Shown here: piece after piece, positions 1 to 64,000 of the stretch
How the letters are laid out: each line of letters opens with the position of its first letter
How positions within the stretch are numbered: the first letter of the stretch is position 1
Source of the DNA: Actinomycetota bacterium
Lineage (GTDB): Bacteria; Actinomycetota; UBA4738; HRBIN12
Assembly: GCA_036556385.1 (NCBI GenBank)
Contig: DATBJQ010000090.1
Coordinates: 7,057-71,056, forward strand
Direction of reading: 5' to 3'
DNA length: 64,000 nucleotides
Notes under the pieces: generated by a model
What the model was told of the DNA's origin: nothing
What the model saw: the letters and a program-made list of their open reading frames with translations, nothing else
The model's database searches: none
Program-made: the position numbers and the translations under genes

Positions 1-1347
1 GTCGTGATCCTCTTCTTCTCCTTCGGGCACGTGTCCTCGCGGTTGGAGGTGGCCCCGGGGTCGATCGAGGAGAAGGGCCTGCTGGCGGGGTGGCTCCTGC
101 TGGTGGCCGCCGCGTTCGTGTTGATCTTCACCAAGGGAGGGCGCGCACCCGACAAGCTGTTCCGCACCCTGTCGATGATCGCCGGGATCCTCGTCGTGGT
201 GAACCTGTTCCAGGTCGTTCGCTACTCGCCCGCGGTCGCGGTCGGTGCGACGGCCGTGGACCCGATGGACACCAGCGCATGGACGAAGCCCGACGGAACG
301 CCCCGCGACGTCTACTACCTCGTCTTCGATCGGTACGCGAACGAGCACACGTTCCAGGAGCAGTTCGGCTTCGACAACACCCCGTTCCTGACCGCCCTCG
401 CCGACGACGGCTTCTACGTGGTCCACGACGCCGTGGCCAACTATCCGCAGACGACGCACTCGCTGGCGTCGAGCCTGAACGCGACGCACCTCGAGGAGCT
501 CGCCGAGGAGGTCGGCCCGCGATCCACCGATCCGCGACCCCTCTACCGCTCGCTCCAGCGGTTCGCGGTGGCGCGGGCGTTCCAGGACCTCGGGTACCGG
601 TACGTCCACATCGGCACGTGGTGGCCGCAGACCGGCATCGACCCGTCGGCCGACCGCAACTACACCTACGGCGACTCCGGGGAGTTCACGACCGTCTTCA
701 CCCAGACCACGATGTTGCCGTCGATCTCGTCTGTCCTGGGGGTCCATCGCTTCGATTTCCGTCAGCAGGAGTACCAACGGATCGACTATCAGTTCGACTC
801 GCTGCGGCAGGTCGCCACGGATCCGGGTCCCACCTTCACCTTCGCGCACTTCACCGCCACCCATCCCCCGTACCTGATGGACGAGGACGGTCGGTTCGTC
901 CCGGACCCCGACGAGCGCACGATCGAGGCGGCCTACCTCGACACGATCGTCGCGACCAACCGGAAGATCCAGGACCTCGTGGACGACCTGCTGGCCGGGC
1001 CCGACGCGACCGATCCGATCATCGTCCTGCAGTCCGACGAGGGACCGTACCCGGTCGACGTGGAGCGCTACGGCCTGCACATCGTGCTGAACGATGAGCC
1101 GGATGACGTGCTGCAGCGCAAGCTCCGGATCCTGAACGCCTACTACTTCCCGGGGATGAGCGCGGAGGACGCCGGCCTGTATCCGTCCATCACGCCGGTC
1201 AACTCGTTCCGGGTGTTGTTCGACGCGTACTTCGACGCGGGGCTCCCGATCCTGGACGACCGTACCTACGTCTACGCGGACGACGACCATGCCTTCGACT
1301 TCACCGAGGTCACGAACCGGGTCCGCGTCGGTCCGCCCGGCGGGTGA
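1..1347 (+). CDS. Sulfatase-like (alkaline-phosphatase superfamily, LtaS/MdoB-type) membrane-anchored protein; 5' end lies outside the window
   Basis: ORF 4..1347 runs to the window edge. N-terminal hydrophobic segments are followed by 'FDNTPFLTALADDGFYV' and C-terminal 'ATHPPY', both typical of the phosphoglycerol-transferase/sulfatase fold. GC3 is high. Confidence 0.55.
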   Translation, partial: VVILFFSFGHVSSRLEVAPGSIEEKGLLAGWLLLVAAAFVLIFTKGGRAPDKLFRTLSMIAGILVVVNLFQVVRYSPAVAVGATAVDPMDTSAWTKPDGTPRDVYYLVFDRYANEHTFQEQFGFDNTPFLTALADDGFYVVHDAVANYPQTTHSLASSLNATHLEELAEEVGPRSTDPRPLYRSLQRFAVARAFQDLGYRYVHIGTWWPQTGIDPSADRNYTYGDSGEFTTVFTQTTMLPSISSVLGVHRFDFRQQEYQRIDYQFDSLRQVATDPGPTFTFAHFTATHPPYLMDEDGRFVPDPDERTIEAAYLDTIVATNRKIQDLVDDLLAGPDATDPIIVLQSDEGPYPVDVERYGLHIVLNDEPDDVLQRKLRILNAYYFPGMSAEDAGLYPSITPVNSFRVLFDAYFDAGLPILDDRTYVYADDDHAFDFTEVTNRVRVGPPGG

Positions 1348-1392
1348 CGGCCGGAGCTCCGGCCCGGCCTCCGCGGTGACGATGATGGCAGC

Positions 1393-2565
1393 GTGTTCCT
1401 CGTCGACCTGATCTTCCTGATCCTGCTCGTGGCCTCGGCCGTGGGCGGGTACCGGCGCGGCGCGACGCTGCAGGTCTTCGAGCTCCTCGGGCTCGGCACG
1501 GCGCTCGGCGTCGTGCTCCTGGTCGCGCCGCTCGTGGGCTCCGTCGAGATGGGGGAGCGGGTGCGGGTGGCGATCGTGGCCGCGATCGTCCTGGGCGCCG
1601 GCGTCGCCGGCGTCCTGGGCGGGCGCGTGCTCGGCGAACGGGTGCGGAAGCGCCTGCCCGACGAGGGTGGACGGCTCGACCGGTCCCTGGGCGCGGTGGT
1701 GTCCGTCGCGGCGCTGATCGTGGCCACGTGGTTCCTGGCCGTGAACCTCTCCCGAGGCCCGCTCCCGGATCTCGCCGCCTCGCTCCGAACCTCGGGTGTC
1801 GTCCGGTTGCTGGGCGGGGCGCTCCCGGCGCCCCCACCGCTGATCCCCGCGCTGGAGCGCTCCGCGGAGCGGCTTGGTTTCGACGATCCGTTCGTGGGCC
1901 TGCCGCCGGTCCCCGGCCCGCCGGTCGAGGACCCCCCACCGGCCGTGGTCGACGCGGCGGGCCAGGCGGCCCTGCCGTCCACGATCGAGGTCCTGGGACG
2001 TGGGTGCGTCCCCGACTATCTCAACCAGGGCTCCGGGTTCGTGGTCGCCCCTGGCTACCTCGTGACGAACGCGCACGTCGTCGCCGGAACCCACGGCGTC
2101 TTCCTGTACGACGGCGACCGGCACCCGGCGACCGTGGTCGCGATCGACCGGGCGATGGACCTGGCGGTCCTGCACGTGCCGTCGTACTCCGCCCCACCCC
2201 TCCGGCTCACCACCGCCGAGCAGGCCCGTGGCACGGGGGGAGCCGTCGTCGGGTTCGTCCGCGGCTACAACCCGCGCATCGAGCCCGCGGCGGTCCGCGG
2301 CGTGATCGTCGTGCACGGACGCGATATCGACGGCGATCGGCGCGTCGAGCGCCGGATCTACGAGCTGCAGACCGACGTGTTCGGCGGCGACAGCGGGGGA
2401 CCCTTCGCCCTGGCGGACGGGAGCGTCGCCGGGGTGGTCTTCGCCGACTCGGTCGTGGAGGACGGCGTCGCCTACGCGATCCGGTCCGCCGACGTCCAGA
2501 CGTTGTTGGACCGCGCGGTCGGGGCCACCGAGCCCGTCGACACGGGAGCCTGCACCGCTCGCTAG
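1393..2565 (+). CDS. CvpA-family membrane domain fused to a trypsin-like S1 serine protease (MarP/Rv3671c-like)
   Basis: The N-terminus has TM helices ([20 protein letters not shown]...). The C-terminus has '[18 protein letters not shown]', 'DLAVLHVP' and 'GDSGGP', the catalytic His/Asp/Ser triad motifs of chymotrypsin-fold proteases. Confidence 0.8.
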
Positions 2566-4637
2566 CGCCGGTCCGGCGCCACCCCCTCGAGGTCTGCCCC
2601 GAGCGCCGCCGGGTCGGTCACGGGCAGCCGGCAGGCGAACCGTTCGCACACGTAGGCGGTGGGCCGACCGTCGACGGCGACCCGGTCGCGGAGCAGGGGC
2701 ACGGCTGCGAGCGCGGCCGCGTCGTCCGGCTCCGCGACCGACAGCACGGCGTTGGGGACGAAGCGGGCGCGCAGGACCTCGTCGACGAGCTCCCGCGTCG
2801 CGCGGTCGCCGAGCGCGCCGATCACCGCGACCTCCCGCGCCGGCCCGATCAGCAGGTCGAGCGCGCAGAGCGCTTGCCCGAACCCGGTCGGGTAGCGCTG
2901 CATCGCGTCGCGGACCAGGCGGAGCGCCCCGACGGCGGCTCGCTCGTAGGCCGCGTCCCCGGTGAGCAGCGCGAGCCGCAGGAGCGTGAGGGCCGCCGCC
3001 GAGTTCCCGCTCGGGGTCGCGTTGTCCTCGGCGTCCCTGGGCCGGACCACCAGCCGCTCCGCGTCGTTCGCGGTCTGCAGGAACCCGCCCAGCTCGGGAT
3101 CCGCGAAGCGGGCGAGCAGGCCGTCGGCCAGCTCCCGCGCCCGCACGAACCAGGCGACCTCGCCGGTCGCCGCGTGCAGCGTCAGGAAGGCGTCGGCCAG
3201 CAGCGCGTGATCGTCGGCGAAGCCGAGCGTGGTGCCGGCCCCGGCGCGCCAGGAGCGCAGGAGTCGGCCCTCCGCGTCGCGGAGGCGATCCCACAGGAAG
3301 CTCCCGCAGACCACGGCCGCCTCCACGAACGAGGGCCGGTCGAACGCCCGTCCGGCGCGCGCGAGCGCGTCGATCGCGAGGGCGTTCCAGGCGGTGAGGA
3401 CCTTGTCGTCGGTCCCGGGGTGGACGCGCCGGTCACGGGCGGCGAACAGGACGGGGATCGCGGCCTCGACCTGCTCCACCAGGTCGCCGGGCCCCAGATC
3501 GTGCGCGGCGGCCACCGCGGCGACCGGGACGGGCCGCCAGAGCACGTTCGTCCTGCCGTCTTCGCCCAGCCAGTTGCCCTCCGGCGTCGCCCCCAGCGCC
3601 TCGGCGACCGCCTCTCCGGCCAGGGAGCGGAGGTCGTCCCACGACCACGTGAAGAAGCGTCCCTCCACACCCTCGCTGTCCGCGTCCTGCGACGAGGAGA
3701 ACCCGCCCTCGTCCTGCCGCAGCTCGCGGAGCAGGTAGTCGAGGGTGGTCTCGGCCACGGTCCGGAACCGCTCGTTGCGCGTCAGGAGCCAGGCGTTGGT
3801 GAACACCCGCGCCAGCTGGGCGTTGTCGTACAGCATCTTCTCGAAGTGGGGGACGTGCCATGCGGCGTCCGTCGCGTAGCGCGCGAACCCGCCGCCGACC
3901 TGATCGTGCATCCCGCCGTCGGCCATCCGTTCGAGCGTGAGCACGACCATCTCCAGGGCATCGGGGATCCCTCGCCGTGCGGCGCGGAGCAGGAACTCGA
4001 GGACCATCGGCTGGGGGAACTTGGGCGCGCCGCCGAAGCCGCCCCACCGCGGGTCGAAGCTCCTGCGCAGCCCCGTCATCGCGGCGTCCGTCACGGCCTC
4101 GCCCAGCGGCTCGTCGGACCCGGAGAGCAGGCCGGCACCGGCGATCGCCTCGGTGACCCGGCCGCTCTGCGCCTCGATCTCGTCGCGTCGCGTGGCCCAG
4201 GCCTCCGCAAGCCCCTCGAGCACACGGCGGAACGAGGGCAGCCCGTGCCGCGGTTCGTCGGGGAAGTACGTGCCGGCGAAGAACGGCCTGCCGTCCGGGG
4301 TCAGCCACACGGACATCGGCCACCCCCCCTGCCCGGTCATCGCCTGGACGGCGTCCATGTAGATCCGGTCGATGTCCGGCCGCTCCTCCCGGTCGACCTT
4401 GATCGAGACGAACCGCTCGTTCAGCAGCGTGGCCGTGGCCTCGTCCTCGAACGACTCCCGCTCCATCACGTGGCACCAGTGGCACGCCGCGTAGCCGACC
4501 GAGAGGAACACCGGCTTGTCCTCGGTCCGCGCCCGCTCGAACGCCTCGTCGCCCCAGGGGTACCAATCCACCGGGTTGCCCGCGTGCTGCAGCAGGTAGG
4601 GGCTCGAGGCGCCGGCCAGACGGTTCGTGGGGGTCAC
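2562..4637 (-). CDS. Thioredoxin-domain protein YyaL/DUF255 (N-acylglucosamine-2-epimerase-like six-hairpin glycosidase fold)
   Basis: '[54 protein letters not shown]...[12 protein letters not shown]' is the signature N-terminus of DUF255/YyaL. The ORF track starts at 4802, but the conserved N-terminus points to a GTG near 4637, which also avoids overlapping the divergent regulator gene. Confidence 0.8.
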
Positions 4638-4710
4638 GCCTCCAGTCTGGCCGCGAGCGGTGGCGAACGGCACCCGTTTCAGCACACCCCCCGGCCTGCC
4701 GATGCCCTGG

Positions 4711-5388
4711 ATGGACATGGGCGATCTCCGCGTGCTCGTCGTGGGCGACGGGACCACCTTGGCGCAGGACCTCCGACTGGTGCTCGGCCGCCGCGCCGGC
4801 ATCCGCGTCTCCGAGCCGGTGTCGGAGGCGAAGGCGGCGTTGGCCGCGGTCCTGGCGGGCCGCGCCGACCTGGTGGTCGTCGACCTCGACCACGACCCGC
4901 AGGGTCTGCCGACGATCTCGCGACTGCGTGACGGCGCGCCGCGCGTCCGGATCCTGGCGGCCGGCGGGGCGTTCGACGAGGCGGCGGCCGCGGCGGTCCT
5001 GTCCGCCGGCGGGTGCGGCCTGCTGCCGCGCTCCTACGAGCCGCAGGTCCTGACGGAGGCGTTCCGGCGAGCCGTGGACGGCGGGGCGGTGCTGCCTGAT
5101 CTCCCGGCCGATCTTCCGGCCGCCGCCCTCGGGCGGCTCCCGGTGTCCGCACACACGGCCCCGGCCGAGGACCCCTTCGCGAGCCTCACCCCGCGCGAGC
5201 TCGAGGTGCTGGAGCTGCTGGCGTCGGGCCGGTCCACCCACGAGGTGGCCGCGACCCTCGGGATCAGCGCCACGACGGTGCAGAGCCACGTCAAGAACCT
5301 CCTGGCGAAGCTCGGGGTCCACTCCAAGGTCGAGGCGGTGCGGCTCGCGTGGCGCAGCGGCGTGGTCGCGACCCCGGTCGGCGCCTGA
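4711..5388 (+). CDS. NarL/FixJ (LuxR-HTH) family response regulator with a degenerate receiver domain
   Basis: C-terminal '[45 protein letters not shown]' is a LuxR HTH. The N-terminal receiver-like fold keeps the Asp ('DLVVVDLD') but lacks the conserved Thr/Ser and Lys. Start placed at the internal Met ([11 protein letters not shown]). Confidence 0.75.
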
Positions 5389-5424
5389 TCCGCCGCGGCC
5401 GGCCACCCGGCGTAGCCTTCGACC

Positions 5425-6090
5425 ATGTCGTCTGAGCCGGTCCGCGTCCTGGCGATCGTGGGTCATCCCGTGATCGTCGGGGTCCTCCGGCTCGCGTGCG
5501 ACGCGGAGCCGTCCCTGCGGATCGTCGGCGAAGCCTTCGCGGGGACCCGGGGTCTCGAGCTCCTGCGGAAGGCGCCGGCCGACGTCGTCGTGGTGGACCT
5601 CGAGCTCGCCGAGCCGGCGGGCGTGCAGGTGGTCCGGTCGCTCCGCGAGGACGGGTACGTCGGCGGCGTGCTGGCGATCTCGGACCGGAGCGACGGGGCG
5701 ACCGTCCTGCAGGCCCTGCGATGGGGGGCGGACGGGTACCTGACCAAGGCGGACGGTCTGCGCGAGGTGGGGCCGGCGCTGCTGCGGGTGGCCCGCGGGC
5801 AACGCGTCGTCGATCCGTCGCTCGAACAGGCGGCGGTGCGCGAGCTGGGCAGGTTCGCCCGTCAGGTGCGCCAGGGGAACGACGCCGCCGGTACCGTGAC
5901 CCCCCGGGAGCGCCAGATCCTGCAGCTCCTGGCCGAGGGCCTCACGATGCGGCAGGTCGCACGCCGTCTCGAGATCTCGCCGCGAACCGTCGAGACCCAC
6001 GTGGCCAAGCTGTATCGGAAGCTCGACGTGCGCACGCGCGTGCAGGCGATCGCGCGGGCGGCATCGATCGGGCTGATCGACCTCGAGTGA
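5425..6090 (+). CDS. NarL/FixJ (LuxR-HTH) family response regulator lacking the acidic Mg-binding pair in the receiver
   Basis: LuxR HTH 'VTPRERQILQLLAEGLTMRQVARRLEISPRTVETHVAKLYRKLDV'. The receiver has Asp (VVVVDLEL), Ser and Lys (YLTK), but beta1 is 'LAIVGHPV' with no DD. Confidence 0.8.
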   Translation: MSSEPVRVLAIVGHPVIVGVLRLACDAEPSLRIVGEAFAGTRGLELLRKAPADVVVVDLELAEPAGVQVVRSLREDGYVGGVLAISDRSDGATVLQALRWGADGYLTKADGLREVGPALLRVARGQRVVDPSLEQAAVRELGRFARQVRQGNDAAGTVTPRERQILQLLAEGLTMRQVARRLEISPRTVETHVAKLYRKLDVRTRVQAIARAASIGLIDLE

Positions 6091-6190
6091 CCGCCCCCGG
6101 GCTCAGGAGCGGTCGCCGGAACGCCGATGACGCCGGTGAGGCCCCGTCACCCGGGCCCGATCGGCCGAGTAGGCTGCGCAGGGAGCACGC

Positions 6191-6898
6191 GTGAGCAGAC
6201 GAGACACCCCCCCGACGACCGCGCCCGGTCCGCGACGGCGGCTCGGTGTGATCGTGGTCGATGCCCTGCCGGTCGTCCGTGCCGGGCTCCGGGCGCTGAT
6301 CGAGGAACGCCCCGACCTCGAGGTGCTGGGGATCGCGGGCAACGCCACCTCCGCGCTCGAGGGCATCGCGAAGGTCCGTCGCTCGCGCGTGACCGTCCTG
6401 GTGGGACTCGGGCTCACCGGTGAGCACGACGCCTTCTGGCTGATCCGCACCGTCCGCGAGCGGTTCCCCGGGCACGCCGTGCTGGCGGTCGGGGCCAACG
6501 CGGACCCGGCCGTGGTGAGCCGCGCCCTCTTCGTGGGCGCGGACGGCTTCGTGGACAAGAACGTCGAGCCGGCCGCGTTCGTCGACGCGATCCACCGGGT
6601 GGCGGAGCGCGAGATGGTGCTGGCCGGCCCCGCGACCGGCACGGTCGGGCAGATCGCGATGGGGATCGAGGCGCGCCGCGACCTGGAGGCCCGCCTCACC
6701 GACCGGGAGCGGCAGGTCCTGTCGGTGGCCGCCGAGGGCCTCACCGCCCGCGAGATCGCCGACCGGCTCGGGGTGCGGGAGCGGACGATCACGACCCACC
6801 TCGCACGGATCTACGGGAAGCTGGGCGTCGGGAACCGCCTGGCCGCGATCCAGACGGCGACGCGGACCGGGATCGTCACGGTCGGCGCCGCCGAGTAG
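6191..6898 (+). CDS. NarL/FixJ (LuxR-HTH) family regulator with a pseudo-receiver (phospho-acceptor Asp apparently replaced)
   Basis: LuxR HTH 'LTDRERQVLSVAAEGLTAREIADRLGVRERTITTHLARIYGKLGV'. The receiver-like N-terminus has 'TVLVGLGLTGEHD' where the phospho-acceptor Asp should be. Confidence 0.75.
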   Translation: MSRRDTPPTTAPGPRRRLGVIVVDALPVVRAGLRALIEERPDLEVLGIAGNATSALEGIAKVRRSRVTVLVGLGLTGEHDAFWLIRTVRERFPGHAVLAVGANADPAVVSRALFVGADGFVDKNVEPAAFVDAIHRVAEREMVLAGPATGTVGQIAMGIEARRDLEARLTDRERQVLSVAAEGLTAREIADRLGVRERTITTHLARIYGKLGVGNRLAAIQTATRTGIVTVGAAE

Positions 6899-6901
6899 CG
6901 C

Positions 6902-8392
6902 TCACGCGCGCACGAAGACCGCCGACTCCTCGTCCTCGTACACGAGCCGCCACCCCGGGTCGTCGCGCAGCTCGTCCTGCAGCGTCCAGTCGCGGAGGTC
7001 CACGACGATCGCGTCGGCCTCCCACCGGTCCAGGACCTCGCGCCACGCCGCGCCCGTGCCCCGCAGGTCCTGGTACTCGTACCAGAGCTCGGTCGGGAAC
7101 AGCTCGATCCGGGGATCCACGAACAGCGGCATCTCGGGGAGGGCGTACTCGAACCACGACCCCCACGGCTGCGGCACGACGAGGCGTGAGCCGGGCGGGA
7201 CGGCCTCGCGGACGGCCTCCACGGCGGGCTGGGGTGCCTCGCGGAGCAGCAGTTCCACTTGCCGAGCCTCGTTCGGGGCTCGCCACCACGGGAGGAGCAG
7301 CACGATCGCGAGCGACAACCCTCCGACCAGGGTCGCGTTCATCATCGGGTTCCCACGGCGGCTCGCCGGCTGCGCGACCGCGTCGGGGAGCAGACCGGCG
7401 ACCACGACGGGAACGACGAGGCCCCACCACAGGAGGCCCCGGATCGCCGGCAGGGCCAGCAGGAAGAACGTGCCGAGCCACAGCAGGTCCCACCAGGGGG
7501 CGGGTATGCGGCGCCGGGCGAGGAACGCAGCCACCCCGAGCGCGGACAAGAAGAAGGTCGCGCCCGCGTACCCGTTGAGCGAGGTCGGCTCCCATTCCGA
7601 CACGGCGTTGCGCACGATCGGGTTGGTCGTCAGGTCGAAGACGTAGGTCCACACGCCGAAGCCGTAGGGGTTCACCAGCGTCGCGAGCACGCTCGCCACG
7701 CCCACCCACAGCAGGGTCTTCATCGTCGAGCGGTGGGTGACGACGTCCTCGAGGAACGCCAGGCCCACCATCAACGGGATCAGGAAGAAGCTCCCGTGGA
7801 GGTTCGCCCATGCCAGCGCGAGGACCGGGATGATCCACAGCCGGCGGGGCCGCTCGCCACGACCCGCAAGCGCCCACAGCGTGAGGCAGAACATCGGGAC
7901 GACCAGCAGCTGCGGCCGGTACGCCATCGTGGGCATCGCCAGGACGTAGCCGCCGAGGGTCAACAGCGCGGCGGGCCGCGGCGCCGCTCCCCGGCGCCGG
8001 CACGCCAGGTACACGATCCCGAACGAGCCACCGATCAACGCGGCGCCGAGGACCGTGAGGGCCGCCCAGCCCCCGGCGCGATGGGTCAGGGCGAACACGA
8101 CCTGCGCCCCCCACTGCTGGTTCACCCACGGCTCCCCGGCCACGGTGAACGTCATGAGATCCGTGCGGATCAGCTCGCCGCGCTCGAGCATGTCGAGGCC
8201 GACACGGACGTGGTACGCGAGGTCGATCGCCACCATCCTGCTCAGGAGCGAGACGATCACCGGTATCAGGACGGTGAGGCTCGCCCAGACCCGATCGAGG
8301 GTGAGCCCGCGTCCGGGCGGGACCGTCTCGGCGAGGGCCTCCGCGTCGGCGGTGGCGCCGGTGACGAGCAACCGCGAGCCGGTGTCCTCCAC
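6902..8392 (-). CDS. Polytopic membrane protein, probable GT-C-fold glycosyltransferase (PMT/ArnT/oligosaccharyltransferase-like) with a C-terminal extracytoplasmic domain
   Basis: About 11 predicted TM helices. An early extracytoplasmic loop carries 'ERGELIRTDLMTFTVAGEPWVNQQW'. A soluble C-terminal domain of about 120 aa follows the last TM. The gene is divergent from the flp promoter region. Confidence 0.4.
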   Translation of the reverse strand: MEDTGSRLLVTGATADAEALAETVPPGRGLTLDRVWASLTVLIPVIVSLLSRMVAIDLAYHVRVGLDMLERGELIRTDLMTFTVAGEPWVNQQWGAQVVFALTHRAGGWAALTVLGAALIGGSFGIVYLACRRRGAAPRPAALLTLGGYVLAMPTMAYRPQLLVVPMFCLTLWALAGRGERPRRLWIIPVLALAWANLHGSFFLIPLMVGLAFLEDVVTHRSTMKTLLWVGVASVLATLVNPYGFGVWTYVFDLTTNPIVRNAVSEWEPTSLNGYAGATFFLSALGVAAFLARRRIPAPWWDLLWLGTFFLLALPAIRGLLWWGLVVPVVVAGLLPDAVAQPASRRGNPMMNATLVGGLSLAIVLLLPWWRAPNEARQVELLLREAPQPAVEAVREAVPPGSRLVVPQPWGSWFEYALPEMPLFVDPRIELFPTELWYEYQDLRGTGAAWREVLDRWEADAIVVDLRDWTLQDELRDDPGWRLVYEDEESAVFVRA

Positions 8393-8472
8393 GGACGGAT
8401 GCTACGGCACGATCCCCGCAGGTCTTGAGCGGGCCGCCGGACGGGCACGGGGGTAGGTCCCTGTACCCGAAG

Positions 8473-8504
8473 CTACGTACGTAGGACTACGTAGCCTGCG
8501 TACG
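8473..8504. promoter_or_regulatory. Cluster of TACGTA-core palindromes (CTACGTACGTAG, CTACGTAG, CGTACG) in the flp promoter region
   Basis: A perfect 12-bp palindrome at 8473-8484, a perfect 8-bp palindrome at 8487-8494, and CGTACG at 8499-8504. This locally AT-richer segment lies about 110-135 bp upstream of the flp ATG, between divergent genes. Confidence 0.45.
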
Positions 8505-8609
8505 GGAAACTCGGAATACCATGCGCCGCTCCGCCTCTGTACGGTCCCACGTGGGCGGAGTAGCATCCTTCCGCTCCAGAACGGGCTCAGGAGGAAAGGG
8601 GGTGACAGG

Positions 8610-8822
8610 ATGTTCCTTCGTCTCTACTCGGGTGTGACCACCTGGTGGACCGACCTCAAGGGCCGTGCCCAGGAGGAGGGTGGCGCGACCGCGGTTGAGT
8701 ACGCGCTGATGGTTGCCCTCATCGCGGTGGTGATCATCGCCGCCGTGGCCTTCATCGGCCAGAGCGCCAGCACGCAGTTCAACAGCGTCGGCACGTGTGT
8801 CGACGACCCGGCGAGCTGCTAA
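8610..8822 (+). CDS. flp: Flp-family type IVb pilin (Flp/Fap prepilin)
   Basis: 70 aa. 'EGG/ATAVEYALMVALIAVVIIAAV' is a class-III prepilin leader with a G^A cleavage site and the Glu/Tyr Flp motif. A strong AGGAGG RBS sits 8 nt upstream. The C-terminal tail carries two Cys. Confidence 0.9.
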   Translation: MFLRLYSGVTTWWTDLKGRAQEEGGATAVEYALMVALIAVVIIAAVAFIGQSASTQFNSVGTCVDDPASC

Positions 8823-8858
8823 CGCCAAGCACCAGGAGTGGCCGGCCCGCCGGCCGCT

Positions 8859-8888
8859 CGTTCTCCCGGGACGAAGCCCGGGAGAACG
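8859..8888 (+). terminator. Perfect 12-bp-stem hairpin immediately downstream of flp (attenuator/terminator-like)
   Basis: cGTTCTCCCGGG-acgaag-CCCGGGAGAACg lies 37 nt after the flp stop and 190 nt before cpaB. There is no U-tract, as is common in high-GC actinobacteria. Confidence 0.45.
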
Positions 8889-9077
8889 AGGGACCGGCGG
8901 ACCCAGGGGAGATGTGGGTGACGTGAGGGTCTGGGGGCCCGACGGCGGCGCACCGCCGCCCGAACCCCCCGATCGCCCGTCGCTCAGGTCCCCCCTCCGC
9001 CGACCGATACACGGAACGGGCGCGACGCAGCGTCGCGCGATGGGTCTCGGAGGAAGACGCGAGAGGAGCGACGGGAC

Positions 9078-9920
9078 ATGAGGTCACGAGGTCTGGTCGT
9101 CGCCATCGCCGTGGTGCTTGCGGTCCTGGCGGCGGTGGGAGTCATCGTCTATACGAACAACGTCGAGAAGACGGTCACCGAGGAGAACACGACGCCCGTC
9201 GTCGTGTCGGATCAGGACATCACCACGGGGACCGCGCTCGACCCGCTGCTCGATCAGGGCGCGTTCAAGACGATCAACGTCCCGGACGCGACGCTGGTTG
9301 ACGGCGCCGTCACCACCGAGGACCAGCTCCGGGGCGCGGTCACGTCGGCCCCGATCTACGCGAACGAGCAGATCCCCGTGAGCCGTCTCGGTGAGACGCC
9401 CACGGACCTCCTCGGCGTGAGCGAGGGCCACGTGGGCATCGGCATGGAGATCGGCGGCCCGCAGGGCGCGAACGGCGCGATCCAGCAGGGCAGCCAGATC
9501 GTGATGTACGCCACGTTCGCGCAGGGCACCGTCGTGACCCGCGACGCCGTCTCGAAGCTCCTGTCCGAGCAGCAGATCCAGGAGTTCTTCGAGGCCGTCC
9601 AGAGCGGCGCCGACCCGGCGTCGGTGTCCAACGCCGCTGTCCTCGTGACCAACTTCGACTTCACCGTCACGCTCGTGAAGAGCGTCAAGGTCCTGGCGAT
9701 CCAGAACCCGACCGTCGACGAGACCACCGGACGCAAGAACGGCGGCTCCTCGACGCTCGTTCTGGACCTCCTCCCCACGGACGCGCAGACCGTGATCTTC
9801 GCCAACGAGCAGGCCAAGCTGTGGCTGGGTCTCCTTCCCGAGAAGAACGAGGAGGGCTACGATTCGGAGGCCGTGTTCGGCATCCCGATCGAGAAGCTGA
9901 CGGGAGTTGAGAGGGGTTGA
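9078..9920 (+). CDS. cpaB: Flp pilus assembly protein CpaB/RcpC (SAF domain)
   Basis: N-terminal TM anchor (LVVAIAVVLAVLAAVGVIVY), then a SAF/RcpC-like domain. The gene sits between flp and cpaE. Confidence 0.8.
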   Translation: MRSRGLVVAIAVVLAVLAAVGVIVYTNNVEKTVTEENTTPVVVSDQDITTGTALDPLLDQGAFKTINVPDATLVDGAVTTEDQLRGAVTSAPIYANEQIPVSRLGETPTDLLGVSEGHVGIGMEIGGPQGANGAIQQGSQIVMYATFAQGTVVTRDAVSKLLSEQQIQEFFEAVQSGADPASVSNAAVLVTNFDFTVTLVKSVKVLAIQNPTVDETTGRKNGGSSTLVLDLLPTDAQTVIFANEQAKLWLGLLPEKNEEGYDSEAVFGIPIEKLTGVERG

Positions 9921-11149
9921 CCGAGGCAAGCGTCGTCGCCGTCGGGACGCCGCAGTCCTTCCGCCAGCAGCTGGCGCGGTCCCTTGAGGTCGAGGTCGAC
10001 GAGGTCGGCTGGGTCCAGTCGGCCACGGCGGCCGAAGAGCTCCTGATCACCGCCTACAGCCCGGTGGACGTGCTGGTGCTGTCGCCGGAGGTCAAGGAGC
10101 CCGACGCCCTGGGGCTGGCGGAGTTCGTCGGCCGCACGGCACCCGGCACGGCCATCGTGCTGGTCCGTGACCACACCTGGAACGGGCTGCTCCCGGCGGC
10201 GATGCGCGCGGGCATCCGCGACGTCGTCGACCTGACCCAGGGCAGCGACGAGCTCCGCGAGGCCGTGGAACGGGCGATCGTCTGGGCCACGAACCTGCGT
10301 TCGGCCAACCTGACCCAGGTGCGGTCCGACGGCTCCAAGTCGGTCCGGGGCCACATCATCTCGGTCTTCTCGTCGAAGGGCGGCTCGGGCAAGACGTTCC
10401 TGACGGCCAACCTGGCCGCCGCGATCGCCGACGTCACCGACGAGGACACGGCCGCGGTCGACCTCGACGTCGACATGGGTGACGTGTTCACCTACTTCGG
10501 CAGGGAGCCGTCGGCGACGGTCCACGACCTGATGGAGCTCGGCGAGGGCGTCGAGCACGACCGGATCCGCGAGGTCGGCGTGGAGGTCGCCCCCCGGACG
10601 TGGGCGTTCGGCGCCCCGCCCGATCCGGCGGCCGAGACGCCGGCGGGAGAGGCGGTGGGCAAGTTCCTGCGGGCGATCCGCAGCGACTTCTCGTACGTGG
10701 TCGTCGACGCGTCCGTGGACTACTCGGACCTCGCGCTCGTCTGCTTCGACCTCTCGGACATGATCTGCCTGGTCACCGGGCTCGACGTGGTGGGCGTGAA
10801 GCACCTGTCCAAGGCGCTCGACACGCTGCTCACGATCGGGCTGCCGCGCGAGCGCTTCCGCGTCGTGTTGAACCGCGCCGACTCCAAGGTCGGTCTGGAC
10901 GCCGCGGACGTGGAGCGCGTCATGAAGATCTCGGTCGACGCCATGATCCCCTCGAGCCGGCTCGTGCCGACGTCCCTCAACAAGGGCCGTCCGGTCGTGC
11001 TGGACGAGCCGGGGTCGGCCGTGTCGCAGTCGATCCACAACCTCGCGATCCGCCTCACCGGCGCCGTGGAAGCCGGCGCGTCGGCGGACCTCGACTCGGC
11101 TGCGGAACCCCGTCGGAAGAAGGGCTTGTTCGCCCGGATGAAGAGCTGA
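9917..11149 (+). CDS. cpaE: Flp pilus assembly ATPase-like protein CpaE/TadZ (pseudo-receiver plus ParA/MinD-type P-loop)
   Basis: 'ISVFSSKGGSGKTFLTANLAAAIAD' is a deviant Walker A. The N-terminal receiver-like domain lacks catalytic residues. An ATGA overlap couples it to cpaB. Confidence 0.85.
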   Translation: MTEASVVAVGTPQSFRQQLARSLEVEVDEVGWVQSATAAEELLITAYSPVDVLVLSPEVKEPDALGLAEFVGRTAPGTAIVLVRDHTWNGLLPAAMRAGIRDVVDLTQGSDELREAVERAIVWATNLRSANLTQVRSDGSKSVRGHIISVFSSKGGSGKTFLTANLAAAIADVTDEDTAAVDLDVDMGDVFTYFGREPSATVHDLMELGEGVEHDRIREVGVEVAPRTWAFGAPPDPAAETPAGEAVGKFLRAIRSDFSYVVVDASVDYSDLALVCFDLSDMICLVTGLDVVGVKHLSKALDTLLTIGLPRERFRVVLNRADSKVGLDAADVERVMKISVDAMIPSSRLVPTSLNKGRPVVLDEPGSAVSQSIHNLAIRLTGAVEAGASADLDSAAEPRRKKGLFARMKS

Positions 11150-11171
11150 GGAAGGTAAGGAGGCGCCCCTC

Positions 11172-12491
11172 ATGTCCCTCGCAGATCGCCTCGCGAAGGC
11201 GCAGCAGCGCGACCGCATCGCGGAGGTTCGCTCCCGCGTGCAGGAGCGTCTGGTCGAGTCCCTCGGCCCGCGCCTGTACGACGCGACCCTCTCGGACACC
11301 GAGCTCGAAGGCCTGGTCCACCAGCGCCTGCGTGAGCTCCTGGACGAGGAGGAGGGTCCGCTCTCCGCGCAGGAGAAGCTCCTCATCGTCCGTCAGATCG
11401 GCGACAGCGTCCTGGGTCTGGGGCCACTGGAGCCGTTCGTCCGTGACCCCGAGGTCACGGAGATCATGGTCAACAACTGGGACACGATCTACGTGGAGCG
11501 CGCCGGCAAGCTCTTCTGGACCGGCACGAAGTTCCACGACGAGCAGCAGCTCCGCCGGACGATCGACAAGATCGTGGCCAAGGTGGGCCGCCGCGTCGAC
11601 GAGGCCTCGCCCTACGTGGACGCCCGGTTGCCCGACGGCTCGCGTGTCAACGCGATCATCCAGCCGCTCGCGATCGATGGTCCGTCGCTGACGATCCGGA
11701 AGTTCGCCGCCGATCCCTACCAGGCCGACGATCTGATCGAGTTCGGCACCATGACCTCGTCGGTCTCCCGCTTCCTCGAGGCCTGTGTCCGCGGACGCAT
11801 CAACGTCCTGGTCGCGGGCGGAACGGGCGCCGGCAAGACCACCACCCTCAACGTGATCTCGTCGTTCATCCCGGACGACGAGCGCATCATCACGATCGAG
11901 GACGCCGCCGAGCTGAAGCTCCAGCAGCCCCACGTGGTGCGGCTGGAGTCCCGGCCACCGAACATCGAGGGCAAGGGGCAGGTCACGATCCGCGACCTCG
12001 TCCGCAACGCCCTGCGCATGCGGCCCGACCGCATCGTCGTCGGTGAGGTCCGTGGCTCGGAGGCCCTGGACATGCTCCAGGCGATGAACACCGGTCACGA
12101 CGGCTCGATCAGCACGATCCACTGCAACAGCCCGCGTGACGCCCTGAGCCGTCTGGAGACGATCACGATGATGGCGGGGATGGAGCTGTCCGCCCGGTCG
12201 ATCCGGGAGCAGATCGCGTCGGCGATCCAGCTGATCGTCTACCAGCAGCGCCTCAAGGACGGGACCCGCCGGTTCACCCACGTGACCGAGGTCGCGGGGA
12301 TGGAGGGTGAGGTCATCACCCTGCAGGACATCTTCCTGTTCGACTTCCAGGCGGGGATCGACGAGGAGGGGCGGTTCCGTGGTCGGCTGAAGTCCACGGG
12401 TCTGCGGCCGAAGTTCCTCGACAAGCTCGCCGAGCGCGGCGTGTACCTCGACCCCGAGGTCTTCGCCCTGGAGCCCAAGGGGAGCTCGTGA
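11172..12491 (+). CDS. cpaF: Tad secretion ATPase CpaF/TadA (VirB11/GspE family)
   Basis: '[37 protein letters not shown]' (Walker A plus Asp box) and '[14 protein letters not shown]' (His box). Confidence 0.9.
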
Positions 12492-13507
12492 TGCTGGCCG
12501 CGTCCTTCTGGGACAGCTCGACGGCGCAGATCGTCCTGGCCGTCCTGGTCGGGCTGACCGCCTTCCTCCTGACCTGGTTCCTGTTGGGCAGCGCCGCTCG
12601 GGCCCGCAAGGACCGCGAGATCGAGGAGCGGATGCGCGCGGTGATCAAGCCGGGGGAGCAGCCCCGCGGCGCGGTCGCCGGGACCAGCACCAAGTCCGCC
12701 GCGGCCGGGTGGATCCCCGGCGGCGTGACCGCCTTCGCCACGCGGTTCGCCGAGGCGCGCGGCTTCAGCGAGCGCCTCGACTCACAGCTCGAGGCAGCCG
12801 GCGTCTCCCTGCGATCGGGCGAGTTCGTGGTGGCCTCGGTCGTGGCGGCGCTGGTGTTCGGGCTCCTCGGCGCGGCGCTCCTGGGCAACTTCCTGCTGGC
12901 CCTGGTGCTGGGCGTGATCGGCGCGATCGTCCCCTCGATCGTGCTGCGGTCCTCGCTGCAGCGCCGGGCGGAGAAGCTGCGTGAGCAGCTGCCGGACGTC
13001 CTGACGATCCTGGCTTCGTCGCTGCGTGCCGGCCACAGCTTCCTGCAGTCGTTGGACACCGTGGCCAAGGAGATCGCGCCGCCGGCGGCGGCCGAGTTCC
13101 AGCGTGTGGTCGCGGAGATCCGTCTGGGACGCCCGGCCGAGGACGCCTTGGAGGCGCTGGCCGAGCGGGTCGGCAGCCCCGACTTCAAGTGGGCGGTGCT
13201 CGCCGTGAACATCCAGCGCGAGGTCGGCGGCAACCTGGCAGAGATCCTCGACAACGTCGCGGACACGCTCCGCGAGCGGGCCATGCTCCGCCGCCAGGTC
13301 CGGGTGCTGACCGCTGAGGGCCGGCTCTCGGCCTGGGTCCTGGCGTTGCTGCCCGTGGGCATCGCGCTCTACATCACCGCAGTGAATCCCGAGTACATCG
13401 GCACGCTCGTCACCGAGACGATGGGCCTCATCATGCTGGCGGGGTCGCTCATCCTGCTGGTCGCGGGCGTGCTCTGGATGAGGAAGATCGTGAATATCGA
13501 TGTCTGA
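12488..13507 (+). CDS. tadB: Tad pilus inner-membrane platform protein TadB (T2SS F domain)
   Basis: Polytopic membrane protein with a GspF-like cytoplasmic domain. Overlaps the cpaF stop and the tadC start. Confidence 0.8.
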   Translation: MMLAASFWDSSTAQIVLAVLVGLTAFLLTWFLLGSAARARKDREIEERMRAVIKPGEQPRGAVAGTSTKSAAAGWIPGGVTAFATRFAEARGFSERLDSQLEAAGVSLRSGEFVVASVVAALVFGLLGAALLGNFLLALVLGVIGAIVPSIVLRSSLQRRAEKLREQLPDVLTILASSLRAGHSFLQSLDTVAKEIAPPAAAEFQRVVAEIRLGRPAEDALEALAERVGSPDFKWAVLAVNIQREVGGNLAEILDNVADTLRERAMLRRQVRVLTAEGRLSAWVLALLPVGIALYITAVNPEYIGTLVTETMGLIMLAGSLILLVAGVLWMRKIVNIDV

Positions 13508-14444
13508 CGTCTGGCTCTTCCTCGCTGTTGGGTGCCTGTTCCTCGCGATCGTGCTGGTCGGCATCGCCGTCGATCAGCAGATGGCCGAGAAGCGCCGTGC
13601 CGTGCGCCTGCTCGAGACCCAGATCGTGGGCCCGTCCGGGACGATCGCGCCGAACGTCGACGTGCGCGAGCAGGAGATGCAGGAGAACTTCGGCACGCGC
13701 GTGCTCGTGCCGATCCTGTCGCGGGCCGGCCGGGTCGCGCGACGGATCACGCCGCTGGACACGCGCGACCGGATCGCCCGCAAGCTGATCCTGGCCGGCA
13801 GCCCCGTGGGGTGGGACGCCGAGCGCGTCCTGGCCTTCAAGGTGATCGGCGCGATCGGCGGGTTCGTCCTGTCGCTGGTCATCATGCAGCTGTTCGACCT
13901 GTCGGCCCTGCTCCAGCTCGTGGTGATCGGTCTGCTCACCGTCGTGGGCTTCATCGCTCCGGATGCGATCTTGAACAACCGCGTCGAGGAGCGGCAGCGC
14001 GAGATCCTGCGCACGCTGTCCGACACGCTGGACCTGCTCACGATCAGCGTCGAGGCGGGCCTCTCGCTCAACGCCGCGATCGCCCAGGTCGTGCGGAACG
14101 TGCCCGGGGTCCTGTCGGCGGAGTTCGCCCGCATGCTCCAGGAGATCCAGCTGGGCGTCCCCCGGTCCGAGGCCTTCCGCAACCTGGCCGAGCGCACCGA
14201 CGTCGAGGAGCTGAACGCCTTCGCCCTGGCGATGATCCAGGCCGACGTGTTCGGTGTGTCGATCTCCAGCGTGCTCCGGACCCAGGCTCAGCAGCTGCGG
14301 ATCAAGCGCCGGCAGGCGATCGAGGCACGGGCCCAGCAGACGCCCGTGAAGATCGTCTTCCCGCTGGTGCTCTGCATCCTGCCCGCCCTGTTCGTGGTCA
14401 TCGTGGGGCCCGGCGCGATCCGCATCTTCCAGGCCTTCAGCTGA
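13500..14444 (+). CDS. tadC: Tad pilus inner-membrane platform protein TadC (T2SS F domain)
   Basis: Paralogous to TadB in GspF-like topology. It is the last gene of the operon, and its stop lies inside a 15-bp tandem duplication. Confidence 0.8.
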   Translation: MSDVWLFLAVGCLFLAIVLVGIAVDQQMAEKRRAVRLLETQIVGPSGTIAPNVDVREQEMQENFGTRVLVPILSRAGRVARRITPLDTRDRIARKLILAGSPVGWDAERVLAFKVIGAIGGFVLSLVIMQLFDLSALLQLVVIGLLTVVGFIAPDAILNNRVEERQREILRTLSDTLDLLTISVEAGLSLNAAIAQVVRNVPGVLSAEFARMLQEIQLGVPRSEAFRNLAERTDVEELNAFALAMIQADVFGVSISSVLRTQAQQLRIKRRQAIEARAQQTPVKIVFPLVLCILPALFVVIVGPGAIRIFQAFS

Positions 14445-14460
14445 CAGGCCTTCAGCTGAC
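14431..14460. repeat. Perfect 15-bp tandem duplication (AGGCCTTCAGCTGAC x2) spanning the tadC stop codon
   Basis: Copy 1 is at 14431-14445 and contains the tadC TGA. Copy 2 is at 14446-14460. Confidence 0.9.
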
Positions 14461-14639
14461 CCGCCTCGCGGGTCCCACCTGACGGCTCACCGCCTCCGGC
14501 GGCACCCGACCCATGGCCGGGGCCATCCGTCCCGGCATCGGTCGTGCGCCCGCGGCATCCATCGGCTCCCCAGGGATGGGCCATCGGACCGATGACTGCG
14601 GGGTGCGGGTGGGATAGTGTCCGTCCAACGGCTTAGTAG

Positions 14640-16148
14640 GTGCCGGTCGCGGTCGGAGGGGATCGTCGGGTGCAGGAGAGGATCGATCACGTTGCTGCGG
14701 CGCGCACCGTCGTGCCGATCCGCAGCCGCCGTTCCGCGCGGTCGCAGTTCCGCCGGCTGTTCCGCTGGATGGCACTCACCGACGTGCTCTCGTTCGCCGG
14801 GGCGCTGCTCCTGGCCTACTTCCTCTCCTACCTGGCCGGATCGTTGTCCGAGAGCCTCCTGCCGGACCGCCCCGAGCCGCAGAGGGTCGTCCCGGCCCTG
14901 CTCCTGGTCGCCCCCTTCATCCTGCTGGCCACGTTCCTGGCCTTCCGGCTCTACGAGACGCACCGGATCGCCCCGGCCGAGGAGTTCCGACGGATCATCA
15001 TCGCCGTGTCGCTCGGCGTCGGCGTCCTCATGTTCACGTCGTTCTGGTCGAAGGCCGAGCTGTCGCGCGAGTGGGTGGGCCTGTCGTGGATCCTGGCCCT
15101 CGTCTTCGTCCTGTCGTCGCGCCGGCTCTGGCACGCCCGGATCCACCGGCAGCGACAGCTGGGCAAGCTGACGTTCCCCACGATCATCGTCGGCACCAAC
15201 ACCGAGGCGCAGCAGCTGGCCGACGCCCTCTCCCGGCCGGCGCTGGGGTTCCGTCCGATCGGCATGATCGCGACCCACGACGAGGGGGGCGGCACCCCCG
15301 CCCTGCCGGTCCTCGGCGACACGTCGGATCTGCGGCAGATCCTCAAGGACACCGGCGCCGAGTGCGTCTTCGTGGCCTCGACCTCGGTGACCCCCGAGGA
15401 GCTGAAGCCCGTCGCTCGCGTCGTGCGGATCGAGGGGCTCGAGGTCCGGATCACGGCGTCGCTGCCCGAGGTGCTCTCGTCCCGGCTGACGGTGCAGACG
15501 CTCGGTGGGACCACCGCGCTGTCCCTGCGGCCCGCCCGCCTGAGCGGCACGCAGGTGATCGCGAAGTTCACCTTCGACATCCTCGTCGCGGGCCTGCTCC
15601 TGTTCCTGCTGTCCCCGCTGCTCCTCCTGATCGCGATCGCCGTGAAGGCTTCGTCGCCGGGGCCGGTCCTGTTCCGGCAGCGACGGATCGGTCTGCGCGG
15701 TCGACCGTTCACGATGTTGAAGTTCCGCACGATGCGCAACGGCGCCGAGCGCGAGGTCGAGCGGCTGCGTGCCGAGTGGGGCGTCACGGACGTGATGTTC
15801 AAGCTGAAGGACGACCCGCGCGTCACGCGGGTCGGCCGGCTCCTGCGCCGTCTGTCGCTGGACGAGCTCCCGCAGCTGATCAACGTCGTGAAGGGGGACA
15901 TGAGCCTGGTGGGTCCCCGTCCGCCGCTCCCCGAGGAGGTCACGCGGTACGAGGACTGGCACTTCGAGCGGCTCGAGGTCCTGCCCGGGATCACCGGCCT
16001 GTGGCAGGTGAGCGGCCGCGCGGACCTCTCGTTCGACGAGGCGGTCCGCCTGGACCTGTTCTACGTCGAGAACTGGTCGCTCACGTACGACCTGTACATC
16101 CTCGTCAAGACGATCCCGGTGTTGCTCTCCAAGCGTGGTGCCTACTGA
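14640..16148 (+). CDS. Polyprenyl-phosphate hexose-1-phosphate transferase (WbaP/CpsE 'bacterial sugar transferase' family), initiating glycosyltransferase
   Basis: C-terminus 'FDILVAGLLLFLLSPLLLLIAIAVKASSPGPVLFRQRRIGLRGRPFTMLKFRTMRNGAE...DDPRVTRVGRLLRRLSLDELPQLINVVKGDMSLVGPRP'. N-terminal 4-TM block plus central domain as in WbaP. The true start may be the internal Met near 14769. Confidence 0.85.
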   Translation: MPVAVGGDRRVQERIDHVAAARTVVPIRSRRSARSQFRRLFRWMALTDVLSFAGALLLAYFLSYLAGSLSESLLPDRPEPQRVVPALLLVAPFILLATFLAFRLYETHRIAPAEEFRRIIIAVSLGVGVLMFTSFWSKAELSREWVGLSWILALVFVLSSRRLWHARIHRQRQLGKLTFPTIIVGTNTEAQQLADALSRPALGFRPIGMIATHDEGGGTPALPVLGDTSDLRQILKDTGAECVFVASTSVTPEELKPVARVVRIEGLEVRITASLPEVLSSRLTVQTLGGTTALSLRPARLSGTQVIAKFTFDILVAGLLLFLLSPLLLLIAIAVKASSPGPVLFRQRRIGLRGRPFTMLKFRTMRNGAEREVERLRAEWGVTDVMFKLKDDPRVTRVGRLLRRLSLDELPQLINVVKGDMSLVGPRPPLPEEVTRYEDWHFERLEVLPGITGLWQVSGRADLSFDEAVRLDLFYVENWSLTYDLYILVKTIPVLLSKRGAY

Positions 16149-16152
16149 TGCA

Positions 16153-16347
16153 TCAGGGGGTGCGAGGCAGCAACGAGGTCGCCCGGAGCCAGGCGTCGCG
16201 CCGGTCCCGCTCGTCCGACACCGGGCCGCGGGCCGCCACCCGGTCGGCCATCACCAACCAGCCCTCGGCGGCATCCAGGTCGCCATCGGCGACCGCGGCC
16301 GCGAACTCGGCGGCGAGCAGATCCAGGGTCGAGCGACGGAACCTCAC
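16153..16347 (-). CDS. Possible small acidic helical protein (hypothetical), convergent with the sugar-transferase gene
   Basis: The frame shows about 90% GC3 across '...STLDLLAAEFAAAVADGDLDAAEGWLVMADRVAARGPVSDERDRRDAWLRATSLLPRTP*'. Candidate GTG start at 16347. No recognisable domain. Confidence 0.25.
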   Translation of the reverse strand: MRFRRSTLDLLAAEFAAAVADGDLDAAEGWLVMADRVAARGPVSDERDRRDAWLRATSLLPRTP

Positions 16348-16534
16348 CCTCCAGGTATCGACCGGAGGTCGCCTGAACCTGAAACGCAATCGATTTCGCA
16401 ACCGAAAGACCGAGGAAACCGTCCCCAGGTCTTTGTCGGACCCGCTCCTTCGCCCTACGATTCGCCCGACGATTGACATCCGACGCGATACCGACGACCA
16501 TTCGATGTACGAGAGAAAGGGGCCCCCCGTCACC

Positions 16535-16798
16535 ATGAAGCGAGTCACGCAGATCCTCGCGTTCACCTGCGCCGCCGTGATGATGAGCGCGACTGCCGCG
16601 CTCGCGCAGACCACCACGTACCCGCCGACCGAGACGTCGTCGGTCGCACCCAGCAGCGGCGCCACCGGCGGTGGCACGGCGTTCACGGGGAGTGGGGGCG
16701 GCCTCTCATCGGCGGCCATCATCGCGGCGGTCCTGCTGGTCGTGGGCCTCGCGGCACTGTTCGCCGCGCGTCGCCGCGCCGCGCGCATCGAGATCTGA
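16535..16798 (+). CDS. Small secreted protein (87 aa): signal peptide, a 35-aa Thr/Ser/Gly-rich mature region, then a Gly-rich C-terminal sorting-signal-like anchor
   Basis: AGAAAGG RBS 10 nt upstream of the ATG. 'MKRVTQILAFTCAAVMMSATAALA/QTT' is a signal peptide. The C-terminus 'TAFTGSGGG-LSSAAIIAAVLLVVGLAALFAARRRAARIEI' is a Gly-Gly motif, then a TM helix, then a basic cluster. GC3 is very high. Confidence 0.7.
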   Translation: MKRVTQILAFTCAAVMMSATAALAQTTTYPPTETSSVAPSSGATGGGTAFTGSGGGLSSAAIIAAVLLVVGLAALFAARRRAARIEI

Positions 16799-16860
16799 TC
16801 CAGATCCGGCGCCCGGCGGCCCGGCCCGCCACCTGAACCAGGCCGACCGATCCAGCCTGC

Positions 16861-18762
16861 TCAGCCGAAGAGGCGCATCGTGTTGCGCCAGTACCGCAGC
16901 GGAAGCGGAGCGCTGAAGCGCACCTCCAAGGTCGTCCGCGGCCCGGTCTCACCGTGCCAGGTCGCGGTCGACCCGTCGATCTCCATCGGCTCGTTCGACC
17001 AGATCACGCGCGTGCCGTCGGGGACCGTGATCGAGACGGTGAGATCCGTCGGTTCGATCGTGGTCTGACCCAGGAACGTGATCCGGTAGGTGCCGCCCGA
17101 GGAGTTCCCCTCCCACGCGTCCGAGGTGCGCCACGTCACGCTGAACGATCCGCTGGAGCCCACCGGGATCGTCCGGTAATCTCGGAACCAGCGCAGCCCC
17201 AGCTCCGACCCCGTCGTCGTGCCGACGGGGTCACCGTCCCGCTCGGCATCGAGCAGCTCGCATTCGTCGCCGCAGGAGGCCGTCACGAACTGCAGCTGGT
17301 CTCCCGGGCCGAGCTGCGGGAGATGCGGGCCGAGCGCGTACTTGGGTCCCTCGGTGGGGGCGTGGTTCTCGAAGTCCGTCGTGAGGGTGGCGATCGACTC
17401 GCCCGGCCCGCCGAGCCGCACGTCGTAGGTGACCGAGCGCTCGGCGAAGGCGTCCACCTTGTTCGCCGCCGCGTTGTTCACCGTGACCGCCACGACGTCG
17501 GCGCCGTCGTCCGACGCGCCGTAGACGCCCGCGACGCCCGCCAGCTTCAGGCCCTGCTCGAGCTCGACGTCGGTCACGTAGAGCTTCAGGTGCCCCCCGG
17601 ACGTGGCCGAGGCCAGCGCGCGCAGCCGCTGGGGGCCGCGGCCCTGGATCTCCAGGAAGCGCGTGAACACCTCGGCCGCGACGCCGCCCAGGACCTCCTT
17701 ACGCTGGTCGGCCCCGTCGAACAGCTCGTAGGCGTCGAACGTGGTGAACGGGACGACGTTGTCGGTCCCCACGCGCAGGTCGAGCCCGGGCACGGGGACC
17801 GGGCCGGTGACCCGCAGCATCGCCGCCAGCGCGAAGGGATCGGCGGCGATCACCCCGTCGAGCGACGGCCCACCGCCCGCCTCGAGGTTCCCCAGGGCGG
17901 CCTTGGCCGCGGAGGGGAAGTCCGGGGTCATGTTCAGGTTCTGCCAGGAGGCGGCCCCGCCGAACTGGTCGTAGTTCTCCCGGTAGTCCGCGCTCACGTC
18001 GTCGATCGCGTCGACGTCGACGGCGGGCAAGGACTGGGTGGGGGCGGTCGCGCCGAACGAGGTGGTGCCCTCGTCGAAGGTCAGGATCGCGTAGGCGCCC
18101 CACAGGCCGCCCGTGCCTCGGAGCTCCGCCGGGTTCTCCGCGACGACCAAGTAGTGGCGGGGCCCCTCGCTCCCCGCGAACCGCGGGATACCGTCCACGA
18201 CCAGCTCGCCGGCCCGCAGGGCGTCCACGACGTCGGTCGCCATGTCCTCGGCGGTCCAGCGAGCGTCGAGCACCGGGCCGGCCAGGTACGAGGTCGGGGC
18301 GGTGCGGATCGCCGTCAGGGCCTGCTCGGCGTGCACCCGAGCCTGCGCGACGGCGTCGCCGACCTCGCCGTAGGAGTCGAGCGGGATCCGTCCCTCGGAC
18401 GGCGCGAGGGACCCCAGCCCCTCGGGCATCTCCTCGAGGGCGTTCACGAGCACCTTCCCGGCCGCCGTCATCGAGGTGCCCGCGTCGGCGAGGGCGGCTG
18501 CGACATCCACGTTGTTGCCCGCGAACGGGACCCAGCCGGCGAGGGTTCCAACGGGCCCGGCGGCGGCCCCTCGGGCGGCATCGAAGGCGGCCTCCGCCTC
18601 GCCCAGGGACGCCTCGGCCCTCGGGAGCTCGCTCGCGGCGATCGCGCGGCGCGCGTCCATCAGCGCGGTCCGCCCCTCCGCGAGGTTGTCGCGGGAGACG
18701 AACAGCACCGCGGCGACGAGCCCCAGACCCAGGAGCAGGATCACGGCAACGCCGAGGACCAC
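16861..18762 (-). CDS. Membrane-anchored extracytoplasmic protein, probably DUF4012 family
   Basis: N-terminal TM 'MVLGVAVILLLGLGLVAAVLFV', then a large (about 600 aa) Ala/Gly/Asp-rich soluble domain. Its size, topology and neighbourhood near a sugar transferase fit DUF4012. I cannot confirm a domain signature by eye. Confidence 0.4.
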   Translation of the reverse strand: MVLGVAVILLLGLGLVAAVLFVSRDNLAEGRTALMDARRAIAASELPRAEASLGEAEAAFDAARGAAAGPVGTLAGWVPFAGNNVDVAAALADAGTSMTAAGKVLVNALEEMPEGLGSLAPSEGRIPLDSYGEVGDAVAQARVHAEQALTAIRTAPTSYLAGPVLDARWTAEDMATDVVDALRAGELVVDGIPRFAGSEGPRHYLVVAENPAELRGTGGLWGAYAILTFDEGTTSFGATAPTQSLPAVDVDAIDDVSADYRENYDQFGGAASWQNLNMTPDFPSAAKAALGNLEAGGGPSLDGVIAADPFALAAMLRVTGPVPVPGLDLRVGTDNVVPFTTFDAYELFDGADQRKEVLGGVAAEVFTRFLEIQGRGPQRLRALASATSGGHLKLYVTDVELEQGLKLAGVAGVYGASDDGADVVAVTVNNAAANKVDAFAERSVTYDVRLGGPGESIATLTTDFENHAPTEGPKYALGPHLPQLGPGDQLQFVTASCGDECELLDAERDGDPVGTTTGSELGLRWFRDYRTIPVGSSGSFSVTWRTSDAWEGNSSGGTYRITFLGQTTIEPTDLTVSITVPDGTRVIWSNEPMEIDGSTATWHGETGPRTTLEVRFSAPLPLRYWRNTMRLFG

Positions 18763-18906
18763 CGCGGCGAGACGAACGCGGCGGGGTGCGCGGGGGGCGG
18801 GGGTCGTCGAGCTGTCCAGGATGGGCGCGAGGTCTCGGGGAAGGGTTCCCGCGAGGAGCGTAGCAGCGGCGCGCTCCGGGGGTCGTTCAGGGCACTGCTA
18901 CCCTCT

Positions 18907-18948
18907 CGCGCCATGAAGGTCGCGCCATGAAGGTCGCGCCATGAAGGT
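18907..18948. repeat. Perfect 14-bp tandem triplication (CGCGCCATGAAGGT x3) spanning the pheA start codon
   Basis: ATGs at 18913, 18927 and 18941. The first two open 5-codon mini-ORFs (MKVAP*) because the unit length is 14. Only the third is in frame with pheA. Confidence 0.9.
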
Positions 18949-19762
18949 CGCCTACCAGGGCGAGCCCGGCGCCTACAGCGAGCGCGCCGTCCGGGCCTCG
19001 TTCCCCGAGGCCGAGCCGATGCCGTGCGACACCGTCCGGCTGGTCTTCTCGCGAGTGACCAGCGGCGAGGCGGACTTCGGCGTGGTCCCCCTCGAGAACT
19101 CGCAGGCGGGGTCGGTGAACGAGACCTACGAGCTGTTGTGGCACACGAGCCTGCTGCGGATCGTGGGGGAGCAGCTCGTGCGCGTCGACCACGCGCTGCT
19201 CGGCGTGCAGGGGGCTCGCCTGGAGGGAGTCCGGCGGGCACGGTCCCACTGGCAGGCCCTGGCGCAGTGCGAGGAGTTCCTCTCCTCGCTGCGGATCGAG
19301 CCGATCCCCGTGCACGACACGGCCGGGGCCGCGCGGATCGTGGCGGAGTCGGGGGATCGAGAGGAGGCGGCGGTCGCCAGCGTGGACGCCGCGGGCATCT
19401 TCGGTCTCACCGTGCTCGCCGAGCGGATCCAGACGGACAAGGAGAACCTCACGAAGTTCGCGGTGATCGGGAGCCGCGACGCGGGTCTGGGGGACCCGGA
19501 CAAGACCTCGCTCGTGATGGCGGTGCTCGACGAGCCCGGATCCCTGCTCCATTCGCTCGAACCCTTCGCGGATCGCGGCATCAACCTGCACAAGCTGGAG
19601 TCGCGCCCGCGCCGCGGCCGGCCCTTCGAGTACCTGATGTACGTCGACGTCATGGCGTCCGACCGGGAACAGGCGCTGCAGGAGGCGCTCGGCGAGGTCG
19701 AGCGGCACACGTCCCTGCTTCGCGTCCTCGGGTCGTATCGCTCGTCTCGCGACACGGTCTGA
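18941..19762 (+). CDS. pheA: Prephenate dehydratase
   Basis: 'MKVAYQGEPGAYSE...FGVVPLENSQAGSVNETYELL' is the PDT domain. The C-terminus has an ACT domain '...LESRPRRGRPFEYLMYVD'. Confidence 0.9.
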   Translation: MKVAYQGEPGAYSERAVRASFPEAEPMPCDTVRLVFSRVTSGEADFGVVPLENSQAGSVNETYELLWHTSLLRIVGEQLVRVDHALLGVQGARLEGVRRARSHWQALAQCEEFLSSLRIEPIPVHDTAGAARIVAESGDREEAAVASVDAAGIFGLTVLAERIQTDKENLTKFAVIGSRDAGLGDPDKTSLVMAVLDEPGSLLHSLEPFADRGINLHKLESRPRRGRPFEYLMYVDVMASDREQALQEALGEVERHTSLLRVLGSYRSSRDTV

Positions 19763-19814
19763 CCGACCCGGCCGGCCACCCGGTCGCGCCCCCGGCCGCG
19801 GGTAGCATGCGGAC

Positions 19815-21410
19815 ATGCCTCCGGACGGTCGTCACGTCGCGCGTCGGCGCCCTTCGCCGCCCACGCCGGCCGCCGGCGTCCCGATGCGGACCTCTGCCGA
19901 CCCGGTCCCCCTGGTGGTGGCGCTGGCGGCGATCCTCGTGGGCGCGATCGCCCTCGGCTGGCTGGTGGCGGGGCTCGCCGCGGGTCCGACCGCACCCGAC
20001 CTGGCGTCCGGCGGCCCGGCGCCCGAGCCGATCAACGAGGCGTTCTCGGGGCTGACCACCTTCCGGGGCAACGCCGGCCGGTCGTACCTGGGGACCGGCC
20101 CGGTGCCGCTCGAACCGGTGAAGCGGTGGGTGTACCCGGTCGGCGGCAAGCTCTGCTCGTTCTCGGCCGAGGGTCGTGATCCCTCGGACACGAAGGAGTG
20201 GTGCGGCACGGGCTGGACCGGGCAGCCGAACGTGGTGCCCGGCGCGGACGGTATGGAGGTCCGGATCGGCGCCTTCGACGGCGCGTACCACTTCCTGGAC
20301 GCGGGCACGGGCACGGTCGTGCGCCCGCCGCTCGTAACCGGCGACCTCGCCAAGGGATCCGCGACCTCGGACCCCGACGGCTTCCCCCTCTACTACGGGG
20401 GGTCCCGCGACAACCTGTTCCGGGTGGTCGCCCTGGACCGGGAGGAGCCCACGGTCCTGTGGGAGCTCGACGCGAACGACGCTCGCTGCGAGGGGCCCTG
20501 CTGGAACGACGACTGGGACGGCGCCGCCCTGGTGGTCGACGATCACCTCCTCGAGGGCGGCGAGAACGGCTGGTTCTACGTGGTGCGGCTCTCGCGCGGG
20601 TACGACGCGTTCGGCCAGGTCGTCGTGGATCCCGAGACGGTCGCCACGTTCCCCGGCTACGACGAGCGGCTCCTGGCCGATCTGGGCGGCCCCGACGCCG
20701 TGGTCGACGGCACGCCCCTGTTCGACGTCTCGATCGAGAACTCCCCGGTGCTGGCCGACGGCGTCGTGTACTTCGCGAACTCCGGCGGCCTGGTCCAGGG
20801 TTGGGACGTCTCCGACGTGCTGGCCGGCGGGGACGAGGTCCGGCGGGTGTTCCGGTTCTGGACCGGTGACGACACCGATGCGACCCTCGTCATGGACGAC
20901 GAGGGGTACCTCTATGTGGCGAGCGAGCTCCAGCGGTTCAACGATCGCGCGCGCGGACTCGGGCAGCTCCTGAAGCTCGACCCGCGCCGTTCCGACGACC
21001 CCGTGGTCTGGCGCCTCCCCGCCCGGGAGATCGGGTTCCAGGGTGCCGGCGGCAGCTGGTCGACACCGGCTCTGTCCGGCGACGTGGTCTACCTCACCAC
21101 GGCGGCCGGCCGGGTCCTCGCCGTCGACCGCGGCACTGGGGACGTGCTGTGGGAGGAGCAGGTCGGCGCGCCCACGATCACCTCGCCGGTGGTGGTCGAC
21201 GACGTGCTCCTGGTGGGCGACTGCACCGGCCACCTCTCGGCGTGGGACGTGTCGGAGCCCGCGGACCCGCCACCGCTCCTGTGGAGCCTGGACCTCGGAG
21301 ACTGCATCGAGTCCACGCCGGCAGTGTGGGACGGCTGGCTGTACGTCGGCACGCGGGAGGGCTACATCTACGGGATCGCGGATGCCGAGACCCCCGCGCC
21401 CGCCCGGTAG
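19815..21410 (+). CDS. Membrane-anchored PQQ-like beta-propeller repeat protein
   Basis: The N-terminal TM is followed by repeated 'G.V..ld..tG..lW' blades (e.g. 'VVYLTTAAGRVLAVDRGTGDVLWE', 'WLYVGTREGYIYGI'). The true start is probably the internal Met at about 19884. Confidence 0.7.
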   Translation: MPPDGRHVARRRPSPPTPAAGVPMRTSADPVPLVVALAAILVGAIALGWLVAGLAAGPTAPDLASGGPAPEPINEAFSGLTTFRGNAGRSYLGTGPVPLEPVKRWVYPVGGKLCSFSAEGRDPSDTKEWCGTGWTGQPNVVPGADGMEVRIGAFDGAYHFLDAGTGTVVRPPLVTGDLAKGSATSDPDGFPLYYGGSRDNLFRVVALDREEPTVLWELDANDARCEGPCWNDDWDGAALVVDDHLLEGGENGWFYVVRLSRGYDAFGQVVVDPETVATFPGYDERLLADLGGPDAVVDGTPLFDVSIENSPVLADGVVYFANSGGLVQGWDVSDVLAGGDEVRRVFRFWTGDDTDATLVMDDEGYLYVASELQRFNDRARGLGQLLKLDPRRSDDPVVWRLPAREIGFQGAGGSWSTPALSGDVVYLTTAAGRVLAVDRGTGDVLWEEQVGAPTITSPVVVDDVLLVGDCTGHLSAWDVSEPADPPPLLWSLDLGDCIESTPAVWDGWLYVGTREGYIYGIADAETPAPAR

Positions 21411-21425
21411 GCGTCCGGCACGACG

Positions 21426-22388
21426 TCAGAGCAGGGGCCCGGCCAGCGCTCGGATCTGGTCGGTGCGCCACATCGTGATCCCCGCGGTGACCACGAGGAG
21501 AGCGACGACGGTGGCCGCGAAGATCCACGTGCGCGAGCGGGCGGAGCCTGCTCCCTCGGCGGCGAAGCCCGCGACCAGCCCCGCGACCAGGCCGCCGACG
21601 TGGGCCCGCCAGTCGATCACGCTCGAGAGGGCGAACGTGAAGACCAGGTTCAGGATGATCAGCGTGAGGGCGCTGCGCACGCGGGCCGCGTAGAACGCGA
21701 GCTCCCGGCGGCGCCAGTTGTACGCCAGGAAGGCGCCGAACAATCCGAAGATCGCACCCGATGCACCGACGGAGGGCGTCGACATCCCGTCGAACCCGGC
21801 GAAGGCGTAGCTGGCCGCCGACGCGAAGAGCCCGGTCACCAGGAAGATCGCGACGAACCGAGCCCTGCCGAGCTCCTGCTCGATCACGTTGCCGAAGATG
21901 TAGAGGATGTACCCGTTCATGAGCAGGTGGATCAGCCCGCCGTGCAGGAACATGCTGGTCAGCAGCCGCCATTCCTGGCCCGCCGCCACGCCGACGATCT
22001 CGCCGTTGGGGAACACCCCGAGCCCGATGTTCGCCCCGAGATCGATCAGCTGCTGGCCGTTGGGCCCGGCGAAGATGCCGGCGGCTCCGCTCGAGATCAC
22101 CTCGAGGAGGTACACCGCCCCCAGCAGCACGAGGATCGCGTTCGTGATCGAGAACCCGGTCGCCGCGCCCGTCGCGACGCGCCGCGTCGGGCGGTGGAAC
22201 TCCTGGCGCGCCTCCCGGACGCAGTCCGGGCACTGGTGGCCGACGGGAGCGGGCACCATGCAGTCGGGGCAGATCGGTCGCCCGCATCGGGTGCAGTGCA
22301 CGCCCGTCTGCACCTTGGGGTGCCGGTAGCACGCCTCGACGACCGACGGCGGCGGCGGGGGGAGGGGTCCCTGCTCCATCCGAGCCAT
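21426..22388 (-). CDS. Rhomboid-family intramembrane serine protease with an N-terminal Cys4 zinc ribbon
   Basis: 'CYRHPKVQTGVHCTRCGRPICPDCMVPAPVGHQCPDC' is a zinc ribbon. The rhomboid core has 'GASGAIFGLFGA' (catalytic Ser) and 'AHVGGLVAGLVAG' (catalytic His). Confidence 0.85.
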   Translation of the reverse strand: MARMEQGPLPPPPPSVVEACYRHPKVQTGVHCTRCGRPICPDCMVPAPVGHQCPDCVREARQEFHRPTRRVATGAATGFSITNAILVLLGAVYLLEVISSGAAGIFAGPNGQQLIDLGANIGLGVFPNGEIVGVAAGQEWRLLTSMFLHGGLIHLLMNGYILYIFGNVIEQELGRARFVAIFLVTGLFASAASYAFAGFDGMSTPSVGASGAIFGLFGAFLAYNWRRRELAFYAARVRSALTLIILNLVFTFALSSVIDWRAHVGGLVAGLVAGFAAEGAGSARSRTWIFAATVVALLVVTAGITMWRTDQIRALAGPLL

Positions 22389-22389
22389 G

Positions 22390-23382
22390 CTACGCGGGGC
22401 CCTGCGTGACCGCGTCGAGGGCCGCCTCGACCTCGGCTGGGTCGAACAGGGGGGCCCACCGGTCGACGATCGTGCCGTCGGCGTCGATCACGAACAGCCA
22501 CGGCTCGGTCAGGTTGTCGTCCCGGTACAGCCAGTCGACGGCCGCTTGGTTCAGGGTCTGGCTCTCGGTCGTGTGGTCGGCCCAGATCTCGACGTGGATG
22601 TACGCGGCGTCGTCCGGCCGCTGCGACGCGAGCTCGGCGAGCCACTCGACGTCCGGCCCGCAGAACTGGCTGGTGCAGTACACCGGCGTCGCGAACAGCG
22701 CCACGATCGGCTGCCCGCGCCGGATCGCCTGGGCGATCGACTCGGCGTGGAGCTCGGGATCGGGGACCTGCCCGTCGGTGACCGCACGCGAGTCGATGGC
22801 GGCGGGCGGCACGTCGGAGTCCATCGTGAGGCTGTCGGTCCGCAGCGCGGGGTCTCCTGGTGCGGGCAGGTGGGGGCGCTCGAGGACCTGGAACTGGGTG
22901 GTCAGCTCGATCGGCCGCCCCTCGAGCTCGAACGAGATGTCGGCCTGCCAGATCCCGGCCGCGTCGAAGGTCACGTCGGTCAGTTGGTAGACGCCGCGCG
23001 CCTGCGAGGGCGCCGTGAGCGTGAGCGGGTCGTCGGCCGAGCCGTCCGTGAACGGTGCGGGCACGTAGTCGGCGGTGCCCTCGACGGGCGTCCCCGGGCC
23101 GTCCTCGAACGGCGTCAACCGCGCCTCGATCGACCCCGAGGTCAGCAGGAGGATCCCCTGATCCTCGTCCGAGGCGAACACCCCGACCTGGACGCGCTGC
23201 GGGGCGTCGAGGTAGAGGTCGGTGCTGGGGACCTGCGCCGCGAAGGTCGCGGGATCGATCGTCGCGGTAACGGAGGAGGCGGGGGCCGAGGAGGTCGGGT
23301 CGTCCGACGTACACGCCACGCCGAGCAGGAACGCCGCGGCCAGGGCCGCACGGACTCCGGAGCGGGCAGTCATCGGCACCAT
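22390..23382 (-). CDS. Secreted lipoprotein with a C-terminal thioredoxin-fold (TlpA/SCO-like redoxin) domain
   Basis: Start at 'MVPMTARSGVRAALAAAFLLGVAC', a signal peptide plus a lipobox-like Cys. The C-terminus 'PIVALFATPVYCTSQFCGPDVEWLA...WLFVIDADGTIVDRW' has redoxin-like topology. The ORF track's upstream Arg-rich extension is unlikely to be real. Confidence 0.5.
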   Translation of the reverse strand: MVPMTARSGVRAALAAAFLLGVACTSDDPTSSAPASSVTATIDPATFAAQVPSTDLYLDAPQRVQVGVFASDEDQGILLLTSGSIEARLTPFEDGPGTPVEGTADYVPAPFTDGSADDPLTLTAPSQARGVYQLTDVTFDAAGIWQADISFELEGRPIELTTQFQVLERPHLPAPGDPALRTDSLTMDSDVPPAAIDSRAVTDGQVPDPELHAESIAQAIRRGQPIVALFATPVYCTSQFCGPDVEWLAELASQRPDDAAYIHVEIWADHTTESQTLNQAAVDWLYRDDNLTEPWLFVIDADGTIVDRWAPLFDPAEVEAALDAVTQGPA

Positions 23383-23441
23383 GTTCTCGTACGTCGCCCG
23401 GCGCTGACCGGTTCTCTCGGCCCGCCGCCGCGGCAGCCTCG

Positions 23442-23951
23442 TCAGGCGGCGCCCTCGAGGCGCAGGAGGAACGCGCGGCGGTCGCCGGCGCCGCCGTAGG
23501 AGCCGAACCCCGGCCCGCTCGGAACGACGCGGTGGCACGGCACGAAGAGCTCGATCGGGCTGCGCCGGAGCCAGGAGCCGGCCGCCCGCGCGGCCCCCGG
23601 CCGGCCGGCCAGCCCCGCCACGTCGCCGTAGGTCCACAGCTCGCCGTAGGGGATACCCCGGACCACCTCGAGGATCGAACGTCCGAACGGGGTCGTGGCC
23701 AGACGCAGATCGACCGGGGTGACGAACCGGCGGAGCCGCCCGGCGAAGTAGCGGTCGAGCTCGCGACCCGCCCCCGCCAGCCGGCGCCCGGCGGGCACGA
23801 CCACCGTCCGGAGCGCGGCTCCGACCTCCTGGGCCGCTCGTTCGGGGTCGCCCGAGGAGGTCGCCACCACACCGTCCTCGCTCGCGATCACCGTGAACGA
23901 CCCGAGGGGCGTGGGGAACGTGGCCGCCACGAGCCTCAGATCGGCGGCCAT
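23442..23951 (-). CDS. ogt: Methylated-DNA--protein-cysteine methyltransferase
   Basis: '...IPYGELWTYGDVA...ELFVPCHRVV' carries the PCHR active site. The start 'MAADLRLVAA' is at 23951. The 250-aa N-terminal extension in the ORF track is an Arg-rich artefact. Confidence 0.85.
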   Translation of the reverse strand: MAADLRLVAATFPTPLGSFTVIASEDGVVATSSGDPERAAQEVGAALRTVVVPAGRRLAGAGRELDRYFAGRLRRFVTPVDLRLATTPFGRSILEVVRGIPYGELWTYGDVAGLAGRPGAARAAGSWLRRSPIELFVPCHRVVPSGPGFGSYGGAGDRRAFLLRLEGAA

Positions 23952-24646
23952 GGGAACGGGCGCGTCCCGGGGATCGGCTCGGGGAACCGGCCGGTGCGGA
24001 CCAGCTCGCGGGCCCGGTCCGCGGTGGCGTCGACCTCGGTGGTTGCGAGCAGGTCCTCGAGCTCGCCGCGCAGGTCGCCGCCGGGGTCCAGCGAACGCGC
24101 GACGCGCTCCAGGTCGCCCCGCAACCCTTCCTCGATCGGATCGCCCGCGAACGACCAGATCACGGTCCGGAGCTTGGGCTCGTCGGAGAAGCACACGCCG
24201 TGGTCGATCGCCCAGATCCGGCCGTCGTCGCTCAGGAGGCAGTGGCCGGCCTTCCGGTCGGCGTTGTTCGCCACGAGGTCGAACAGGGCGACGCGTCGGA
24301 ACTCCTCGGGCCGCTCGTCCTCGAGGGTGAAGAAGTGCTGCTCCGGATCGAACATGCGGAAGAGCTGCACGCTGCCCGGTCCCGCGGGACCGTCCCGCAC
24401 GAGCGTGGGCGGGACGTTCGGCCACCCCAGGGACCGGGCGAGCCGGTAGGCGGCCACCTCGCGGAGGTACAGGGTGCCTTCGGGGAAGTCCCACAGCGGC
24501 GCCTCCCCGCGCCGAGGCTTGTACACGGCCAGGACGCCGTCGTCGCCGTCGGAGCACCGCACCAGCAGCGTGTGGTTCGAGGCGTTGGGGAGCAGCCCCA
24601 GGATCTCGATGTCGCCTCGGAGCAGCGCGGGTGGTTCGTCGCTCAG
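23936..24646 (-). CDS. SCO1664-family protein (conserved actinobacterial protein, kinase-like fold), first gene of the conserved three-gene cassette
   Basis: Core '...ILGLLPNASNHTLLVRCSDGDDGVLAVYKPRRGE...FDLVANNADRKAGHCLL...WAIDHGVCFSDEPKLRTV'. The start codon is uncertain (possibly non-canonical, or coupled to the DUF3090 stop at 24643-24645). The N-terminal approx. 100 aa of the ORF track is shadow. Confidence 0.55.
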   Translation of the reverse strand: MSDEPPALLRGDIEILGLLPNASNHTLLVRCSDGDDGVLAVYKPRRGEAPLWDFPEGTLYLREVAAYRLARSLGWPNVPPTLVRDGPAGPGSVQLFRMFDPEQHFFTLEDERPEEFRRVALFDLVANNADRKAGHCLLSDDGRIWAIDHGVCFSDEPKLRTVIWSFAGDPIEEGLRGDLERVARSLDPGGDLRGELEDLLATTEVDATADRARELVRTGRFPEPIPGTRPFPWPPI

Positions 24647-25209
24647 GCCCGCGGACTGCGGTGGCCGTTCGTCGCCGGGCACGCGTGTCCCTCCGGGTCG
24701 ATCGGGTTGCCACAGAGCTGGCAGGTGGGGCGGCCCCGCTCGGCCACCTCGGACCCGTGGCGCGAGAGCGCCAGCATCTGCTCGCGGGTGGCCCACAGCC
24801 GGATCGTCTCGGGGTCGTGATCCAGCGGAGGGCGGGGATCGTCCTCGTCCTCCGCCTCCGGCTCGTACTCGGTGATCTCCAGCAGGAACCGGTCCTGGTC
24901 CTGGTCGTAGCCGATCGAGAGGCGGCCGACGCGCCACCGGGCGTCGAGCGGCTCTTCCAACGTCATCTCCTCGTCGCCCGGCCCCGGGCCGGTCTCGACC
25001 GAGACGTCGGCGAGGAGCTCGAGGACGGAGGTGGCCAGCAGCTGGACCTGCTGCTTCTCCACGACCAGCGTGATGACGTCGCCGCCGGAACGAGCTTGGA
25101 GGTAGAACGTGCGCATCCCGGGCTCGCCGACGGCGTCGGCGGTGATCCGGTCGACCTCCCCCAGGTCCACCGTCCTATCCTCGCAGCTTCGCCGAGCGCC
25201 CGCGCCCAC
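24643..25209 (-). CDS. DUF3090-family protein (conserved actinobacterial partner of the SCO1664 family)
   Basis: 'GEPGMRTFYLQARSGGDVITLVVEKQQVQLLA...ACQLCGNPIDPEGHACPATNGH' matches the DUF3090 pattern, including the C-terminal Cys/His motif. The start is possibly a GTG near 25170. Confidence 0.6.
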   Translation of the reverse strand: MGAGARRSCEDRTVDLGEVDRITADAVGEPGMRTFYLQARSGGDVITLVVEKQQVQLLATSVLELLADVSVETGPGPGDEEMTLEEPLDARWRVGRLSIGYDQDQDRFLLEITEYEPEAEDEDDPRPPLDHDPETIRLWATREQMLALSRHGSEVAERGRPTCQLCGNPIDPEGHACPATNGHRSPRA

Positions 25210-25861
25210 GACCGTCCGGCGACGCCTCCCACGGGGGGTGGGCCGCCGCGCCGAACCGATCCAGGCCTCCGGTCTCGTTCATCAGGACGAGGTAGGCGTT
25301 CCCGTCGCTGCCGACCTCCACGACGGAGACCGACGCGGGGTCGGCGACGAACCGCTGGAACGCGTCGAGCGGAGCGGCGGTGAAGTGGGCCAGGAGCATG
25401 CGGACGATGTCGCCGTGCGTCGCGATCGCGACGCGCCCGCGCCGGTGTCGGCGCGCGATGCGCCGAACCTCGAGCACGGCGCGCTCCTGCGCGTCCGCGA
25501 AGCCCTCCCCGCCGGGGAAGCCGAACGCCGACGGGTGCGTCTGCACGACCGTCCACTCCGCGCGCTTGCGTCGCAGCGCCGACAGGCGCTTGCCGGTCCA
25601 CGTCCCCGCGTCCATCTCGATCAGCTCGGGCCGTTCGACGATCGGGAGCCGCTTGTCGGCAGCCAACGGCTGGACCGTCTGCACGCACCGCTCGAGGGGG
25701 CTGGAGTACACGGCCGTGAGACGGATCGGCGCCATCCGGCGAGCCAGGTCCTCGGCCTGCGCCTGACCGCGGGCGTCCAGGTGCACACCCGGCGACTGCC
25801 CGTACAGGATCGTGCCGGTCTGGGCGGTCAGCCCGTGACGGATCAGGAAGAGGGTCGCCAT
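25175..25861 (-). CDS. Histidine phosphatase (phosphoglycerate-mutase-like) family protein, third member of the conserved cassette
   Basis: 'MATLFLIRHGLTAQTG' is the RHG motif. '...SSPLERCVQT...' and 'AIATHGDIV' (second catalytic His). Confidence 0.8.
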   Translation of the reverse strand: MATLFLIRHGLTAQTGTILYGQSPGVHLDARGQAQAEDLARRMAPIRLTAVYSSPLERCVQTVQPLAADKRLPIVERPELIEMDAGTWTGKRLSALRRKRAEWTVVQTHPSAFGFPGGEGFADAQERAVLEVRRIARRHRRGRVAIATHGDIVRMLLAHFTAAPLDAFQRFVADPASVSVVEVGSDGNAYLVLMNETGGLDRFGAAAHPPWEASPDGRGRGRSAKLRG

Positions 25862-25898
25862 CGGGCGTCAGCCTACGGGTGCGGAGCGGGCCACCGGT

Positions 25899-27059
25899 TC
25901 ACGAGGCGGCCGTCGGGAGCGAGACCTCGAACGTGGAGCCCGATCCAAACTCGCTCTGGACGCTCACCACGCCGCCGTGGTTCTCGGCGACGTGCCGGAC
26001 GATCGCGAGACCGAGGCCCGTGCCGCCGGTCTCCCGGGAGCGCGCGCGATCGACACGATAGAAGCGCTCGAACACGCGAGGGAGGTCGCGACCCGGGATC
26101 CCGACGCCCGTGTCGCGGACGACCACCGTGGCCTGCCCGTCCCGCTGGAGCACCTGCACCCGCACGGTCCCACCGCCCGGTGTGTAGCGGACCGCGTTGT
26201 CGACGAGGTTGCGCACCATCAGGGCGAGGTCGCGCGCCGAGCCCCGGACGATCGGGTGATCCCGAGCCTGCCAGTCCAGCGTGATCCCGGCCGCGCCCGC
26301 GTCGTCCTCGAGCCGCTGGACCTCCTCGCTCACCACGCCGTCGAGCGCGACGAGCTCCGAGAGCTCGCTCCCGGTCTCCAGACGGGAGAGGTCGAGGAGG
26401 TCCGAGATGATCCGCGACAGCCGGAGCGCCTCTCGTTCGAGCTGCTCCGTGAAGCGCCCGGCGGCGTCGGGGTCGTCGATCGCCCCGTCGTGGAGCGTCT
26501 CGGCGGCCGCGCGGATCGAGGCCACGGGTGTCTTGAGCTCGTGCGAGGCGTTCGCGACGAAGTCACGGCGGATCGCGTCGATGCGTCGGGCCTCGGTGAC
26601 GTCGCGGACGACCAGCAGCACGGTGCCGTCGCCGCCGACCGGGCGGGCCGCGGCCCGGAGCCAGCGCGACGGCGCGCCGGTCTCGGCCTCGACCTCCACC
26701 AGCTCGCCGTCGGCGCTCGCGCGCCGCACGGCATCCCGCAGGTCGAGCGGAAGCAGGTGCTCCGCGTCGGCCGGGACGGCGCCCAGGTGGCGGGCGAGGG
26801 CCGCGTTCTCGAAGACCCGGCGACCCTCGGGGTCGAGCAGCAGCACGCCCTCGTCCATCGAGTCCAGGACCAGCGAGCGGACCTCGCGGACCTCGGCCAC
26901 GGACCGCTCCTGCGCCTCGAGTGTGTCCCGCGTCCGGGCGAGCGCCCGCTCGAGCGGCCGGCGCGCGCGTCGCGCTCGCGCGATCAGGATGGCGCCGGTC
27001 ACCACGGCGCCCGCGACCGCGGCCACCACCAGCGCGAGCACGCCGCCGACCCCATCCAT
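25899..27059 (-). CDS. PAS-domain sensor histidine kinase, PhoR/SenX3-like
   Basis: TM anchor, PAS-like region, H-box 'FVANASHELKTPVASI', N/G-boxes 'VRNLVDNAVRYTPGGG' and 'GGTGLGLAIVRHV'. Divergent from pstS across the PHO-box region. Confidence 0.85.
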   Translation of the reverse strand: MDGVGGVLALVVAAVAGAVVTGAILIARARRARRPLERALARTRDTLEAQERSVAEVREVRSLVLDSMDEGVLLLDPEGRRVFENAALARHLGAVPADAEHLLPLDLRDAVRRASADGELVEVEAETGAPSRWLRAAARPVGGDGTVLLVVRDVTEARRIDAIRRDFVANASHELKTPVASIRAAAETLHDGAIDDPDAAGRFTEQLEREALRLSRIISDLLDLSRLETGSELSELVALDGVVSEEVQRLEDDAGAAGITLDWQARDHPIVRGSARDLALMVRNLVDNAVRYTPGGGTVRVQVLQRDGQATVVVRDTGVGIPGRDLPRVFERFYRVDRARSRETGGTGLGLAIVRHVAENHGGVVSVQSEFGSGSTFEVSLPTAAS

Positions 27060-27102
27060 CGAGTCGGAGTGTAGGAGCGAGACGGGGTCGGGGAGGGGGG
27101 GT

Positions 27103-27146
27103 GCTCACCGTCCGTTCCCCCGCCGTTCGCCGTGCGGTTCCCCCCG
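27103..27146. promoter_or_regulatory. PHO-box-like array: four consecutive 11-nt direct-repeat units with a GTTC(A/C)CC core (kinase-proximal)
   Basis: Units start at 27104, 27115, 27126 and 27137 (gCTCACCgtcc / gTTCCCCcgcc / gTTCGCCgtgc / gGTTCCCcccg). The 11-nt periodicity matches PhoP/RegX3-type direct-repeat operators of actinobacteria. Confidence 0.5.
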
Positions 27147-27185
27147 ACCAGCGCCTTCCGAGCCACCCGACTCAGCCGGCCCGTC

Positions 27186-27207
27186 GTTCACCGTCCGTTC
27201 ACCGACG
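27186..27207. promoter_or_regulatory. PHO box: two perfect 11-nt direct repeats GTTCACCGTCC / GTTCACCGACG about 75 bp upstream of pstS
   Basis: GTTCACC is the core of the Streptomyces PhoP direct-repeat unit. The spacing is exactly 11 nt, immediately upstream of a phosphate ABC transporter operon. Confidence 0.65.
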
Positions 27208-27279
27208 CGCCGACGGTGCGCCACATCGGCTCCCTAGCCTTCGCCACGGTCTGGATCCGACCGAGGGGGAGGGAAGAGC

Positions 27280-28308
27280 ATGCGGAGGTTCCGGAGGTTC
27301 GCGGGCATCCTGACCGGGGTGCTCGCGCTGTCGCTCGTGGCGGCCGCCTGCGGCGACGACGGGGGCGGCACGGACGAGCCGGTCTCGTCCCTGTCGGGCA
27401 CCGTGAACATCTCGGGCTCGTCCACCGTCCTGCCGATCGCGAACGCCGTCGCCGCGACCTTTAACGCCGCGAACCCCAACGTCGGGATCCGTGTGGACGG
27501 CCCCGGCACCGGTGACGGGATGGCGTTGTTCTGCACCGGCGACATCGACATCGCGGATGCGTCGCGCCCGATCGACGAAGAGGACGAGGTCCCGGTGTGC
27601 GAGGAGAACGGGATCGAGTACGTGGAGCTGGAGATCGCGCTCGACGGCGTGACCGTGATGACGAGCCCGGAGAACAGTGTCGAGTGCCTGAACAACGGTG
27701 ACCTCTACGCACTCTTCGGCCCCGAATCGACCGGGATCGACACCTGGAACGGCGCGGACGATCTCGCGAGCCAGGTCGGCGGGACGGGCGGCTTCCCGGA
27801 CGAGTCGCTCGAGATCACCGCCCCCGGGGAGGAGTCGGGGACCTACGACGCCTTCATCGACCTGGCCGGGATCGAGGACGTCGCTCTCGAGCAGGGTGTG
27901 CCCGAGGACGAGGCGGCGAGCCTCCGTGGCGACTACACGCCGTCGGCCGACGACAACGTGATCATCACGGCGATGGAGAGCTCCGCGGGATCGCTCGGGT
28001 TCGTCGGCTTCGCCTACGCGCAGAGCGCCGGCGAAGGGGTCAAGGAGATCCAGGTCGACGGCGGCGAAGGGTGCGTCGCACCGACCGCGGACACGATCGC
28101 GGACGGCAGCTACCCGCTCTCGCGGTCGCTGTACATCTACGTGAACACGACGAAGGCTGCCGAGAACCCGGCCGTCGCCGCGTTCGTGGACACGTTCCTG
28201 TCCGAGGCCGGCACCACCGAAGCGGTCACGGCAACCGGGTACGTGGTGCTCCCGGCGGATCGGATCGCCGCGTCGCAGGCGGCCTGGGACGAGGTGGCCC
28301 CCGCCTGA
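27280..28308 (+). CDS. pstS: Phosphate ABC transporter substrate-binding lipoprotein PstS
   Basis: Lipoprotein signal 'LALSLVAAAC'. 'GSSTVLPIANAVAATFNAANPNVGIRVDGPGTGDG' is the PBP superfamily. First gene of pstSCAB. Confidence 0.9.
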   Translation: MRRFRRFAGILTGVLALSLVAAACGDDGGGTDEPVSSLSGTVNISGSSTVLPIANAVAATFNAANPNVGIRVDGPGTGDGMALFCTGDIDIADASRPIDEEDEVPVCEENGIEYVELEIALDGVTVMTSPENSVECLNNGDLYALFGPESTGIDTWNGADDLASQVGGTGGFPDESLEITAPGEESGTYDAFIDLAGIEDVALEQGVPEDEAASLRGDYTPSADDNVIITAMESSAGSLGFVGFAYAQSAGEGVKEIQVDGGEGCVAPTADTIADGSYPLSRSLYIYVNTTKAAENPAVAAFVDTFLSEAGTTEAVTATGYVVLPADRIAASQAAWDEVAPA

Positions 28309-28391
28309 GACGGCACACACACGGGGAAGACCGAGCGCGTCGCGCTCGGTCTTCCCCCTCGACCTCGTAGGGGATAGGCTCGCCAACCCGG

Positions 28392-29333
28392 ATGGATACC
28401 CTCGCCCCGACCCGCGAACTCACCGTCGACGTGCTCCGTGGGAGCAGCCGTCGTCGCCGGAAGGAACGCGCGACGAAGCTCGTGCTGCAGGGAGCCTCCG
28501 TGTTCTCCCTCGTCGTCAGCGTGGCGATCCTGCTCGCGATGGCCGGTCAGGCGATCCGGTGGCTCACGGGGATCGACCTCGGATGGCTCTGGACCTCGGC
28601 CGGCTGGTCACCACGGAGGAACGACTTCGACATCCTGACCCTCTTCGTCGGCACCGTGATGGTCGCTGGCATCGCGATGCTCGTCGCGGCGCCGCTCGGC
28701 CTCGGGGCGGCGCTGTACCTGTCGGAGTACGCCACCCCGAGGATCAGGAGGGTCCTCAAGCCGATCCTCGAGGTGCTGGCGAGCATCCCCAGCGTGGTGC
28801 TCGGCTTCTTCGCCCTCACCGTGATCCAACCCTCGATCGTGGTGGGGCTCATCGGTGGGAAGGGTGCCTTCTCGTACCTGTCGGCGGGGATCGCGGTGGG
28901 GATCCTCACGGTCCCACTCGTGGCGTCGGTGTCCGAGGACGCGATGTACGCGGTGCCGGGCGCGATGCGGGAGGCCGCCTACGGCATCGGCGCGAAGCAG
29001 CGGACCGTGTCGGTCCGCGTCGTCTTTCCCGCGGCGATCTCCGGGATCGTCGCCGCCCTGATCCTCGGGTTCTCACGGGCGATCGGCGAGACGATGGTCG
29101 TCGCGATCGCGGCCGGCGCGACGGGAGCCGCCCCCCGGACGTTCAACCCGCTCGAGCCCGGTCAGACGATGACCGGCGCGATCGCTTCGCTCGCGATCGG
29201 TTCGGACCAGGTGCGAGGTTCGGGGTTCGCGTTCGGCAGCCTCTACTTCGTCGCGCTCCTCCTGTTCATCCTCACGTTCTCGCTCAACGTCGTCAGCGAG
29301 CGGTTCGTCCGCCGGGTGAGGAAGACCTACTGA
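28392..29333 (+). CDS. pstC: Phosphate ABC transporter permease PstC
   Basis: Six-TM permease with an EAA-like loop. Its stop overlaps the pstA start (TGATG). Confidence 0.85.
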   Translation: MDTLAPTRELTVDVLRGSSRRRRKERATKLVLQGASVFSLVVSVAILLAMAGQAIRWLTGIDLGWLWTSAGWSPRRNDFDILTLFVGTVMVAGIAMLVAAPLGLGAALYLSEYATPRIRRVLKPILEVLASIPSVVLGFFALTVIQPSIVVGLIGGKGAFSYLSAGIAVGILTVPLVASVSEDAMYAVPGAMREAAYGIGAKQRTVSVRVVFPAAISGIVAALILGFSRAIGETMVVAIAAGATGAAPRTFNPLEPGQTMTGAIASLAIGSDQVRGSGFAFGSLYFVALLLFILTFSLNVVSERFVRRVRKTY

Positions 29334-30286
29334 TGCGCTCGCTCGTCGCCACCGACGACGTCCGCGCGGCGGTCGACGCCGCGCTGCGCGGCCAGAAGCG
29401 CGACGTCAAGGGACTGCTGTTCAAGGGCGTCCTGCTCCTCACCCTCCTGATCTCGCTCGGCGTGTTGATCGTCCTGCTCTGGAAGGTCGTCGCCGACGCG
29501 CTCCCCGTCTTCCAGGACCGAGGGTGGTCGTTCGTCACGTCCAACACCTCGCCGCTGCCGAACCAGGCCGGTGTGCGCCAGGGGCTGATCGGGTCGTTGA
29601 TCCTGATCCTGTTCGTCACCTTGCTCGCGCTGCCGCTCGGGATCGCGGCGGCGATCTACCTCCAGGAGTACGCGCGCGACTCCCGGCTGAACAGGATCCT
29701 GATCGCGAACGTACGCAACCTGGCGGGGGTCCCGTCGATCGTCTACGGGATCCTCGGCCTCGTCGTGTTCGTTCAGGCGTTCCGCGGCTTCACAGGCCCC
29801 GGTGGTGGCGCGCCGGGATACAGCTACATCTCCGGGGGGCTTACCCTCGCCGTCCTCGTGATGCCGATCGTGATCCTGGTGACGATGGAGGCGCTCCGGG
29901 CCGTCCCCCAGAGCCTCCGCGAGGGCGCCTACGGTGTGGGCGCGACCCGGTGGGAGGTGACGCGGAGCCATGTGCTGCCCTACGCGGCTCCGGGCATGCT
30001 GACGGGCGCGATCCTCGCTCTGGGCCGCGCGTTCGGCGAGACGGCGCCGTTGCTCCTGGTCGGTGCAACGCTCGGCTTCTTCGCCAATCCTCCGGGCCAG
30101 GCCCCGCTCGATCTCCTGCAGGGCTTCTACACCGCGCTCCCCACGCAGATCTTCGCGTGGGCCAAGCTCCCGCAGGCCGTCTGGGGAGCCAACGTGTCGG
30201 CCGCTATCGTTGTACTCCTGGTGACCATCCTCGCCGTCAACGCCGTCGCGATCGTGCTGAGGAACCGATATGACCGGAAGTGGTGA
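29333..30286 (+). CDS. pstA: Phosphate ABC transporter permease PstA
   Basis: Start 'MRSLVATDD...' overlaps the pstC stop. Permease TM pattern. Contains '[23 protein letters not shown]'. Confidence 0.85.
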
Positions 30287-31193
30287 GGAGATGGAGCCGA
30301 CACGAGTGAGACCGGATGAGCTGGACGAACCGATCGTCTCCACGCACGCCGCCGAGGTCGAGCCAGCCCGGGTCACGGTGCGGGAGATCCGGGAACCGGA
30401 GGCCCAGGGTGCCGCCCACCCGACGGTGTTCCGGGTCGAGGGCGTGAACGTGTACTACGGCGAGTTCCGGGCCGTCCGGGACGTGACCCTGGACATCCCG
30501 TCGAACCAGATCACGGCCCTGATCGGCCCCTCGGGGTGCGGGAAGACCACGTTCCTCCGCTGCCTGAACCGGATGAACGACCTGATCGAGACGGCTCGGG
30601 TCGAGGGGACCCTCGAGTACCACGGGGTGAACCTGTACGACCCTCGCGTCGACCCCGTCGAGGTCCGCCGCCGGATCGGCATGGTGTTCCAGAAGCCGAA
30701 CCCGTTCCCCAAATCGATCTACGAGAACATCGCCTTCGGGCCGAAGATCGCCGGGTTCAAGGGGAACCTGGACGACCTCGTGGAGGAGAGCCTCCGCAAG
30801 GCGGCGCTCTGGGACGAGGTCAAGGACAAGCTCAAGGAGTCGGGCATGGCGATGTCCGGCGGGCAGCAGCAGCGGCTGTGCATCGCCCGGGCGATCGCCA
30901 CGCGTCCCGACGTGATCCTGATGGACGAGCCGTGTTCGTCCCTCGACCCGATCGCCACCGCGAAGATCGAGGACCTGATGCAGGAGCTGGTCTCCGACTA
31001 CTCGATCGTGATCGTGACCCACAACATGCAGCAGGCGGCGCGGGTCTCGGACCGGACCGCCTTCTTCACGGTCGAGGTCTCCGACGACGGGCACCGCACG
31101 GGTCTGATCGCCGAGTACGACCAGACGCAGAAGATCTTCACCGATCCCTCGGATCCACGGACCGAGGCGTACGTGACGGGGCGGTTCGGATGA
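30270..31193 (+). CDS. pstB: Phosphate ABC transporter ATP-binding protein PstB
   Basis: Walker A 'GPSGCGKTT', signature '[14 protein letters not shown]', Walker B '[11 protein letters not shown]'. Confidence 0.9.
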
Positions 31194-31867
31194 CGCGCGA
31201 ACGGTTCCACGAGTCGTTGGAGCGGATGGAGCTGGAGCTCCTGTCGCTGGGCGAGCTGGCCGGCACCGCGGTCCAGCGTTCGGTCGAGTCCATCGTGGAG
31301 CGCGACGCGCAGACGGCGCAGACCGTGGTGGACGACGACGACCAGATCGACGAGAGCTACCTCAAGATCGACAACGGCGTCCTCGAGATGTTGGCGCTCC
31401 AGACCCCGGTGGCCGGTGAGCTGCGGCTCGTCTCGGCGATCCTGCACAGCTGCCTGCACCTGGAACGGATCGGCGACCAGGCCGTGAACATCGCCAAGAT
31501 GCACCTGGCCACGCAGGACCTCCCGGGGAGCGACACGATGCGGCGACAGCTGCAGGAGATGGGCGACATGGTGGTGCAGATGCTCCGCACGGCGATGGAG
31601 GCCTTCCGCAAGCGGGATGCCGAGCTGGCGGCGACCCTGCCCGGTCTGGACGACCCGGTCGACCGGCTCAACCGGGCGACCCATCTGGAGGCGCTCAAGC
31701 TGGCCGACGACCCGAAGGCGCTCGATTGGGGGATGCACATGAACCTCGCGGCCCGCGCGCTCGAGCGCGTGGGTGACAACGCCGTCGACATCGCCGAGCA
31801 GGTCGGCTTCCTGGTGACGGGGGAGTTCCGGGAGTTCACCGACGCCTCCCACCCGGTCGAGGCCTGA
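31190..31867 (+). CDS. phoU: Phosphate-signalling accessory protein PhoU
   Basis: Two PhoU repeats ('...[13 protein letters not shown]...' and '...[13 protein letters not shown]...'). The start ATG overlaps the pstB stop. Confidence 0.85.
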
Positions 31868-32562
31868 TGGACGAGGCTGCCTCCCGCATCCTGCTGGTGG
31901 AGGACGAGCCGTCGCTCGTCGAGTCCGTCCGCTACTCGCTCGAGCGGGAGGGGTTCCGCGTGACGGTGGCCGGTGACGGCCGTCGCGCGATCGAGCGGTT
32001 CCGGGCCGACCAGCCCGATCTCGTGATCCTGGACCTGATGCTGCCCGAGCTCTCGGGCCTCGACGTCTGCCGGATGATCCGCGACGAGTCCACGGTGCCG
32101 ATCATCGTGGTGACGGCGAAGGACTCGGAGGCGGACAAGGTCACGGGGCTGGAGCTGGGCGCGGACGACTACGTCACCAAGCCGTTCTCGGTCCGCGAGC
32201 TCGTCTCCCGCGTTCGGGCGCATCTGCGCCGCGCGCGGATGCAGTCCGCACTGCCTCCCGAGGAGATGCTCGCCGGGGGGCCGGTGGAGATGGACGTCGG
32301 GCGCCACGAGGTGCGCGTCCAGGGCGACGCGATCGCGTTCCCTCCCAAGGAGTTCGAGCTGCTCGAGACCTTCCTCCGCCGCAAGGGCCGCCTGCTCACA
32401 CGGGAGTTCCTGATCGAGGAGGTCTGGGGCCACGACTACTTCGGCGACACGAAGACCCTCGACGTGCACGTGAAGCGCATCCGGCGCAAGATCGAGCCCG
32501 ATCCGCACGAGCCCACGCATCTCGTCACGGTGCGCGGTCTCGGCTACAAGTTCGTGGCGTGA
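31867..32562 (+). CDS. OmpR/PhoB-family response regulator (PhoP/RegX3-like)
   Basis: Receiver 'ILLVEDEPSLVES...DLVILDLMLPELSG...IIVVTAKDSE...YVTKPF' with the winged-helix 'TREFLIEEVWG...TLDVHVKRIRRKIE'. Sits at the end of the pst-phoU operon. Confidence 0.85.
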   Translation: MDEAASRILLVEDEPSLVESVRYSLEREGFRVTVAGDGRRAIERFRADQPDLVILDLMLPELSGLDVCRMIRDESTVPIIVVTAKDSEADKVTGLELGADDYVTKPFSVRELVSRVRAHLRRARMQSALPPEEMLAGGPVEMDVGRHEVRVQGDAIAFPPKEFELLETFLRRKGRLLTREFLIEEVWGHDYFGDTKTLDVHVKRIRRKIEPDPHEPTHLVTVRGLGYKFVA

Positions 32563-33359
32563 GGGCGATCCCCCCTCGGCGCCCGGTCCACCGGGCCTCG
32601 GGTGGAGGCCAGCCGTCCCACATCCCGGAACCCGAGGGAGCCGTAGAGGCGCACCACGGCGTCGTCGTCGGGGTCGGCGAACAGGCAGACGTGCTCCGCC
32701 CCGCGGCTCCGCGCCTCCCGCACGATCCGGGTGGTCAGCGCGCTCGCGTATCCCTTCCCGCGCGAAGCCGGGAACGTGGCGACGTTGTCGACGTACCCCA
32801 CGCCCTCCAGCAGGACCAGTGCGGCGAGCGAGACGATCTCTCCCTCCTCGCGGATCGCGAACCAGCGCTTGCCGCCCGGCTCCAGGACGTCGCGTTCGAT
32901 CGCCCGCAGCTGGTGGACCGCGTCCCCCGGTTCGACGCCGAACAGGGCGAGCGAGTCGCCCACGCGGCGCCAGAGCTCGTCGCCGGCCGGCACCTCCTCC
33001 ACGCGATCGTCCGTGGTCGCCCGGACCGGATCGCCGGGGCCGACCTCCATCACCAGGTCCCAGCTGAGGCGGTCGCCCCGCGACGAGAGCTCGGCCAGCA
33101 GCCCGGCCGTGGCCTCCGGCCGGAAGCTGACGACGTGGTACGTGGTGGCGCCGGCGGCGGCGAGGGCCGGCAGGAGGTCGGCATCGATGTCCGCGACCCG
33201 GAGCCTCGGATCGGCCACGTCGATCCGTGCGTAGTTCGTGTCCCAGATCCGCGGGTACCGGCCGTCGGTGACGACGGCCCCCCACGTGGTGGGTCGGACG
33301 CTGGCGAACAGCTCGTCCAGGGCCCGCCAGAACCGGTGGATGTGGTCGGGGACGGGCAC
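32544..33359 (-). CDS. GNAT-family N-acetyltransferase
   Basis: The C-terminal half has the acetyl-CoA-binding 'VATFPASRGKGYASALTTRIVREARSRGAEHVCLFADPDDDAVVRLYGSLGF'. A GTG start at 33359 is proposed. The long N-terminal extension in the ORF track is antisense to corA. Confidence 0.6.
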   Translation of the reverse strand: MPVPDHIHRFWRALDELFASVRPTTWGAVVTDGRYPRIWDTNYARIDVADPRLRVADIDADLLPALAAAGATTYHVVSFRPEATAGLLAELSSRGDRLSWDLVMEVGPGDPVRATTDDRVEEVPAGDELWRRVGDSLALFGVEPGDAVHQLRAIERDVLEPGGKRWFAIREEGEIVSLAALVLLEGVGYVDNVATFPASRGKGYASALTTRIVREARSRGAEHVCLFADPDDDAVVRLYGSLGFRDVGRLASTRGPVDRAPRGDRPHATNL

Positions 33360-33428
33360 GACCGGCGCAGTGTAGCCACGGGGTGTCGTGGTGGTTGGCG
33401 CCGAGCGGCCACGGGGTAGGCTCCGCGC

Positions 33429-34397
33429 GTGATCGCGTGCCACTGGATCGGGTCGGGCGGCATCGGACCGCCCGAGGACCCCGAGCGGATCGCGACGGCA
33501 CCGCCCGAGGAGGGCGCGTGGCTGTGGTACGACGTGCAGGATCCCACGGTCCAGGAGCTCACGGCGCTCCAGGAGCGGCTCCACCTCCACCCGCTCGCGA
33601 TCGAGGACGTCCGGCACCGCGGCCAGCGGCCCAAGGTCGACCTCTTCGACCACCATTGCTTCGTCGTGATGCGCCCCCTGGGCGTGTCGCCCGGCGGCGA
33701 TGTGGTGGACATGGAGGTGCAGGTGTTCGCTTCCACCGACTGGCTCGTCACGGTGCGGTTCACCCCGGCGTTCGACCTCCGCAGCACGCTCGATCGCTGG
33801 CGGGCCCGGTCGCCCGAGCCGGGTCCGGCCGGCGCCCTGTACGCCTTGATCGACGAGGTCGCCGACGGCTACCTGGGGATCGTGGAGCACCTGGAGGACC
33901 ACGCGGACGACCTGGAGGACCAGGTGTTCGGTCGCGGCGCGGTGGGGGACGACGAACGCACCCTGCAGGCGCGGATCCTGCGCCTGCGCCGCGAGGTGGT
34001 GCGGATGCGCCGGTTCGCGATGCCGCTGCGGCAGGCCCTCGACCTGCTGATGGATGACGGCCGGTTCGTGCCGGAGCACCTCGTCCCGTACTACCGCGAC
34101 GTCTCCGAGCACCTGCTGCGGTCGGTCGAGCTCTCCGACAACGTCCGCGACATCCTGACCACGATCCTGGAGATCCGCACCGCTCAGGCAGCCAACCAGC
34201 TGAACGAGGTGATGAAGAAGCTCACGGCGTGGGCCGGCATCATCCTCGTGCCCACCCTGATCGCCGGGATCTACGGCATGAACTTCCGCGACATGCCGGA
34301 GCTCCGCTGGCATATCGGGTACCCGGTGGCGATCGGCATGATGGCGGCCTCGGCCGCCGTCCTGTACTGGATCTTCAAGAAGCGCGGGTGGCTCTGA
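33429..34397 (+). CDS. corA: Magnesium/cobalt transporter CorA
   Basis: Cytoplasmic funnel domain plus two C-terminal TM helices with 'YGMNF' (GMN motif). The basic C-terminus 'FKKRGWL'. Confidence 0.85.
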   Translation: MIACHWIGSGGIGPPEDPERIATAPPEEGAWLWYDVQDPTVQELTALQERLHLHPLAIEDVRHRGQRPKVDLFDHHCFVVMRPLGVSPGGDVVDMEVQVFASTDWLVTVRFTPAFDLRSTLDRWRARSPEPGPAGALYALIDEVADGYLGIVEHLEDHADDLEDQVFGRGAVGDDERTLQARILRLRREVVRMRRFAMPLRQALDLLMDDGRFVPEHLVPYYRDVSEHLLRSVELSDNVRDILTTILEIRTAQAANQLNEVMKKLTAWAGIILVPTLIAGIYGMNFRDMPELRWHIGYPVAIGMMAASAAVLYWIFKKRGWL

Positions 34398-34726
34398 TGT
34401 GCCGCGCCGTCAAGGTGCTGTGCGTCGCGCCGGACGGCGAGGCGCTCGCGGCCCTCAAGGCTGCGTCGGTGTCCGCGGAGTGGGAGCTCTGCCCCGGGGC
34501 CACCGATCTCCGCGGCGCCCTGGATCAGCTCGACGTCGAGCGCCCGCACCTGGTCGTGGTCTTCGGAAGGTTCGACGAGCTCGTGGCGATGGCCGCCGAG
34601 CGGTTCCCCGCGATGCGCATCGTGACGGACCGGGACGTGCCCGGGGCCACCGAGGTGGCGACGTCGCTGGACGACGTCCGAGGCCTCCTGGCGGGGAAGC
34701 CTCGCCCGAGCGGTCCGGTCGGGTGA
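34397..34726 (+). CDS. Small protein with a receiver-like (CheY-fold) pattern but no phospho-acceptor signature; translationally coupled to corA
   Basis: An ATGA overlap with the corA stop. 'KVLCVAPDGEALAALK...HLVVVFGRFDELVAMAAERF' is an alternating beta/alpha pattern. No assignable family. Confidence 0.4.
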   Translation: MCRAVKVLCVAPDGEALAALKAASVSAEWELCPGATDLRGALDQLDVERPHLVVVFGRFDELVAMAAERFPAMRIVTDRDVPGATEVATSLDDVRGLLAGKPRPSGPVG

Positions 34727-34730
34727 CCGG

Positions 34731-35324
34731 TCAGGCGCCCCAGGGCTCCCAGCCGAACTTCCGCACCATCTTCATGGTGACCATGATGTTGGCGCGCGCG
34801 TTGAACGCGGACCAGCCGCGGAAGCCGAAGTCGGTCGCACGGTCCGGCCAGTAGCGGCAGAGGTGCTGGAAGATCCCTTTCGCGCAGCTGGAACGGTTGT
34901 AGGCACGCGGTTGGAACTTCGATTCACGGTCGGCGACGTACAGCGCCGTCGCGACGCCGACGCCGAAGTGGCGGGCGGCGCACCGGACGAGGCGCTCGAC
35001 GGCACCCCGGCCCTCCGTCCAATCGATCCGACAGACCTTGGCGTGACGGCCGGCTTCGCGGCCGCGGACCACGGCCGTCGTGGCCATCGGTGACGTGGTT
35101 GCATCCTCGGGACCGATCCGCACGGCGCGGCTCGGCAAGGAGCCGGCGTCCGCGTCGGCGAGCGAGCTCGCCGAGCGGTCCGCGGGGCGGTGATCAGTAG
35201 GGTTGGACCGTTCCCCGCTCGCGCTCGCGGTCGAGATCTGCACGAGGGGGAAGGCGAGGATAGCGGTCAGGATCATCGCGGCGATGAAGCCGCCGCGTGA
35301 CCGGATCGCTCGTGTCATACGCAT
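34731..35324 (-). CDS. Secreted lytic transglycosylase-domain (SLT-like) protein
   Basis: A signal/TM 'GGFIAAMILTAILAFPLV', then 'ADRESKFQPRAYNRSSCAKGIFQH', which matches the SLT catalytic motif ES-x-F-...-A-x-G-(L/I)-(M/F)-Q. Confidence 0.55.
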   Translation of the reverse strand: MRMTRAIRSRGGFIAAMILTAILAFPLVQISTASASGERSNPTDHRPADRSASSLADADAGSLPSRAVRIGPEDATTSPMATTAVVRGREAGRHAKVCRIDWTEGRGAVERLVRCAARHFGVGVATALYVADRESKFQPRAYNRSSCAKGIFQHLCRYWPDRATDFGFRGWSAFNARANIMVTMKMVRKFGWEPWGA

Positions 35325-35661
35325 CTGCACCCCCGCGGTGGACGGAGCTGGACGCTGCGTCCGCGCCGACCGGCCGGGTGAGCTCTTCACCGTTCGCCGA
35401 TCGCCCCGCGGTAGGTCGTGGGTGTCGCATCACCTCCTGAGGTCGGGTTCTCCTGTGTGACCTGTTGCCCCCTACAGGATCTCCGCCCTCTTCCCGGCAC
35501 GCAGACGTACGCCGACCAACCCTGGGAAGGTGGGAGGCGCAGGCGCGGTGCCGGGAAGGGTACGGACGGAGATGTCCGTAGGAAGGTGCGTCGACCCTAC
35601 CCCGGGCCCCGATCGGCTGACAACTCGGCCATGACTTCAGGTCACTCGTGCGGGTGCGACC

Positions 35662-36609
35662 ATGGATGCCATGGGTGGAACGGTGCTGCTGGCGGCCCCG
35701 CGCGGGTACTGCGCCGGGGTCGAGCGCGCCGTCGAGGCCGTGGAGCGGGCCTTGGCGGCCCACGGGGCGCCCGTCTACGTCCGCAAGCAGATCGTGCACA
35801 ACCTGCACGTGGTCCGCGATCTCGAGGCGCAGGGGGCGATCTTCGTCGACGAGGTCACCGAGGTCCCGCAGGGAGCGGTGACCGTGCTCTCGGCGCACGG
35901 ATCGCCACCCGGCGTCTACGACGAGGCGCGCTCCCGCGAGCTGCGGTTGATCGACGCCACGTGCCCGCTCGTCACCAAGGTGCACGTGGAGGCCCGGCGC
36001 TTCGCGACCGAGGATCGGACGATCGTGCTGATCGGGCACGCCGGCCACGAGGAGGTCGAAGGGACCAGCGGCCAGGCTCCCGATCGGACCGTCCTCGTCC
36101 AGGACCTCGAGGATGCCCGCACCGTCGACCTGCCGGCCGGCGAGCTCGCCTACCTCACCCAGACCACGTTGTCGGTCGACGAGACCTCGGAGATCGTCCA
36201 GGCGCTGGCGGCCCGCTACCCGCACCTGGAGGGACCGCCGCGGGAGGACATCTGCTACGCGACCCAGAACCGGCAGGACGCCGTGAAGGCGATCGCGCCC
36301 CGGGCCGACGTCCTGCTCGTGATCGGATCGAGGAACTCCTCGAACTCGAACCGGCTCGCCGAGGTGGCGGTCGATCTGGGAACGCCGGCTCACCTGGTGG
36401 ACGACGAATCCGAGGTGGACCCCGCGTGGCTCGCCGGCGCGCGGACCGTGGGACTCACGAGCGGCGCGAGCGCGCCCGACCACCTGGTGGCCCGGATGCT
36501 CGCCTGGCTGGCCGAGCACGGGTTCGACCAGGTCGAGCAGATCGCGGTCGCGGAGGAGGGTGTGCGGTTCAGCCTGCCGAAGGGCGTTCGCGACGGAGCG
36601 GCGGGCTGA
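35662..36609 (+). CDS. ispH: 4-hydroxy-3-methylbut-2-enyl diphosphate reductase
   Basis: '[16 protein letters not shown]...[14 protein letters not shown]...LSAHGSPP...[10 protein letters not shown]' are the IspH/LytB Cys ligands and motifs. Confidence 0.9.
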
Positions 36610-36612
36610 GGC

Positions 36613-37164
36613 TCAGCTCCAGGAGCTGAACCGGTCGCGATCCTCCTCGGCGTCCTCGTACTCGATCGCGACCAAGGTGCTGGTCGCCTGGATGCCCGGG
36701 ATCTGGTGGATCTGGTCGAGCACCACCCCGCTCGCGATCTCCCACGGTTGGGCGACGCAGGTGACCAGGTCCCAATCGCCTCCCAGGACCGCGACCCCAG
36801 CCACATCGGGCATCTCGACGAGGCGCTCCGCGATCCCGCCTGCCGCGCCGGCCTCGGCCCGGATATGCACGTAGCAGGCGTCGGCGATCATCGGCGGCGG
36901 CTTGGGCCCGCCGAACCCCGTGATCCCGATCCGGTCGGGGGGGACCACCGGGGCGGTCACGGTCCGGACCACCCCCGGGATGAAGTGGACCTCGCCGAGC
37001 ACGACCCTGGCGATCGTGGCCAGATCGGGTCCCTCCGCGTGGACCAGCACGTCCCACTCGCCGACCACGGGGAGGGCTCGATGGACCCCCTGCTTGGTGG
37101 AGAGGCCGGCCATCACGTCACCCATCCGACCGGGCTCCACCCGCAGGTACACGAAGGCATCCAT
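36613..37164 (-). CDS. Stand-alone tandem Lrp/AsnC ligand-binding (RAM) domain protein, with no HTH
   Basis: Two copies of the AsnC C-terminal fold ('MDAFVYLRVEPGRMGDV...EWDVLVHAEGPDLATIARVV' and 'YVHIRAEAGAAGGIAERL...DWDLVTCVAQ'). Start at 37164. The upstream part of the ORF track is shadow. Confidence 0.6.
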   Translation of the reverse strand: MDAFVYLRVEPGRMGDVMAGLSTKQGVHRALPVVGEWDVLVHAEGPDLATIARVVLGEVHFIPGVVRTVTAPVVPPDRIGITGFGGPKPPPMIADACYVHIRAEAGAAGGIAERLVEMPDVAGVAVLGGDWDLVTCVAQPWEIASGVVLDQIHQIPGIQATSTLVAIEYEDAEEDRDRFSSWS

Positions 37165-37226
37165 GGGCGCAGGGTAGGGGGCGTGACCCCTCCGCTCAAG
37201 CGTTCCGGGCAGCGGCGGCCCGGGAG

Positions 37227-38423
37227 CTACGCCTCGGCGGGGACGGGCTGCTCGCCGCACAGGTCGAGCAGCTCCGCCTCGCCCTCCTCGGGTCCCACGG
37301 AGATCAGCCGGTCGCCGGCGGCCAGGACCAGGGTCCCTCGCGGACGGTAGATCCACCGCTGACCTCGCTGGATCGCCAGGACGAACATCCCCGTCTCGGT
37401 CTCGAGTCGGAGCTCCTTCAGGGAGCGGCCGTCCGCGGGCGATCCGGGCTGCACGACCGTCTCGGCACTGGTCTCCTCCGTCTCCTCGAGGGCCATCTGC
37501 ACCACCGGGTGCAGCGGCTCGCCCTGCTCGACGTACCACGTCATGTCGCGGGCCGCGTCGCAGATCGACTCGGACGCGCTCGCGAGGCGGATCAGCCCCC
37601 GCAGCTCGTCGACGTGCCGGGCCTCGGGGGCCGCGCGCAGCACCCACGACTCCAGCTCGTCCTCGAGCCGGTCGCTGCGCGACTCCAGGGCGCCGACCTC
37701 GGCCGCGAGCGAGCGGTTGTTGAACAGGATCGAGGAGTAGGCGAGCCCGACCGCGGCCTCGGCGAGGTCCTTCATCTCGACCAGGATGTCGACGGCCCGA
37801 TCCAGCTCCGACAGCGGCGGCAGGTCCTCCGAGCCGTCGGTGGGCAGCCGGGGGGCGCCCGCGAGCTCCCGGACCAGGTCCACCCCCTCCTCGGGACCAC
37901 GGACCAGCAGCACGTCCCGCGACGAGATCACGTCGTCGGGGCCGGGATCGAACTCCCAGTCGGTGCCGCTGCGGATCGCCATGACCCACATGCCGGTCTC
38001 GGTCGGCAGGGAGAGCTCCCGCAGGCTCCGCCCGATGATCGGGGCCTCGTCGCGGACCTTCACGCGTGCGGTGATCTCGTCGGCGTGCCGCAGGTCGGGT
38101 CGCAGCGTGTCGGGGATCCCGAGCCGGGCGGCGACGACCCGCGCGATGTCGGCCGCGGCGTCGCCCACCTTCTGGATCGCGTCGGCGATCCAGAGCACGC
38201 CCGCCATCCCTTCGGCGTCCTCAGGGCTCCGCGCCGCCAGCATCGCGATCGTGCGCAGGCGACGCAGGTACCGTCCCATCTGCTCGTCCAGCCGGTCGAC
38301 CTCGCGCGCGAGCTTCTCCTCGTTGAAGAAGACGGCCGCGTACGCGAGGTCGACCATCAACTCGGAGGCGTCCTTGAGGACGACGAGCAGATCCTTGACG
38401 TTGTTCGGTTGGTCGCTGTCCAT
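37227..38423 (-). CDS. Cytoplasmic regulator with tandem [PhoU-like helical domain – TrkA_C] modules
   Basis: Start 'MDSDQPNNVKDLL' is 5 nt after the upstream channel gene's stop. Two PhoU-type helical bundles ('DLAYAAVFFNEEKLAREV', 'DLAEAAVGLAYSSILFNNRSLAAEV') are each followed by a TrkA_C-like domain ('IIGRSLRELSLPTETGMWVMAIRSG...VLLVRG', 'DGRSLKELRLETETGMFVLAIQRG...RLISVG'). Confidence 0.7.
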   Translation of the reverse strand: MDSDQPNNVKDLLVVLKDASELMVDLAYAAVFFNEEKLAREVDRLDEQMGRYLRRLRTIAMLAARSPEDAEGMAGVLWIADAIQKVGDAAADIARVVAARLGIPDTLRPDLRHADEITARVKVRDEAPIIGRSLRELSLPTETGMWVMAIRSGTDWEFDPGPDDVISSRDVLLVRGPEEGVDLVRELAGAPRLPTDGSEDLPPLSELDRAVDILVEMKDLAEAAVGLAYSSILFNNRSLAAEVGALESRSDRLEDELESWVLRAAPEARHVDELRGLIRLASASESICDAARDMTWYVEQGEPLHPVVQMALEETEETSAETVVQPGSPADGRSLKELRLETETGMFVLAIQRGQRWIYRPRGTLVLAAGDRLISVGPEEGEAELLDLCGEQPVPAEA

Positions 38424-38428
38424 GACGG

Positions 38429-39670
38429 TCAGATCACCCCAGATATTGCCATGACGAACAGGATCGCCCATACCCCCGCCAGGTCCATCACGCTGGTGAT
38501 GATGGGCACGCCCTGGTTGTCGGGGTCGAGGCCGAGTCGGTACGTCAGCACGGCGAGCGCGTAGCCCCCCACCAGCGTGATCGGGGTCACGAGCAGCCCG
38601 GCCCCGAGCGTGAGCGCGGCGAGCGTCGTGAACGACGGCATGTGCGGCAGCCCGGTGGCCGTCCCGAACGCCCAGCCGAGCGATCCGATCGCGGCGAAGA
38701 TCACGATCGCGAGGCCGAGGACGATCCCCGCATCGACCAGGGTCGGCGTCTCCGGCCGGCCACGAGGGGTGATGACCCCGATCTCGAGCTTCGAGGTGGT
38801 GCGCGAAGAGAAGATGCCGCCCAGCGCTCCGGCCTGCGAGACGAACGGTGGGATCAGCGCCAGGAGCACGGGCGTCGCGCTGAGCTCCGAGAGCCGGGCC
38901 TGCTCCAGGGCCCCCGCCGCGACGTCCAGGATCGGCGTCAACAGGATCGTGGCGGTCATCTCCATCACGATCCGTCGCACGGTCGCGTCGTGGGCGCGGT
39001 AGCCGGCCACGGTGCAGACGACGGCGGCCACGAGGCAGAGCGCCGCGAGGACCGTCGTGAGCGCCCCGAGGTCCACGAGGGTGGAGGCGAGGAACAGGCT
39101 GGGGATCGTGGTCATGTCTCCGAGGGCGGTGACCATGGGGGTCGAGACCGCGTCGAGGTCCCAGTCCAGCCGCGTCGACAGCGCGGACAGTCCGACGGTC
39201 ACCAACAGCACGAGGATCGACCCGAGCGTGCCCCCGAGGACCGAGATCACGAGGAGCTGGCGCAACGAGATCACGGGCTGGCCCGTGATCTCCGCCGCGA
39301 ACCTCGTGAGGACGGCGAGCCACAACGCCGAGGAGAACGTGGTCAGGATCGCGACGTCGACGTTGCGCCGGAGCACCCCGCCCGGGCGCAGGTCCAGGGT
39401 CAGGATCCCGGCCGCCTTCGCGGTGCCCAGGCGCGCCCCGATGGCTCCGAAGATCGTCCCCTTCATCCCGACCGCGGCGGGGATCAGGACGAGCAGACCC
39501 GGGAGCTCCTCGAGGGTGCCGGTGAGATGGGCGAGCGTCAGGCCCGCGAGGAAACCCGCGACGGTGCTGAGGACGAGCGCGACCAGGCCCTGGCGGAAGG
39601 TCCTTCGCTCGGACCGCCAGTAGCCGAAGAGCCGCGCCGCGCGGCGCGCGAGGGCGCGTGGGCGCGCCAT
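38429..39670 (-). CDS. Tandem MgtE-type transmembrane channel (SLC41-like) lacking the cytosolic N/CBS domains
   Basis: Two internal repeats each carry MgtE-TM motifs: 'IPAAVGMKGTIFGAIGARL' and 'IPPFVSQAGALGGIFSSRTTS' (compare MgtE 'P..SGMGGNTGSQ...R'), plus 'STPMVTALGDMTTIP' and 'GVPIITSVMDLAGVW' (compare MgtE 'SSPLITTVVDVTG'). Confidence 0.65.
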   Translation of the reverse strand: MARPRALARRAARLFGYWRSERRTFRQGLVALVLSTVAGFLAGLTLAHLTGTLEELPGLLVLIPAAVGMKGTIFGAIGARLGTAKAAGILTLDLRPGGVLRRNVDVAILTTFSSALWLAVLTRFAAEITGQPVISLRQLLVISVLGGTLGSILVLLVTVGLSALSTRLDWDLDAVSTPMVTALGDMTTIPSLFLASTLVDLGALTTVLAALCLVAAVVCTVAGYRAHDATVRRIVMEMTATILLTPILDVAAGALEQARLSELSATPVLLALIPPFVSQAGALGGIFSSRTTSKLEIGVITPRGRPETPTLVDAGIVLGLAIVIFAAIGSLGWAFGTATGLPHMPSFTTLAALTLGAGLLVTPITLVGGYALAVLTYRLGLDPDNQGVPIITSVMDLAGVWAILFVMAISGVI

Positions 39671-39810
39671 CGAGACTCCTTCATGGGGTCACCTGCCTCG
39701 TATGCCATCACGCAGACCCTTCGGGCCCCGGGCAGTATGGCGGGAGGCGGTCGGGAGGGCAAGCCTTCGGTCCTCGGCCTCGACCTTCGCCCTCGGGTCT
39801 GGGCCCTCGA

Positions 39811-40755
39811 TCAGGGCACCCAGTCGCGGGTCACGAACAGCCAGAAGGCCAGGCCGGCGTCGGCACCGTAGCGCCGGAACCGCCGGGCGATCGTCGCATC
39901 CGCGGGGACCCGGCGCGCGCCCGCGAGCCGCGCGTAGGTGGGCCGCGTCCACGAGTCCAGGATCAGCCGGCTGTTGCGGCCGAGGGTCATCATGATGTGC
40001 GCGGCCGCGTAGGGGCCGACGCCCGGCAACGCCAGGAGGCGTCGCTCCACCTCGTCGTCCGGGAGCTCCTCGCGCGTCGTGGCGCCGAGGTCCTCCAGCT
40101 CCACCTCGCCCGACGCCTCGAGCTCGGCCAGCCGGAGCAGGTTGGGTGCGCGGTAGCCGCTGCGGACGACCTCCCGATAGAAGCGCTCGTCCTGCGCCGC
40201 CATCGCGGCGGCGGTGGGGAAGGCATGGGTGAGGGGATCGAGCTCGTGGCCGACCGCCGGTTCGCCCAGCGTCCGAACGAGCGCGTTCACCATCGTGACG
40301 GTGAGCGACCAGGAGCAGTTCGTCGTGCACACCGTCTTCACCACGTCCTCCCACACGGTGGGGCTGCGGAGCATCCTCCCGGCCCCGGTCGTCACCCAGG
40401 CAAGGTCGGGATCGTCGTTGGCGATCGCGTAGAACCCGGAGAGATCCTGGTCCAGCCGTAGGACGTGAGCGGCCGCAGCCGCGAGCTCTCCGAGCGCCTC
40501 GGCCGAGGGCGCGGGCCCTCCGAGCACCGTCACTCCGGCCCGGCGGGCCCGCGCCGGCGCGATGCGGAGCCGACGGGGCCGCCCCCGGCGCCGACGGATC
40601 GTCACGTCCAGGGTCCGCGCTGCTTCGTCCACGCGCAGCGGCGCGAGATCCGTGAACCCGTGGGACACGAGCGTTCGCCACAGGTCCACCGGCTCGCCGC
40701 CGGCACCGCGGAGCCGGAGCTCGGTCGACCGGGCCGTCACGCCGTCGCCGTCCAC
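39811..40755 (-). CDS. HhH-GPD DNA glycosylase, AlkA-like (DNA-3-methyladenine glycosylase II)
   Basis: N-terminal AlkA_N-like domain, then the helix-hairpin-helix 'LLALPGVGPYAAAHIMMTLGRNSRLILDSW'. Confidence 0.7.
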   Translation of the reverse strand: MDGDGVTARSTELRLRGAGGEPVDLWRTLVSHGFTDLAPLRVDEAARTLDVTIRRRRGRPRRLRIAPARARRAGVTVLGGPAPSAEALGELAAAAAHVLRLDQDLSGFYAIANDDPDLAWVTTGAGRMLRSPTVWEDVVKTVCTTNCSWSLTVTMVNALVRTLGEPAVGHELDPLTHAFPTAAAMAAQDERFYREVVRSGYRAPNLLRLAELEASGEVELEDLGATTREELPDDEVERRLLALPGVGPYAAAHIMMTLGRNSRLILDSWTRPTYARLAGARRVPADATIARRFRRYGADAGLAFWLFVTRDWVP

Positions 40756-40828
40756 CGACGCGGGTCAGAGCGGGAGTGCCGCATGACCGGTCACCGTACC
40801 CGGCGGCCGGGGGTCACGGGGAACCAGG

Positions 40829-41740
40829 ATGCGACGGCTACACTCGTGCGCCATGACGAGCGGGTCGGTCGACGAGCCCGGAGCGCGCGGCCTCGCGGCC
40901 GTGGAGGGGCTCTCCGCGGGTCCCGTGATGGTGATCGGCGGTGCCGAGGACAAGCTGCGGGACCGCGTGATCCTGAACCGGTTCGCCACGTACGCGGGCG
41001 GCGCGGACGGACACGTCGTCGTGATCTCCACCGCGTCGTCGCTCGGCGATGAGGCCACGGCGGTCTACGGAACGATCCTGGGGGAGCTCGGGATCGGTCG
41101 CGTGAGCGGGCTGCGGCCAGAGGAGCGGGAGGCGGCGGACGATCCCGCAGCCGTCCGCCAGGTCGCGGAGGCCACCGGGGTCTTCCTCACGGGGGGCAAC
41201 CAGTCGCGGCTGACGCAGGTGGTGGCGGGAACGCGGCTGGGCGACGCGATCGCGAACGCCCACGACCGCGGCGCGGTGCTGGCCGGCACCAGTGCCGGCG
41301 CCAGCGCGATGGCCACCCACATGGTGGCGTTCGGGAGGACGGGACCGACGCCCAAGAACCGCATGGTCCAGCTCTCGGCTGGGCTCGGCATCCTGCACGG
41401 CCTCGTGATCGACCAGCACTTCGAGCAGCGGGGGAGGATCGGGCGGCTGCTGGCTCTGGTGGCCCAGTCGCCGTCGCTGCTCGGCGTCGGGATCGACGAG
41501 GACACGTGCGCGATCGTCTTCGCCGATCAGACGCTCACCGTGATCGGGAAGGGCGCCGTCACGATCGTGGACGGCCGCAACGTCACCACCGACGCGTATC
41601 GAGGAAAGGGGTATAAACCGCTCATGGTCTCGGGTGCGGTCCTGCACTCGCTCCCGTCCGGCTACTGGTTCGACCTTCGCCGGAGGGTGCTGCTGGCAGG
41701 ACCCCACCAGCCGGACCTCGAGCGAGAGGCGTCGGAGTAG
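40829..41740 (+). CDS. cphB: Cyanophycinase (peptidase S51)
   Basis: 'VMVIGGAEDK', 'GVFLTGGNQSRL' and 'LAGTSAGASAM' (the catalytic Ser in GxSAG). Immediately upstream of cphA. Confidence 0.85.
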   Translation: MRRLHSCAMTSGSVDEPGARGLAAVEGLSAGPVMVIGGAEDKLRDRVILNRFATYAGGADGHVVVISTASSLGDEATAVYGTILGELGIGRVSGLRPEEREAADDPAAVRQVAEATGVFLTGGNQSRLTQVVAGTRLGDAIANAHDRGAVLAGTSAGASAMATHMVAFGRTGPTPKNRMVQLSAGLGILHGLVIDQHFEQRGRIGRLLALVAQSPSLLGVGIDEDTCAIVFADQTLTVIGKGAVTIVDGRNVTTDAYRGKGYKPLMVSGAVLHSLPSGYWFDLRRRVLLAGPHQPDLEREASE

Positions 41741-44632
41741 GTGGCAACGACCCGGAAGCGTTCCTCCGCAACGAACACGAAGGCTGCCCGAGCGAAGACG
41801 AAACGCGAGCCGGCCGCGGCCAAGCCGAAGCTGTCCCCCGACCTGCAGGTGCTCCAAACCCAGGTCTTCCGCGGACCCAACTACTGGTCGTACGAGCCCT
41901 GCATCCGCATGCTCGTGGACCTCGGCTCGCTCGAGCACTGGCCCTCCAACACGATCCCCGGGTTCAACGACGCGCTGCTCGCCTTGCTGCCCGGTGTGGC
42001 CGAGCACTCGTGCTCCCTGGGGAAGCGGGGCGGGTTCGGGGAGCGGCTGCGTGACGGCACCTGGCTCGGCCACGTGGCCGAGCACGTGGCGCTCGAGCTC
42101 CAGCGCGAGTCCGGCGCCCACATCTCACGGGGGAAGACGCGCAGCGCCGGGCAGCCCGGCGTGTACAACGTGATCTACGGCTACGCCGAGGAGCGGGTGG
42201 GGCTGGCCGCCGGCTCGCTCGCCGTCCGCCTCCTGAACCACCTCGTGCGCGCGGAGGACGGCTTCGACTTCGACGCGGAGCTGGAGCGGCTGATCCTGCT
42301 GGCCGAGCGGCGTCAGTTCGGCCCCTCGACCCAGGCGATCGTGGACGAGGCCCTGAGCAGGGACATCCCGTGGATGCGGCTGAACGAGCACTCGCTGGTC
42401 CAGCTCGGTCAAGGGGCCTACCAGCAGCGGATCCGGGCGACGATGACGTCGAAGACCGGCGCCCTCTCGGTGGACATCGCGCAGGACAAGAAGATGACGA
42501 ACCGCCTGTTGGCGGCCGCGGGGCTCCCGGTCCCGCGCAGCGAGGTGGTCCGCGTCGAGGACGACGCCGTGACCGCCGCCAAGCGGATCGGGTTCCCGGT
42601 CGTGGTGAAGCCCCTCGACGGCAACCACGGCCGCGGGGTGGCGCTCGATCTGAAGACCGAGCGAGCCGTCCGGACCGGGTTCAAGCGCGCGCTCAAGGAG
42701 AGCCGCCGCGGGGACGTCGTCGTCGAGACGTACGTGACCGGCAACGACTACCGCGTGCTCGTGATCGGCGGGCGGATGGTGGCGATCGCCGAGCGGGTGC
42801 CCGCCCACGTCGTCGGCGACGGCGAGCACACGGTCACCGAGCTCGTCGAGCTGACGAACCAGGATCCGCGGCGCGGGATCGGCCACGAGAAGGTCCTGAC
42901 GCGCGTGCGGGTCGACGACGCCGCGACCGATCTGGTGAAGAAGCAGGGGTTCGCGCTCGACGACGTGCCGCCCGCGGACACCATGGTCAAGCTCGCCGCC
43001 ACCGGCAACATGTCGACCGGCGGGATCTCGATCGACCGGACCTGGGACGCGCACGAGGACAACGTGGAGATCGCCGAGGAGGCCGCCCGCGTGATCGGCC
43101 TGGACGTGGCGGGGATCGACTTCATCGCGCCGGACATCTCCCATCCCGTCCGGGAGACGGGGGGCGCGATCGTCGAGGTGAATGCCGCGCCGGGGTTCCG
43201 GATGCACACCCACCCCACCGAGGGCGAGCCGCAGTACGTGGCGAAGCACGTCGTGGACCTGCTGTTCCCGCCGGGGACGCCGTCGCGGATCCCGATCGTG
43301 GCGGTCACCGGGTCGAACGGGAAGACCACGACGACGCGCATGATCTCGCACATCTTCCGCGGGATGGGCCGCCGGGTCGGGATGACCACGACCGACGGCG
43401 TCTACATCGACGAGCGGCTCGTGAAGCGGGTCGACGCCAGCGGGCCGAAGTCGGCCCAGATGGTGCTGCAGAACCCGCGCGTCGACTTCGCCGTGTTCGA
43501 AGTTGCCCGCGGCGGGATCCTGCGCGAGGGCCTCGGCTACGAGCGCAACGACGTCGGCGTGGTCCTCAACGTGACGGGCGACCATCTGGGGCTGCGAGAG
43601 ATCGAGACGCTCGAGCAGCTCGCAGGTGTCAAGCAGGTCGTGGTGGAAGCCGTGCCGCGCAACGGGTGGGCCGTGCTGAACGCGGACGACCCGCTCGTGC
43701 TCGAGATGCGGCGGCACTGCGGCGGCAACGTGATCCTGTTCACGATGCAGGACAAGCATGACCTGGTCGACCGGTGGGTGCGCCGCGGCCGCAAGGCCGT
43801 CGTGCTCGAGTCGAGCGATCGCGGCGAGATGATGGTGATCCGCGAGGGCCGCCGGTCGATGCCGATCGCGTGGGTCCACACCCTCCCGGCCACGTTCGAG
43901 GGCAAGGCCCGGATGATGGTGCAGAACGCGATGGCGGCCGCCGCGGCCGCGCACGTCGCCGGCGCGCACCTGCACGACATCCGCCAGGGCCTCCGCTCCT
44001 TCACGACCTCGATCTACCAGGCGCCGGGACGGTTGAACGTCTTCGACCTGGATGGCGTGACGGTGGTCCTCGACTACGCCCACAACGCCCATGGCCTGGA
44101 GACGCTCGGCGACTTCACCGAGCGGCTCGCGGCGGATCGTCCGACCGGGGGCTCGCGTCCCGGCGAGGCATCCTGGTCGGCGAACCTGCGCGTTGCCTCG
44201 GTGGCGACCGCCGGGGATCGCCGGGACGACGACATCCGGGACCTCGGCCGCGTCGCCTCCCGCTACTTCGACGAGGTGATCATCCGCGAGGACCGGAACA
44301 CGCGGGGTCGCGAGCGCGGCGAGACGGCCGCCCTGATCATGGAGGGGATCCGCGAGGGCCAGGCGGCCGGCGGCCGGGCGGGCCATGCCGAGATCGTGCT
44401 CGACGAGATGGACGCCGCGCGCAGGGCGCTCGACCGGGCGCGGCCCGGCGACCTCGTGGTGCTGTGCGTCGACTACGCCACCGAGACGTACCGGGAGCTC
44501 GAGGCGCGGCGTGGGGTGGCCGCCCCGAGCGCCCTGCGCGGGTCGGAGGACGGGCAGTTCGAGTCGGTGGGCGGCGATCCGGACATCGTCGGCCACCGGG
44601 CGGGGAACGGCTCGGCCGGCCCCGCCGCCTGA
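41741..44632 (+). CDS. cphA: Cyanophycin synthetase (N domain + ATP-grasp + Mur-ligase-like domain)
   Basis: 'LQTQVFRGPNYWSYEPCIRM' (N domain). ATP-grasp 'KRIGFPVVVKPLDGNHGRGV...DYRVLVIGGRMVAIAERVPAHVVGDG'. M domain 'IVAVTGSNGKTTTTRMI...LNADDP...DYAHN'. GTG start directly after the cphB stop. Confidence 0.9.
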   Translation: MATTRKRSSATNTKAARAKTKREPAAAKPKLSPDLQVLQTQVFRGPNYWSYEPCIRMLVDLGSLEHWPSNTIPGFNDALLALLPGVAEHSCSLGKRGGFGERLRDGTWLGHVAEHVALELQRESGAHISRGKTRSAGQPGVYNVIYGYAEERVGLAAGSLAVRLLNHLVRAEDGFDFDAELERLILLAERRQFGPSTQAIVDEALSRDIPWMRLNEHSLVQLGQGAYQQRIRATMTSKTGALSVDIAQDKKMTNRLLAAAGLPVPRSEVVRVEDDAVTAAKRIGFPVVVKPLDGNHGRGVALDLKTERAVRTGFKRALKESRRGDVVVETYVTGNDYRVLVIGGRMVAIAERVPAHVVGDGEHTVTELVELTNQDPRRGIGHEKVLTRVRVDDAATDLVKKQGFALDDVPPADTMVKLAATGNMSTGGISIDRTWDAHEDNVEIAEEAARVIGLDVAGIDFIAPDISHPVRETGGAIVEVNAAPGFRMHTHPTEGEPQYVAKHVVDLLFPPGTPSRIPIVAVTGSNGKTTTTRMISHIFRGMGRRVGMTTTDGVYIDERLVKRVDASGPKSAQMVLQNPRVDFAVFEVARGGILREGLGYERNDVGVVLNVTGDHLGLREIETLEQLAGVKQVVVEAVPRNGWAVLNADDPLVLEMRRHCGGNVILFTMQDKHDLVDRWVRRGRKAVVLESSDRGEMMVIREGRRSMPIAWVHTLPATFEGKARMMVQNAMAAAAAAHVAGAHLHDIRQGLRSFTTSIYQAPGRLNVFDLDGVTVVLDYAHNAHGLETLGDFTERLAADRPTGGSRPGEASWSANLRVASVATAGDRRDDDIRDLGRVASRYFDEVIIREDRNTRGRERGETAALIMEGIREGQAAGGRAGHAEIVLDEMDAARRALDRARPGDLVVLCVDYATETYRELEARRGVAAPSALRGSEDGQFESVGGDPDIVGHRAGNGSAGPAA

Positions 44633-44635
44633 GCG

Positions 44636-44979
44636 TGGACCACGCGGCGATCCGCGGAGCGCTCCGCGACCGTCTCGGCGAGCTCGACCGCGACCTCGCG
44701 GAGCTCACGGCGGTGCCCCGCGACCCGGCCGCGGCGGTCTCGTTCGGCAAGCGGATCGGCGAGGGCACGACGGAGGCCGTCGGACGGCTGGAGAAGGTCG
44801 GTGCCGCCGAGCAGCTCTCGGCGATGCGCGACGATGTGCTCCGGGCGCTCGACAAGCTCGAGGACGGGACCTACGGGCTGTGCGATCGGTGCGGGGCGCT
44901 GATCTCGGAGGAACGGCTCGAGGCCAGGCCCTGGTCGGTCCTGTGCGTGCGGTGCGCCTCCGGGCGCGCGGGTCGCTGA
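44636..44979 (+). CDS. DksA/TraR-family C4 zinc-finger protein
   Basis: C-terminal 'CDRCGALISEERLEARPWSVLCVRC' follows a coiled-coil-like region. GTG start 4 nt after the cphA stop. Confidence 0.7.
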
Positions 44980-44982
44980 GCC

Positions 44983-45189
44983 GTGGACAGGCTCCGCTCG
45001 ATGCTCCGAACGCCGACCGGGTGGTTCGTCTTCGGTCTGCTGGAGTTCCTGGTCGTCGCGGCGCTCCTCGTGTGGATCGTGCCGGCGGGATGGCCGGCGG
45101 CGGTCCAAGCGGGGGTGACGATCGCGGCGTTCGTCGGGCTCGTGGCGTTCAACCTGTGGTTGCAGCGACGGTGGTCGCGACCGCGCTGA
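44983..45189 (+). CDS. Small two-TM membrane protein (hypothetical)
   Basis: 'GWFVFGLLEFLVVAALLVWIV...VTIAAFVGLVAFNLWL' gives two hydrophobic helices. High GC3. No family assignable. Confidence 0.35.
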   Translation: MDRLRSMLRTPTGWFVFGLLEFLVVAALLVWIVPAGWPAAVQAGVTIAAFVGLVAFNLWLQRRWSRPR

Positions 45190-45208
45190 CCCGCCCGCGG
45201 GCGGCCCC

Positions 45209-46381
45209 TCAGAACTCGACGGGCAGCCCGAGGTCGCGCGCCAGGATCAGACGATGGATCTCGCTGGTGCCCTCGCCGATCTCGAGCACCTTGGCGTCGC
45301 GATAGAAGCGGGCCACGGGGTACTCCTCGACGAAGCCGAACCCCCCGTGGATCTGCACCGCGTCACGGGAGCAGGCGACGGCCGCCTCCGACGACACGAC
45401 CTTCGCGATCGACGCCGCGGCGACATGGGGACGTCCCTGGTCGCGGAGCCAGGCCGCGCGGTAGGTGGCGAGGCGGGCGGTCTCCACCGCGATCCTCATG
45501 TCGGCGACCTTCGTCTGGATCGCCTGGTTCGCGCCGATCGGCCGGCCGAACGCGGAGCGCACCATCGCGTACGACACGCTCGCATCCAGGCACGCCTGGG
45601 CCAGTCCGACGGCGAGCGCGGCGATCGAGATCCGTGCGTCGGTCAGCACGTCCAGACATTGGGCGAATCCGCGACCCCGGTCCCCCAGCAGGGCGTCGGC
45701 GTCGACCTCGCATCCATCGAACGCGAGCCCGCGGGTGTCGCTCGAACGCCACCCCATCTTCCGGTAGGGGGACTCGACGGCGACGCCGCCGGCATCGGCC
45801 GGCACGAGGAACGACGAGAGGCCACGGCGACCGCCCCCCGGCTCGCTCGCGGCGGTCACGACGTGCACACGGGTGAGGGGCGTCCCGGCGTTCGTGATGA
45901 GCGCCTTCGACCCGTCGATCCTCCAGCCGGTCCGCCCGTCCGCTCCGTTCCACGGCGTCGCCCTGGTCGACGTGGAGGCGGCGTCGCTGCCACCGCCCGG
46001 CTCGGTGAGCGCGAACGAGGCGATCGCCTCGCCGGTGCAGATCGGGGGGAGCCACCGTTCCTTCTGGGCCGTCGATCCGAAGCGGTCGATCATCGTGCCG
46101 CCCAGACCGACGGCGGCCGACACCGTGATCGCGACCGACTGATCGACGCGACCCAGCTCCTCGAGGGCCAGGCACATCGTGAGCGCGTCGGCGCCCGCGC
46201 CGCCGTACTCCGGAGGGAAGGGGAGTCCGAACAGCCCGAGCTCCGCGATCCGCGCGAGGATCTCGAGCGGGAACTCCTCGCGCTCGTCGCGATCGGCCGC
46301 GCCCGGGGCAACGACCTCGTCGGCGAACGCCCGGACCACCTCGTGGAACCGTCGCTGGTCGTCGGTGAGGTCGAGGTCCAT
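45209..46381 (-). CDS. Acyl-CoA dehydrogenase
   Basis: 'MDLDLTDDQRRFHEVVRAFADEVVAP...FALTEPGGGSDAAS...' plus the C-terminal ACAD helical domain. Start at the internal Met (46381). Confidence 0.85.
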   Translation of the reverse strand: MDLDLTDDQRRFHEVVRAFADEVVAPGAADRDEREEFPLEILARIAELGLFGLPFPPEYGGAGADALTMCLALEELGRVDQSVAITVSAAVGLGGTMIDRFGSTAQKERWLPPICTGEAIASFALTEPGGGSDAASTSTRATPWNGADGRTGWRIDGSKALITNAGTPLTRVHVVTAASEPGGGRRGLSSFLVPADAGGVAVESPYRKMGWRSSDTRGLAFDGCEVDADALLGDRGRGFAQCLDVLTDARISIAALAVGLAQACLDASVSYAMVRSAFGRPIGANQAIQTKVADMRIAVETARLATYRAAWLRDQGRPHVAAASIAKVVSSEAAVACSRDAVQIHGGFGFVEEYPVARFYRDAKVLEIGEGTSEIHRLILARDLGLPVEF

Positions 46382-46434
46382 CCGGATCGAGCGTACCCTT
46401 TCGCGAGAGAGGAACACCGACGCAGGATGGGGGT

Positions 46435-48393
46435 ATGAGCGGCCAGGCCCGTTCCTCGCTGGATCGAGCGCGCGACGCCGTGCAGCGCCGCGCCTGGTTC
46501 GACGCGTACGGAGCCTTCGACGCGGTGCGGTCGGAGGGAGGGGCTCCGCTCGAACCCGACGACCTGGAGCTGCTGGCGAAGGCCGCCTGGTGGACCGGGA
46601 GGCCGGGGGAGTCGATCGAGGCCCACGAGCGCGCCTACGCGCTGCTGGTCGAGCGTGGCGAACGGTCCCGCGCCGCCTTCCAGGCGCTGACGCTCCGTCG
46701 GGAGTACGTGACGAAGCTCGGCGGGTCGGTGGCCATGGGGTGGCTCACCAGGGCCGAGCAGCTCCTCGACGGCGAGCCCGAGTCCGCCGCGCACGGCTAC
46801 CTGGCACTCGCGCACGGCAGCCAGGCATGGCAACGGGGCGAGCTCGACCATGCGCTCGCACACATGGAGCGGGGGGTCGAGGTCGGCGCTCGGCTCGGGG
46901 ATCGGGACCTGCGTGCGTGGGCGGAGATGTACCGCGGGATGGTGCTGATCGACCGCGGCGACGTGGAGGAGGGATGGCTCCTCCTGGAGGGCGTGGCCGC
47001 CGCCGCGGTGGGGGGCGAGCTCGGCGGTTACACGACCGGAGGGGTGTTCTGCAACGTGATCAGCGTGTGTCGTGACCTCGCCGACTACGGCCGAGCGAGC
47101 GAGTGGGCGGACGCGGCGAAGCGGTGGTGCGAGCGGCAATCGATCTCGGGGTTCCCCGGCGTCTGCCGCGTCCACCGCGCCGAGGTGCTCCGCCTCCTCG
47201 GGGCCTGGACGGAGGCGGAGTCGGAGGTGCGGTTGGCCTGCGAGGAGCTCCGGGAGTTCAGCCCCGCGCAGGCTGGCGCCGCGTTCCATGAGCTCGGCGA
47301 GGTGCGACTGCGACAGGGTGATCTGGCGGGGGCGGAGGAGGCGTTCGCGCAGGCGGAGGAGTTCCGAGAGGACCCACAACCCGGGCGCTCGCTGCTGCTC
47401 GCGGCACGCGGGGAACCCGCCTCGGCCGCCGCGTCGATCCGTTCCTCGCTCGACGACACGTGGAACCAGCTCAAACGAGCGCGGCTGCTCCCCGCGCAAG
47501 CGGCGATCGCCCTGCTCACCGCCGAGCCGGACGTGGCCCGGGCAGCTGCGCTCGAGCTCGGGTCGATCGCCGAGAGCTTCGGCACCTCGGCGATCCGCGC
47601 GGACGCAGAGACCGCGTGGGGGATCGTCGCGCTGCTCGAGGGGAACCATGCGGGGGCCCTCGAGCGCGTCCGGGCTGCGCGCGCGTTGTGGCGGGAGGTG
47701 GAGGCTCCCTACGAGATCGCGTCCGCGTCGCTGCTGATGGCGTCGATCCACCTGGAGCGCGGGGACCTCCCGGCCGCGCGACTCGAGGCTGAGGCGGCTC
47801 GATCGACGTTCGAGCGGCTGGGAGCGACCCCCGCGGTCGCCCGATCCGACGAGCTGCTCCTGCGGCTCGCGCCGCGAGGTCCGTCCCCCGACGTGACCCG
47901 GCGGACGTTCCTGTTCAGCGACATCGTGGGGTCGACGCGGTTGATCGAGGCCATCGGCGACGAAGCGTGGGTCGCCCTGCGCCGTTGGCACGACGACGCC
48001 CTCCGGCGTTCCTTCGACGATCACGGGGGCCAGGAGGTCGACCACGCGGGCGACGGGTTCTTCGTCGCGTTCCCGGACGCGCGACACGCGGTGGATTGCG
48101 CGATCGAGATCCAGCGGAAGCTCGCGGCGCATCGGCGAGACCATGGATTCGCCCCCCGTGTGCGGATGGGCGTGCACGCGACCGAGGCGATCGCGCACGT
48201 CGGCGACTACAGCGGTCGCGGCGTACACGAGGCGGCGCGGATCGGGGCGATCGCCACCGCGGACGAGATCCTGGCCAGCGTCGCGACGCTCGAGCACCTC
48301 GACGGCGTCCGGAGCGGGGAGCCCCACGACGAGCAGCTCAAGGGTCTCTCCGAGCCGGTCGCGGTGCTCGCGATCGAATGGCGGGACGCCTAG
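46435..48393 (+). CDS. TPR/helical-repeat regulatory protein with a C-terminal class III adenylyl/guanylyl cyclase domain
   Basis: N-terminal about 450 aa are helical repeats. The C-terminus 'TFLFSDIVGSTRLIEAIGDEAW...DHAGDGFFVAFPDARHAVDCAIEIQRKL...RVRMGVHATEA' is a CHD cyclase core with metal-binding Asp residues. Confidence 0.75.
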   Translation: MSGQARSSLDRARDAVQRRAWFDAYGAFDAVRSEGGAPLEPDDLELLAKAAWWTGRPGESIEAHERAYALLVERGERSRAAFQALTLRREYVTKLGGSVAMGWLTRAEQLLDGEPESAAHGYLALAHGSQAWQRGELDHALAHMERGVEVGARLGDRDLRAWAEMYRGMVLIDRGDVEEGWLLLEGVAAAAVGGELGGYTTGGVFCNVISVCRDLADYGRASEWADAAKRWCERQSISGFPGVCRVHRAEVLRLLGAWTEAESEVRLACEELREFSPAQAGAAFHELGEVRLRQGDLAGAEEAFAQAEEFREDPQPGRSLLLAARGEPASAAASIRSSLDDTWNQLKRARLLPAQAAIALLTAEPDVARAAALELGSIAESFGTSAIRADAETAWGIVALLEGNHAGALERVRAARALWREVEAPYEIASASLLMASIHLERGDLPAARLEAEAARSTFERLGATPAVARSDELLLRLAPRGPSPDVTRRTFLFSDIVGSTRLIEAIGDEAWVALRRWHDDALRRSFDDHGGQEVDHAGDGFFVAFPDARHAVDCAIEIQRKLAAHRRDHGFAPRVRMGVHATEAIAHVGDYSGRGVHEAARIGAIATADEILASVATLEHLDGVRSGEPHDEQLKGLSEPVAVLAIEWRDA

Positions 48394-48394
48394 C

Positions 48395-48840
48395 CTAGCC
48401 GGCGGCCCGCGAGAACCCCTCGAGGTCTCCGATCCGGCCCTCTCGGTCCGACCGGAGCACCGGCACCACGCGATCCCCGATCGCCGGGTCCCATCCATCC
48501 TCCGGCAGGAGTCGGTGGAGCAGGACCGTGTCGGCGCCGTCGAGGCGGACCAGCCCGTAGCGTTCGGGCGCGGGGAGGGGCTCGTCGTCGACGTCGACGT
48601 GCAGCGTCGTCCACGACGTCAGCGTGCCTCCCGGGCCACACGTGGTGTCGGGCCGGAGCTCGGCGAGGCACCGCTCGCAGAACACGCGCGCGGGGAGGTA
48701 GGTCACGTCACACGACGAGCAGCGCGACCCGACGAACGTCCCCTCGTCGCGGAGGCTCGCGAAGAAGGCGCCGTTTCCGAGGCCGGGCGTGTATCGGAAC
48801 GCCACGGGCAGCGTGCCGTCGATCCGTCGATCGTCCGTCA
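48395..48840 (-). CDS. DUF35 OB-fold / rubredoxin-like zinc-ribbon protein (thiolase accessory, ChsH2-C/BbsA-like)
   Basis: 'CSSCDVTYLPARVFCERC' is the zinc ribbon, followed by an OB-fold. Start 'MTDDRRIDG'. Overlaps the end of the upstream thiolase gene. Confidence 0.7.
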
Positions 48841-50541
48841 TGGACCGGCGTCCTGCGCCGCGGGACGGAAATGCGCGATGTCCAGGATCGAGCCTTCGCG
48901 TTCGCCCTCGGGTCGCCAGACCGCCTCGACCCGCATCCCGATCCGCACGTCGTCTGGATCCACGTCGCCGAGGAGGTGGAGGAAGCCGCCCTCGCTCGTG
49001 CCGTCGAGGCGGATCACCGCTGGGATCTCCGGGTCGTCGAGCTGGCGCATGTCCCAGGTGATCCGGCACAGGGAGAAGGTCTCCACGCTCCCCGTGTCGG
49101 CCACGTCGGCCCACCCGTCGGTCGGGCGGAAGCATCGCTCGCAGAACGCGCGGGGAGGAACGAGGATCCGGCCGCATGCCGAGCAGGTGGTCGCCCGGAT
49201 CCGACCCTCTCGGAGGCCGTCGAGGAACGCCCCGGCGGCGGCGCCCGGATCCCATCGGTACCGGCCGTCGAACGCGGTGTCGACGGCCCCGGAAGCCGTG
49301 AGGAACTCCGGGTCGCTGAGCGACGTCGCCGTCGGCGCCAGGGGCGGCGTCGTGGCGGTCGCGGTGGTCGCGGGGCCGCCGTCGGTCCCCATCACGACGA
49401 CCGTGCCCACTTGCATCAGATCTCCCCACGCCTGCGCGAGGCCGCGCTCGGGGGTGCCGGGCACCTGTCGGGCTCCGGCTTCGCCGCGGAGCTGCCAGAA
49501 CAGCTCGGCGATCTTCATCAGCCCCGCCGCGGCGATCGGGTTGCCGACGCCGAGGAGGCCTCCGCTCGGGCAGCAGGGGAGGTCCCCGTCGCGCGCCGTG
49601 ACGCCGTCGCGCGCGGCTTCCGGCGCCATCCCCTTGTCGAACAGGAGCAGGCCCTCCAGGTGGTGGAGCTCCTTGTAATCGAACGGGTCGTACGGCTCGG
49701 CCACATGGATCTGCTTGCGCGGCTCCGTGACGCCCGCCATGTCGTAGGCCATCCGCGCCGCGTGCTCGACGTACTCGGGATACACGAGGTCGCGGTTCGT
49801 CCAGTACGTGGTGTCGAGGTTCCACCCCACCCCCTGGATCCAGACCGGCCGGTCCGTGAGGGTCGCCGCCACGTCCTCGGCGGCCAGCACCAGCGCGACA
49901 GCGCCGTCGCTGATCGGCGAGACGTCGAGCCGCTGGACCGGCCAGGCGAGCACCTCGCTCGCCAGGACGTCGTCGGTGGTGATGTCCGCCTGTCCGAGGA
50001 GCGCCGCGGGGTGGTCGGCCGCGTTCCGCTTGTTCTTCACCGCGACCGATGCGATGTCACGCTTGTCGAGCCCGTACGTCGACATGTACCGGTTCATCTC
50101 GAGGGCGAAGATCCACAGCAGGTTCGGCCCGAGCGGCCGCTCGATCACGTTGTCGAAGATCGTGAGGAACGCGCCCTGGGGGTGGGGCTGGCACGAGGAC
50201 ATCTTCTCCTCGGCCACGCAGAGCACGACGTCGGCCATCCCGGACGCGACCGTGTACCAGCCCTGGATCGGCGTGAACACGCCGGTGCCGCCGCCCACGT
50301 ACGCGCGCAGGAAGGGCTTTCCCCACGCGCCCGCGCCGTCGGCCAGGTAGTCACCCTTGCGGTGCACGCCGTCGAACGCGTCGGGCGCGCTCCCCAGGCA
50401 CACGGCGTCGACGCGATCCAGCCCGATCCCCGCGCTCTCGAGGGCCGCGCGCGCGGCGATCGCGGAGAGCTCCTTGCCGGTCTCCTGGGCGCGTCGCACG
50501 AACCGCGTCATGCCGGCGCCGACCACCGCGACCCGCCTACC
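48838..50541 (-). CDS. SCP-x/Ltp-type thiolase fused through a Thr/Ala/Pro linker to a C-terminal DUF35 zinc-ribbon/OB domain
   Basis: Thiolase-like N-terminus 'RRVAVVGAGMTRF...'. Linker 'GPATTATATTPPLAPTATS'. Then 'CSACGRILVPPRAFCERC' plus an OB-fold. No in-frame stop between the two parts. Confidence 0.65.
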   Translation of the reverse strand, partial: GRRVAVVGAGMTRFVRRAQETGKELSAIAARAALESAGIGLDRVDAVCLGSAPDAFDGVHRKGDYLADGAGAWGKPFLRAYVGGGTGVFTPIQGWYTVASGMADVVLCVAEEKMSSCQPHPQGAFLTIFDNVIERPLGPNLLWIFALEMNRYMSTYGLDKRDIASVAVKNKRNAADHPAALLGQADITTDDVLASEVLAWPVQRLDVSPISDGAVALVLAAEDVAATLTDRPVWIQGVGWNLDTTYWTNRDLVYPEYVEHAARMAYDMAGVTEPRKQIHVAEPYDPFDYKELHHLEGLLLFDKGMAPEAARDGVTARDGDLPCCPSGGLLGVGNPIAAAGLMKIAELFWQLRGEAGARQVPGTPERGLAQAWGDLMQVGTVVVMGTDGGPATTATATTPPLAPTATSLSDPEFLTASGAVDTAFDGRYRWDPGAAAGAFLDGLREGRIRATTCSACGRILVPPRAFCERCFRPTDGWADVADTGSVETFSLCRITWDMRQLDDPEIPAVIRLDGTSEGGFLHLLGDVDPDDVRIGMRVEAVWRPEGEREGSILDIAHFRPAAQDAGP

Positions 50542-51592
50542 CACGGCGCAGCACCGCCACGGCGGCCGACGAGCTCGGGATCCCACGCCATGCCTGGGCG
50601 ACCGCCACGCCGGCGTTCCCCTCCCGCAGACGCTCGACGCAGGCCAGGAGTCGCGCGAGTCCGTTCGCCTCGTGGAGATCGCCCTCGCCCAGCGCGCCCC
50701 CGCTCGCGTTCACCCGATCGGGATCGAGCTCCGCGAGGCCGAGCGCGTCCAGATGCTGGAGCTGCTTGTACGCGAAGCGATCGTCGACCTCGGCCAGGTC
50801 CACGTCCCCCGGCGCCGCCCCGGCGCGGTCGAACGCGTCGCGGGCCGCTCGCTCGGCGGCGGCCGCCCGCCCCCAGCGGCGACTCTCGAGCGAGGGGGCG
50901 TCCTGGCTCCAGCCGACGCCGTCCACCCACGCGGCGGCCGCGCCGCCTCGGTCCTCGGCCGCGAGCACGACCACGACGCACCCGTCCGAGCGCGGGGCGA
51001 TCTGATCCCGGGTCAGCGGCTCGGCCACGGGGTCGGTCGATGGGCGTGTGCGTTCGGGCGCGCGGGGATTCGTGGTCGCGTGCTCCCGGTTCCGCTCGGC
51101 GACCTCGGCGCACTCGGACACGGATCGTCCGGAGACATGGAGGTAGCGCTGCATCTCGAGGCCCGCGACGACCACCGGCGCCATACCGAGGGGCGCGTTC
51201 AGGACCGGGTCGAGCGCGAACCGCTCGATCCTGCCCGGCGAGACGACGTCGCTCGCCTTGGAGTGCGCCTCGACCGCGACGGTCCCGGCGACGCCGCTGC
51301 CGATCAGCATCACGCCCGTCGCCAGACCGAAGAGTCCGTCGGCGGTGATCGTGTGCACCGGGCGCTGGACGGCGCCCAGCTGGTCGGGCACGTACTCGTC
51401 GAAGATGCTGGTGCCCTCGTCGAGATCCTCGGAGCACGCCACGAACGAGTCGATCTGCGTCCGGGGATCGACGCCGGCGTCCTCGTAGGCCCGCCGGGCC
51501 GCATCGAACATCAGCTCCTTGTAGGAGACGCCTGGGGTGGTCGGGGCGAACCCGGACCACCCGACGCCGATCACCGCGACGCGCGACCCCAC
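50537..51592 (-). CDS. Thiolase-family (lipid-transfer-protein-like, non-condensing) protein
   Basis: 'MGSRVAVIGVGWSGF...' thiolase-like N-terminus, and a C-terminus with 'NASGGALGEG'. Confidence 0.7.
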   Translation of the reverse strand: MGSRVAVIGVGWSGFAPTTPGVSYKELMFDAARRAYEDAGVDPRTQIDSFVACSEDLDEGTSIFDEYVPDQLGAVQRPVHTITADGLFGLATGVMLIGSGVAGTVAVEAHSKASDVVSPGRIERFALDPVLNAPLGMAPVVVAGLEMQRYLHVSGRSVSECAEVAERNREHATTNPRAPERTRPSTDPVAEPLTRDQIAPRSDGCVVVVLAAEDRGGAAAAWVDGVGWSQDAPSLESRRWGRAAAAERAARDAFDRAGAAPGDVDLAEVDDRFAYKQLQHLDALGLAELDPDRVNASGGALGEGDLHEANGLARLLACVERLREGNAGVAVAQAWRGIPSSSAAVAVLRRG

Positions 51593-51640
51593 CCCACGGT
51601 TCTACCATCGCGCCGCCGCCGGCGTCGCCGGCCCGCGCGG

Positions 51641-53338
51641 TCAGGCGGTCGACGGGCGGCGGGCGGCGCGGGCCAGCCGCCGGACGTCGGTCGGCGTCAG
51701 GCGCCTCGCTCCGTGGTCGGACAGCCAGCGGAAGATCGGGCCGCGCATCCCCAGCGCGGTGACCGCGAGCACGTCGTGACGAGCCGACCGCTCCAGCATC
51801 GATCGCAGCGCATGGAGCTCCCCCCGGTAGCGCGGCGGGTCGGTCACCCCCGCCTCGGCCGCAGCGGCTGCCAATGCCTCGTAGATCTGCGCCGCCGTCC
51901 GCCCGCGCGTGTAGTGGCGCAGATCGGCGATCGCCAGGTGATCGACGCCCACGGCCGCCTGGAACGCGAAGCCGTGCAGGATCTCCGGGGTTCGGTCCCC
52001 GGCCGTGCAGATCGCCAGCCACGTGGCGGCGCCCGGTCTGCGGAGCCCACGGACGATCTCCACCAGACCCCGCATGCCCGCCTCGTTGTGGGCGTAGTCG
52101 ACCACGATCACCCGGCCGTCGAGACCGAAGAGGTTCGCCCTCCCCGGGTTGCGCTCCGGGTCCAGGACGAAGCTGCGGAGGCCCTTCGTCACGGCGGCGG
52201 GCGCGATCCCCACCCCGAGGGCCGCCGTGGCGGCGGCCAGCGCGTTGGCCGTGTAGATGCTCGAGACGCCGGCCAGCGTGATCGGAACGTCGAGCAGCGG
52301 TACCAACGTGTGGATCCGCCCGGGTTCGAGCCACGCGATGCGGCCGTCCAGGACCGTGGTCGCGCGTCCCCCGTCCGCGAGCGCCTCGCGGATCGCCGGG
52401 TGGTGCGGATCCAGCGAGACGACCCAGGGTCGGCCCGTGGCCTGCCGCCGCATCGCCAGGACCCGCGGGTCGTCGGCGTTCAGCACGTCCCAGCCCTCCT
52501 GCCGGGTGATCCGGACGATCGTCGCCTTCACCTCGGCGAGCTGGTCGACGGTCCGGATCCCGTGCAGACCCAGATGGTCGGCGCTGACGTTCGTGACGAC
52601 GGCCACGTCGTTGTGCAGCACGCCGATCCCGCGCTGCAGGATCCCGCCCCGAGCCGTCTCCAGGACGGCGACGTCGGGCCATTGGGCCAGGGCCGTCGCG
52701 GCCCCGCCGAACCCCGAGTAGTCCCCCTTCCGCACACGGACGGATCCGCGGTAGACGCCGTCGGTCGACGAGTAGGCGACCGTGCTCCCGGAGGCCTCCA
52801 CCAGATGGGCCAGCAACCGGACCGTGGTCGTCTTCCCGTTGGTCCCGGTGACCTGGATCACGGGAACGCCGGGGTCGGCGACCGTGGGCTCGGGACCCGG
52901 CTCGACGTCGCCCAGCGCACGGGCGAGCTCGGCGATCACCGGGCCGGGGCTCCGCCGCAGCGACAGCTCGAGCGCGCGCGCGGTGGCCTTCGCGAGCGCG
53001 ACCGCGGCCGTGCGACGCCGCCAGGGGAACGCCACCACGATCTGCTCCGGCTCGGGCCCTGGACGGGCACGGACCCCGAGCCGCGGCACCTCCGTAGCGG
53101 CGGCGAGCCGCCGGACCACCCCCGCGGCCACCCGCGCGACGTACCGGAGCCGTCGATCCGAGCCCGCCCGCCCCGCCGGCGACCGGATCCCGAGCGACCG
53201 TCCGGCGCGCCGAACGGCCGGCTCGCCGGCCCGCATCCATCCGGGCACCGCGATCGTGACCTTGATCGCGGGGCGGGGGAAATAGAGGTTCGGGCCGTCG
53301 AGGACCCGGAGCTCGACCAGCTCGACCGGGTCGCTCAC
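51641..53338 (-). CDS. Cyanophycin-synthetase-like protein with only the N domain and the Mur-ligase (M) domain, with no ATP-grasp domain
   Basis: N-terminus 'VELVELRVLDGPNLYFPRPAIKVT' resembles the CphA N domain. 'VIQVTGTNGKTTTVRLLAHL', 'TDGVY', 'ARGGILQRGIG', 'NVSADHLGL', 'VLNADDP', 'RSF...GR.NLFGLDGRVIVVDYAHN' are collinear with the cphA M domain at 41741..44632. About 330 aa of ATP-grasp are absent. Confidence 0.7.
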   Translation of the reverse strand: MSDPVELVELRVLDGPNLYFPRPAIKVTIAVPGWMRAGEPAVRRAGRSLGIRSPAGRAGSDRRLRYVARVAAGVVRRLAAATEVPRLGVRARPGPEPEQIVVAFPWRRRTAAVALAKATARALELSLRRSPGPVIAELARALGDVEPGPEPTVADPGVPVIQVTGTNGKTTTVRLLAHLVEASGSTVAYSSTDGVYRGSVRVRKGDYSGFGGAATALAQWPDVAVLETARGGILQRGIGVLHNDVAVVTNVSADHLGLHGIRTVDQLAEVKATIVRITRQEGWDVLNADDPRVLAMRRQATGRPWVVSLDPHHPAIREALADGGRATTVLDGRIAWLEPGRIHTLVPLLDVPITLAGVSSIYTANALAAATAALGVGIAPAAVTKGLRSFVLDPERNPGRANLFGLDGRVIVVDYAHNEAGMRGLVEIVRGLRRPGAATWLAICTAGDRTPEILHGFAFQAAVGVDHLAIADLRHYTRGRTAAQIYEALAAAAAEAGVTDPPRYRGELHALRSMLERSARHDVLAVTALGMRGPIFRWLSDHGARRLTPTDVRRLARAARRPSTA

Positions 53339-53629
53339 CTACGCCCCGGGTGGTTCGACGACCGTCTCGATCTGGCGGGCCATCGAGATGTCGGCGTCGG
53401 TCACCCCGCCCTCGTCGTGCGTCGTGAGCGAGAGCAGGACCGCGTCGTCGTGGATCTCGACGTCGGGATGGTGTCCGACCGCGATCGCGAGCTCGGCGAC
53501 CCGGTTCACGAACGCGATCGCCGAGCGGAAGCCTCGGTAGCGGAACTCCTTGAACAGCTTGCCGCCCACGTACGACCAGCCGGGGAGGTTCTCGAGCTCC
53601 TCCTTGATCAGGTCGTCGGGCAGCCGCAT
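53339..53629 (-). CDS. Pterin-4a-carbinolamine dehydratase
   Basis: 'LENLPGWSYVGGKLFKEFRYRGFRSAIAFVNRVAELAIAVGHHPDVEIH' matches the PCD/DCoH motif ([EDKH]-x3-H-H-P). Confidence 0.8.
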   Translation of the reverse strand: MRLPDDLIKEELENLPGWSYVGGKLFKEFRYRGFRSAIAFVNRVAELAIAVGHHPDVEIHDDAVLLSLTTHDEGGVTDADISMARQIETVVEPPGA

Positions 53630-53678
53630 CGGTGCAGCCTAGTCACCGCGGCGCGGCGACGCGAACGGCCATGATCGC

Positions 53679-55025
53679 TCAGCCGAGCACGTCGACCACG
53701 GAGGCGTCGAGCACGTCGAGCGCCTCCTCGAGGAGGGGTTCCTCGATCGTCAGCGGCGGCAGGAGCCGCAGGACGTTGCCGTAGGTCCCGGCGGGGATCA
53801 CGATCACGCCGTCGCGCAGGGCCCGGCTCGTGATCGCGCCCACCTCCGCGGCGCCGAGCGGCTCCTGGGAGCCGGGATCGGTCACCAGCTCCATCGCGCA
53901 CATCGCGCCCCGACCCCGAACGTCCCCGACCTGCGGCACGCGAGCCTGCAGGCTCCGGAGTCGGTCCATCACGATCGAGCCGATCCGGACCGACCGCTCC
54001 AGCAGACCGTCCCGCTCGATGATGTCGAGCACGGCGAGCGCCGCCGCGGCCGCGACCGGGTTGCCCCCGTAGGTGCCGCCCAGCCCGCCGACGTGCACCG
54101 AGTCCATCAGCTCGGCACGGCCGGTGATCGAGCTGATCGGCAGTCCACCGCCGAGCGACTTCGCGCTCAGGACCATGTCGGGGCGGACGCCCTCGTCCTC
54201 GATCGCGAACCAGCGTCCGGCCCGCCCCATCCCCGACTGGATCTCGTCGGCGATGAAGACGATGCCGTGCTCGGCGCAGAACGCGGCCAGCCCCTCGAGG
54301 AACCCCGGTGCCGGCACGATGAAGCCGCCCTCGCCCTGGATCGGCTCCACGATGAGCGCGGCGATCTGCTCCTCGCCGATGTGCTTGTGCATCTCATCGA
54401 CCGCGTACGCGAGGCAGGACTCGGCGCACGTCTCGGCGGTCCCACCCGTCGGACAACGGTAGGGATAGGCGAACGGCAGCCGGTAGATCTCGGGGGCGAA
54501 CGGGCCCATGCCGAGCTTGTACGGCATCACCTTGGCGGTGAGCGACATCCCCATGAGGGTCCGTCCGTGGAAGGCGTGATCGAAGGCCACGACGGCGGTT
54601 CGACCCGTGGCCTTGCGCGCGATCTTGATCGCGTTCTCGACGGCCTCCGCTCCCGAGTTCGCGAACATCGTCTTGGACGGCCCCTCGATCGGCACGAGCG
54701 CGTTGAGCCGTTCCGCGAGCTCGATGTACGGCTCGTTCGCCGTGACGTGGAAGCACGTGTGCGTCTCGAGCTCGAGCTGCCGTTGCGCCGCGGCGACCAC
54801 CTCGGGGGCCGTGTGCCCCACGTTGAGCACGGCGATCCCCGTCGCCAGGTCGATCAGCCGGTTCCCGTCGACGTCCTCCACGATCGCGCCGGACGCCCGT
54901 GCGGTGACGATCGGATGCAGGTTCGCGACGCCCACCGGGACGGCCTCGGCCCGGCGCGCGAACCATTCCGTGCTGCGCGGTCCGGGGATGTCGGTGACGA
55001 TCTTGCGTTCCTGCGGGATGTCCAT
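53679..55025 (-). CDS. gabT: Class III (omega) aminotransferase, 4-aminobutyrate aminotransferase-like
   Basis: 'DVDGNRLIDLATGIAVLNVGH', 'FANSGAEAVENAIKIARKATGR', 'FIADEIQSGMGRAGRWFA' and 'LSAKSLGGG' (the PLP lysine). Confidence 0.8.
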   Translation of the reverse strand: MDIPQERKIVTDIPGPRSTEWFARRAEAVPVGVANLHPIVTARASGAIVEDVDGNRLIDLATGIAVLNVGHTAPEVVAAAQRQLELETHTCFHVTANEPYIELAERLNALVPIEGPSKTMFANSGAEAVENAIKIARKATGRTAVVAFDHAFHGRTLMGMSLTAKVMPYKLGMGPFAPEIYRLPFAYPYRCPTGGTAETCAESCLAYAVDEMHKHIGEEQIAALIVEPIQGEGGFIVPAPGFLEGLAAFCAEHGIVFIADEIQSGMGRAGRWFAIEDEGVRPDMVLSAKSLGGGLPISSITGRAELMDSVHVGGLGGTYGGNPVAAAAALAVLDIIERDGLLERSVRIGSIVMDRLRSLQARVPQVGDVRGRGAMCAMELVTDPGSQEPLGAAEVGAITSRALRDGVIVIPAGTYGNVLRLLPPLTIEEPLLEEALDVLDASVVDVLG

Positions 55026-55135
55026 CGACGGGCTCCTTCCGCTGTGGTGCCCGGGCGCACGCCCGAGCGGCGCGGGGCAACGAACATCCTACGCGGCGCG
55101 AACCGAGGGACGGCGGGCCGGACGACGGAACCGGA

Positions 55136-57088
55136 TCAGTCGCCGGCCCCGCGGGCGTAGCGCACGTACCACTCGAAGACCGCCGGGTCACGCAGGGCGT
55201 CGGCGTTCGCGACCTCCCCCGGAGCGGCCCCCATCAAGAGGCGTTTCACCGGCACCTCGAGACGCTTGCCGTTGAGCGTGCACGGCACACCGGGCGCGGC
55301 CACGACCCGGTCCGGAACGTGCCGGGGTGAGAGCTGGGAGCGGAGGGCCTCGGCGATCGCCGTGCGGACGCCGTCGTCGAACGGGACCGTCGGCTCCATC
55401 GCGACGAACACGATCAGCTCTCCGTCGGCGCCGAGCTCTCCCGTGTCCACCACCAAGGACTCCGCGATCCCCGGGACCGCCTCGACGATGCGGTAGAACT
55501 CGCTGGTGCCGACCCGGATCCCCCCACGGTTCAACGTCGCGTCGGACCTGCCGCTGATCACGCAGCCGCCGGACGGGGTGATCCGCAGCCAGTCCCCGTG
55601 GCGCCACACACCGGGGTACGCGTCGAAGTAGCTCGCGCGGTAGCGCTCTGCGTCCGGGTCGTTCCAGAAGCCGACGGGCATCGACGGCATCGGCGCGGTG
55701 ATCACGAGCTCCCCGACCTCGTCGATCACGGAGCGACCCGATGGATCGAACGCCTCCACCTTCGCCCCGAGCCACCGGCACTGGATCTCGCCGAGCCGCA
55801 CCGGGAGGAGCGGACACGAGCCCACGACAGCCGTGCAGACGTCGGTCCCCCCGCTGATCGACCCGAGCCAGATCGACGGATCCACGCGCTCCGCCACCCA
55901 GGCGAAGCCCTCGGGGGACAGCGGCGAACCGGTGGACCCGATCGCCGCGAGCGACGAGAGATCCACCGTGGCGCGGGGATCGAGTGCACGACGCTGGCAC
56001 GCATGGAGGAAGGGGGCGCTGGTGCCGAAGTACGTGACGCCCTCCGACGCCGCGAGCCGCCACAGGGACAGGAGATCGGGATGGGACGGGCTCCCGTCGT
56101 ACAGCACGATCGTCGACCCCACGAGCAGACCGCTCACGAGGAAGTTCCACATCATCCAGCCGGTCGTCGTGAACCAGAAGAACCGGTCCTCGAGACCGAG
56201 GTCGAGGTGCAGCGAGAGGGACTTGAGGTGCTCGAGCAGGATGCCGCCGTGGCTCTGCACCATGGCCTTCGGCAGCCCGGTCGTGCCCGAGGAGTACAGG
56301 ATCCACAGGGGTTCGTCGAACGCGAGCTGCTCGAACGTCGGCGCGGCGGGTGTGCTGACGAGGTCGTCCCAGCTGAGCGCCGCGCCCTCGAACCGTGCGC
56401 TGCCCGGCCCGGGGACGAGGACGCAGGTCGTGTCCGGCAGCGCGCCGACGATGTCGGCCAGCTCGTTCCGGCGATCGAACACGCGTCCACCGAACCGATA
56501 GGCGTCGACGGCGATCAGGACGGAGGGCCGGATCTGCCGGAAGCGGTCGATGACCGCGGCCGGTCCGAAGTCGGGCGCGCACGCCGACCAGATCGCGCCG
56601 ATGCTGGCCGTGGCGAGGAGAGCCACGACCGCTTCGACGCCGTTGGGGAGGTAGGCGGCGACCCGGTCGCCCCGACGGACGCCGAGCTCCCGGAGCCCGA
56701 CCGCCGTCGCGCCGACCGCCGCCAGGAGCTCGGCTCTGGTGAGACGCGTCGCCCCACCCGCCTCGTCGAGAGCGACCACGGCCGGCCGGTCGTCGGCGCC
56801 GGCCAGGGCCGCCGCGGCGTAGTTCAGCTGCGCGCCTTCGAACCATCGGGCTCCCGGCATCTCCCGCGCGGCGAGGATCGTGCTGGGGGGCGCCGAAGCG
56901 GGGACGCCGAAGTACGTCCAGAGCGATCCCCAGAACCCGTCGAGGTCGTCGACGGACCAGCGCCAGAGGTCGTCGTACGCAGCGAAGCCCCGGCCCCGCT
57001 CGGCGAGCCAGTCCAGGTAGCGGGTCAGCGAGCTGCGCGCGCGCAGCTCCTCGGACGGCCTCCAGACGATCGGCGCGTCAGGTGACAT
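55136..57088 (-). CDS. Acetoacetyl-CoA synthetase (acetoacetate--CoA ligase, AMP-forming)
   Basis: 650 aa. 'WRWSVDDLDGFWGSLWTYFGV' is the N-terminus typical of AcsA-type acetoacetyl-CoA synthetases. AMP-binding 'YSSGTTGLPKAM'. Confidence 0.8.
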   Translation of the reverse strand: MSPDAPIVWRPSEELRARSSLTRYLDWLAERGRGFAAYDDLWRWSVDDLDGFWGSLWTYFGVPASAPPSTILAAREMPGARWFEGAQLNYAAAALAGADDRPAVVALDEAGGATRLTRAELLAAVGATAVGLRELGVRRGDRVAAYLPNGVEAVVALLATASIGAIWSACAPDFGPAAVIDRFRQIRPSVLIAVDAYRFGGRVFDRRNELADIVGALPDTTCVLVPGPGSARFEGAALSWDDLVSTPAAPTFEQLAFDEPLWILYSSGTTGLPKAMVQSHGGILLEHLKSLSLHLDLGLEDRFFWFTTTGWMMWNFLVSGLLVGSTIVLYDGSPSHPDLLSLWRLAASEGVTYFGTSAPFLHACQRRALDPRATVDLSSLAAIGSTGSPLSPEGFAWVAERVDPSIWLGSISGGTDVCTAVVGSCPLLPVRLGEIQCRWLGAKVEAFDPSGRSVIDEVGELVITAPMPSMPVGFWNDPDAERYRASYFDAYPGVWRHGDWLRITPSGGCVISGRSDATLNRGGIRVGTSEFYRIVEAVPGIAESLVVDTGELGADGELIVFVAMEPTVPFDDGVRTAIAEALRSQLSPRHVPDRVVAAPGVPCTLNGKRLEVPVKRLLMGAAPGEVANADALRDPAVFEWYVRYARGAGD

Positions 57089-57133
57089 CGGCGTCCGACC
57101 ACGATAGCGAGGCCGGCCGCATCCGAGCGGCGG

Positions 57134-58447
57134 TCAGGACGCCGCCGGGTTCGCCGCCGCCGAGGGCGGCCTGTAGCGGCGGAACGACGGGACCAGCCAG
57201 GCGATCAGCCCCGCCCCCGCGATGCAGGCGAGCCCGCCGGCCACCACGGAGGCGGCCGGCGTCGTGAGCGAGGCGACGATCCCGGCCTCCAGGTCCCCGA
57301 GGCGAGGACCCCCGGCCACCACGAGGAAGTTGATCCCGGACAGGCGGCCGCGCATCGCGTCCGGGACGGACAGCTGGATGATCGCGCCGCGGAAGATCGC
57401 GGAGATCACGTCGGACGCCCCCGCGAGCGCGAGGAACAGGACGGCGAGCCCGAGGTTGCTGCCCACGACGCCGAAGGCGGCGATGCTCGCTCCCCACGCC
57501 GCGACGGCCCAGCAGACCGCTTGCCCCTGGTGGCGGATCCGGCCGACCCATCCGCCCGTGAGCGCGCCGAGGACCGCACCCACGGCGGGCGCCGCGAACA
57601 GGAGCCCGACCACCTCGAGGCCCTCATGGAACCGCGTGATCGCGAGGATCGGGAACAGGGCGCGCGGCATCCCGAAGACCATCGCCACGATGTCGATCCC
57701 GAATGCGGCCTGCAGGACGTGGCGACCCCTGAGGTAGGCGAACCCGCGTCGCACCGCCGCCCACCCCGCGTCGTGCTCGTCGACCGTCTCCGGGGGGACC
57801 GGACGGATGCTGAGCGCGACCAGCAGCATGCAGGCGTAGGTCCCGACGTCGATCCCATAGGCCCAGCCCAGGCTCGTCCTCGCGATCACGATGCCGGCGA
57901 GGGCCGGGCCGATCAGCGTGGTCGTGTTGTGGACGACCTGATTCAGTGCGATGGCGGCCGGCAGCAGGTCGTTGCCGACCAGCCTCGGGGTCATGGCGTT
58001 GCGCACCGAGGCGTCGATCGCGGACGATCCCGCGATCAGGGAGATCCCCACGTACACGACCCCCACCGAGTCGGTCGAGGCCACGACGCCGCCCAGCAGC
58101 AGAAGGCTCCCCGCGCCGGAGGCGACCTGCGTCCAGATCAGCGTGGTCCGCCGGTCCACCACGTCGACGAAGGTTCCCCCCAGGAGGGTGCCCACGAGGA
58201 TCGCCGCGAAGCCCACGAGTCCGATCAGGCCGACCGCGACGGCCGAGCGGGTCATGTCGTAGACCTGGAAGAACGTGGCCACCGTCGTGAACTGGTAGCC
58301 GATCCCCGACACCAGCAGGCCGAACCACAGCGCGCGGAAGTCGCGGGAGGCGCGGAGGGGGGACAGGTCGATCGCGATGCGGCGGAGGCGATCGAGGCGG
58401 CGACGGCCTTCGGCCCGCCCGGACGTGTTCGCCCCACCCCGCTCCAT
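57134..58447 (-). CDS. MFS transporter
   Basis: 12 TM helices, and the loop motif '[18 protein letters not shown]'. Start at the internal Met 'MERGGANTS' (58447). Confidence 0.75.
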
Positions 58448-58566
58448 CCGCCCAGTGTCCACGGGAACCGGCCCCGTGCCGACCGCGGGGTGGTCCCGAA
58501 CCGTGCGAACGCGCGATACTGGCTGGCGCACAACCGGGTCGAGGGTCCGTCCCAAGGAGGGGAACG

Positions 58567-60003
58567 ATGGCCGACAGCTATCAGATGTTCATCGACGGGC
58601 AGTGGGTCAACTCCTCGTCGGGTGAGACGCGCGACGTGCTGAGCCCGCACACGGGCGCCGTGATGGCCTCGGTGCAGGAGGGGACGGCCGAGGACACCGA
58701 CCGCGCCGTCGCCGCGGCCAAGCGGGCGTTCGAGGAGACCTGGTTCGACACCACGCCGAAGGAGCGCCAGCTCGCGCTGCTGAAGCTCGCCGACGCGATC
58801 GAGGCCAACGCCGACGACATCGTGAAGATCGAGGCGGAGAACGCGGGTAAGCCCTACGACGTGACGATGTCGGAGGAGATCCCTCCGATCGTCGACAACC
58901 TGCGGTTCTTCGCCGGCGCCGCTCGGACCCTCGAGGGCCGCTCGGCCGGCGAGTACATGGCCGGGTTCACCTCGATCGTCCGCCGCGAGCCGATCGGCGT
59001 CGCGGGGCTGATCGCGCCGTGGAACTACCCGCTGATGATGGCCGTGTGGAAGATCGGGCCGGCCCTGGCCACGGGGAACACGGTCGTGCTCAAGCCGTCC
59101 GAGCTGACGCCCCTGACGGCGCTCAAGACGGCCGAGCTGGCCGCGGACATCTTCCCGCCCGGCGTCTTTAACGTGATCACGGGCGACGGCGTCCCGGTGG
59201 GGGACCGGCTGGTCCGGCACCCGGACGTCGGGATCGTGTCGCTCACCGGTGACGTGAACACGGGCAAGCTGATCCACACGAACGCCAGCGAGACGCTCAA
59301 GCGCGTCCACTTGGAGCTCGGCGGCAAGGCGCCGTTCGTGGTGTTCGACGACGCCGACCTCGAGGCCGTGGTCGAGTGGATCTCGATCGCCGGGTACTTC
59401 AACGCCGGACAGGACTGCACCGCCGCGTGCCGCGTGCTCGTGGGCGAGCAGGTGTACGACAAGGTGCTGAGCGACCTCGTGCCCGCGGTGGAGGACATCA
59501 AGGTCGGCGGCGCCTTCGAGCCCGACGTCGCCGTGGGCTCGATGATCTCCAAGGAGCAGCTGGAGCGGGTCGAGGGGTTCGTGGAGCGCGCGAAGGAGGG
59601 CGGCGCCGAGGTGCTCACCGGCGGTTCTGCGATGGAGAGCGACGGCTTCTACTACACGCCGACCGTGGTCGCGAACCCGACCCAGGACGCCGAGATCATC
59701 CAGAAGGAGGTCTTCGGACCGGTCGTCACCGTGCAGCGCTTCTCCGACGAGGACCAGGCGCTCGCGTGGGCGAACGGGGTGGACTACGGCCTCTCGTCCT
59801 CCGTGTGGACGCGCGACGTCGGCCGCGCGATGCGGATGGCGCGCAAGCTCCAGTACGGGTGCGTCTGGGTCAACACGCACATCCCCCTGACGCCCGAGAT
59901 GCCGCACGGCGGGTACAAGCAGTCTGGACATGGGAAGGACATGTCCGTGTACTCGTTGGAGGACTACACGAACATCAAGCACGTGATGGTGTCCCTCGAC
60001 TGA
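58567..60003 (+). CDS. NAD(P)-dependent aldehyde dehydrogenase (gamma-aminobutyraldehyde / betaine-aldehyde dehydrogenase-like)
   Basis: '[24 protein letters not shown]', '[16 protein letters not shown]' (catalytic Glu), and '[12 protein letters not shown]' (catalytic Cys). Confidence 0.85.
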
Positions 60004-60089
60004 GGGACCCACGACTCGGGGCGATGTCGCGAGGTGCTCGCGCCGCTGGGCGCGGCTCCGTGACCTCGCCGAGGGAGAGTGATCCGACG

Positions 60090-61517
60090 ATGGCCGTCCG
60101 TCCCTATCTCGTGAACGGCGAGTGGCGCACCGGTGGAGAGTCCTTCGAGGTGCGCAACCCCTACGACGACAGCGTCGTCGCGGAGGTCGGTGTGCCGACC
60201 GAGGCCGACGTCGAGGAGGCCGTGGCGACTGCCGCCGCGACCTTCGAGGAGGCGAAGCGGCTCCCCGTGTACGCGCGCGCCGAGGCCCTCGACCACATCT
60301 CGACGCGGCTCAAGGAGACGATCGACGAGAACGCCGCGCTGATCGCGCGCGAGGGCGGCAAGCCGCTCAAGTGGGCGACCGTGGAGGCGACCCGTGCGGT
60401 CTCGACGTTCCGGTGGGCCTCCGAGGTGATCCGCCACGGCGACGACGAGCTGATGCGGCTGGACACGGAGGCCGCGCTCGGCTCACGCGTCGGCCTCCTG
60501 CGTCGGTTCCCGTTCGGCCCGGTGCTCGGCATCACGCCGTTCAACTTCCCGCTCAACCTGGTCGCCCACAAGGTGGCGCCGTCCCTGGCGGTCGGGGCCC
60601 CGATCGTGGTCAAGCCCGCCAGCGCCACGCCGATCGGCTCCCTCCGCCTGGCCGAGTTCTTCGCCGAGACGGACCTCCCGAGGGGGATGTACCAGGTGCT
60701 GCCGGTGAGCTCGAAGGTCGCCGACGGCATGGCGCGCGACGACCGGTTCCGCAAGATCTCGTTCACCGGATCGTCGGAGATCGGCTGGTACCTGAAGGGT
60801 CTGGACCCGCGCAAGCGCGTCACGCTCGAGCTCGGCGGCAACGCCGGCGTGATCGTGCACGCGGATGCGGACCTCGACTTCGCGGCGCAGCGGATCGCCT
60901 TCGGCGGCTACTACCAGGCGGGACAGAGCTGCATCAGCGTCCAGCGTGTGCTGGTGTCGAGCGAGGTGTACGAGGACTTCGCGGACCGGCTGGTGAAGCA
61001 GGTCGGGTCGCTGAAGGTGGGCGATCCGATGGACCCGACGGTCGACGTGGGGCCCGTGATCCAGAAGAGCGAGGTCGAGCGGATCGGCGACTGGGTGGAG
61101 GAGGCGGTCTCGCAGGGCGCGACGGTGCTCACCGGGGGGACGGGGGACGGTCCGTTCTTCCAGCCCACGCTGATCGCCGATGTGCGTCCCGAGATGAAGG
61201 TCTGCCGCGACGAGGTGTTCGGCCCCGTCGTCACCATCAGCCCGTACCAGACCTTCGAGGAGGCGCTCGCGATCGTGAACGACTCCCGGTTCGGTCTGCA
61301 GGCCGGCGTGTTCACGAACGATCTCAATCGGGTGTTCGAGGCGCACCGGACCCTCGAGGTCGGCGGCATCATCGTCAACGACGTGTCGGCGTTCCGCGCC
61401 GACCAGATGCCGTACGGGGGCTCCAAGGACTCGGGGTTCGGACGAGAAGGCCTGCGGTTCGCGATGGAAGAGATGACCGAGCCGCGGATCATGGTGCTCT
61501 CGCACGTGCCGCTGTGA
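60090..61517 (+). CDS. NAD(P)-dependent aldehyde dehydrogenase (second paralog)
   Basis: GAGGGAGAG RBS. 'MAVRPYLVNGEWRTGGESFEVRNPYD', 'ELGGNAGVIVHADADL', 'GQSCISVQRVLV'. Confidence 0.85.
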   Translation: MAVRPYLVNGEWRTGGESFEVRNPYDDSVVAEVGVPTEADVEEAVATAAATFEEAKRLPVYARAEALDHISTRLKETIDENAALIAREGGKPLKWATVEATRAVSTFRWASEVIRHGDDELMRLDTEAALGSRVGLLRRFPFGPVLGITPFNFPLNLVAHKVAPSLAVGAPIVVKPASATPIGSLRLAEFFAETDLPRGMYQVLPVSSKVADGMARDDRFRKISFTGSSEIGWYLKGLDPRKRVTLELGGNAGVIVHADADLDFAAQRIAFGGYYQAGQSCISVQRVLVSSEVYEDFADRLVKQVGSLKVGDPMDPTVDVGPVIQKSEVERIGDWVEEAVSQGATVLTGGTGDGPFFQPTLIADVRPEMKVCRDEVFGPVVTISPYQTFEEALAIVNDSRFGLQAGVFTNDLNRVFEAHRTLEVGGIIVNDVSAFRADQMPYGGSKDSGFGREGLRFAMEEMTEPRIMVLSHVPL

Positions 61518-61891
61518 ACCGGGACGCCGTCTACGCCGTCCTCCCGTTCCTCGTGATCGCGGCGCTCGGCGCCGGGTTCTGGCTCGTGTTCCGTGAGCGC
61601 GCGGCCGCGCGCCGCGAGGCGCTGGATCGCCGCATCGCCGAACCCGACCTGGCGACCACGCCGTTCGCGGCCCGGCGCTCGACCCGCCCCTGGTGGGGGA
61701 GCCCCTGGCTCTGGCTCGCGGTGTGCGTGGTCTTCCTCGCCCTGGGGCTCCTCGTCTGGCCCGGGCTGTTCGGGGGGACGGTCATCTTCCTGCCCTTCGT
61801 GTGGGTCTTCCGGCCCCGGCGTGTCCCCGCGATGGATCCACGGGGCAACGGCCACCGGCAGCACGGCGACTCCGGCGCCCTGCACGGCTGA
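61514..61891 (+). CDS. Small membrane protein (hypothetical), GTG start overlapping the ALDH stop
   Basis: 'VYAVLPFLVIAALGAGFWLVF' and 'WLWLAVCVVFLALGLLVWPGLFGGTVIFLPFVWVF' are hydrophobic helices. High GC3. Confidence 0.35.
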   Translation: MNRDAVYAVLPFLVIAALGAGFWLVFRERAAARREALDRRIAEPDLATTPFAARRSTRPWWGSPWLWLAVCVVFLALGLLVWPGLFGGTVIFLPFVWVFRPRRVPAMDPRGNGHRQHGDSGALHG

Positions 61892-61897
61892 GGCCGA

Positions 61898-62563
61898 TCA
61901 CGGCGCGAGCACCTCGTCCGCGAACGTTCCCACGACCGCCGCCGCCTCCCGCTCCCGGCGCCAGAAGTAGTGGTCGGTGCCCGCGAGCACCTCGACGCGG
62001 GCGTCGCGGAAGCCCGCCGCGAAGGCGAGGAGCTCGTCGGCGGGGCAGTACTCGTCGTGCTCGCCGGCCACCAGGAGGGCGGGCCGGGCGAACAGCCGGA
62101 GGTCGGCGGGCTCGGGCAGCGGTGGCAGCGCCAGGTCGTGCGGCTGCAGCGGGGCGCCGATCAGCGCGATCGCGGCGACCCGCCGGTCGTCGAGCGCCGC
62201 GCGCAGGGCGACGCTGGCCCCGAACGACCAGCCGACCGTCAGCACCGGGGGCCCCGGATCCGCAGGGGGTATCCGCTCGAGGACGAAGCTCACGGCGGCG
62301 CGGGCGTCGCGGACCTCGTCCCTCCCACCCCCGTACGTGCCCGCAGAGCCCATCGTGCCGCGGAAGTTGAAGCCCAGCACGGCGAGACCGCGGGTGGCGG
62401 CCAGATCGTTCCGGATCGCCCACAGCACGGGGTGGTCCTTCGAACCTCCGTGTCGCGGGTGCGCGTGGCACAGCACCGCCGCTCCGCGGGGCTCCCCGTC
62501 GGGCAACCGGAGCTCGCCCTCGAGGCGCACGCCATCGTCGGTCGTGAAGGTCACCGCCTCCAT
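61898..62563 (-). CDS. Alpha/beta-fold hydrolase (dienelactone-hydrolase/BAAT-like)
   Basis: Start 'MEAVTFTTDDGVRLEGEL'. 'AAVLCHAHPRHGGS', nucleophile elbow 'VGWSFGA', C-terminal 'GTDHYF'. The upstream 470 aa of the ORF track are shadow. Confidence 0.7.
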   Translation of the reverse strand: MEAVTFTTDDGVRLEGELRLPDGEPRGAAVLCHAHPRHGGSKDHPVLWAIRNDLAATRGLAVLGFNFRGTMGSAGTYGGGRDEVRDARAAVSFVLERIPPADPGPPVLTVGWSFGASVALRAALDDRRVAAIALIGAPLQPHDLALPPLPEPADLRLFARPALLVAGEHDEYCPADELLAFAAGFRDARVEVLAGTDHYFWRREREAAAVVGTFADEVLAP

Positions 62564-62586
62564 CCGTCTGGCACCATCGCAGCGCC

Positions 62587-63564
62587 GTGGACGACGAGCA
62601 ACCACCCCGCCGCCGGCAACCCCCCGCCGGGTTCGCGCTGCGCGACCCGTACCCGTGGCCGGACCTCGCCCGTCTGACCCGGGCCGGTGAGGCGATGGGG
62701 TACGAGACGGTGTTCCTGCCCGAGGTCGGAGCCCGCGACACCCTCGCGACGCTCGCCGGGCTCGCCGGCGTGTCCACGGCCCTGGGGCTCGGCACCGGGG
62801 TCGTGCCCCTGCCGGCCCGCACGACGCGATCGCTCGCCATGGCCGCCGCGACGGTCCAGGAGCGGAGCGGTGGACGGCTGGTCCTCGGCATCGGGACGGG
62901 ACCCGCGCGCACCGGCGCGCTGGATCGGCTGCGGGAAGCGGTCGGCGCCGTGCGCCGGCTCTTCGCGGGCGAGCGTGTGGCGACGGACGGTGGCCCCCCG
63001 GTCGCGCTGGGGCTCGTGCCCGATCCGCCGCCGCCGATCTGGATCGCGGCGCTCGGCCCCCGAGCGGTGGCGCTCGCCGGCGAGGTGGCAGACGGCGTCC
63101 TGCTGAACTGGTGCACGCCGGAGCGGGTGGCGTCGGCCGCGGAGCAGGTCGCCGATGCGGCCACCCGAGCGGGTCGCGATCCGGCCGACGTGACCGTAGC
63201 GGCGTACGTGCGCGCGTGCCTCGTCGACGACGAGGGGGCCGCCGTGACCGCCGCCGCGCGCTGCACCGGCGAGTACGCCGCCTCCCGGGCTTACGCGCAG
63301 CAGTTCGCCGCGCTGGGGCTGGGCCGGGAGGCGGAGCTCGCGGCGGCCGCCGTGGCGGCGGATCGGCCACAGGACGTCCCGACGACGCTGGTGCGTGCCG
63401 TATGCCTGGTGGGGGACCGCGCGGCGGCGCGGGACCGCCTGGACGCGTATCGCGCGGCTGGAGCCCGGCTCCCGGTGGTGTACCCGATCGTGCCGGAGGG
63501 CGGGTCCCCGGCGGATCACGCGCTTGCAACCCTGCGGTCCTTGGCGCCGGACACAACCGCGTGA
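62587..63564 (+). CDS. LLM-class (luciferase-like monooxygenase family) flavin/F420-dependent oxidoreductase
   Basis: 'YETVFLPEVGARDTLATLAGLA...RLVLGIGTG...IWIAALGPRAVALAGEVADGVLLNW' is a TIM-barrel LLM pattern. Confidence 0.7.
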   Translation: MDDEQPPRRRQPPAGFALRDPYPWPDLARLTRAGEAMGYETVFLPEVGARDTLATLAGLAGVSTALGLGTGVVPLPARTTRSLAMAAATVQERSGGRLVLGIGTGPARTGALDRLREAVGAVRRLFAGERVATDGGPPVALGLVPDPPPPIWIAALGPRAVALAGEVADGVLLNWCTPERVASAAEQVADAATRAGRDPADVTVAAYVRACLVDDEGAAVTAAARCTGEYAASRAYAQQFAALGLGREAELAAAAVAADRPQDVPTTLVRAVCLVGDRAAARDRLDAYRAAGARLPVVYPIVPEGGSPADHALATLRSLAPDTTA

Positions 63565-63682
63565 CCGGTCGACCGCCGCGGTGGTTTGCGTCGAGGCAGC
63601 CACGGAGTACCATTTCAACGGTCAACACGGTGAGAATCAGCGAAACCCGGACCGCGCCGAGCGGACCCAGGGGGTGGTGGGG

Positions 63683-64000
63683 ATGACGTACTCGATCTGC
63701 GAGCCCTGCATCGACGTGAAGGACCGCGCGTGCGTCGACGAATGCCCCGTCGACTGCATCTACGAGGGGCCGCGCATGCTGTACATCCAGCCCGACGAAT
63801 GCGTCGATTGCGGGGCCTGCGAGCCCGCCTGCCCGGTGACCGCGATCTTCTACGAGGACGACGTGCCGGGGGAGTGGAAGCAGTTCAACGCGATCAACGC
63901 GGAGTGGTTCGGCGAGGCGATGTCCGGTATCGGATCTCCCGGTGGCGCGGCCCAGGTGGGGCCCTCGACGGTCGACCACCCGGTCGTCGCCGGCTGGGAC
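63683..64000 (+). CDS. fdxA: 7Fe ferredoxin (FdxA-type [3Fe-4S][4Fe-4S]); 3' end truncated at the window edge
   Basis: 'MTYSICEPCIDVKDRACVDECPVDCIYEG...YIQPDECVDCGACEPACPVTAI' carries both cluster-binding Cys motifs. Confidence 0.8.
   Translation, partial: MTYSICEPCIDVKDRACVDECPVDCIYEGPRMLYIQPDECVDCGACEPACPVTAIFYEDDVPGEWKQFNAINAEWFGEAMSGIGSPGGAAQVGPSTVDHPVVAGWD

Follow-up and report, generated by a model that had tools for sequence, protein, structure and literature searches.

Three tandem LuxR-type regulators with predicted pseudo-receiver domains beside the Tad/Flp pilus genes of uncultured soil Actinomycetota

The window analysed here, a stretch of 64,000 nucleotides from an uncultured member of the Actinomycetota, encodes three regulators (RR1, RR2 and RR3) head-to-tail on the plus strand, each of which matches both Pfam Response_reg (PF00072; REC) and Pfam GerE (PF00196). 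These genes and their neighbours are arranged as follows:

2562–4667, minus strand: DUF255/thioredoxin-like protein, divergent from RR1; conserved left neighbour, exact start uncertain
4711–5388, plus strand: RR1, 225 aa, REC and GerE; pocket G12-D13, D58, G84 (Thr/Ser position) and R107 (Lys position)
5425–6090, plus strand: RR2, 221 aa, REC and GerE; V12-G13 in place of the acidic pair, with D58, S85, Y105 and K108 kept
6191–6898, plus strand: RR3, 235 aa, REC and GerE; pocket D24-A25, G72, V100-G101 and K123
6902–8392, minus strand: 496-aa multi-pass membrane protein, converging on RR3 (3-nt gap) and diverging from flp
8610–8822, plus strand: flp pilin gene, 70 aa (Pfam Flp_Fap, E = 4e-12)
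9078–14444, plus strand: Tad pilus assembly genes, assigned by Pfam families and synteny
9078–9920, plus strand: CpaB/RcpC-like (Pfam)
9917–11149, plus strand: TadZ/CpaE (Pfam)
11172–12491, plus strand: CpaF/TadA ATPase (Pfam)
12488–13507, plus strand: TadB (Pfam)
13500–14444, plus strand: TadC (Pfam)

The trio stands beside Tad/Flp pilus genes in the species-level genomes of ~70 uncultured soil actinobacterial species, with the conserved order thioredoxin-like gene, RR1 RR2 RR3, membrane protein, flp-tad. RR2 co-occurred strictly with RR3, being present in 70/70 loci, while RR1 was found in 65/70 and is absent from a few lineages; the tad ATPase was present in 49/50 loci, the DUF255/thioredoxin-like gene in 53 of the 59 with enough upstream sequence, and the membrane-protein gene adjoined RR3 in 36/50. 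The original prediction placed the pilus genes directly downstream of the regulators; their association is borne out by the conserved flp/tad synteny, but the adjacency is not immediate, because the 496-aa minus-strand gene, whose product had no Pfam or NCBIfam match, intervenes between RR3 and flp. A GT87-type glycosyltransferase was observed near the RR3 genes of some relatives. No other transcription factor was conserved in the related loci, and no described regulator trio at actinobacterial tad loci was found in the literature.

Response_reg scores were 32.3, 48.4 and 34.2 bits for RR1, RR2 and RR3, respectively (cutoff 30.2), and GerE scores were 61–76 bits. Structure prediction had been proposed with the original prediction; AlphaFold2 models of RR1 (pLDDT 87.1) and RR3 (86.7) both consisted of a (beta-alpha)5 receiver and a helix-turn-helix, and the best PDB matches (Foldseek) were VraR, RcsB, LiaR and NarL (E ~1e-13) together with ChrA. 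All three proteins have NarL/FixJ (LuxR-type) response-regulator architecture, and none reached an NCBIfam equivalog (NarL, NarP, MadR, MctR, UvrY, FixJ, RcsB and others; best scores 87–121 bits versus cutoffs of 250–343). RR1, RR2 and RR3 are mutually 30–34% identical, no more than to E. coli NarL, the best sequence match (30–34% identity over the full length, same fold), and a recent tandem duplication was therefore rejected. The RR3 GTG start lines up with the ATG of orthologues; some gene callers instead begin RR3 at 6248 (216 aa), which was ruled out, since the N-terminal extension and the start codon align across orthologues. Close relatives of the three proteins are all from metagenome-assembled genomes (MAGs). 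As an explanation of the whole, we regard RR1, RR2 and RR3 with moderate confidence as old paralogous NarL/LuxR-type transcription factors.

To define the phosphorylation pockets, residues were mapped on NarL D13/D14/D59/S87/K109 by phmmer alignments and MAFFT, which gave G/D/D/G/R for RR1, V/G/D/S/K for RR2 and D/A/G/V(or G)/K for RR3. The original description of three tandem regulators with differently degenerate receivers thus agreed with the alignment, as did its particulars. RR1 has G and R at the Thr/Ser (beta4) and Lys (beta5) positions said to be missing, and has also lost the first acidic residue. RR2, said to lack the acidic pair, has V-G there ('AIVGHPV') and keeps S and K. RR3 carries the predicted Gly in place of the acceptor Asp ('TVLVGLGLTGEHD'), which is present at the end of beta3 in RR1 and RR2; it also lacks the second acidic residue and the Thr/Ser (V/G) but keeps K. 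None of the three has the complete Mg2+-binding acidic pair (DD), the residues being G-D, V-G and D-A, respectively. Because each lacks at least one of the five NarL-aligned pocket residues needed for phosphotransfer, all three are, as judged from sequence, pseudo-receivers; they fit the pseudo-receiver definition given by Bourret et al. 2025 (PMC12632262), and the missing residues differ from one protein to the next. Pseudo-receivers make up ~6% of bacterial receivers (PMC12632262), and three adjacent ones, with the same defects recurring in ~120 homologues of each protein, exceed chance.

The recurrence of these defects was pronounced. Gly occupied the acceptor position in 119/120 RR3 homologues, and the ~55 closest clusters at 50% identity had mostly G/A/S there. 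RR3 homologues were ~70% identical over ~80 species with roughly 100 invariant positions, and the beta3-alpha3 region was unusually invariant (G72-L-G74, D80, W83, R86, R89 and R91, with a RRxR stretch before beta3; W83, R86, R89 and R91 are invariant in the family). Among RR2 homologues (n = 117), the first acidic position was G/A/V in 101 and the second G in 96, with D, S/T and K kept. The Lys position of RR1 homologues (n = 119) was never K (S/T/A/P/R), while most kept DD, D and T; among the closest relatives of the window the RR1 pocket decays further. This pattern marks the pocket defects as family traits under strong purifying selection. That the trio consists of decaying, functionless relics of a former two-component system would accord with the loss of some catalytic residues from each gene and with the absence of RR1 from a few lineages, yet the idea is refuted by the conservation pattern and can be considered exceedingly improbable: in addition to the RR3 conservation, reading frames are intact, codon-position G+C in RR1, as in RR2 and RR3, is typical of coding sequence, gene order is fixed, and each of the three families has its own recognition-helix residues, invariant or conservatively substituted (in RR1, Q-S-H-V-K with S/T and K/R exchanges).

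The RR2 defect is not shared by more distant lineages. In one outgroup locus (L088) and in two pairs of another (L090), a canonical RR2-like gene directly precedes a RR3-like pseudo-receiver gene, and these pairs adjoin flp/TadE or a prepilin peptidase. No pocket residue is missing from the outgroup RR2-like partners, which also carry Pro at D+4 and Gly at D+8. As RR2-like proteins of more distant lineages keep the full DD/D/S-T/K pocket, the degeneracy of RR2 is lineage-specific. The link to flp/tad persists in outgroups without DUF255 (L088, L090 and L091), whereas the RR3-like gene of L089 is not beside tad genes.

The only HisKA/HATPase_c protein in the window was a SenX3-like kinase (25899–27104), which lies 19 kb from the trio in a pst region where an OmpR-type regulator is encoded as well. 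Pfam searches of candidate genes chosen by codon-position G+C found no HisKA_3 or NarL-type kinase in the 64-kb window, six-frame motif regexes over the window returned the SenX3-like kinase only, and the left off-window flank had no kinase, with a sulfatase and a methyltransferase-like gene ~1.1 kb beyond the window edge. Likewise, no NarL-type kinase was found around the trio in 20-kb stretches (up to 10 kb per side, contigs permitting) of 80 related species-level genomes. A phmmer search with the window's HisKA-type kinase against six-frame translations of 85 loci gave nothing at E <= 1, a query that is less sensitive for HisKA_3 kinases; the commonest flanking genes of the related loci were housekeeping genes, and the Pfam scan of the flanks, which covered these, found no kinase. 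Thus, the absence of a nearby histidine kinase, as originally claimed, extends from this locus to the 80 related loci: no kinase is linked to RR1, RR2 or RR3, although an unlinked one may lie elsewhere in the genome.

Such an unlinked kinase is central to one alternative, in which the proteins are ordinary two-component response regulators served by a distant NarL-type (HisKA_3) kinase; at least RR1 or RR2 would then still be under phosphorylation control, with RR3 modulating them. In its favour are the D, S, Y and K retained by RR2, the complete pocket of the outgroup counterparts of RR2, the DD, D and T found in most RR1 relatives, and the fact that orphan regulators are mostly typical ones (PMC12632262). 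Nevertheless, the V-G of RR2 leaves no Mg2+-binding acidic pair, RR1 is without one acidic residue, Thr and Lys, RR3 has no acceptor Asp, no kinase was found in the up to 10 kb covered on either side of the trio in 80 genomes, and the RR1 pocket is decaying further in the closest relatives, so that we consider this alternative unlikely. Phosphorylation by an unlinked kinase or acetyl phosphate may nonetheless occur in the wider RR1 and RR2 families, since most RR1 relatives lack Lys alone and the outgroup RR2-like proteins are fully canonical.

Sigma-28/WhiG-like promoter motifs were found before two of the three genes:

4678–4705, plus strand: motif before RR1; TTCA (4678–4681), 16 nt, GCCGATGC (4698–4705)
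6102–6130, plus strand: motif before RR3; CTCA (6102–6105), 17 nt, GCCGATGA (6123–6130)

Both match the published actinobacterial WhiG/FliA consensus (-35 CTCA; N16-17; -10 GCCGAACT or GCCGATAA; PMC12871210), but the -35 (C/TTCA) and -10 (GCCGATA/G) elements mix two published WhiG subtypes. The pattern [CT]TCA-N16-17-GCCGA[TA] occurred upstream of RR1 in 57/67 related loci, and the RR3 motif in 69/78 (spacer of 17 in 60 and of 16 in 8). In 1.2 Mb of sequence, 126 of 194 matches lay just upstream of RR1 or RR3, compared with 2–3 before any other tad gene. Counted in the window by itself, the motif does not reach significance (2 matches versus ~0.6 expected), and its weight derives from position and cross-species conservation rather than from the in-window count. 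Neither the window nor the flanks showed a WhiG/FliA gene, and a generic scan of 4500–8700 for sigma-70 promoters and intrinsic terminators yielded no promoter and one irrelevant terminator-like site. Because the first motif ends 6 nt before the ATG at 4711, the RR1 transcript probably carries no leader or only a very short one; RR2, which starts 36 nt after RR1 without a promoter motif of its own, is therefore probably co-transcribed with RR1. The original prediction had the regulators acting in series as a cascade, of which we saw no sign: since RR1(-RR2) and RR3 are preceded by the same kind of promoter motif, co-regulation is suggested rather than one regulator activating the next. The evidence points more to control through expression from a sigma-28/WhiG-type promoter, a possibility absent from the original prediction.

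The flp promoter region contained the following conserved features:

8478–8493, plus strand: element A, TACGTAGGACTACGTA; TACGTA-N4-TACGTA, or a 7-2-7 inverted repeat TACGTAG-GA-CTACGTA
8504–8520, plus strand: element B, GGGAAACTCGGAATACC; consensus GGGAAAC-N-CGGAATTCC, overlapping the -35 position
8540–8545, plus strand: flp -10-like hexamer, TACGGT (TAnnnT)

The palindromes noted originally at 8473–8504 are real, conserved and operator-like. Element A, centred ~67 nt upstream of the inferred flp transcription start, had 0–2 mismatches in 59/59 aligned loci and was also kept in the outgroup L088. TACGTA occurred at this position in 57/58 loci, at 24 per kb versus 0.033 per kb elsewhere, and the two copies in element A are the only ones in the window. 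Element B was more variable, with <=2 mismatches in 48/59 loci. At the three defining positions of the -10-like hexamer, T, A and T occurred in 53, 59 and 59 of 59 sequences, respectively, and downstream of it lie a conserved GGCGG...CCGC hairpin and then a Shine-Dalgarno sequence. Elements A and B are conserved operator-like boxes at activator positions, and adjacency and conservation suggest that one or more of the regulators may bind the flp promoter. When element A is taken as a 7-2-7 inverted repeat, it starts with TAC, as do the 7-2-7 heptamer sites of NarL (heptamer consensus TACYYMT); the base-contacting NarL residues K188/V189/K192 are replaced in the trio by Q-S-K, E-T-A and T-T-A, and NarL, unlike the trio, has a full pocket and the kinases NarX/NarQ. 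An assignment of RR1 to element B was considered: element B is degenerate or absent in loci without RR1 (L064, L076 and L088), but it is also degenerate in nine loci that have RR1, and the assignment is therefore kept as a weak hint.

Elements A and B occupy the interval that separates flp from the membrane-protein gene and so could serve either divergent gene, which bears on a further alternative: that the targets of the trio are other than the pilin promoter (for instance the DUF255/thioredoxin-like gene, envelope glycosylation genes together with the 496-aa membrane protein, or a regulon dispersed in the genome) and that adjacency to tad is inherited order. DUF255 is as constant a neighbour as tad (53/59 loci), and the RR3-like gene of L089 lies away from tad genes. 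Against this, the flp/tad link outlasts DUF255 in the three outgroups lacking it, the locus has no other conserved transcription factor, and the distance from element A to the flp -10 and start codon stays fixed also in loci that lack the membrane-protein gene (L008, L022 and L028). We judge other targets to be rather unlikely, if somewhat less so than a distant kinase.

The original prediction also raised control by a ligand or a partner. In the ligand alternative, a small molecule or second messenger in the remodelled receiver, rather than protein amount, switches activity. The VpsT c-di-GMP motif is W[F/L/M][T/S]R, on a helix extending the receiver. Unlike VpsT/CsgD, RR3 has an invariant W-L-I-R in a different helix, alpha3 (83–86), with Ile for Thr/Ser, and no known ligand motif was found in RR3. 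VpsT, a c-di-GMP-binding LuxR regulator, was among the structural matches (ranks 47–50), but these matches were weak (TM ~0.45), as for any REC+HTH protein. The invariance of the RR3 beta3-alpha3 region and its RRxR stretch would suit a ligand site, but the same residues could equally make a protein-protein interface. In other Actinobacteria, c-di-GMP controls WhiG and pili (PMC8325347). On these grounds ligand control, in the form originally raised, found no support, and the alternative is improbable. Partner control fared better, although indirectly, through the recurring adjacency of RR2-type and RR3-type genes. A stronger version combining both, in which an obligate RR2-type/RR3-type heterodimer reads element A and the rebuilt RR3 pocket (Gly-Leu-Gly loop, W83/R86/R89/R91) binds a ligand such as c-di-GMP, is more doubtful still.

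Given the lost pocket parts and the conservation of the trio beside the Tad/Flp genes, the regulators most likely activate the pilus genes with no sensor kinase involved. The reading that we favour, and consider somewhat probable, is that the trio forms a dedicated pseudo-receiver module of the flp/tad locus, with phosphorylation-independent, expression-controlled regulators of the pilin promoter and a possible RR2-RR3 pair. RR1, RR2 and RR3 would be active as made, without phosphorylation, and their amounts would depend on transcription of P(RR1-RR2) and P(RR3) by an alternative sigma factor from the WhiG/FliA family. The regulators would then bind elements A and B and activate a sigma-A-type flp promoter with a poor -35. 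RR2 and RR3 may act together, probably as a heterodimer, because a RR2-type gene directly before a RR3-type pseudo-receiver gene recurs in distant lineages; the strict co-occurrence of RR2 with RR3 (70/70 loci) lends this pairing indirect support as well, but the symmetry of element A would suit a homodimer equally. RR1 would be a later addition with a different DNA specificity.

The closest parallel is BldM-WhiI of Streptomyces, orphan atypical NarL-family regulators in which sigma-WhiG drives whiI and WhiI, with its degenerate pocket, acts only as a heterodimer with BldM (PMC4125116). As in that system, the trio combines REC and LuxR-type HTH domains without a linked kinase, a degenerate partner is matched with a more complete one (BldM; here the RR2-type proteins of outgroups), a WhiG-type sequence motif precedes the degenerate members (RR1 and RR3, in the proportions of loci given above), and the regulators appear to be controlled through their expression and not by phosphorylation; WhiI has lost the Lys and one member of the Asp pair, a pattern that RR1 repeats. 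In contrast to BldM-WhiI, three adjacent genes are involved here, RR3 lacks the acceptor Asp, and the target would be a Tad pilus locus, not sporulation genes. The likeness drawn here is in architecture and pattern, whether or not the genes are orthologous to WhiI (SCO6029) or BldM (SCO4768), and the heterodimer here is putative. In Clostridioides difficile, the receiver regulator CmrR shares an operon with the pseudo-receiver regulator CmrT (PMC12548384, PMC12632262), much as the outgroups L088 and L090 place a canonical-looking regulator gene directly before a pseudo-receiver one; CmrRST, however, is of the OmpR family and has a kinase, CmrS, whereas the trio is NarL/LuxR-type with no linked kinase. 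SecR, a RcsB-like atypical regulator, has neither a phosphorylation motif nor a kinase and, as a stable dimer, binds beside the genes that it targets (PMC13199381); like the trio it is a kinase-less NarL-family pseudo-receiver beside pathway genes and conserved across many genomes, but it is a single protein (or two redundant copies) of the serine cycle in Proteobacteria rather than three different paralogues. Rubrobacter and Actinoplanes have pilus genes under the control of WhiG-family sigma factors (PMC8325347, PMC12871210); in these genera, as may be the case here, actinobacterial pilus expression is under a sigma-28-type promoter (-35 CTCA or TAAA, N16-17, -10 GCCGA...). There the sigma factor acts directly on type IV pilus operons, whereas here the motif precedes the regulator genes, and flp has a TAnnnT -10 with upstream operator-like boxes, which suggests one extra regulatory tier.

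What turns bacterial pseudo-receivers on or off is an open question; only ~20 characterised cases were discussed in a 2025 review, which called the mechanisms a mystery (PMC12632262). The locus is a compact natural system for that question, offering three paralogues with different conserved defects, a candidate two-box target promoter and a candidate upstream sigma factor, and synthetic genes would allow in vitro tests although the organisms are uncultured. The RR2-type partner, canonical in outgroups and without its acidic pair here, may represent an evolutionary series, which, if true, would record a stepwise loss of phosphorylation dependence. Were the heterodimer and ligand reading to be true, it would amount, with the WhiG-type promoters, to a kinase-free, second-messenger-linked Tad pilus circuit across a large uncultured actinobacterial lineage. 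More generally, the locus predicts how Tad pilus expression may be wired in an abundant group of soil Actinomycetota.

The three regulators lie in high-G+C actinobacterial DNA (~72% G+C across the window), with the genes of a Tad pilus downstream, in the following order:

2562 to about 4667, minus strand: DUF255/thioredoxin-like gene, divergent from RR1
4711-5388, plus strand: RR1, Pfam Response_reg and GerE
5425-6090, plus strand: RR2, Pfam Response_reg and GerE
6191-6898, plus strand: RR3, Pfam Response_reg and GerE
6902-8392, minus strand: 496-aa multi-pass membrane-protein gene, convergent with RR3, between RR3 and flp
8610-8822, plus strand: flp pilin gene, next after the membrane-protein gene and divergent from it
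9078-14444: cpaB, tadZ, cpaF, tadB and tadC, after flp

Pocket residues were mapped on E. coli NarL by phmmer against PDB sequences and by MAFFT alignment with ~120 homologues per protein. At the positions equivalent to NarL D13, D14, D59, S87 and K109, RR1 carries G, D, D, G and R; RR2 carries V, G, D, S and K; and RR3 carries D, A, G, V or G, and K. The NarL alignment bore out the residue calls of the original prediction (Thr/Ser and Lys missing from RR1, the acidic pair from RR2 and the acceptor Asp from RR3) and revealed further losses in RR1 and RR3. Judged by these residues, all three are pseudo-receivers as Bourret et al. define them (PMC12632262), a group to which about 6% of bacterial receivers belong (PMC12632262). 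AlphaFold2 models built from alignments of homologues predicted a (beta-alpha)5 receiver and a four-helix HTH for both RR3 (pLDDT 86.7) and RR1 (pLDDT 87.1), the best structural matches of the RR3 model being VraR, RcsB, LiaR, ChrA and NarL. None of the three proteins reached the cutoff of an NCBIfam equivalog (top scores 87-121 bits, cutoffs 250-343).

The pocket changes are family traits. The close relatives of each regulator number in the hundreds, and every one comes from a metagenome or from a MAG with the label Actinomycetota/Actinomycetes. RR3 relatives are ~70% identical and read D, then P/A, then G (119/120), then G, then K (120/120); RR2 relatives have G/A/V then G for the acidic pair and keep D (116/117), S/T, Y/F and K; and in RR1 relatives another residue (S/T/A/P/R) always stands in place of the Lys, most keeping DD, D and T, with more pocket residues gone in those closest to the window. 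Searched against 1.84 billion representative proteins, RR3 had 120,367 matches at E <= 1e-3 but just 77 at E <= 1e-30. In the ~55 nearest full-length clusters the second residue of the acidic pair is non-acidic, G stands at the Thr position, the recognition helix is Thr-Thr and the acceptor is mostly G/A/S, and canonical DD-D-S/T-K proteins appear only beyond them; named members of the relatives' clusters carry generic MAG annotations throughout. Functional decay of the trio, which the lost residues might bring to mind, is ruled out by this conservation and has next to no probability. RR1, RR2 and RR3 are 30-34% identical to one another, equal to their identity with NarL, and are therefore old paralogues. 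At the positions of the NarL base contacts in NarL-DNA structures (K188/V189/K192), RR1 has Q-S-K, RR2 E-T-A and RR3 T-T-A, residues that are invariant or conservatively substituted inside each family and different between families. An 809-kb ENA contig has one called protein of 385 aa (P0135) that covers the C-terminal portion of RR1 plus the whole of RR2; this may be a genuine fusion, or else an artefact of a frameshift or of gene calling.

Related loci were collected by scanning a single genome for each GTDB species with an RR3 alignment. This gave 179 encoded relatives, and the analysis went on with the best 80 loci, all of them from uncultured Actinomycetes/Actinomycetota MAGs. In tblastn with the window proteins, the order DUF255 (-), RR1, RR2, RR3 (+), membrane protein (-), and then flp, cpaB, tadZ, cpaF, tadB, tadC (+), recurred nearly everywhere. 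Among these best 80 of 179, RR2 was present in 70/70 and RR1 in 65/70 loci with sufficient upstream sequence, CpaF was found in 49 of the 50 with sufficient downstream sequence, and the membrane protein was adjacent, between RR3 and flp, in 36/50. One MAG (MFD00392.bin.2.48) holds two full regulator-tad loci on separate contigs (L009 and L010), several loci (L021, L070, L074) have 3-4 tandem flp genes, and in some a 1136-aa cyclase-AAA-TPR protein lies between DUF255 and RR1 (4916-8326 of locus L044); the window itself encodes, at 46369-48393 (+), a TPR protein that also contains an adenylate/guanylate cyclase domain.

The 496-aa membrane protein had no match in Pfam or NCBIfam and may be a GT-C-type glycosyltransferase for pilin or envelope. 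Some relatives have a paralogue of it near an upstream sulfatase gene, and in others a GT87 glycosyltransferase lies close to RR3 genes. TadZ/CpaE (9917-11149, +) has a weak N-terminal receiver-like domain (Response_reg E = 0.017, TadZ_N E = 0.083), which is a fourth degenerate receiver of the locus, a feature known from TadZ proteins.

The original prediction had also described the regulators as orphans. In a Pfam scan of window genes, candidates being chosen by codon-position G+C, the sole histidine kinase was a PAS-HisKA-HATPase_c protein (25899-27104, -), 19 kb away from the three regulators. It shares a pst region for phosphate transport with an OmpR-type regulator (31777-32562, +), a SenX3/RegX3-like arrangement. 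Within this region (25175-32562) the kinase adjoins a histidine-phosphatase-family gene, and pstS, pstC and pstB lie between kinase and regulator. A metagenomic contig reaching 1.15 kb beyond the window's left edge carries a complete sulfatase gene with a methyltransferase-like gene before it. Across the best 80 of the 179 loci, in species-representative genomes, phmmer of the window's HisKA-type query against all six-frame translations (E <= 1; 10 kb each side where the contig allows) found no kinase; a Pfam scan of the commonest flank genes, which were cyclophilin, Bcp/AhpC, GNAT, TadE/TadG, dehydrogenases and glycosyltransferases, found none either. A kinase encoded elsewhere could still control at least RR1 or RR2, RR2 keeping acceptor Asp, Ser and Lys, but with no kinase in these flanks and the pockets as they are we consider this quite unlikely. 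Also in the window, a Peptidase_S51 (cyanophycinase-like) gene adjoins a cyanophycin synthetase-like gene (40787-44632), and a second Mur-ligase-type gene lies further along (51641-53338).

The palindromes noted earlier in front of flp proved to be part of a conserved ~50 bp block, which with the sequence following it reads:

8478-8493: element A, TACGTAGGACTACGTA, that is TACGTA-N4-TACGTA, also readable as a 7-2-7 inverted repeat
8504-8520: element B, GGGAAAC-N-CGGAATTCC
8540-8545: TAnnnT hexamer, its T, A and T present in 53-59 of 59 sequences

Element A occurred with 0-2 mismatches in 59/59 distinct upstream regions, and element B with <=2 mismatches in 48/59 loci. TACGTA stood at the element A position in 57/58 loci, or 24 per kb vs 0.033 per kb elsewhere (1.2 Mb), and the window's three copies of TACGTA are all at this promoter; element A is thereby close to invariant over about 60 species. 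After the -10-like hexamer come a conserved stem-loop, GGCGG...CCGC at 8553-8580, and then a Shine-Dalgarno sequence. The stem-loop falls in the inferred flp 5' leader and may serve to stabilise the mRNA or in regulation. With the flp transcription start taken ~7 nt past the hexamer for promoter geometry, element B would span about -48 to -32 and element A would centre near -67, positions usual for activators at promoters with a weak -35. The trio might act instead on targets other than the flp promoter, and one of the more distant RR3-like genes (locus L089) does lie away from tad genes; we regard such targets as unlikely, if less so than an unlinked kinase.

When the upstream regions of RR3 and RR1 were aligned, both showed one motif, C/TTCA, 16-17 nt, GCCGAT(A/G), located as follows:

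4678-4705: motif upstream of RR1, its end 6 nt short of the ATG
6102-6130: motif upstream of RR3

These are the only 2 copies in the window, ~0.6 being expected, which is not significant alone. Among the best 80 of 179 relatives the motif lay upstream of RR3 in 69/78 loci and of RR1 in 57/67; 126 of all 194 matches were upstream of RR1 or RR3, just 2-3 preceded any other tad gene, and it was never in front of RR2 in the related loci scanned. The published actinobacterial consensus for WhiG1 is -35 CTCA, N16-17, -10 GCCGAACT, and that for WhiG2 is -35 T(A/C)AA, N16, -10 GCCGATAA (2026 preprint, PMC12871210). The motif matches the WhiG/FliA (sigma-28 family) consensus, whose commonest predicted targets include response regulators (PMC12871210). 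WhiG-type sigmas drive pilus genes of Rubrobacter and Actinoplanes (PMC8325347), and in Streptomyces sigma-WhiG transcribes whiI, encoding an orphan regulator without the Lys and one Asp (PMC4125116) that needs BldM as its heterodimer partner in order to act (PMC4125116). In the window, no gene of the sigma-28 family was found. Ligand control, also raised in the original prediction, we think improbable.

More distant RR3-like pseudo-receivers (44-49% identity) have related gene contexts. Locus L088 reads RR2-like, RR3-like, 491-aa membrane protein (-), flp, tadE, without RR1, and keeps element A with element B absent. A 6.3-kb metagenome contig (L090) carries five REC+GerE genes together with genes for a prepilin peptidase and for a GT87 glycosyltransferase. 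Twice among the five, an RR3-like gene comes immediately after an RR2-like one (overlap of 4 nt; gap of 11 nt), and the contig represents the canonical-plus-pseudo-receiver module in expanded form. In a further locus (L091) the RR3-like gene is immediately 5' of tadE, rcpC and tadZ. In these outgroups the pocket of the RR2-like partner is complete (DD; D, followed by Pro at D+4 and Gly at D+8; S/T; K), and the RR3-like partner has none. Therefore, what is conserved at the core is a receiver paired with a pseudo-receiver next to Tad genes. RR2 has lost its acidic pair specifically in the window's lineage, where 13/117 of its relatives still have Asp at the first position of the pair.

The analysis establishes the layout of the locus and its conservation. 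As the model best supported by these, we propose that a WhiG/FliA-family alternative sigma factor would set RR1-RR2 and RR3 levels, and that the regulators, active without phosphorylation, would bind elements A and B and switch on the flp promoter and with it the tad operon, RR2 and RR3 probably working together, perhaps as a heterodimer. Constitutively active pseudo-receivers controlled via synthesis form the same model class in the pseudo-receiver review (section 18; PMC12632262). The closest likeness in how the system works is BldM-WhiI; CmrR-CmrT likewise combines receiver and pseudo-receiver within one operon, and SecR is a NarL-type dimer without a kinase, encoded beside its own targets. 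Unlike these, the trio consists of three adjacent paralogues with complementary defects, RR3 is entirely without the acceptor Asp, the proposed target is a Tad pilus locus, and the proteins are known from uncultured Actinomycetota only. A literature search found no paper describing the trio, which is a new, well-delimited case in the known atypical NarL-family class and no new kind of system. Although we infer its functional steps throughout, the trio lends itself cleanly to testing how pseudo-receivers are switched on and off.

Follow-up and report, generated by a model that had tools for sequence, protein, structure and literature searches.

A membrane protein with two MgtE-type transmembrane (TM) repeats (gene A) and a soluble protein with PhoU-like and TrkA_C domains (gene B) are encoded side by side in Actinomycetota and archaea, in 76 of 80 species genomes and 55 of 66 informative metagenome loci, a real conserved module beyond what chance would give. 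Together, the two proteins probably make up a two-component channel that conducts divalent cations, Mg2+ being the likeliest, and is gated in trans. Here, we report an analysis of this pair in a 64,000-nucleotide stretch of an uncultured Actinomycetota bacterium (GCA_036556385.1, DATBJQ010000090.1:7057-71056; hereafter, the window), where it is followed by a third gene (gene C), all on the minus strand.

Prokaryotes have two main channels for Mg2+ uptake, of which MgtE is one; in its canonical form, an N domain, a CBS pair and a plug helix serve as a sensor of Mg2+/ATP. To our knowledge, all mechanistic work on MgtE gating has concerned this built-in N/CBS sensor. MgtE homologues without the sensor number in the thousands, with about 2,600 in one survey (bioRxiv 10.1101/2025.05.26.656215), and their control was not addressed in the literature that we found. 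A conserved, dedicated partner protein would offer a concrete and testable answer for the control of the tandem MgtE class.

The membrane protein

Gene A (positions 38429-39670, minus strand) encodes a 413-aa MgtE-like membrane protein with 11 TM helices, namely, two 5-TM MgtE repeats and a linker TM helix. A ribosome-binding site, GAAGGAG (39676..39682, minus strand), could be read from the sequence 5 nt upstream of the ATG; it sits at the 3' end of the 140-nt gap that separates gene A from a glycosylase gene upstream. Pfam MgtE (PF01769) was matched in two stretches (78.3 bits; cut-off, 27.6) and no other family was; outside the TM repeats, Pfam and NCBIfam gave no match to an N domain, a CBS pair or a plug helix. 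The two halves can be aligned with each other (27% identity; E=1e-10). The AlphaFold model (pLDDT 91.6) has helices in the order 5+1+5, with TM1 starting at residue 22 and both repeats within one chain, and its overall fold is confident (pTM 0.88). In a single-chain structure search, one half superposed on the TM domain of Thermus thermophilus MgtE (TtMgtE; 4u9l_B; TM-score on target, 0.71), the sole good structural match of the model. The preliminary description of the window had proposed a 413-aa tandem MgtE-TM protein without N or CBS domains and had asked whether it might score as a different family; the two Pfam stretches, the internal repeat and the structural match all bear out its assignment.

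Beyond the repeats, the cytoplasmic face carries only a short, very basic N-terminal helix (net charge, +5), and a fused cytosolic domain was absent from all 150 of 150 cluster representatives of gene A. Having no N/CBS module, the protein would not sense cytosolic Mg2+/ATP in the manner of canonical MgtE. The repeats are joined by the linker TM helix (aa 203-224; 38999..39064, minus strand), which is helical in the model and hydrophobic in sequence (ALTTVLAALCLVAAVVCTVAGY) and which would place both repeats in the same membrane orientation. At loci with two half-channel genes (matching profile positions 21-199 and 231-412), the first of the two lacks the linker segment.

Each repeat contains a TM5 aspartate. 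D396 of repeat 2 (codon at 38483..38485, minus strand) aligns with TtMgtE D432, the family profile "...DPDN..IP..TS.MDL.G" being matched to TtMgtE "VDPALVSNPLVATLSDVTG", and D185 of repeat 1 (39116..39118, minus strand), which lies opposite D396 in the alignment of the repeats, is its counterpart via the internal duplication. Both are invariant among 33 gene A homologues (25-71% identity). The profile reached only E=0.15 against the TtMgtE TM domain, so the sequence is far from canonical MgtE. In TtMgtE, D432 belongs to the Mg1 pore site, mutation of which abolishes conductance (PMC5882242). The motifs given in the preliminary description proved only roughly right: both halves contain the P-x-x-T-x-x-x-D core of its S-x-P-x-x-T-x-x-x-D-x-x-G (P178..D185 and P389..D396), but its PxxxGMxG occurs in the first half (P64...G71), and the second reads PPFVSQAGALGG instead.

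The two aspartates and family membership are what suggest the ion specificity. A gene for the Mg2+ channel CorA lies within 1-4 kb in 37 of the 80 loci and 2.2 kb off in the window; the loci that bear it include Acidimicrobiia loci in which IspH, the neighbor of the module in the window's clade, was not found. As backing for a Mg2+ role, the proximity of CorA is weak, and it could also be read the other way. If CorA were the main Mg2+ uptake route, so that uptake was perhaps already covered, the pair could be a regulated secondary transporter or exporter, either a Na+/Mg2+ exchanger resembling SLC41A1 or a carrier for some other divalent cation, such as Co2+, Ni2+ or Mn2+. In its tandem architecture, gene A matches SLC41, of which one member, SLC41A1, has been described as a Na+/Mg2+ exchanger mediating efflux and not as a channel (PMC12941325), and the distance of gene A from canonical MgtE points the same way. 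We consider a secondary transporter or exporter unlikely, since both repeats retain the pore aspartate and the TM5 motif around it, each half has a fold that matches the MgtE channel domain and no sequence feature marks a Na+ site; such a protein would, moreover, alter the substrate or direction and retain the idea of regulation in trans.

The soluble protein

Gene B (37227-38423, minus strand; 398 aa) has its ATG 5 nt past the gene A TGA. As the preliminary description had it, the product consists of two units, each a PhoU-like three-helix bundle followed by TrkA_C: unit 1 (aa 1-197; 37833..38423, minus strand), whose TrkA_C/RCK_C domain completes a homologue of Pyrococcus horikoshii PH0236, and unit 2 (aa 198-398 and the TAG stop; 37227..37832, minus strand). 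Pfam matched TrkA_C (108.2 bits; best stretch, aa 321-389) and PhoU (63.7 bits) in two stretches each, and the halves are 34% identical (E=9e-34). The hexamer GGGGTG within the last codons of gene A could be the ribosome-binding site of gene B.

Both halves of gene B are homologous to PH0236. Residues 5-190 matched it (PDB 1vct) with E=6e-36, and gene B has the features of a PH0236-like unit, an N-terminal three-helix bundle with a helix of the form K-D-x-S-E-L-M-V-D-L-A-Y and then TrkA_C. Across bacterial and archaeal PhoU-TrkA_C units, the K, the L-A-Y and an E-V are invariant. The PhoU motif E-x-x-x-D (E-x-I-G/C-D-A-A-x-D) is kept in most units and is missing in the single-gene units of two loci (L084 and L092), which makes metal sensing by the helical bundle unsafe as a generalization. 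The gene B model (pLDDT 79; pTM 0.75), built on an alignment of close homologues only (at least 81% identity), matched 2bkn, 1vct and 2bko with TM-scores of 0.88-0.89 on target and full-length PhoU (1t72, 4q25 and 2i0m) with 0.70-0.75 on target over about 300 aligned columns; the RCK_C domains of MthK and KhtT were structural matches as well. In this moderately confident model, the bundles pack in PhoU style as a six-helix bundle. The protein is strongly acidic (pI 4.45; 77 acidic versus 43 basic residues).

Linkage of genes A and B

Among the 80 species genomes (gene A homologues of 35-72% identity), the 76 with gene B immediately downstream of gene A on the same strand include Rubrobacter taiwanensis, Acidimicrobiia and Euzebyaceae. 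Of the four exceptions, one (L044) has a second gene A paralogue and then the contig end, and in an Acidimicrobiia locus (L080) two TrkA_N+TrkA_C genes follow gene A in place of gene B. As an independent anchor, 80 metagenome loci with a single-unit PhoU-TrkA_C gene were used, of which 14 were too short and 66 informative; in the 55 of these with an adjacent MgtE-TM gene, the arrangement varied. The two genes were divergent at 22 regulator-anchored loci, with a co-directional channel gene upstream at 4 and a channel gene downstream at 2, and the channel was split into two half-genes at 16 (Pfam MgtE was matched on a 189-aa half). All states of fusion and fission were found, including a four-gene operon of two half-channels and two half-regulators. 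A PurP gene beside gene A marks some loci as archaeal; in the one archaeal locus compared at residue level (L083), one of the separate unit genes matches the N-terminal half of gene B and the other its C-terminal half. A RAM-fused membrane protein adjoins the regulator pairs of L168 and L172, and a faint ACT match lies upstream of the gene A homologue in L089.

The link is not obligate. An MgtE-like neighbor was absent from 11 archaeal regulator pairs with enough flanking sequence, and a PhoU-TrkA_C neighbor was missing for five of nine distant gene A homologues. Divergence of the two proteins is also out of step, as in L058, where gene B is 83% identical and gene A only 42%, so any interface between them must depend on few conserved features.

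These last observations, the NCBI name of gene B ("potassium channel family protein") included, are what one would expect if gene A were an unregulated or self-regulated MgtE-type channel and gene B an independent cytosolic sensor that shares its operon, whether in PhoU-like phosphate or metal signaling or as a spare RCK_C subunit of a K+ system. We hold an independent gene B to be distinctly improbable. Adjacency survives changes of order, strand and fusion or fission in bacteria and archaea, a persistence that is hard to account for without a common function. In the window, the pair has no pst, trkH, ktrB or K+ channel gene beside it. The protein gave no Pfam match to the RCK_N (TrkA_N) Rossmann domain of TrkA/KtrA, with all NCBIfam TrkA scores far under their cut-offs, and against the true PhoU equivalog (TIGR02135) it scored 45.7 bits, short of the cut-off of 130.25. 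Because the pairing recurs across Actinomycetota and archaea, the gene B protein is probably the detachable regulator of the gene A channel.

The tandem RAM protein

Gene C (36613-37164, minus strand) starts 62 nt after gene B on the same strand, with no terminator-like site between the two. It encodes 183 aa and is, as first described, a stand-alone double RAM (Lrp/AsnC ligand-binding) protein: Pfam AsnC_trans_reg was matched in two stretches, and the halves are 30% identical (E=1e-8). Pfam and NCBIfam gave RAM domains only and no match to an HTH domain, so the database name "DNA-binding Lrp family transcriptional regulator" is misleading. Among solved proteins, it comes closest to the stand-alone RAM proteins 2cvi and 2e1a and to the RAM half of PH1519. 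Its family is small (366 members), with lengths of about 183 aa throughout.

Gene C was found at about 35 of the 80 gene A loci, all from close relatives and always directly after gene B. It was missing from L005-L010, L012, L014 and L015, whose gene A is about 70% identical to that of the window, and from all distant lineages examined and the archaeal operons. It thus stands outside the conserved A-B module and is confined to a narrow actinobacterial clade, and the conservation of gene order that the preliminary description had put forward as a check holds for A-B and fails for its three-gene unit. An A-B-C unit in which gene C is an obligatory sensor of a ligand, such as an amino acid, can be nearly discounted, for the family is tiny and clade restricted and more than half of the A-B loci have no gene C; on the other side stand its strand and spacing, its invariable place after gene B and the RAM- or ACT-like domains seen near the system elsewhere (L168, L172 and, faintly, L089). 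Gene C is a clade-specific small-ligand-binding protein, which may give the A-B pair a further input or be unrelated to it.

Proposed mechanism

In the two-component channel that we favor, gene A would hold two copies of the MgtE pore domain in one chain as a pseudo-dimer (5 TM, linker TM, 5 TM), in which D185 and D396, one per repeat, would take the place of the D432 pair at the pore site of the TtMgtE homodimer. Gene B would be an acidic, soluble pseudo-dimer, each three-helix bundle of which bears an RCK_C ligand-binding domain, and could dock 1:1 onto the cytoplasmic face of gene A with the pseudo-twofold axes aligned. Binding of a cytosolic ligand to gene B would then open or close the gene A pore, with a gating logic like that of KtrA on KtrB and KhtT on KhtU. 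Candidate ligands are Mg2+ or another cation at the acidic sites and, at the two RCK_C domains, a nucleotide (for example, ATP or c-di-AMP). As precedent, KtrB/D and KhtU are controlled by trans-acting RCK_C subunits, to which c-di-AMP binds, and Bacillus subtilis MgtE has been reported as a c-di-AMP target (PMC10636490). The 5-nt gap between genes A and B suggests coupled translation and a fixed stoichiometry. We infer the A-B contact, the ion, the transport direction and the ligand from these features and parallels. A channel regulated in trans had been the central idea of the preliminary description; a sensorless gene A and a co-directional, nearly abutting and conserved gene B fit such a design, and only the obligatory role of gene C drops out.

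Novelty and significance

The same description had called the arrangement undescribed, which is true of part of it. The tandem class appears in the 2025 preprint, JGI has family names for both genes ("mgtE-like transporter" for A and "uncharacterized protein with PhoU and TrkA domain" for B) and the PH0236 crystal structure, which represents one unit of gene B, dates from 2005; no paper linking the tandem MgtE family with the PhoU-TrkA_C family was found in the literature, which included the preprint in the portions available. A bolder reading, which we advance tentatively and would not yet bet on, is that A-B stands for a class of ligand-gated channels for divalent cations that is widespread in Actinomycetota and many archaea and has not been described, with a hetero- or pseudo-dimeric MgtE pore and, in lieu of the usual N/CBS sensor, a detachable PhoU-fold/RCK_C subunit that is likewise a hetero- or pseudo-dimer. 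If so, Mg2+ flux would be tied to a signal other than Mg2+/ATP on CBS domains; the PhoU bundle might, for example, report phosphate or metal status, or RCK_C might respond to nucleotides such as c-di-AMP. The pair would then serve as the nearest tractable model for SLC41 transporters among prokaryotes.

Were the two-component channel confirmed, the principle that an RCK subunit gates a membrane transporter would reach from K+ systems to the Mg2+-channel fold, the PhoU fold would gain a role beyond phosphate transport and the orphan structure of PH0236 would gain a function. The natural series of fusions and fissions points to the stoichiometry: in archaea, two half-channels go with two half-regulators, and in this actinobacterium, one channel goes with one regulator. 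The series also supplies several constructs for structural work and bears on the topology and mechanism of human SLC41.

Comparison with known systems

SLC41A1-3 share the architecture of gene A, one polypeptide with two MgtE-type TM repeats, no CBS domains and 10-11 TM helices, and gene A has the SLC41-type layout of two same-orientation repeats joined by a linker TM helix; unlike gene A, SLC41 proteins have a long cytosolic N terminus. We know of no PhoU- or RCK-type partner subunit for SLC41. According to a 2026 review, the SLC41 structure is not fully determined, and PDB searches found no solved one. Gene A falls in the "TM-TM" MgtE class of Zhao et al. (bioRxiv 10.1101/2025.05.26.656215), with tandem TM domains and no N/CBS, in bacteria and archaea; the available portions of that preprint count the class and list it as SLC41-like and mention no partner protein or gene neighborhood.

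Canonical MgtE (T. thermophilus; PDB 2ZY9 and 4U9L) has the 5-TM pore domain (PF01769), the DP...P..T...D..G motif and the TM5 aspartate in common with gene A. Its pore is made of two copies of the domain (a homodimer in TtMgtE), whereas gene A holds both in one chain, has an eleventh TM helix and lacks the N domain, CBS pair and plug helix.

PH0236 of P. horikoshii (PDB 1VCT and 2BKN/O/P), deposited in 2005 and still listed in the PDB as hypothetical or of unknown function, resembles half of gene B in being one unit of a three-helix PhoU-like bundle plus TrkA_C; it has a single unit of 205 aa, and gene B joins two diverged ones in tandem. PhoU and the PhoU domains of Na/Pi cotransporters likewise have two three-helix repeats, with the six-helix packing seen in the gene B model. 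Gene B differs from PhoU in the RCK_C domain inserted after each repeat, the equivalog score below the cut-off and the lack of pst genes nearby.

In KtrAB/TrkAH and KhtTU, as in A-B, a soluble RCK_C protein is encoded beside the membrane subunit and supplied in trans. KtrA and TrkA, which assemble into octameric or tetrameric rings, have an RCK_N Rossmann domain where gene B has a PhoU-like helical bundle, and the membrane partners there serve K+ transport with other folds, whereas the partner in A-B is MgtE-like. Transport in these K+ systems is controlled by domains that bind nucleotides, c-di-AMP or cations, the role that we propose for gene B.

Locus and gene organization

The window (G+C content, ~72%) has a head-to-tail series of three minus-strand genes: A (38429-39670, 413 aa), encoding a tandem MgtE transmembrane (TM) protein; B (37227-38423, 398 aa), encoding two units that each join a three-helix PhoU-like bundle to a TrkA_C (RCK_C) domain; and C (36613-37164, 183 aa), encoding a tandem RAM protein. 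The ATG of B stands 5 nt past the TGA of A, and the start of C 62 nt past the TAG of B. A 140-nt gap separates an HhH-type glycosylase gene from A and ends with a GAAGGAG ribosome-binding site, 5 nt 5' of the ATG of A. The A protein is identical (100%) to a database protein (P0001) of an uncultured Actinomycetota MAG. Pfam and NCBIfam matches bore out the domain make-up that the preliminary description had read in A, B, and C, and comparison of the halves showed each protein to be internally duplicated (A, 27% identity, E=1e-10; B, 34% identity, E=9e-34; C, 30% identity, E=1e-8). No M-box or other riboswitch was found in the whole window, and no sigma-70-like promoter or intrinsic terminator around A, B, and C; RNA folding of the B-C intergenic region was at the level of shuffled sequence (z=0.27).

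Membrane protein A

Pfam matched A to MgtE alone (78.3 bits, two stretches). In an alignment of 33 homologues (25-71% identity), only 12 columns were invariant, among them D185 and D396, which occupy equivalent TM5 positions of repeats 1 and 2. A PDB sequence search with A alone returned no match, and the 33-sequence profile matched the TM domain of Thermus thermophilus MgtE (TtMgtE) weakly (E=0.15), with profile '...GLDPDN..IP..TS.MDL.G' aligned to TtMgtE 'GVDPALVSNPLVATLSDVTG' and D396 opposite D432. D432 forms the Mg1 pore site of TtMgtE, and mutation of this site abolishes Mg2+ conductance (PMC5882242).

An AlphaFold model of A, built on the 33-sequence alignment, was confident (pLDDT, 91.6; pTM, 0.88) and showed a short N-terminal helix and then two sets of five TM helices, with an additional hydrophobic helix (residues 203-224) between the sets. 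This additional helix brings the chain back to its starting membrane side, so that both repeats are predicted to be oriented alike, as are the two subunits of the MgtE homodimer. The sole geometrically good Foldseek match in the PDB was one MgtE TM chain (4u9l_B; probability, 1.00; TM-score, 0.71 on target over 190 columns). MATE and flippase chains led by E value (~1e-3 to 1e-1) and were dropped as generic helical-bundle matches because of their low TM-scores (0.24-0.39) and high rmsd (13-18 Å).

Neither Pfam and NCBIfam matches nor the model showed an N domain, a CBS pair, or a plug helix in A, and none of 150 cluster representatives of A carried a fused cytosolic domain. On the cytoplasmic side, A starts with a helix of 20 residues (net charge, +5). 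The TM domain and the pore residue place A in the MgtE family, from which it departs in having no sensor domains. The conserved Asp of the D-P-D motif in the TM4-TM5 loop of A might be expected to match D418, which we take to be a cytosolic Mg2+-bridging residue of TtMgtE. This equation is not claimed here; D418 goes unmentioned in PMC5882242.

Soluble protein B

In Pfam, B gave two stretches each of TrkA_C (108 bits) and of PhoU (63.7 bits). Identification of B as a genuine PhoU or TrkA was rejected, with scores far under the cutoffs and required domains missing. The first half of B matched PH0236, a Pyrococcus horikoshii "hypothetical protein" (PDB 1vct and 2bkn/o/p), at E=6e-36, and these matches place B in a PH0236-like PhoU+TrkA_C family, neither true PhoU nor TrkA.

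The model of B (pLDDT, 79; pTM, 0.75), whose alignment consisted of close homologues only (at least 81% identity), contained two units, each a three-helix bundle followed by a beta-rich RCK_C domain, and superposed on PH0236 with a TM-score of 0.88-0.89 on target. Full-length PhoU proteins aligned with it over ~300 columns (TM-score, 0.70-0.75 on target), which suggests that the bundles of B are packed against each other as the PhoU halves are. Structural matches of the RCK_C parts were MthK and the c-di-AMP-binding KhtT. B is strongly acidic (pI, 4.45). A PhoU-type "E-x-I-G/C-D-A-A-x-D" motif occurs in most units and is missing from the single-gene units at two loci of distant A relatives (L084 and L092).

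Gene neighborhoods

Sequence searches at E<=1e-3 gave 2,769 hits for A and 4,950 for B, so that A-B pairs number in the thousands. Relatives of A were collected from one genome per species with one TM5-loop pattern (330 relatives), and the best 80 loci (35-72% identity), mostly Actinomycetota, were examined. In 76 of these best 80 of 330, the next gene downstream of A, in the same orientation, was B, including loci of Rubrobacter taiwanensis (L054, the sole cultured species represented), Acidimicrobiia, and Euzebyaceae. Among the four exceptions, L044 had a further A paralogue, after which the contig ended before a B gene could appear, and L056 and L075 (a Halobacteria MAG) had unrelated neighbors of A. 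The remaining one, L080 (Acidimicrobiia), had two TrkA_N+TrkA_C (KtrA/TrkA-like) genes after A, which may supply another RCK partner or may be unrelated neighbors.

The three-gene order proposed in the preliminary description stands for A and B and does not extend to C, which was present in only ~35 of the best 80 of 330 loci, always directly after B. C was missing from loci where A is ~70% identical to that of the window (e.g., L005-L010) and from every distant lineage, and no more than 366 members of its family could be detected, virtually all 183 aa long and from the same clade; C is treated as a lineage-specific addition that may or may not act with A-B. Its Pfam matches were to the Lrp/AsnC ligand-binding (RAM) domain only, twice, and no helix-turn-helix was found by Pfam or NCBIfam. 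Some sources name its homologues "DNA-binding Lrp family transcriptional regulator" or "AsnC-like helix-turn-helix protein"; because C has two RAM domains only and no helix-turn-helix, this annotation is doubtful and probably wrong for C and its 183-aa homologues.

In close relatives, B was more conserved (~80% identity) than A (60-70%). One locus (L058) had the gene order of the window with B 83% and A only 42% identical; its A represents a different subtype, sharing 61-63% identity with the A proteins of L072 and L078. Divergence of A and B can be uncoupled, as at this locus. The channel gene was also seen to be far more variable than the regulator at L058:5001-6203, L044:5001-7446, and L047:4-2444; L044 and L047 each have two tandem A paralogues, both ahead of B in L047. 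In three MAGs (L048, L053, and L055; ~5000-6230), the A homologue is split into two overlapping open reading frames in different frames, either by assembly frameshifts or as pseudogenes.

A CorA Mg2+ channel gene with a YGMNF motif (33429-34397, plus strand) lies ~2.2 kb from C, and 37 of the 80 genome loci (including L061, L062, L067, and L071) had a CorA homologue at a distance of 1-4 kb from A-B. The 37 include Acidimicrobiia loci at which IspH, a neighbor of the module in the clade of the window, was not found. CorA and A-B may form a Mg2+-homeostasis neighborhood, or their proximity may be coincidence. A cyanophycinase gene (40829-41740, plus strand), a conserved neighbor in many related loci, directly precedes a gene for a cyanophycin synthetase-like protein of 963 aa (41741-44632, plus strand); both were identified by eye from translation.

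In a set of nine cluster representatives more distant from A (25-35% identity), PhoU-TrkA_C genes adjoined the A homologue in three and were absent in five, and one contig was too short. Two single-unit genes were divergent from the A homologue in L083, and one single-unit gene lay directly upstream in L084 and L092. Metagenomes were then scanned with the archaeal single-unit form as the anchor, led by the L083 unit (80 loci). Nearly all 80 had two tandem unit genes, and an MgtE-TM gene was adjacent in 55; flanks were too short in 14, and 11 were flanked without such a gene. Among the 55, a full-length tandem channel lay divergent upstream (22 loci), co-directional upstream (4 loci), or downstream (2 loci), and was cut by the contig end in 11. 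At the other 16, which are low-GC loci (L117-L120, L127, L140, L143, L148, L152, L153, L155, L159, L163, L164, L166, and L170), the channel was split into two genes covering profile positions 21-199 and 231-412, each a single 5-TM MgtE domain, within an operon of four genes in which the two half-channels directly precede two half-regulators (single-unit PhoU-TrkA_C); the product of one half-channel gene is 189 aa long and has one Pfam MgtE domain. These operons imply a 1:1:1:1 stoichiometry. In L083, the only locus with separate unit genes that was compared residue by residue, the unit genes match the N- and C-terminal halves of B, respectively, which points to a former heterodimer fused into a single chain in Actinomycetota.

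Linkage of A and B genes is strong whatever the arrangement, and the association is frequent and not universal in either direction. L083, L102, and L109 have PurP (DUF1246/DUF1297) next to their channel gene, which marks these loci as archaeal. At L168 (2398-3705, minus strand) and L172 (2378-3667, minus strand), a ~410-aa polytopic membrane protein with a C-terminal RAM (AsnC ligand-binding) domain, an echo of C, is divergent from a PhoU-TrkA_C gene pair with no MgtE-like neighbor; Pfam gave no match for the membrane portion of this protein.

Proposed mechanism and comparison with known systems

In canonical MgtE, cytosolic Mg2+ bridges acidic residues of the N, CBS, and plug elements and so closes the channel (PMC5882242), whereas A retains the pore without these elements. 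B, an acidic soluble protein with two-fold pseudosymmetry, combines two kinds of domain that act as transporter regulators in other systems. KtrB/D and KhtU are gated in trans by RCK_C subunits that bind c-di-AMP, and Bacillus subtilis MgtE is a reported c-di-AMP target (PMC10636490). In the simplest model, the pseudo-dimeric pore A and the pseudo-dimeric regulator B would form a 1:1 complex, in which a ligand bound to B would control the cytoplasmic gate of A. The domain identities, internal duplications, conserved pore aspartates, and gene linkage are observed, and we infer the physical contact between A and B, Mg2+ as the substrate, the direction of flux, and the ligand. Eukaryotic tandem relatives (SLC41A1) are described as exchangers, not channels (PMC12941325).

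Database names of the A and B families are generic. No paper was found that joins the two families or gives either a tested function, and nothing relevant was found under COG1824, COG3273, K07244, PH0236, 1VCT, or 2BKN; gene-neighborhood databases may well show the link. A section of a 2025 preprint (Zhao et al., bioRxiv 10.1101/2025.05.26.656215) lists a prokaryotic "TM-TM" class of MgtE as SLC41-like and mentions no partner there; the architecture of A is that of this class as so listed. We regard A-B as a pore of the MgtE type with a probable RCK-type regulator acting in trans, and not as a categorically new system; it suggests one definite and testable way in which MgtE channels without sensors could be controlled, and it gives a prokaryotic point of access to SLC41.
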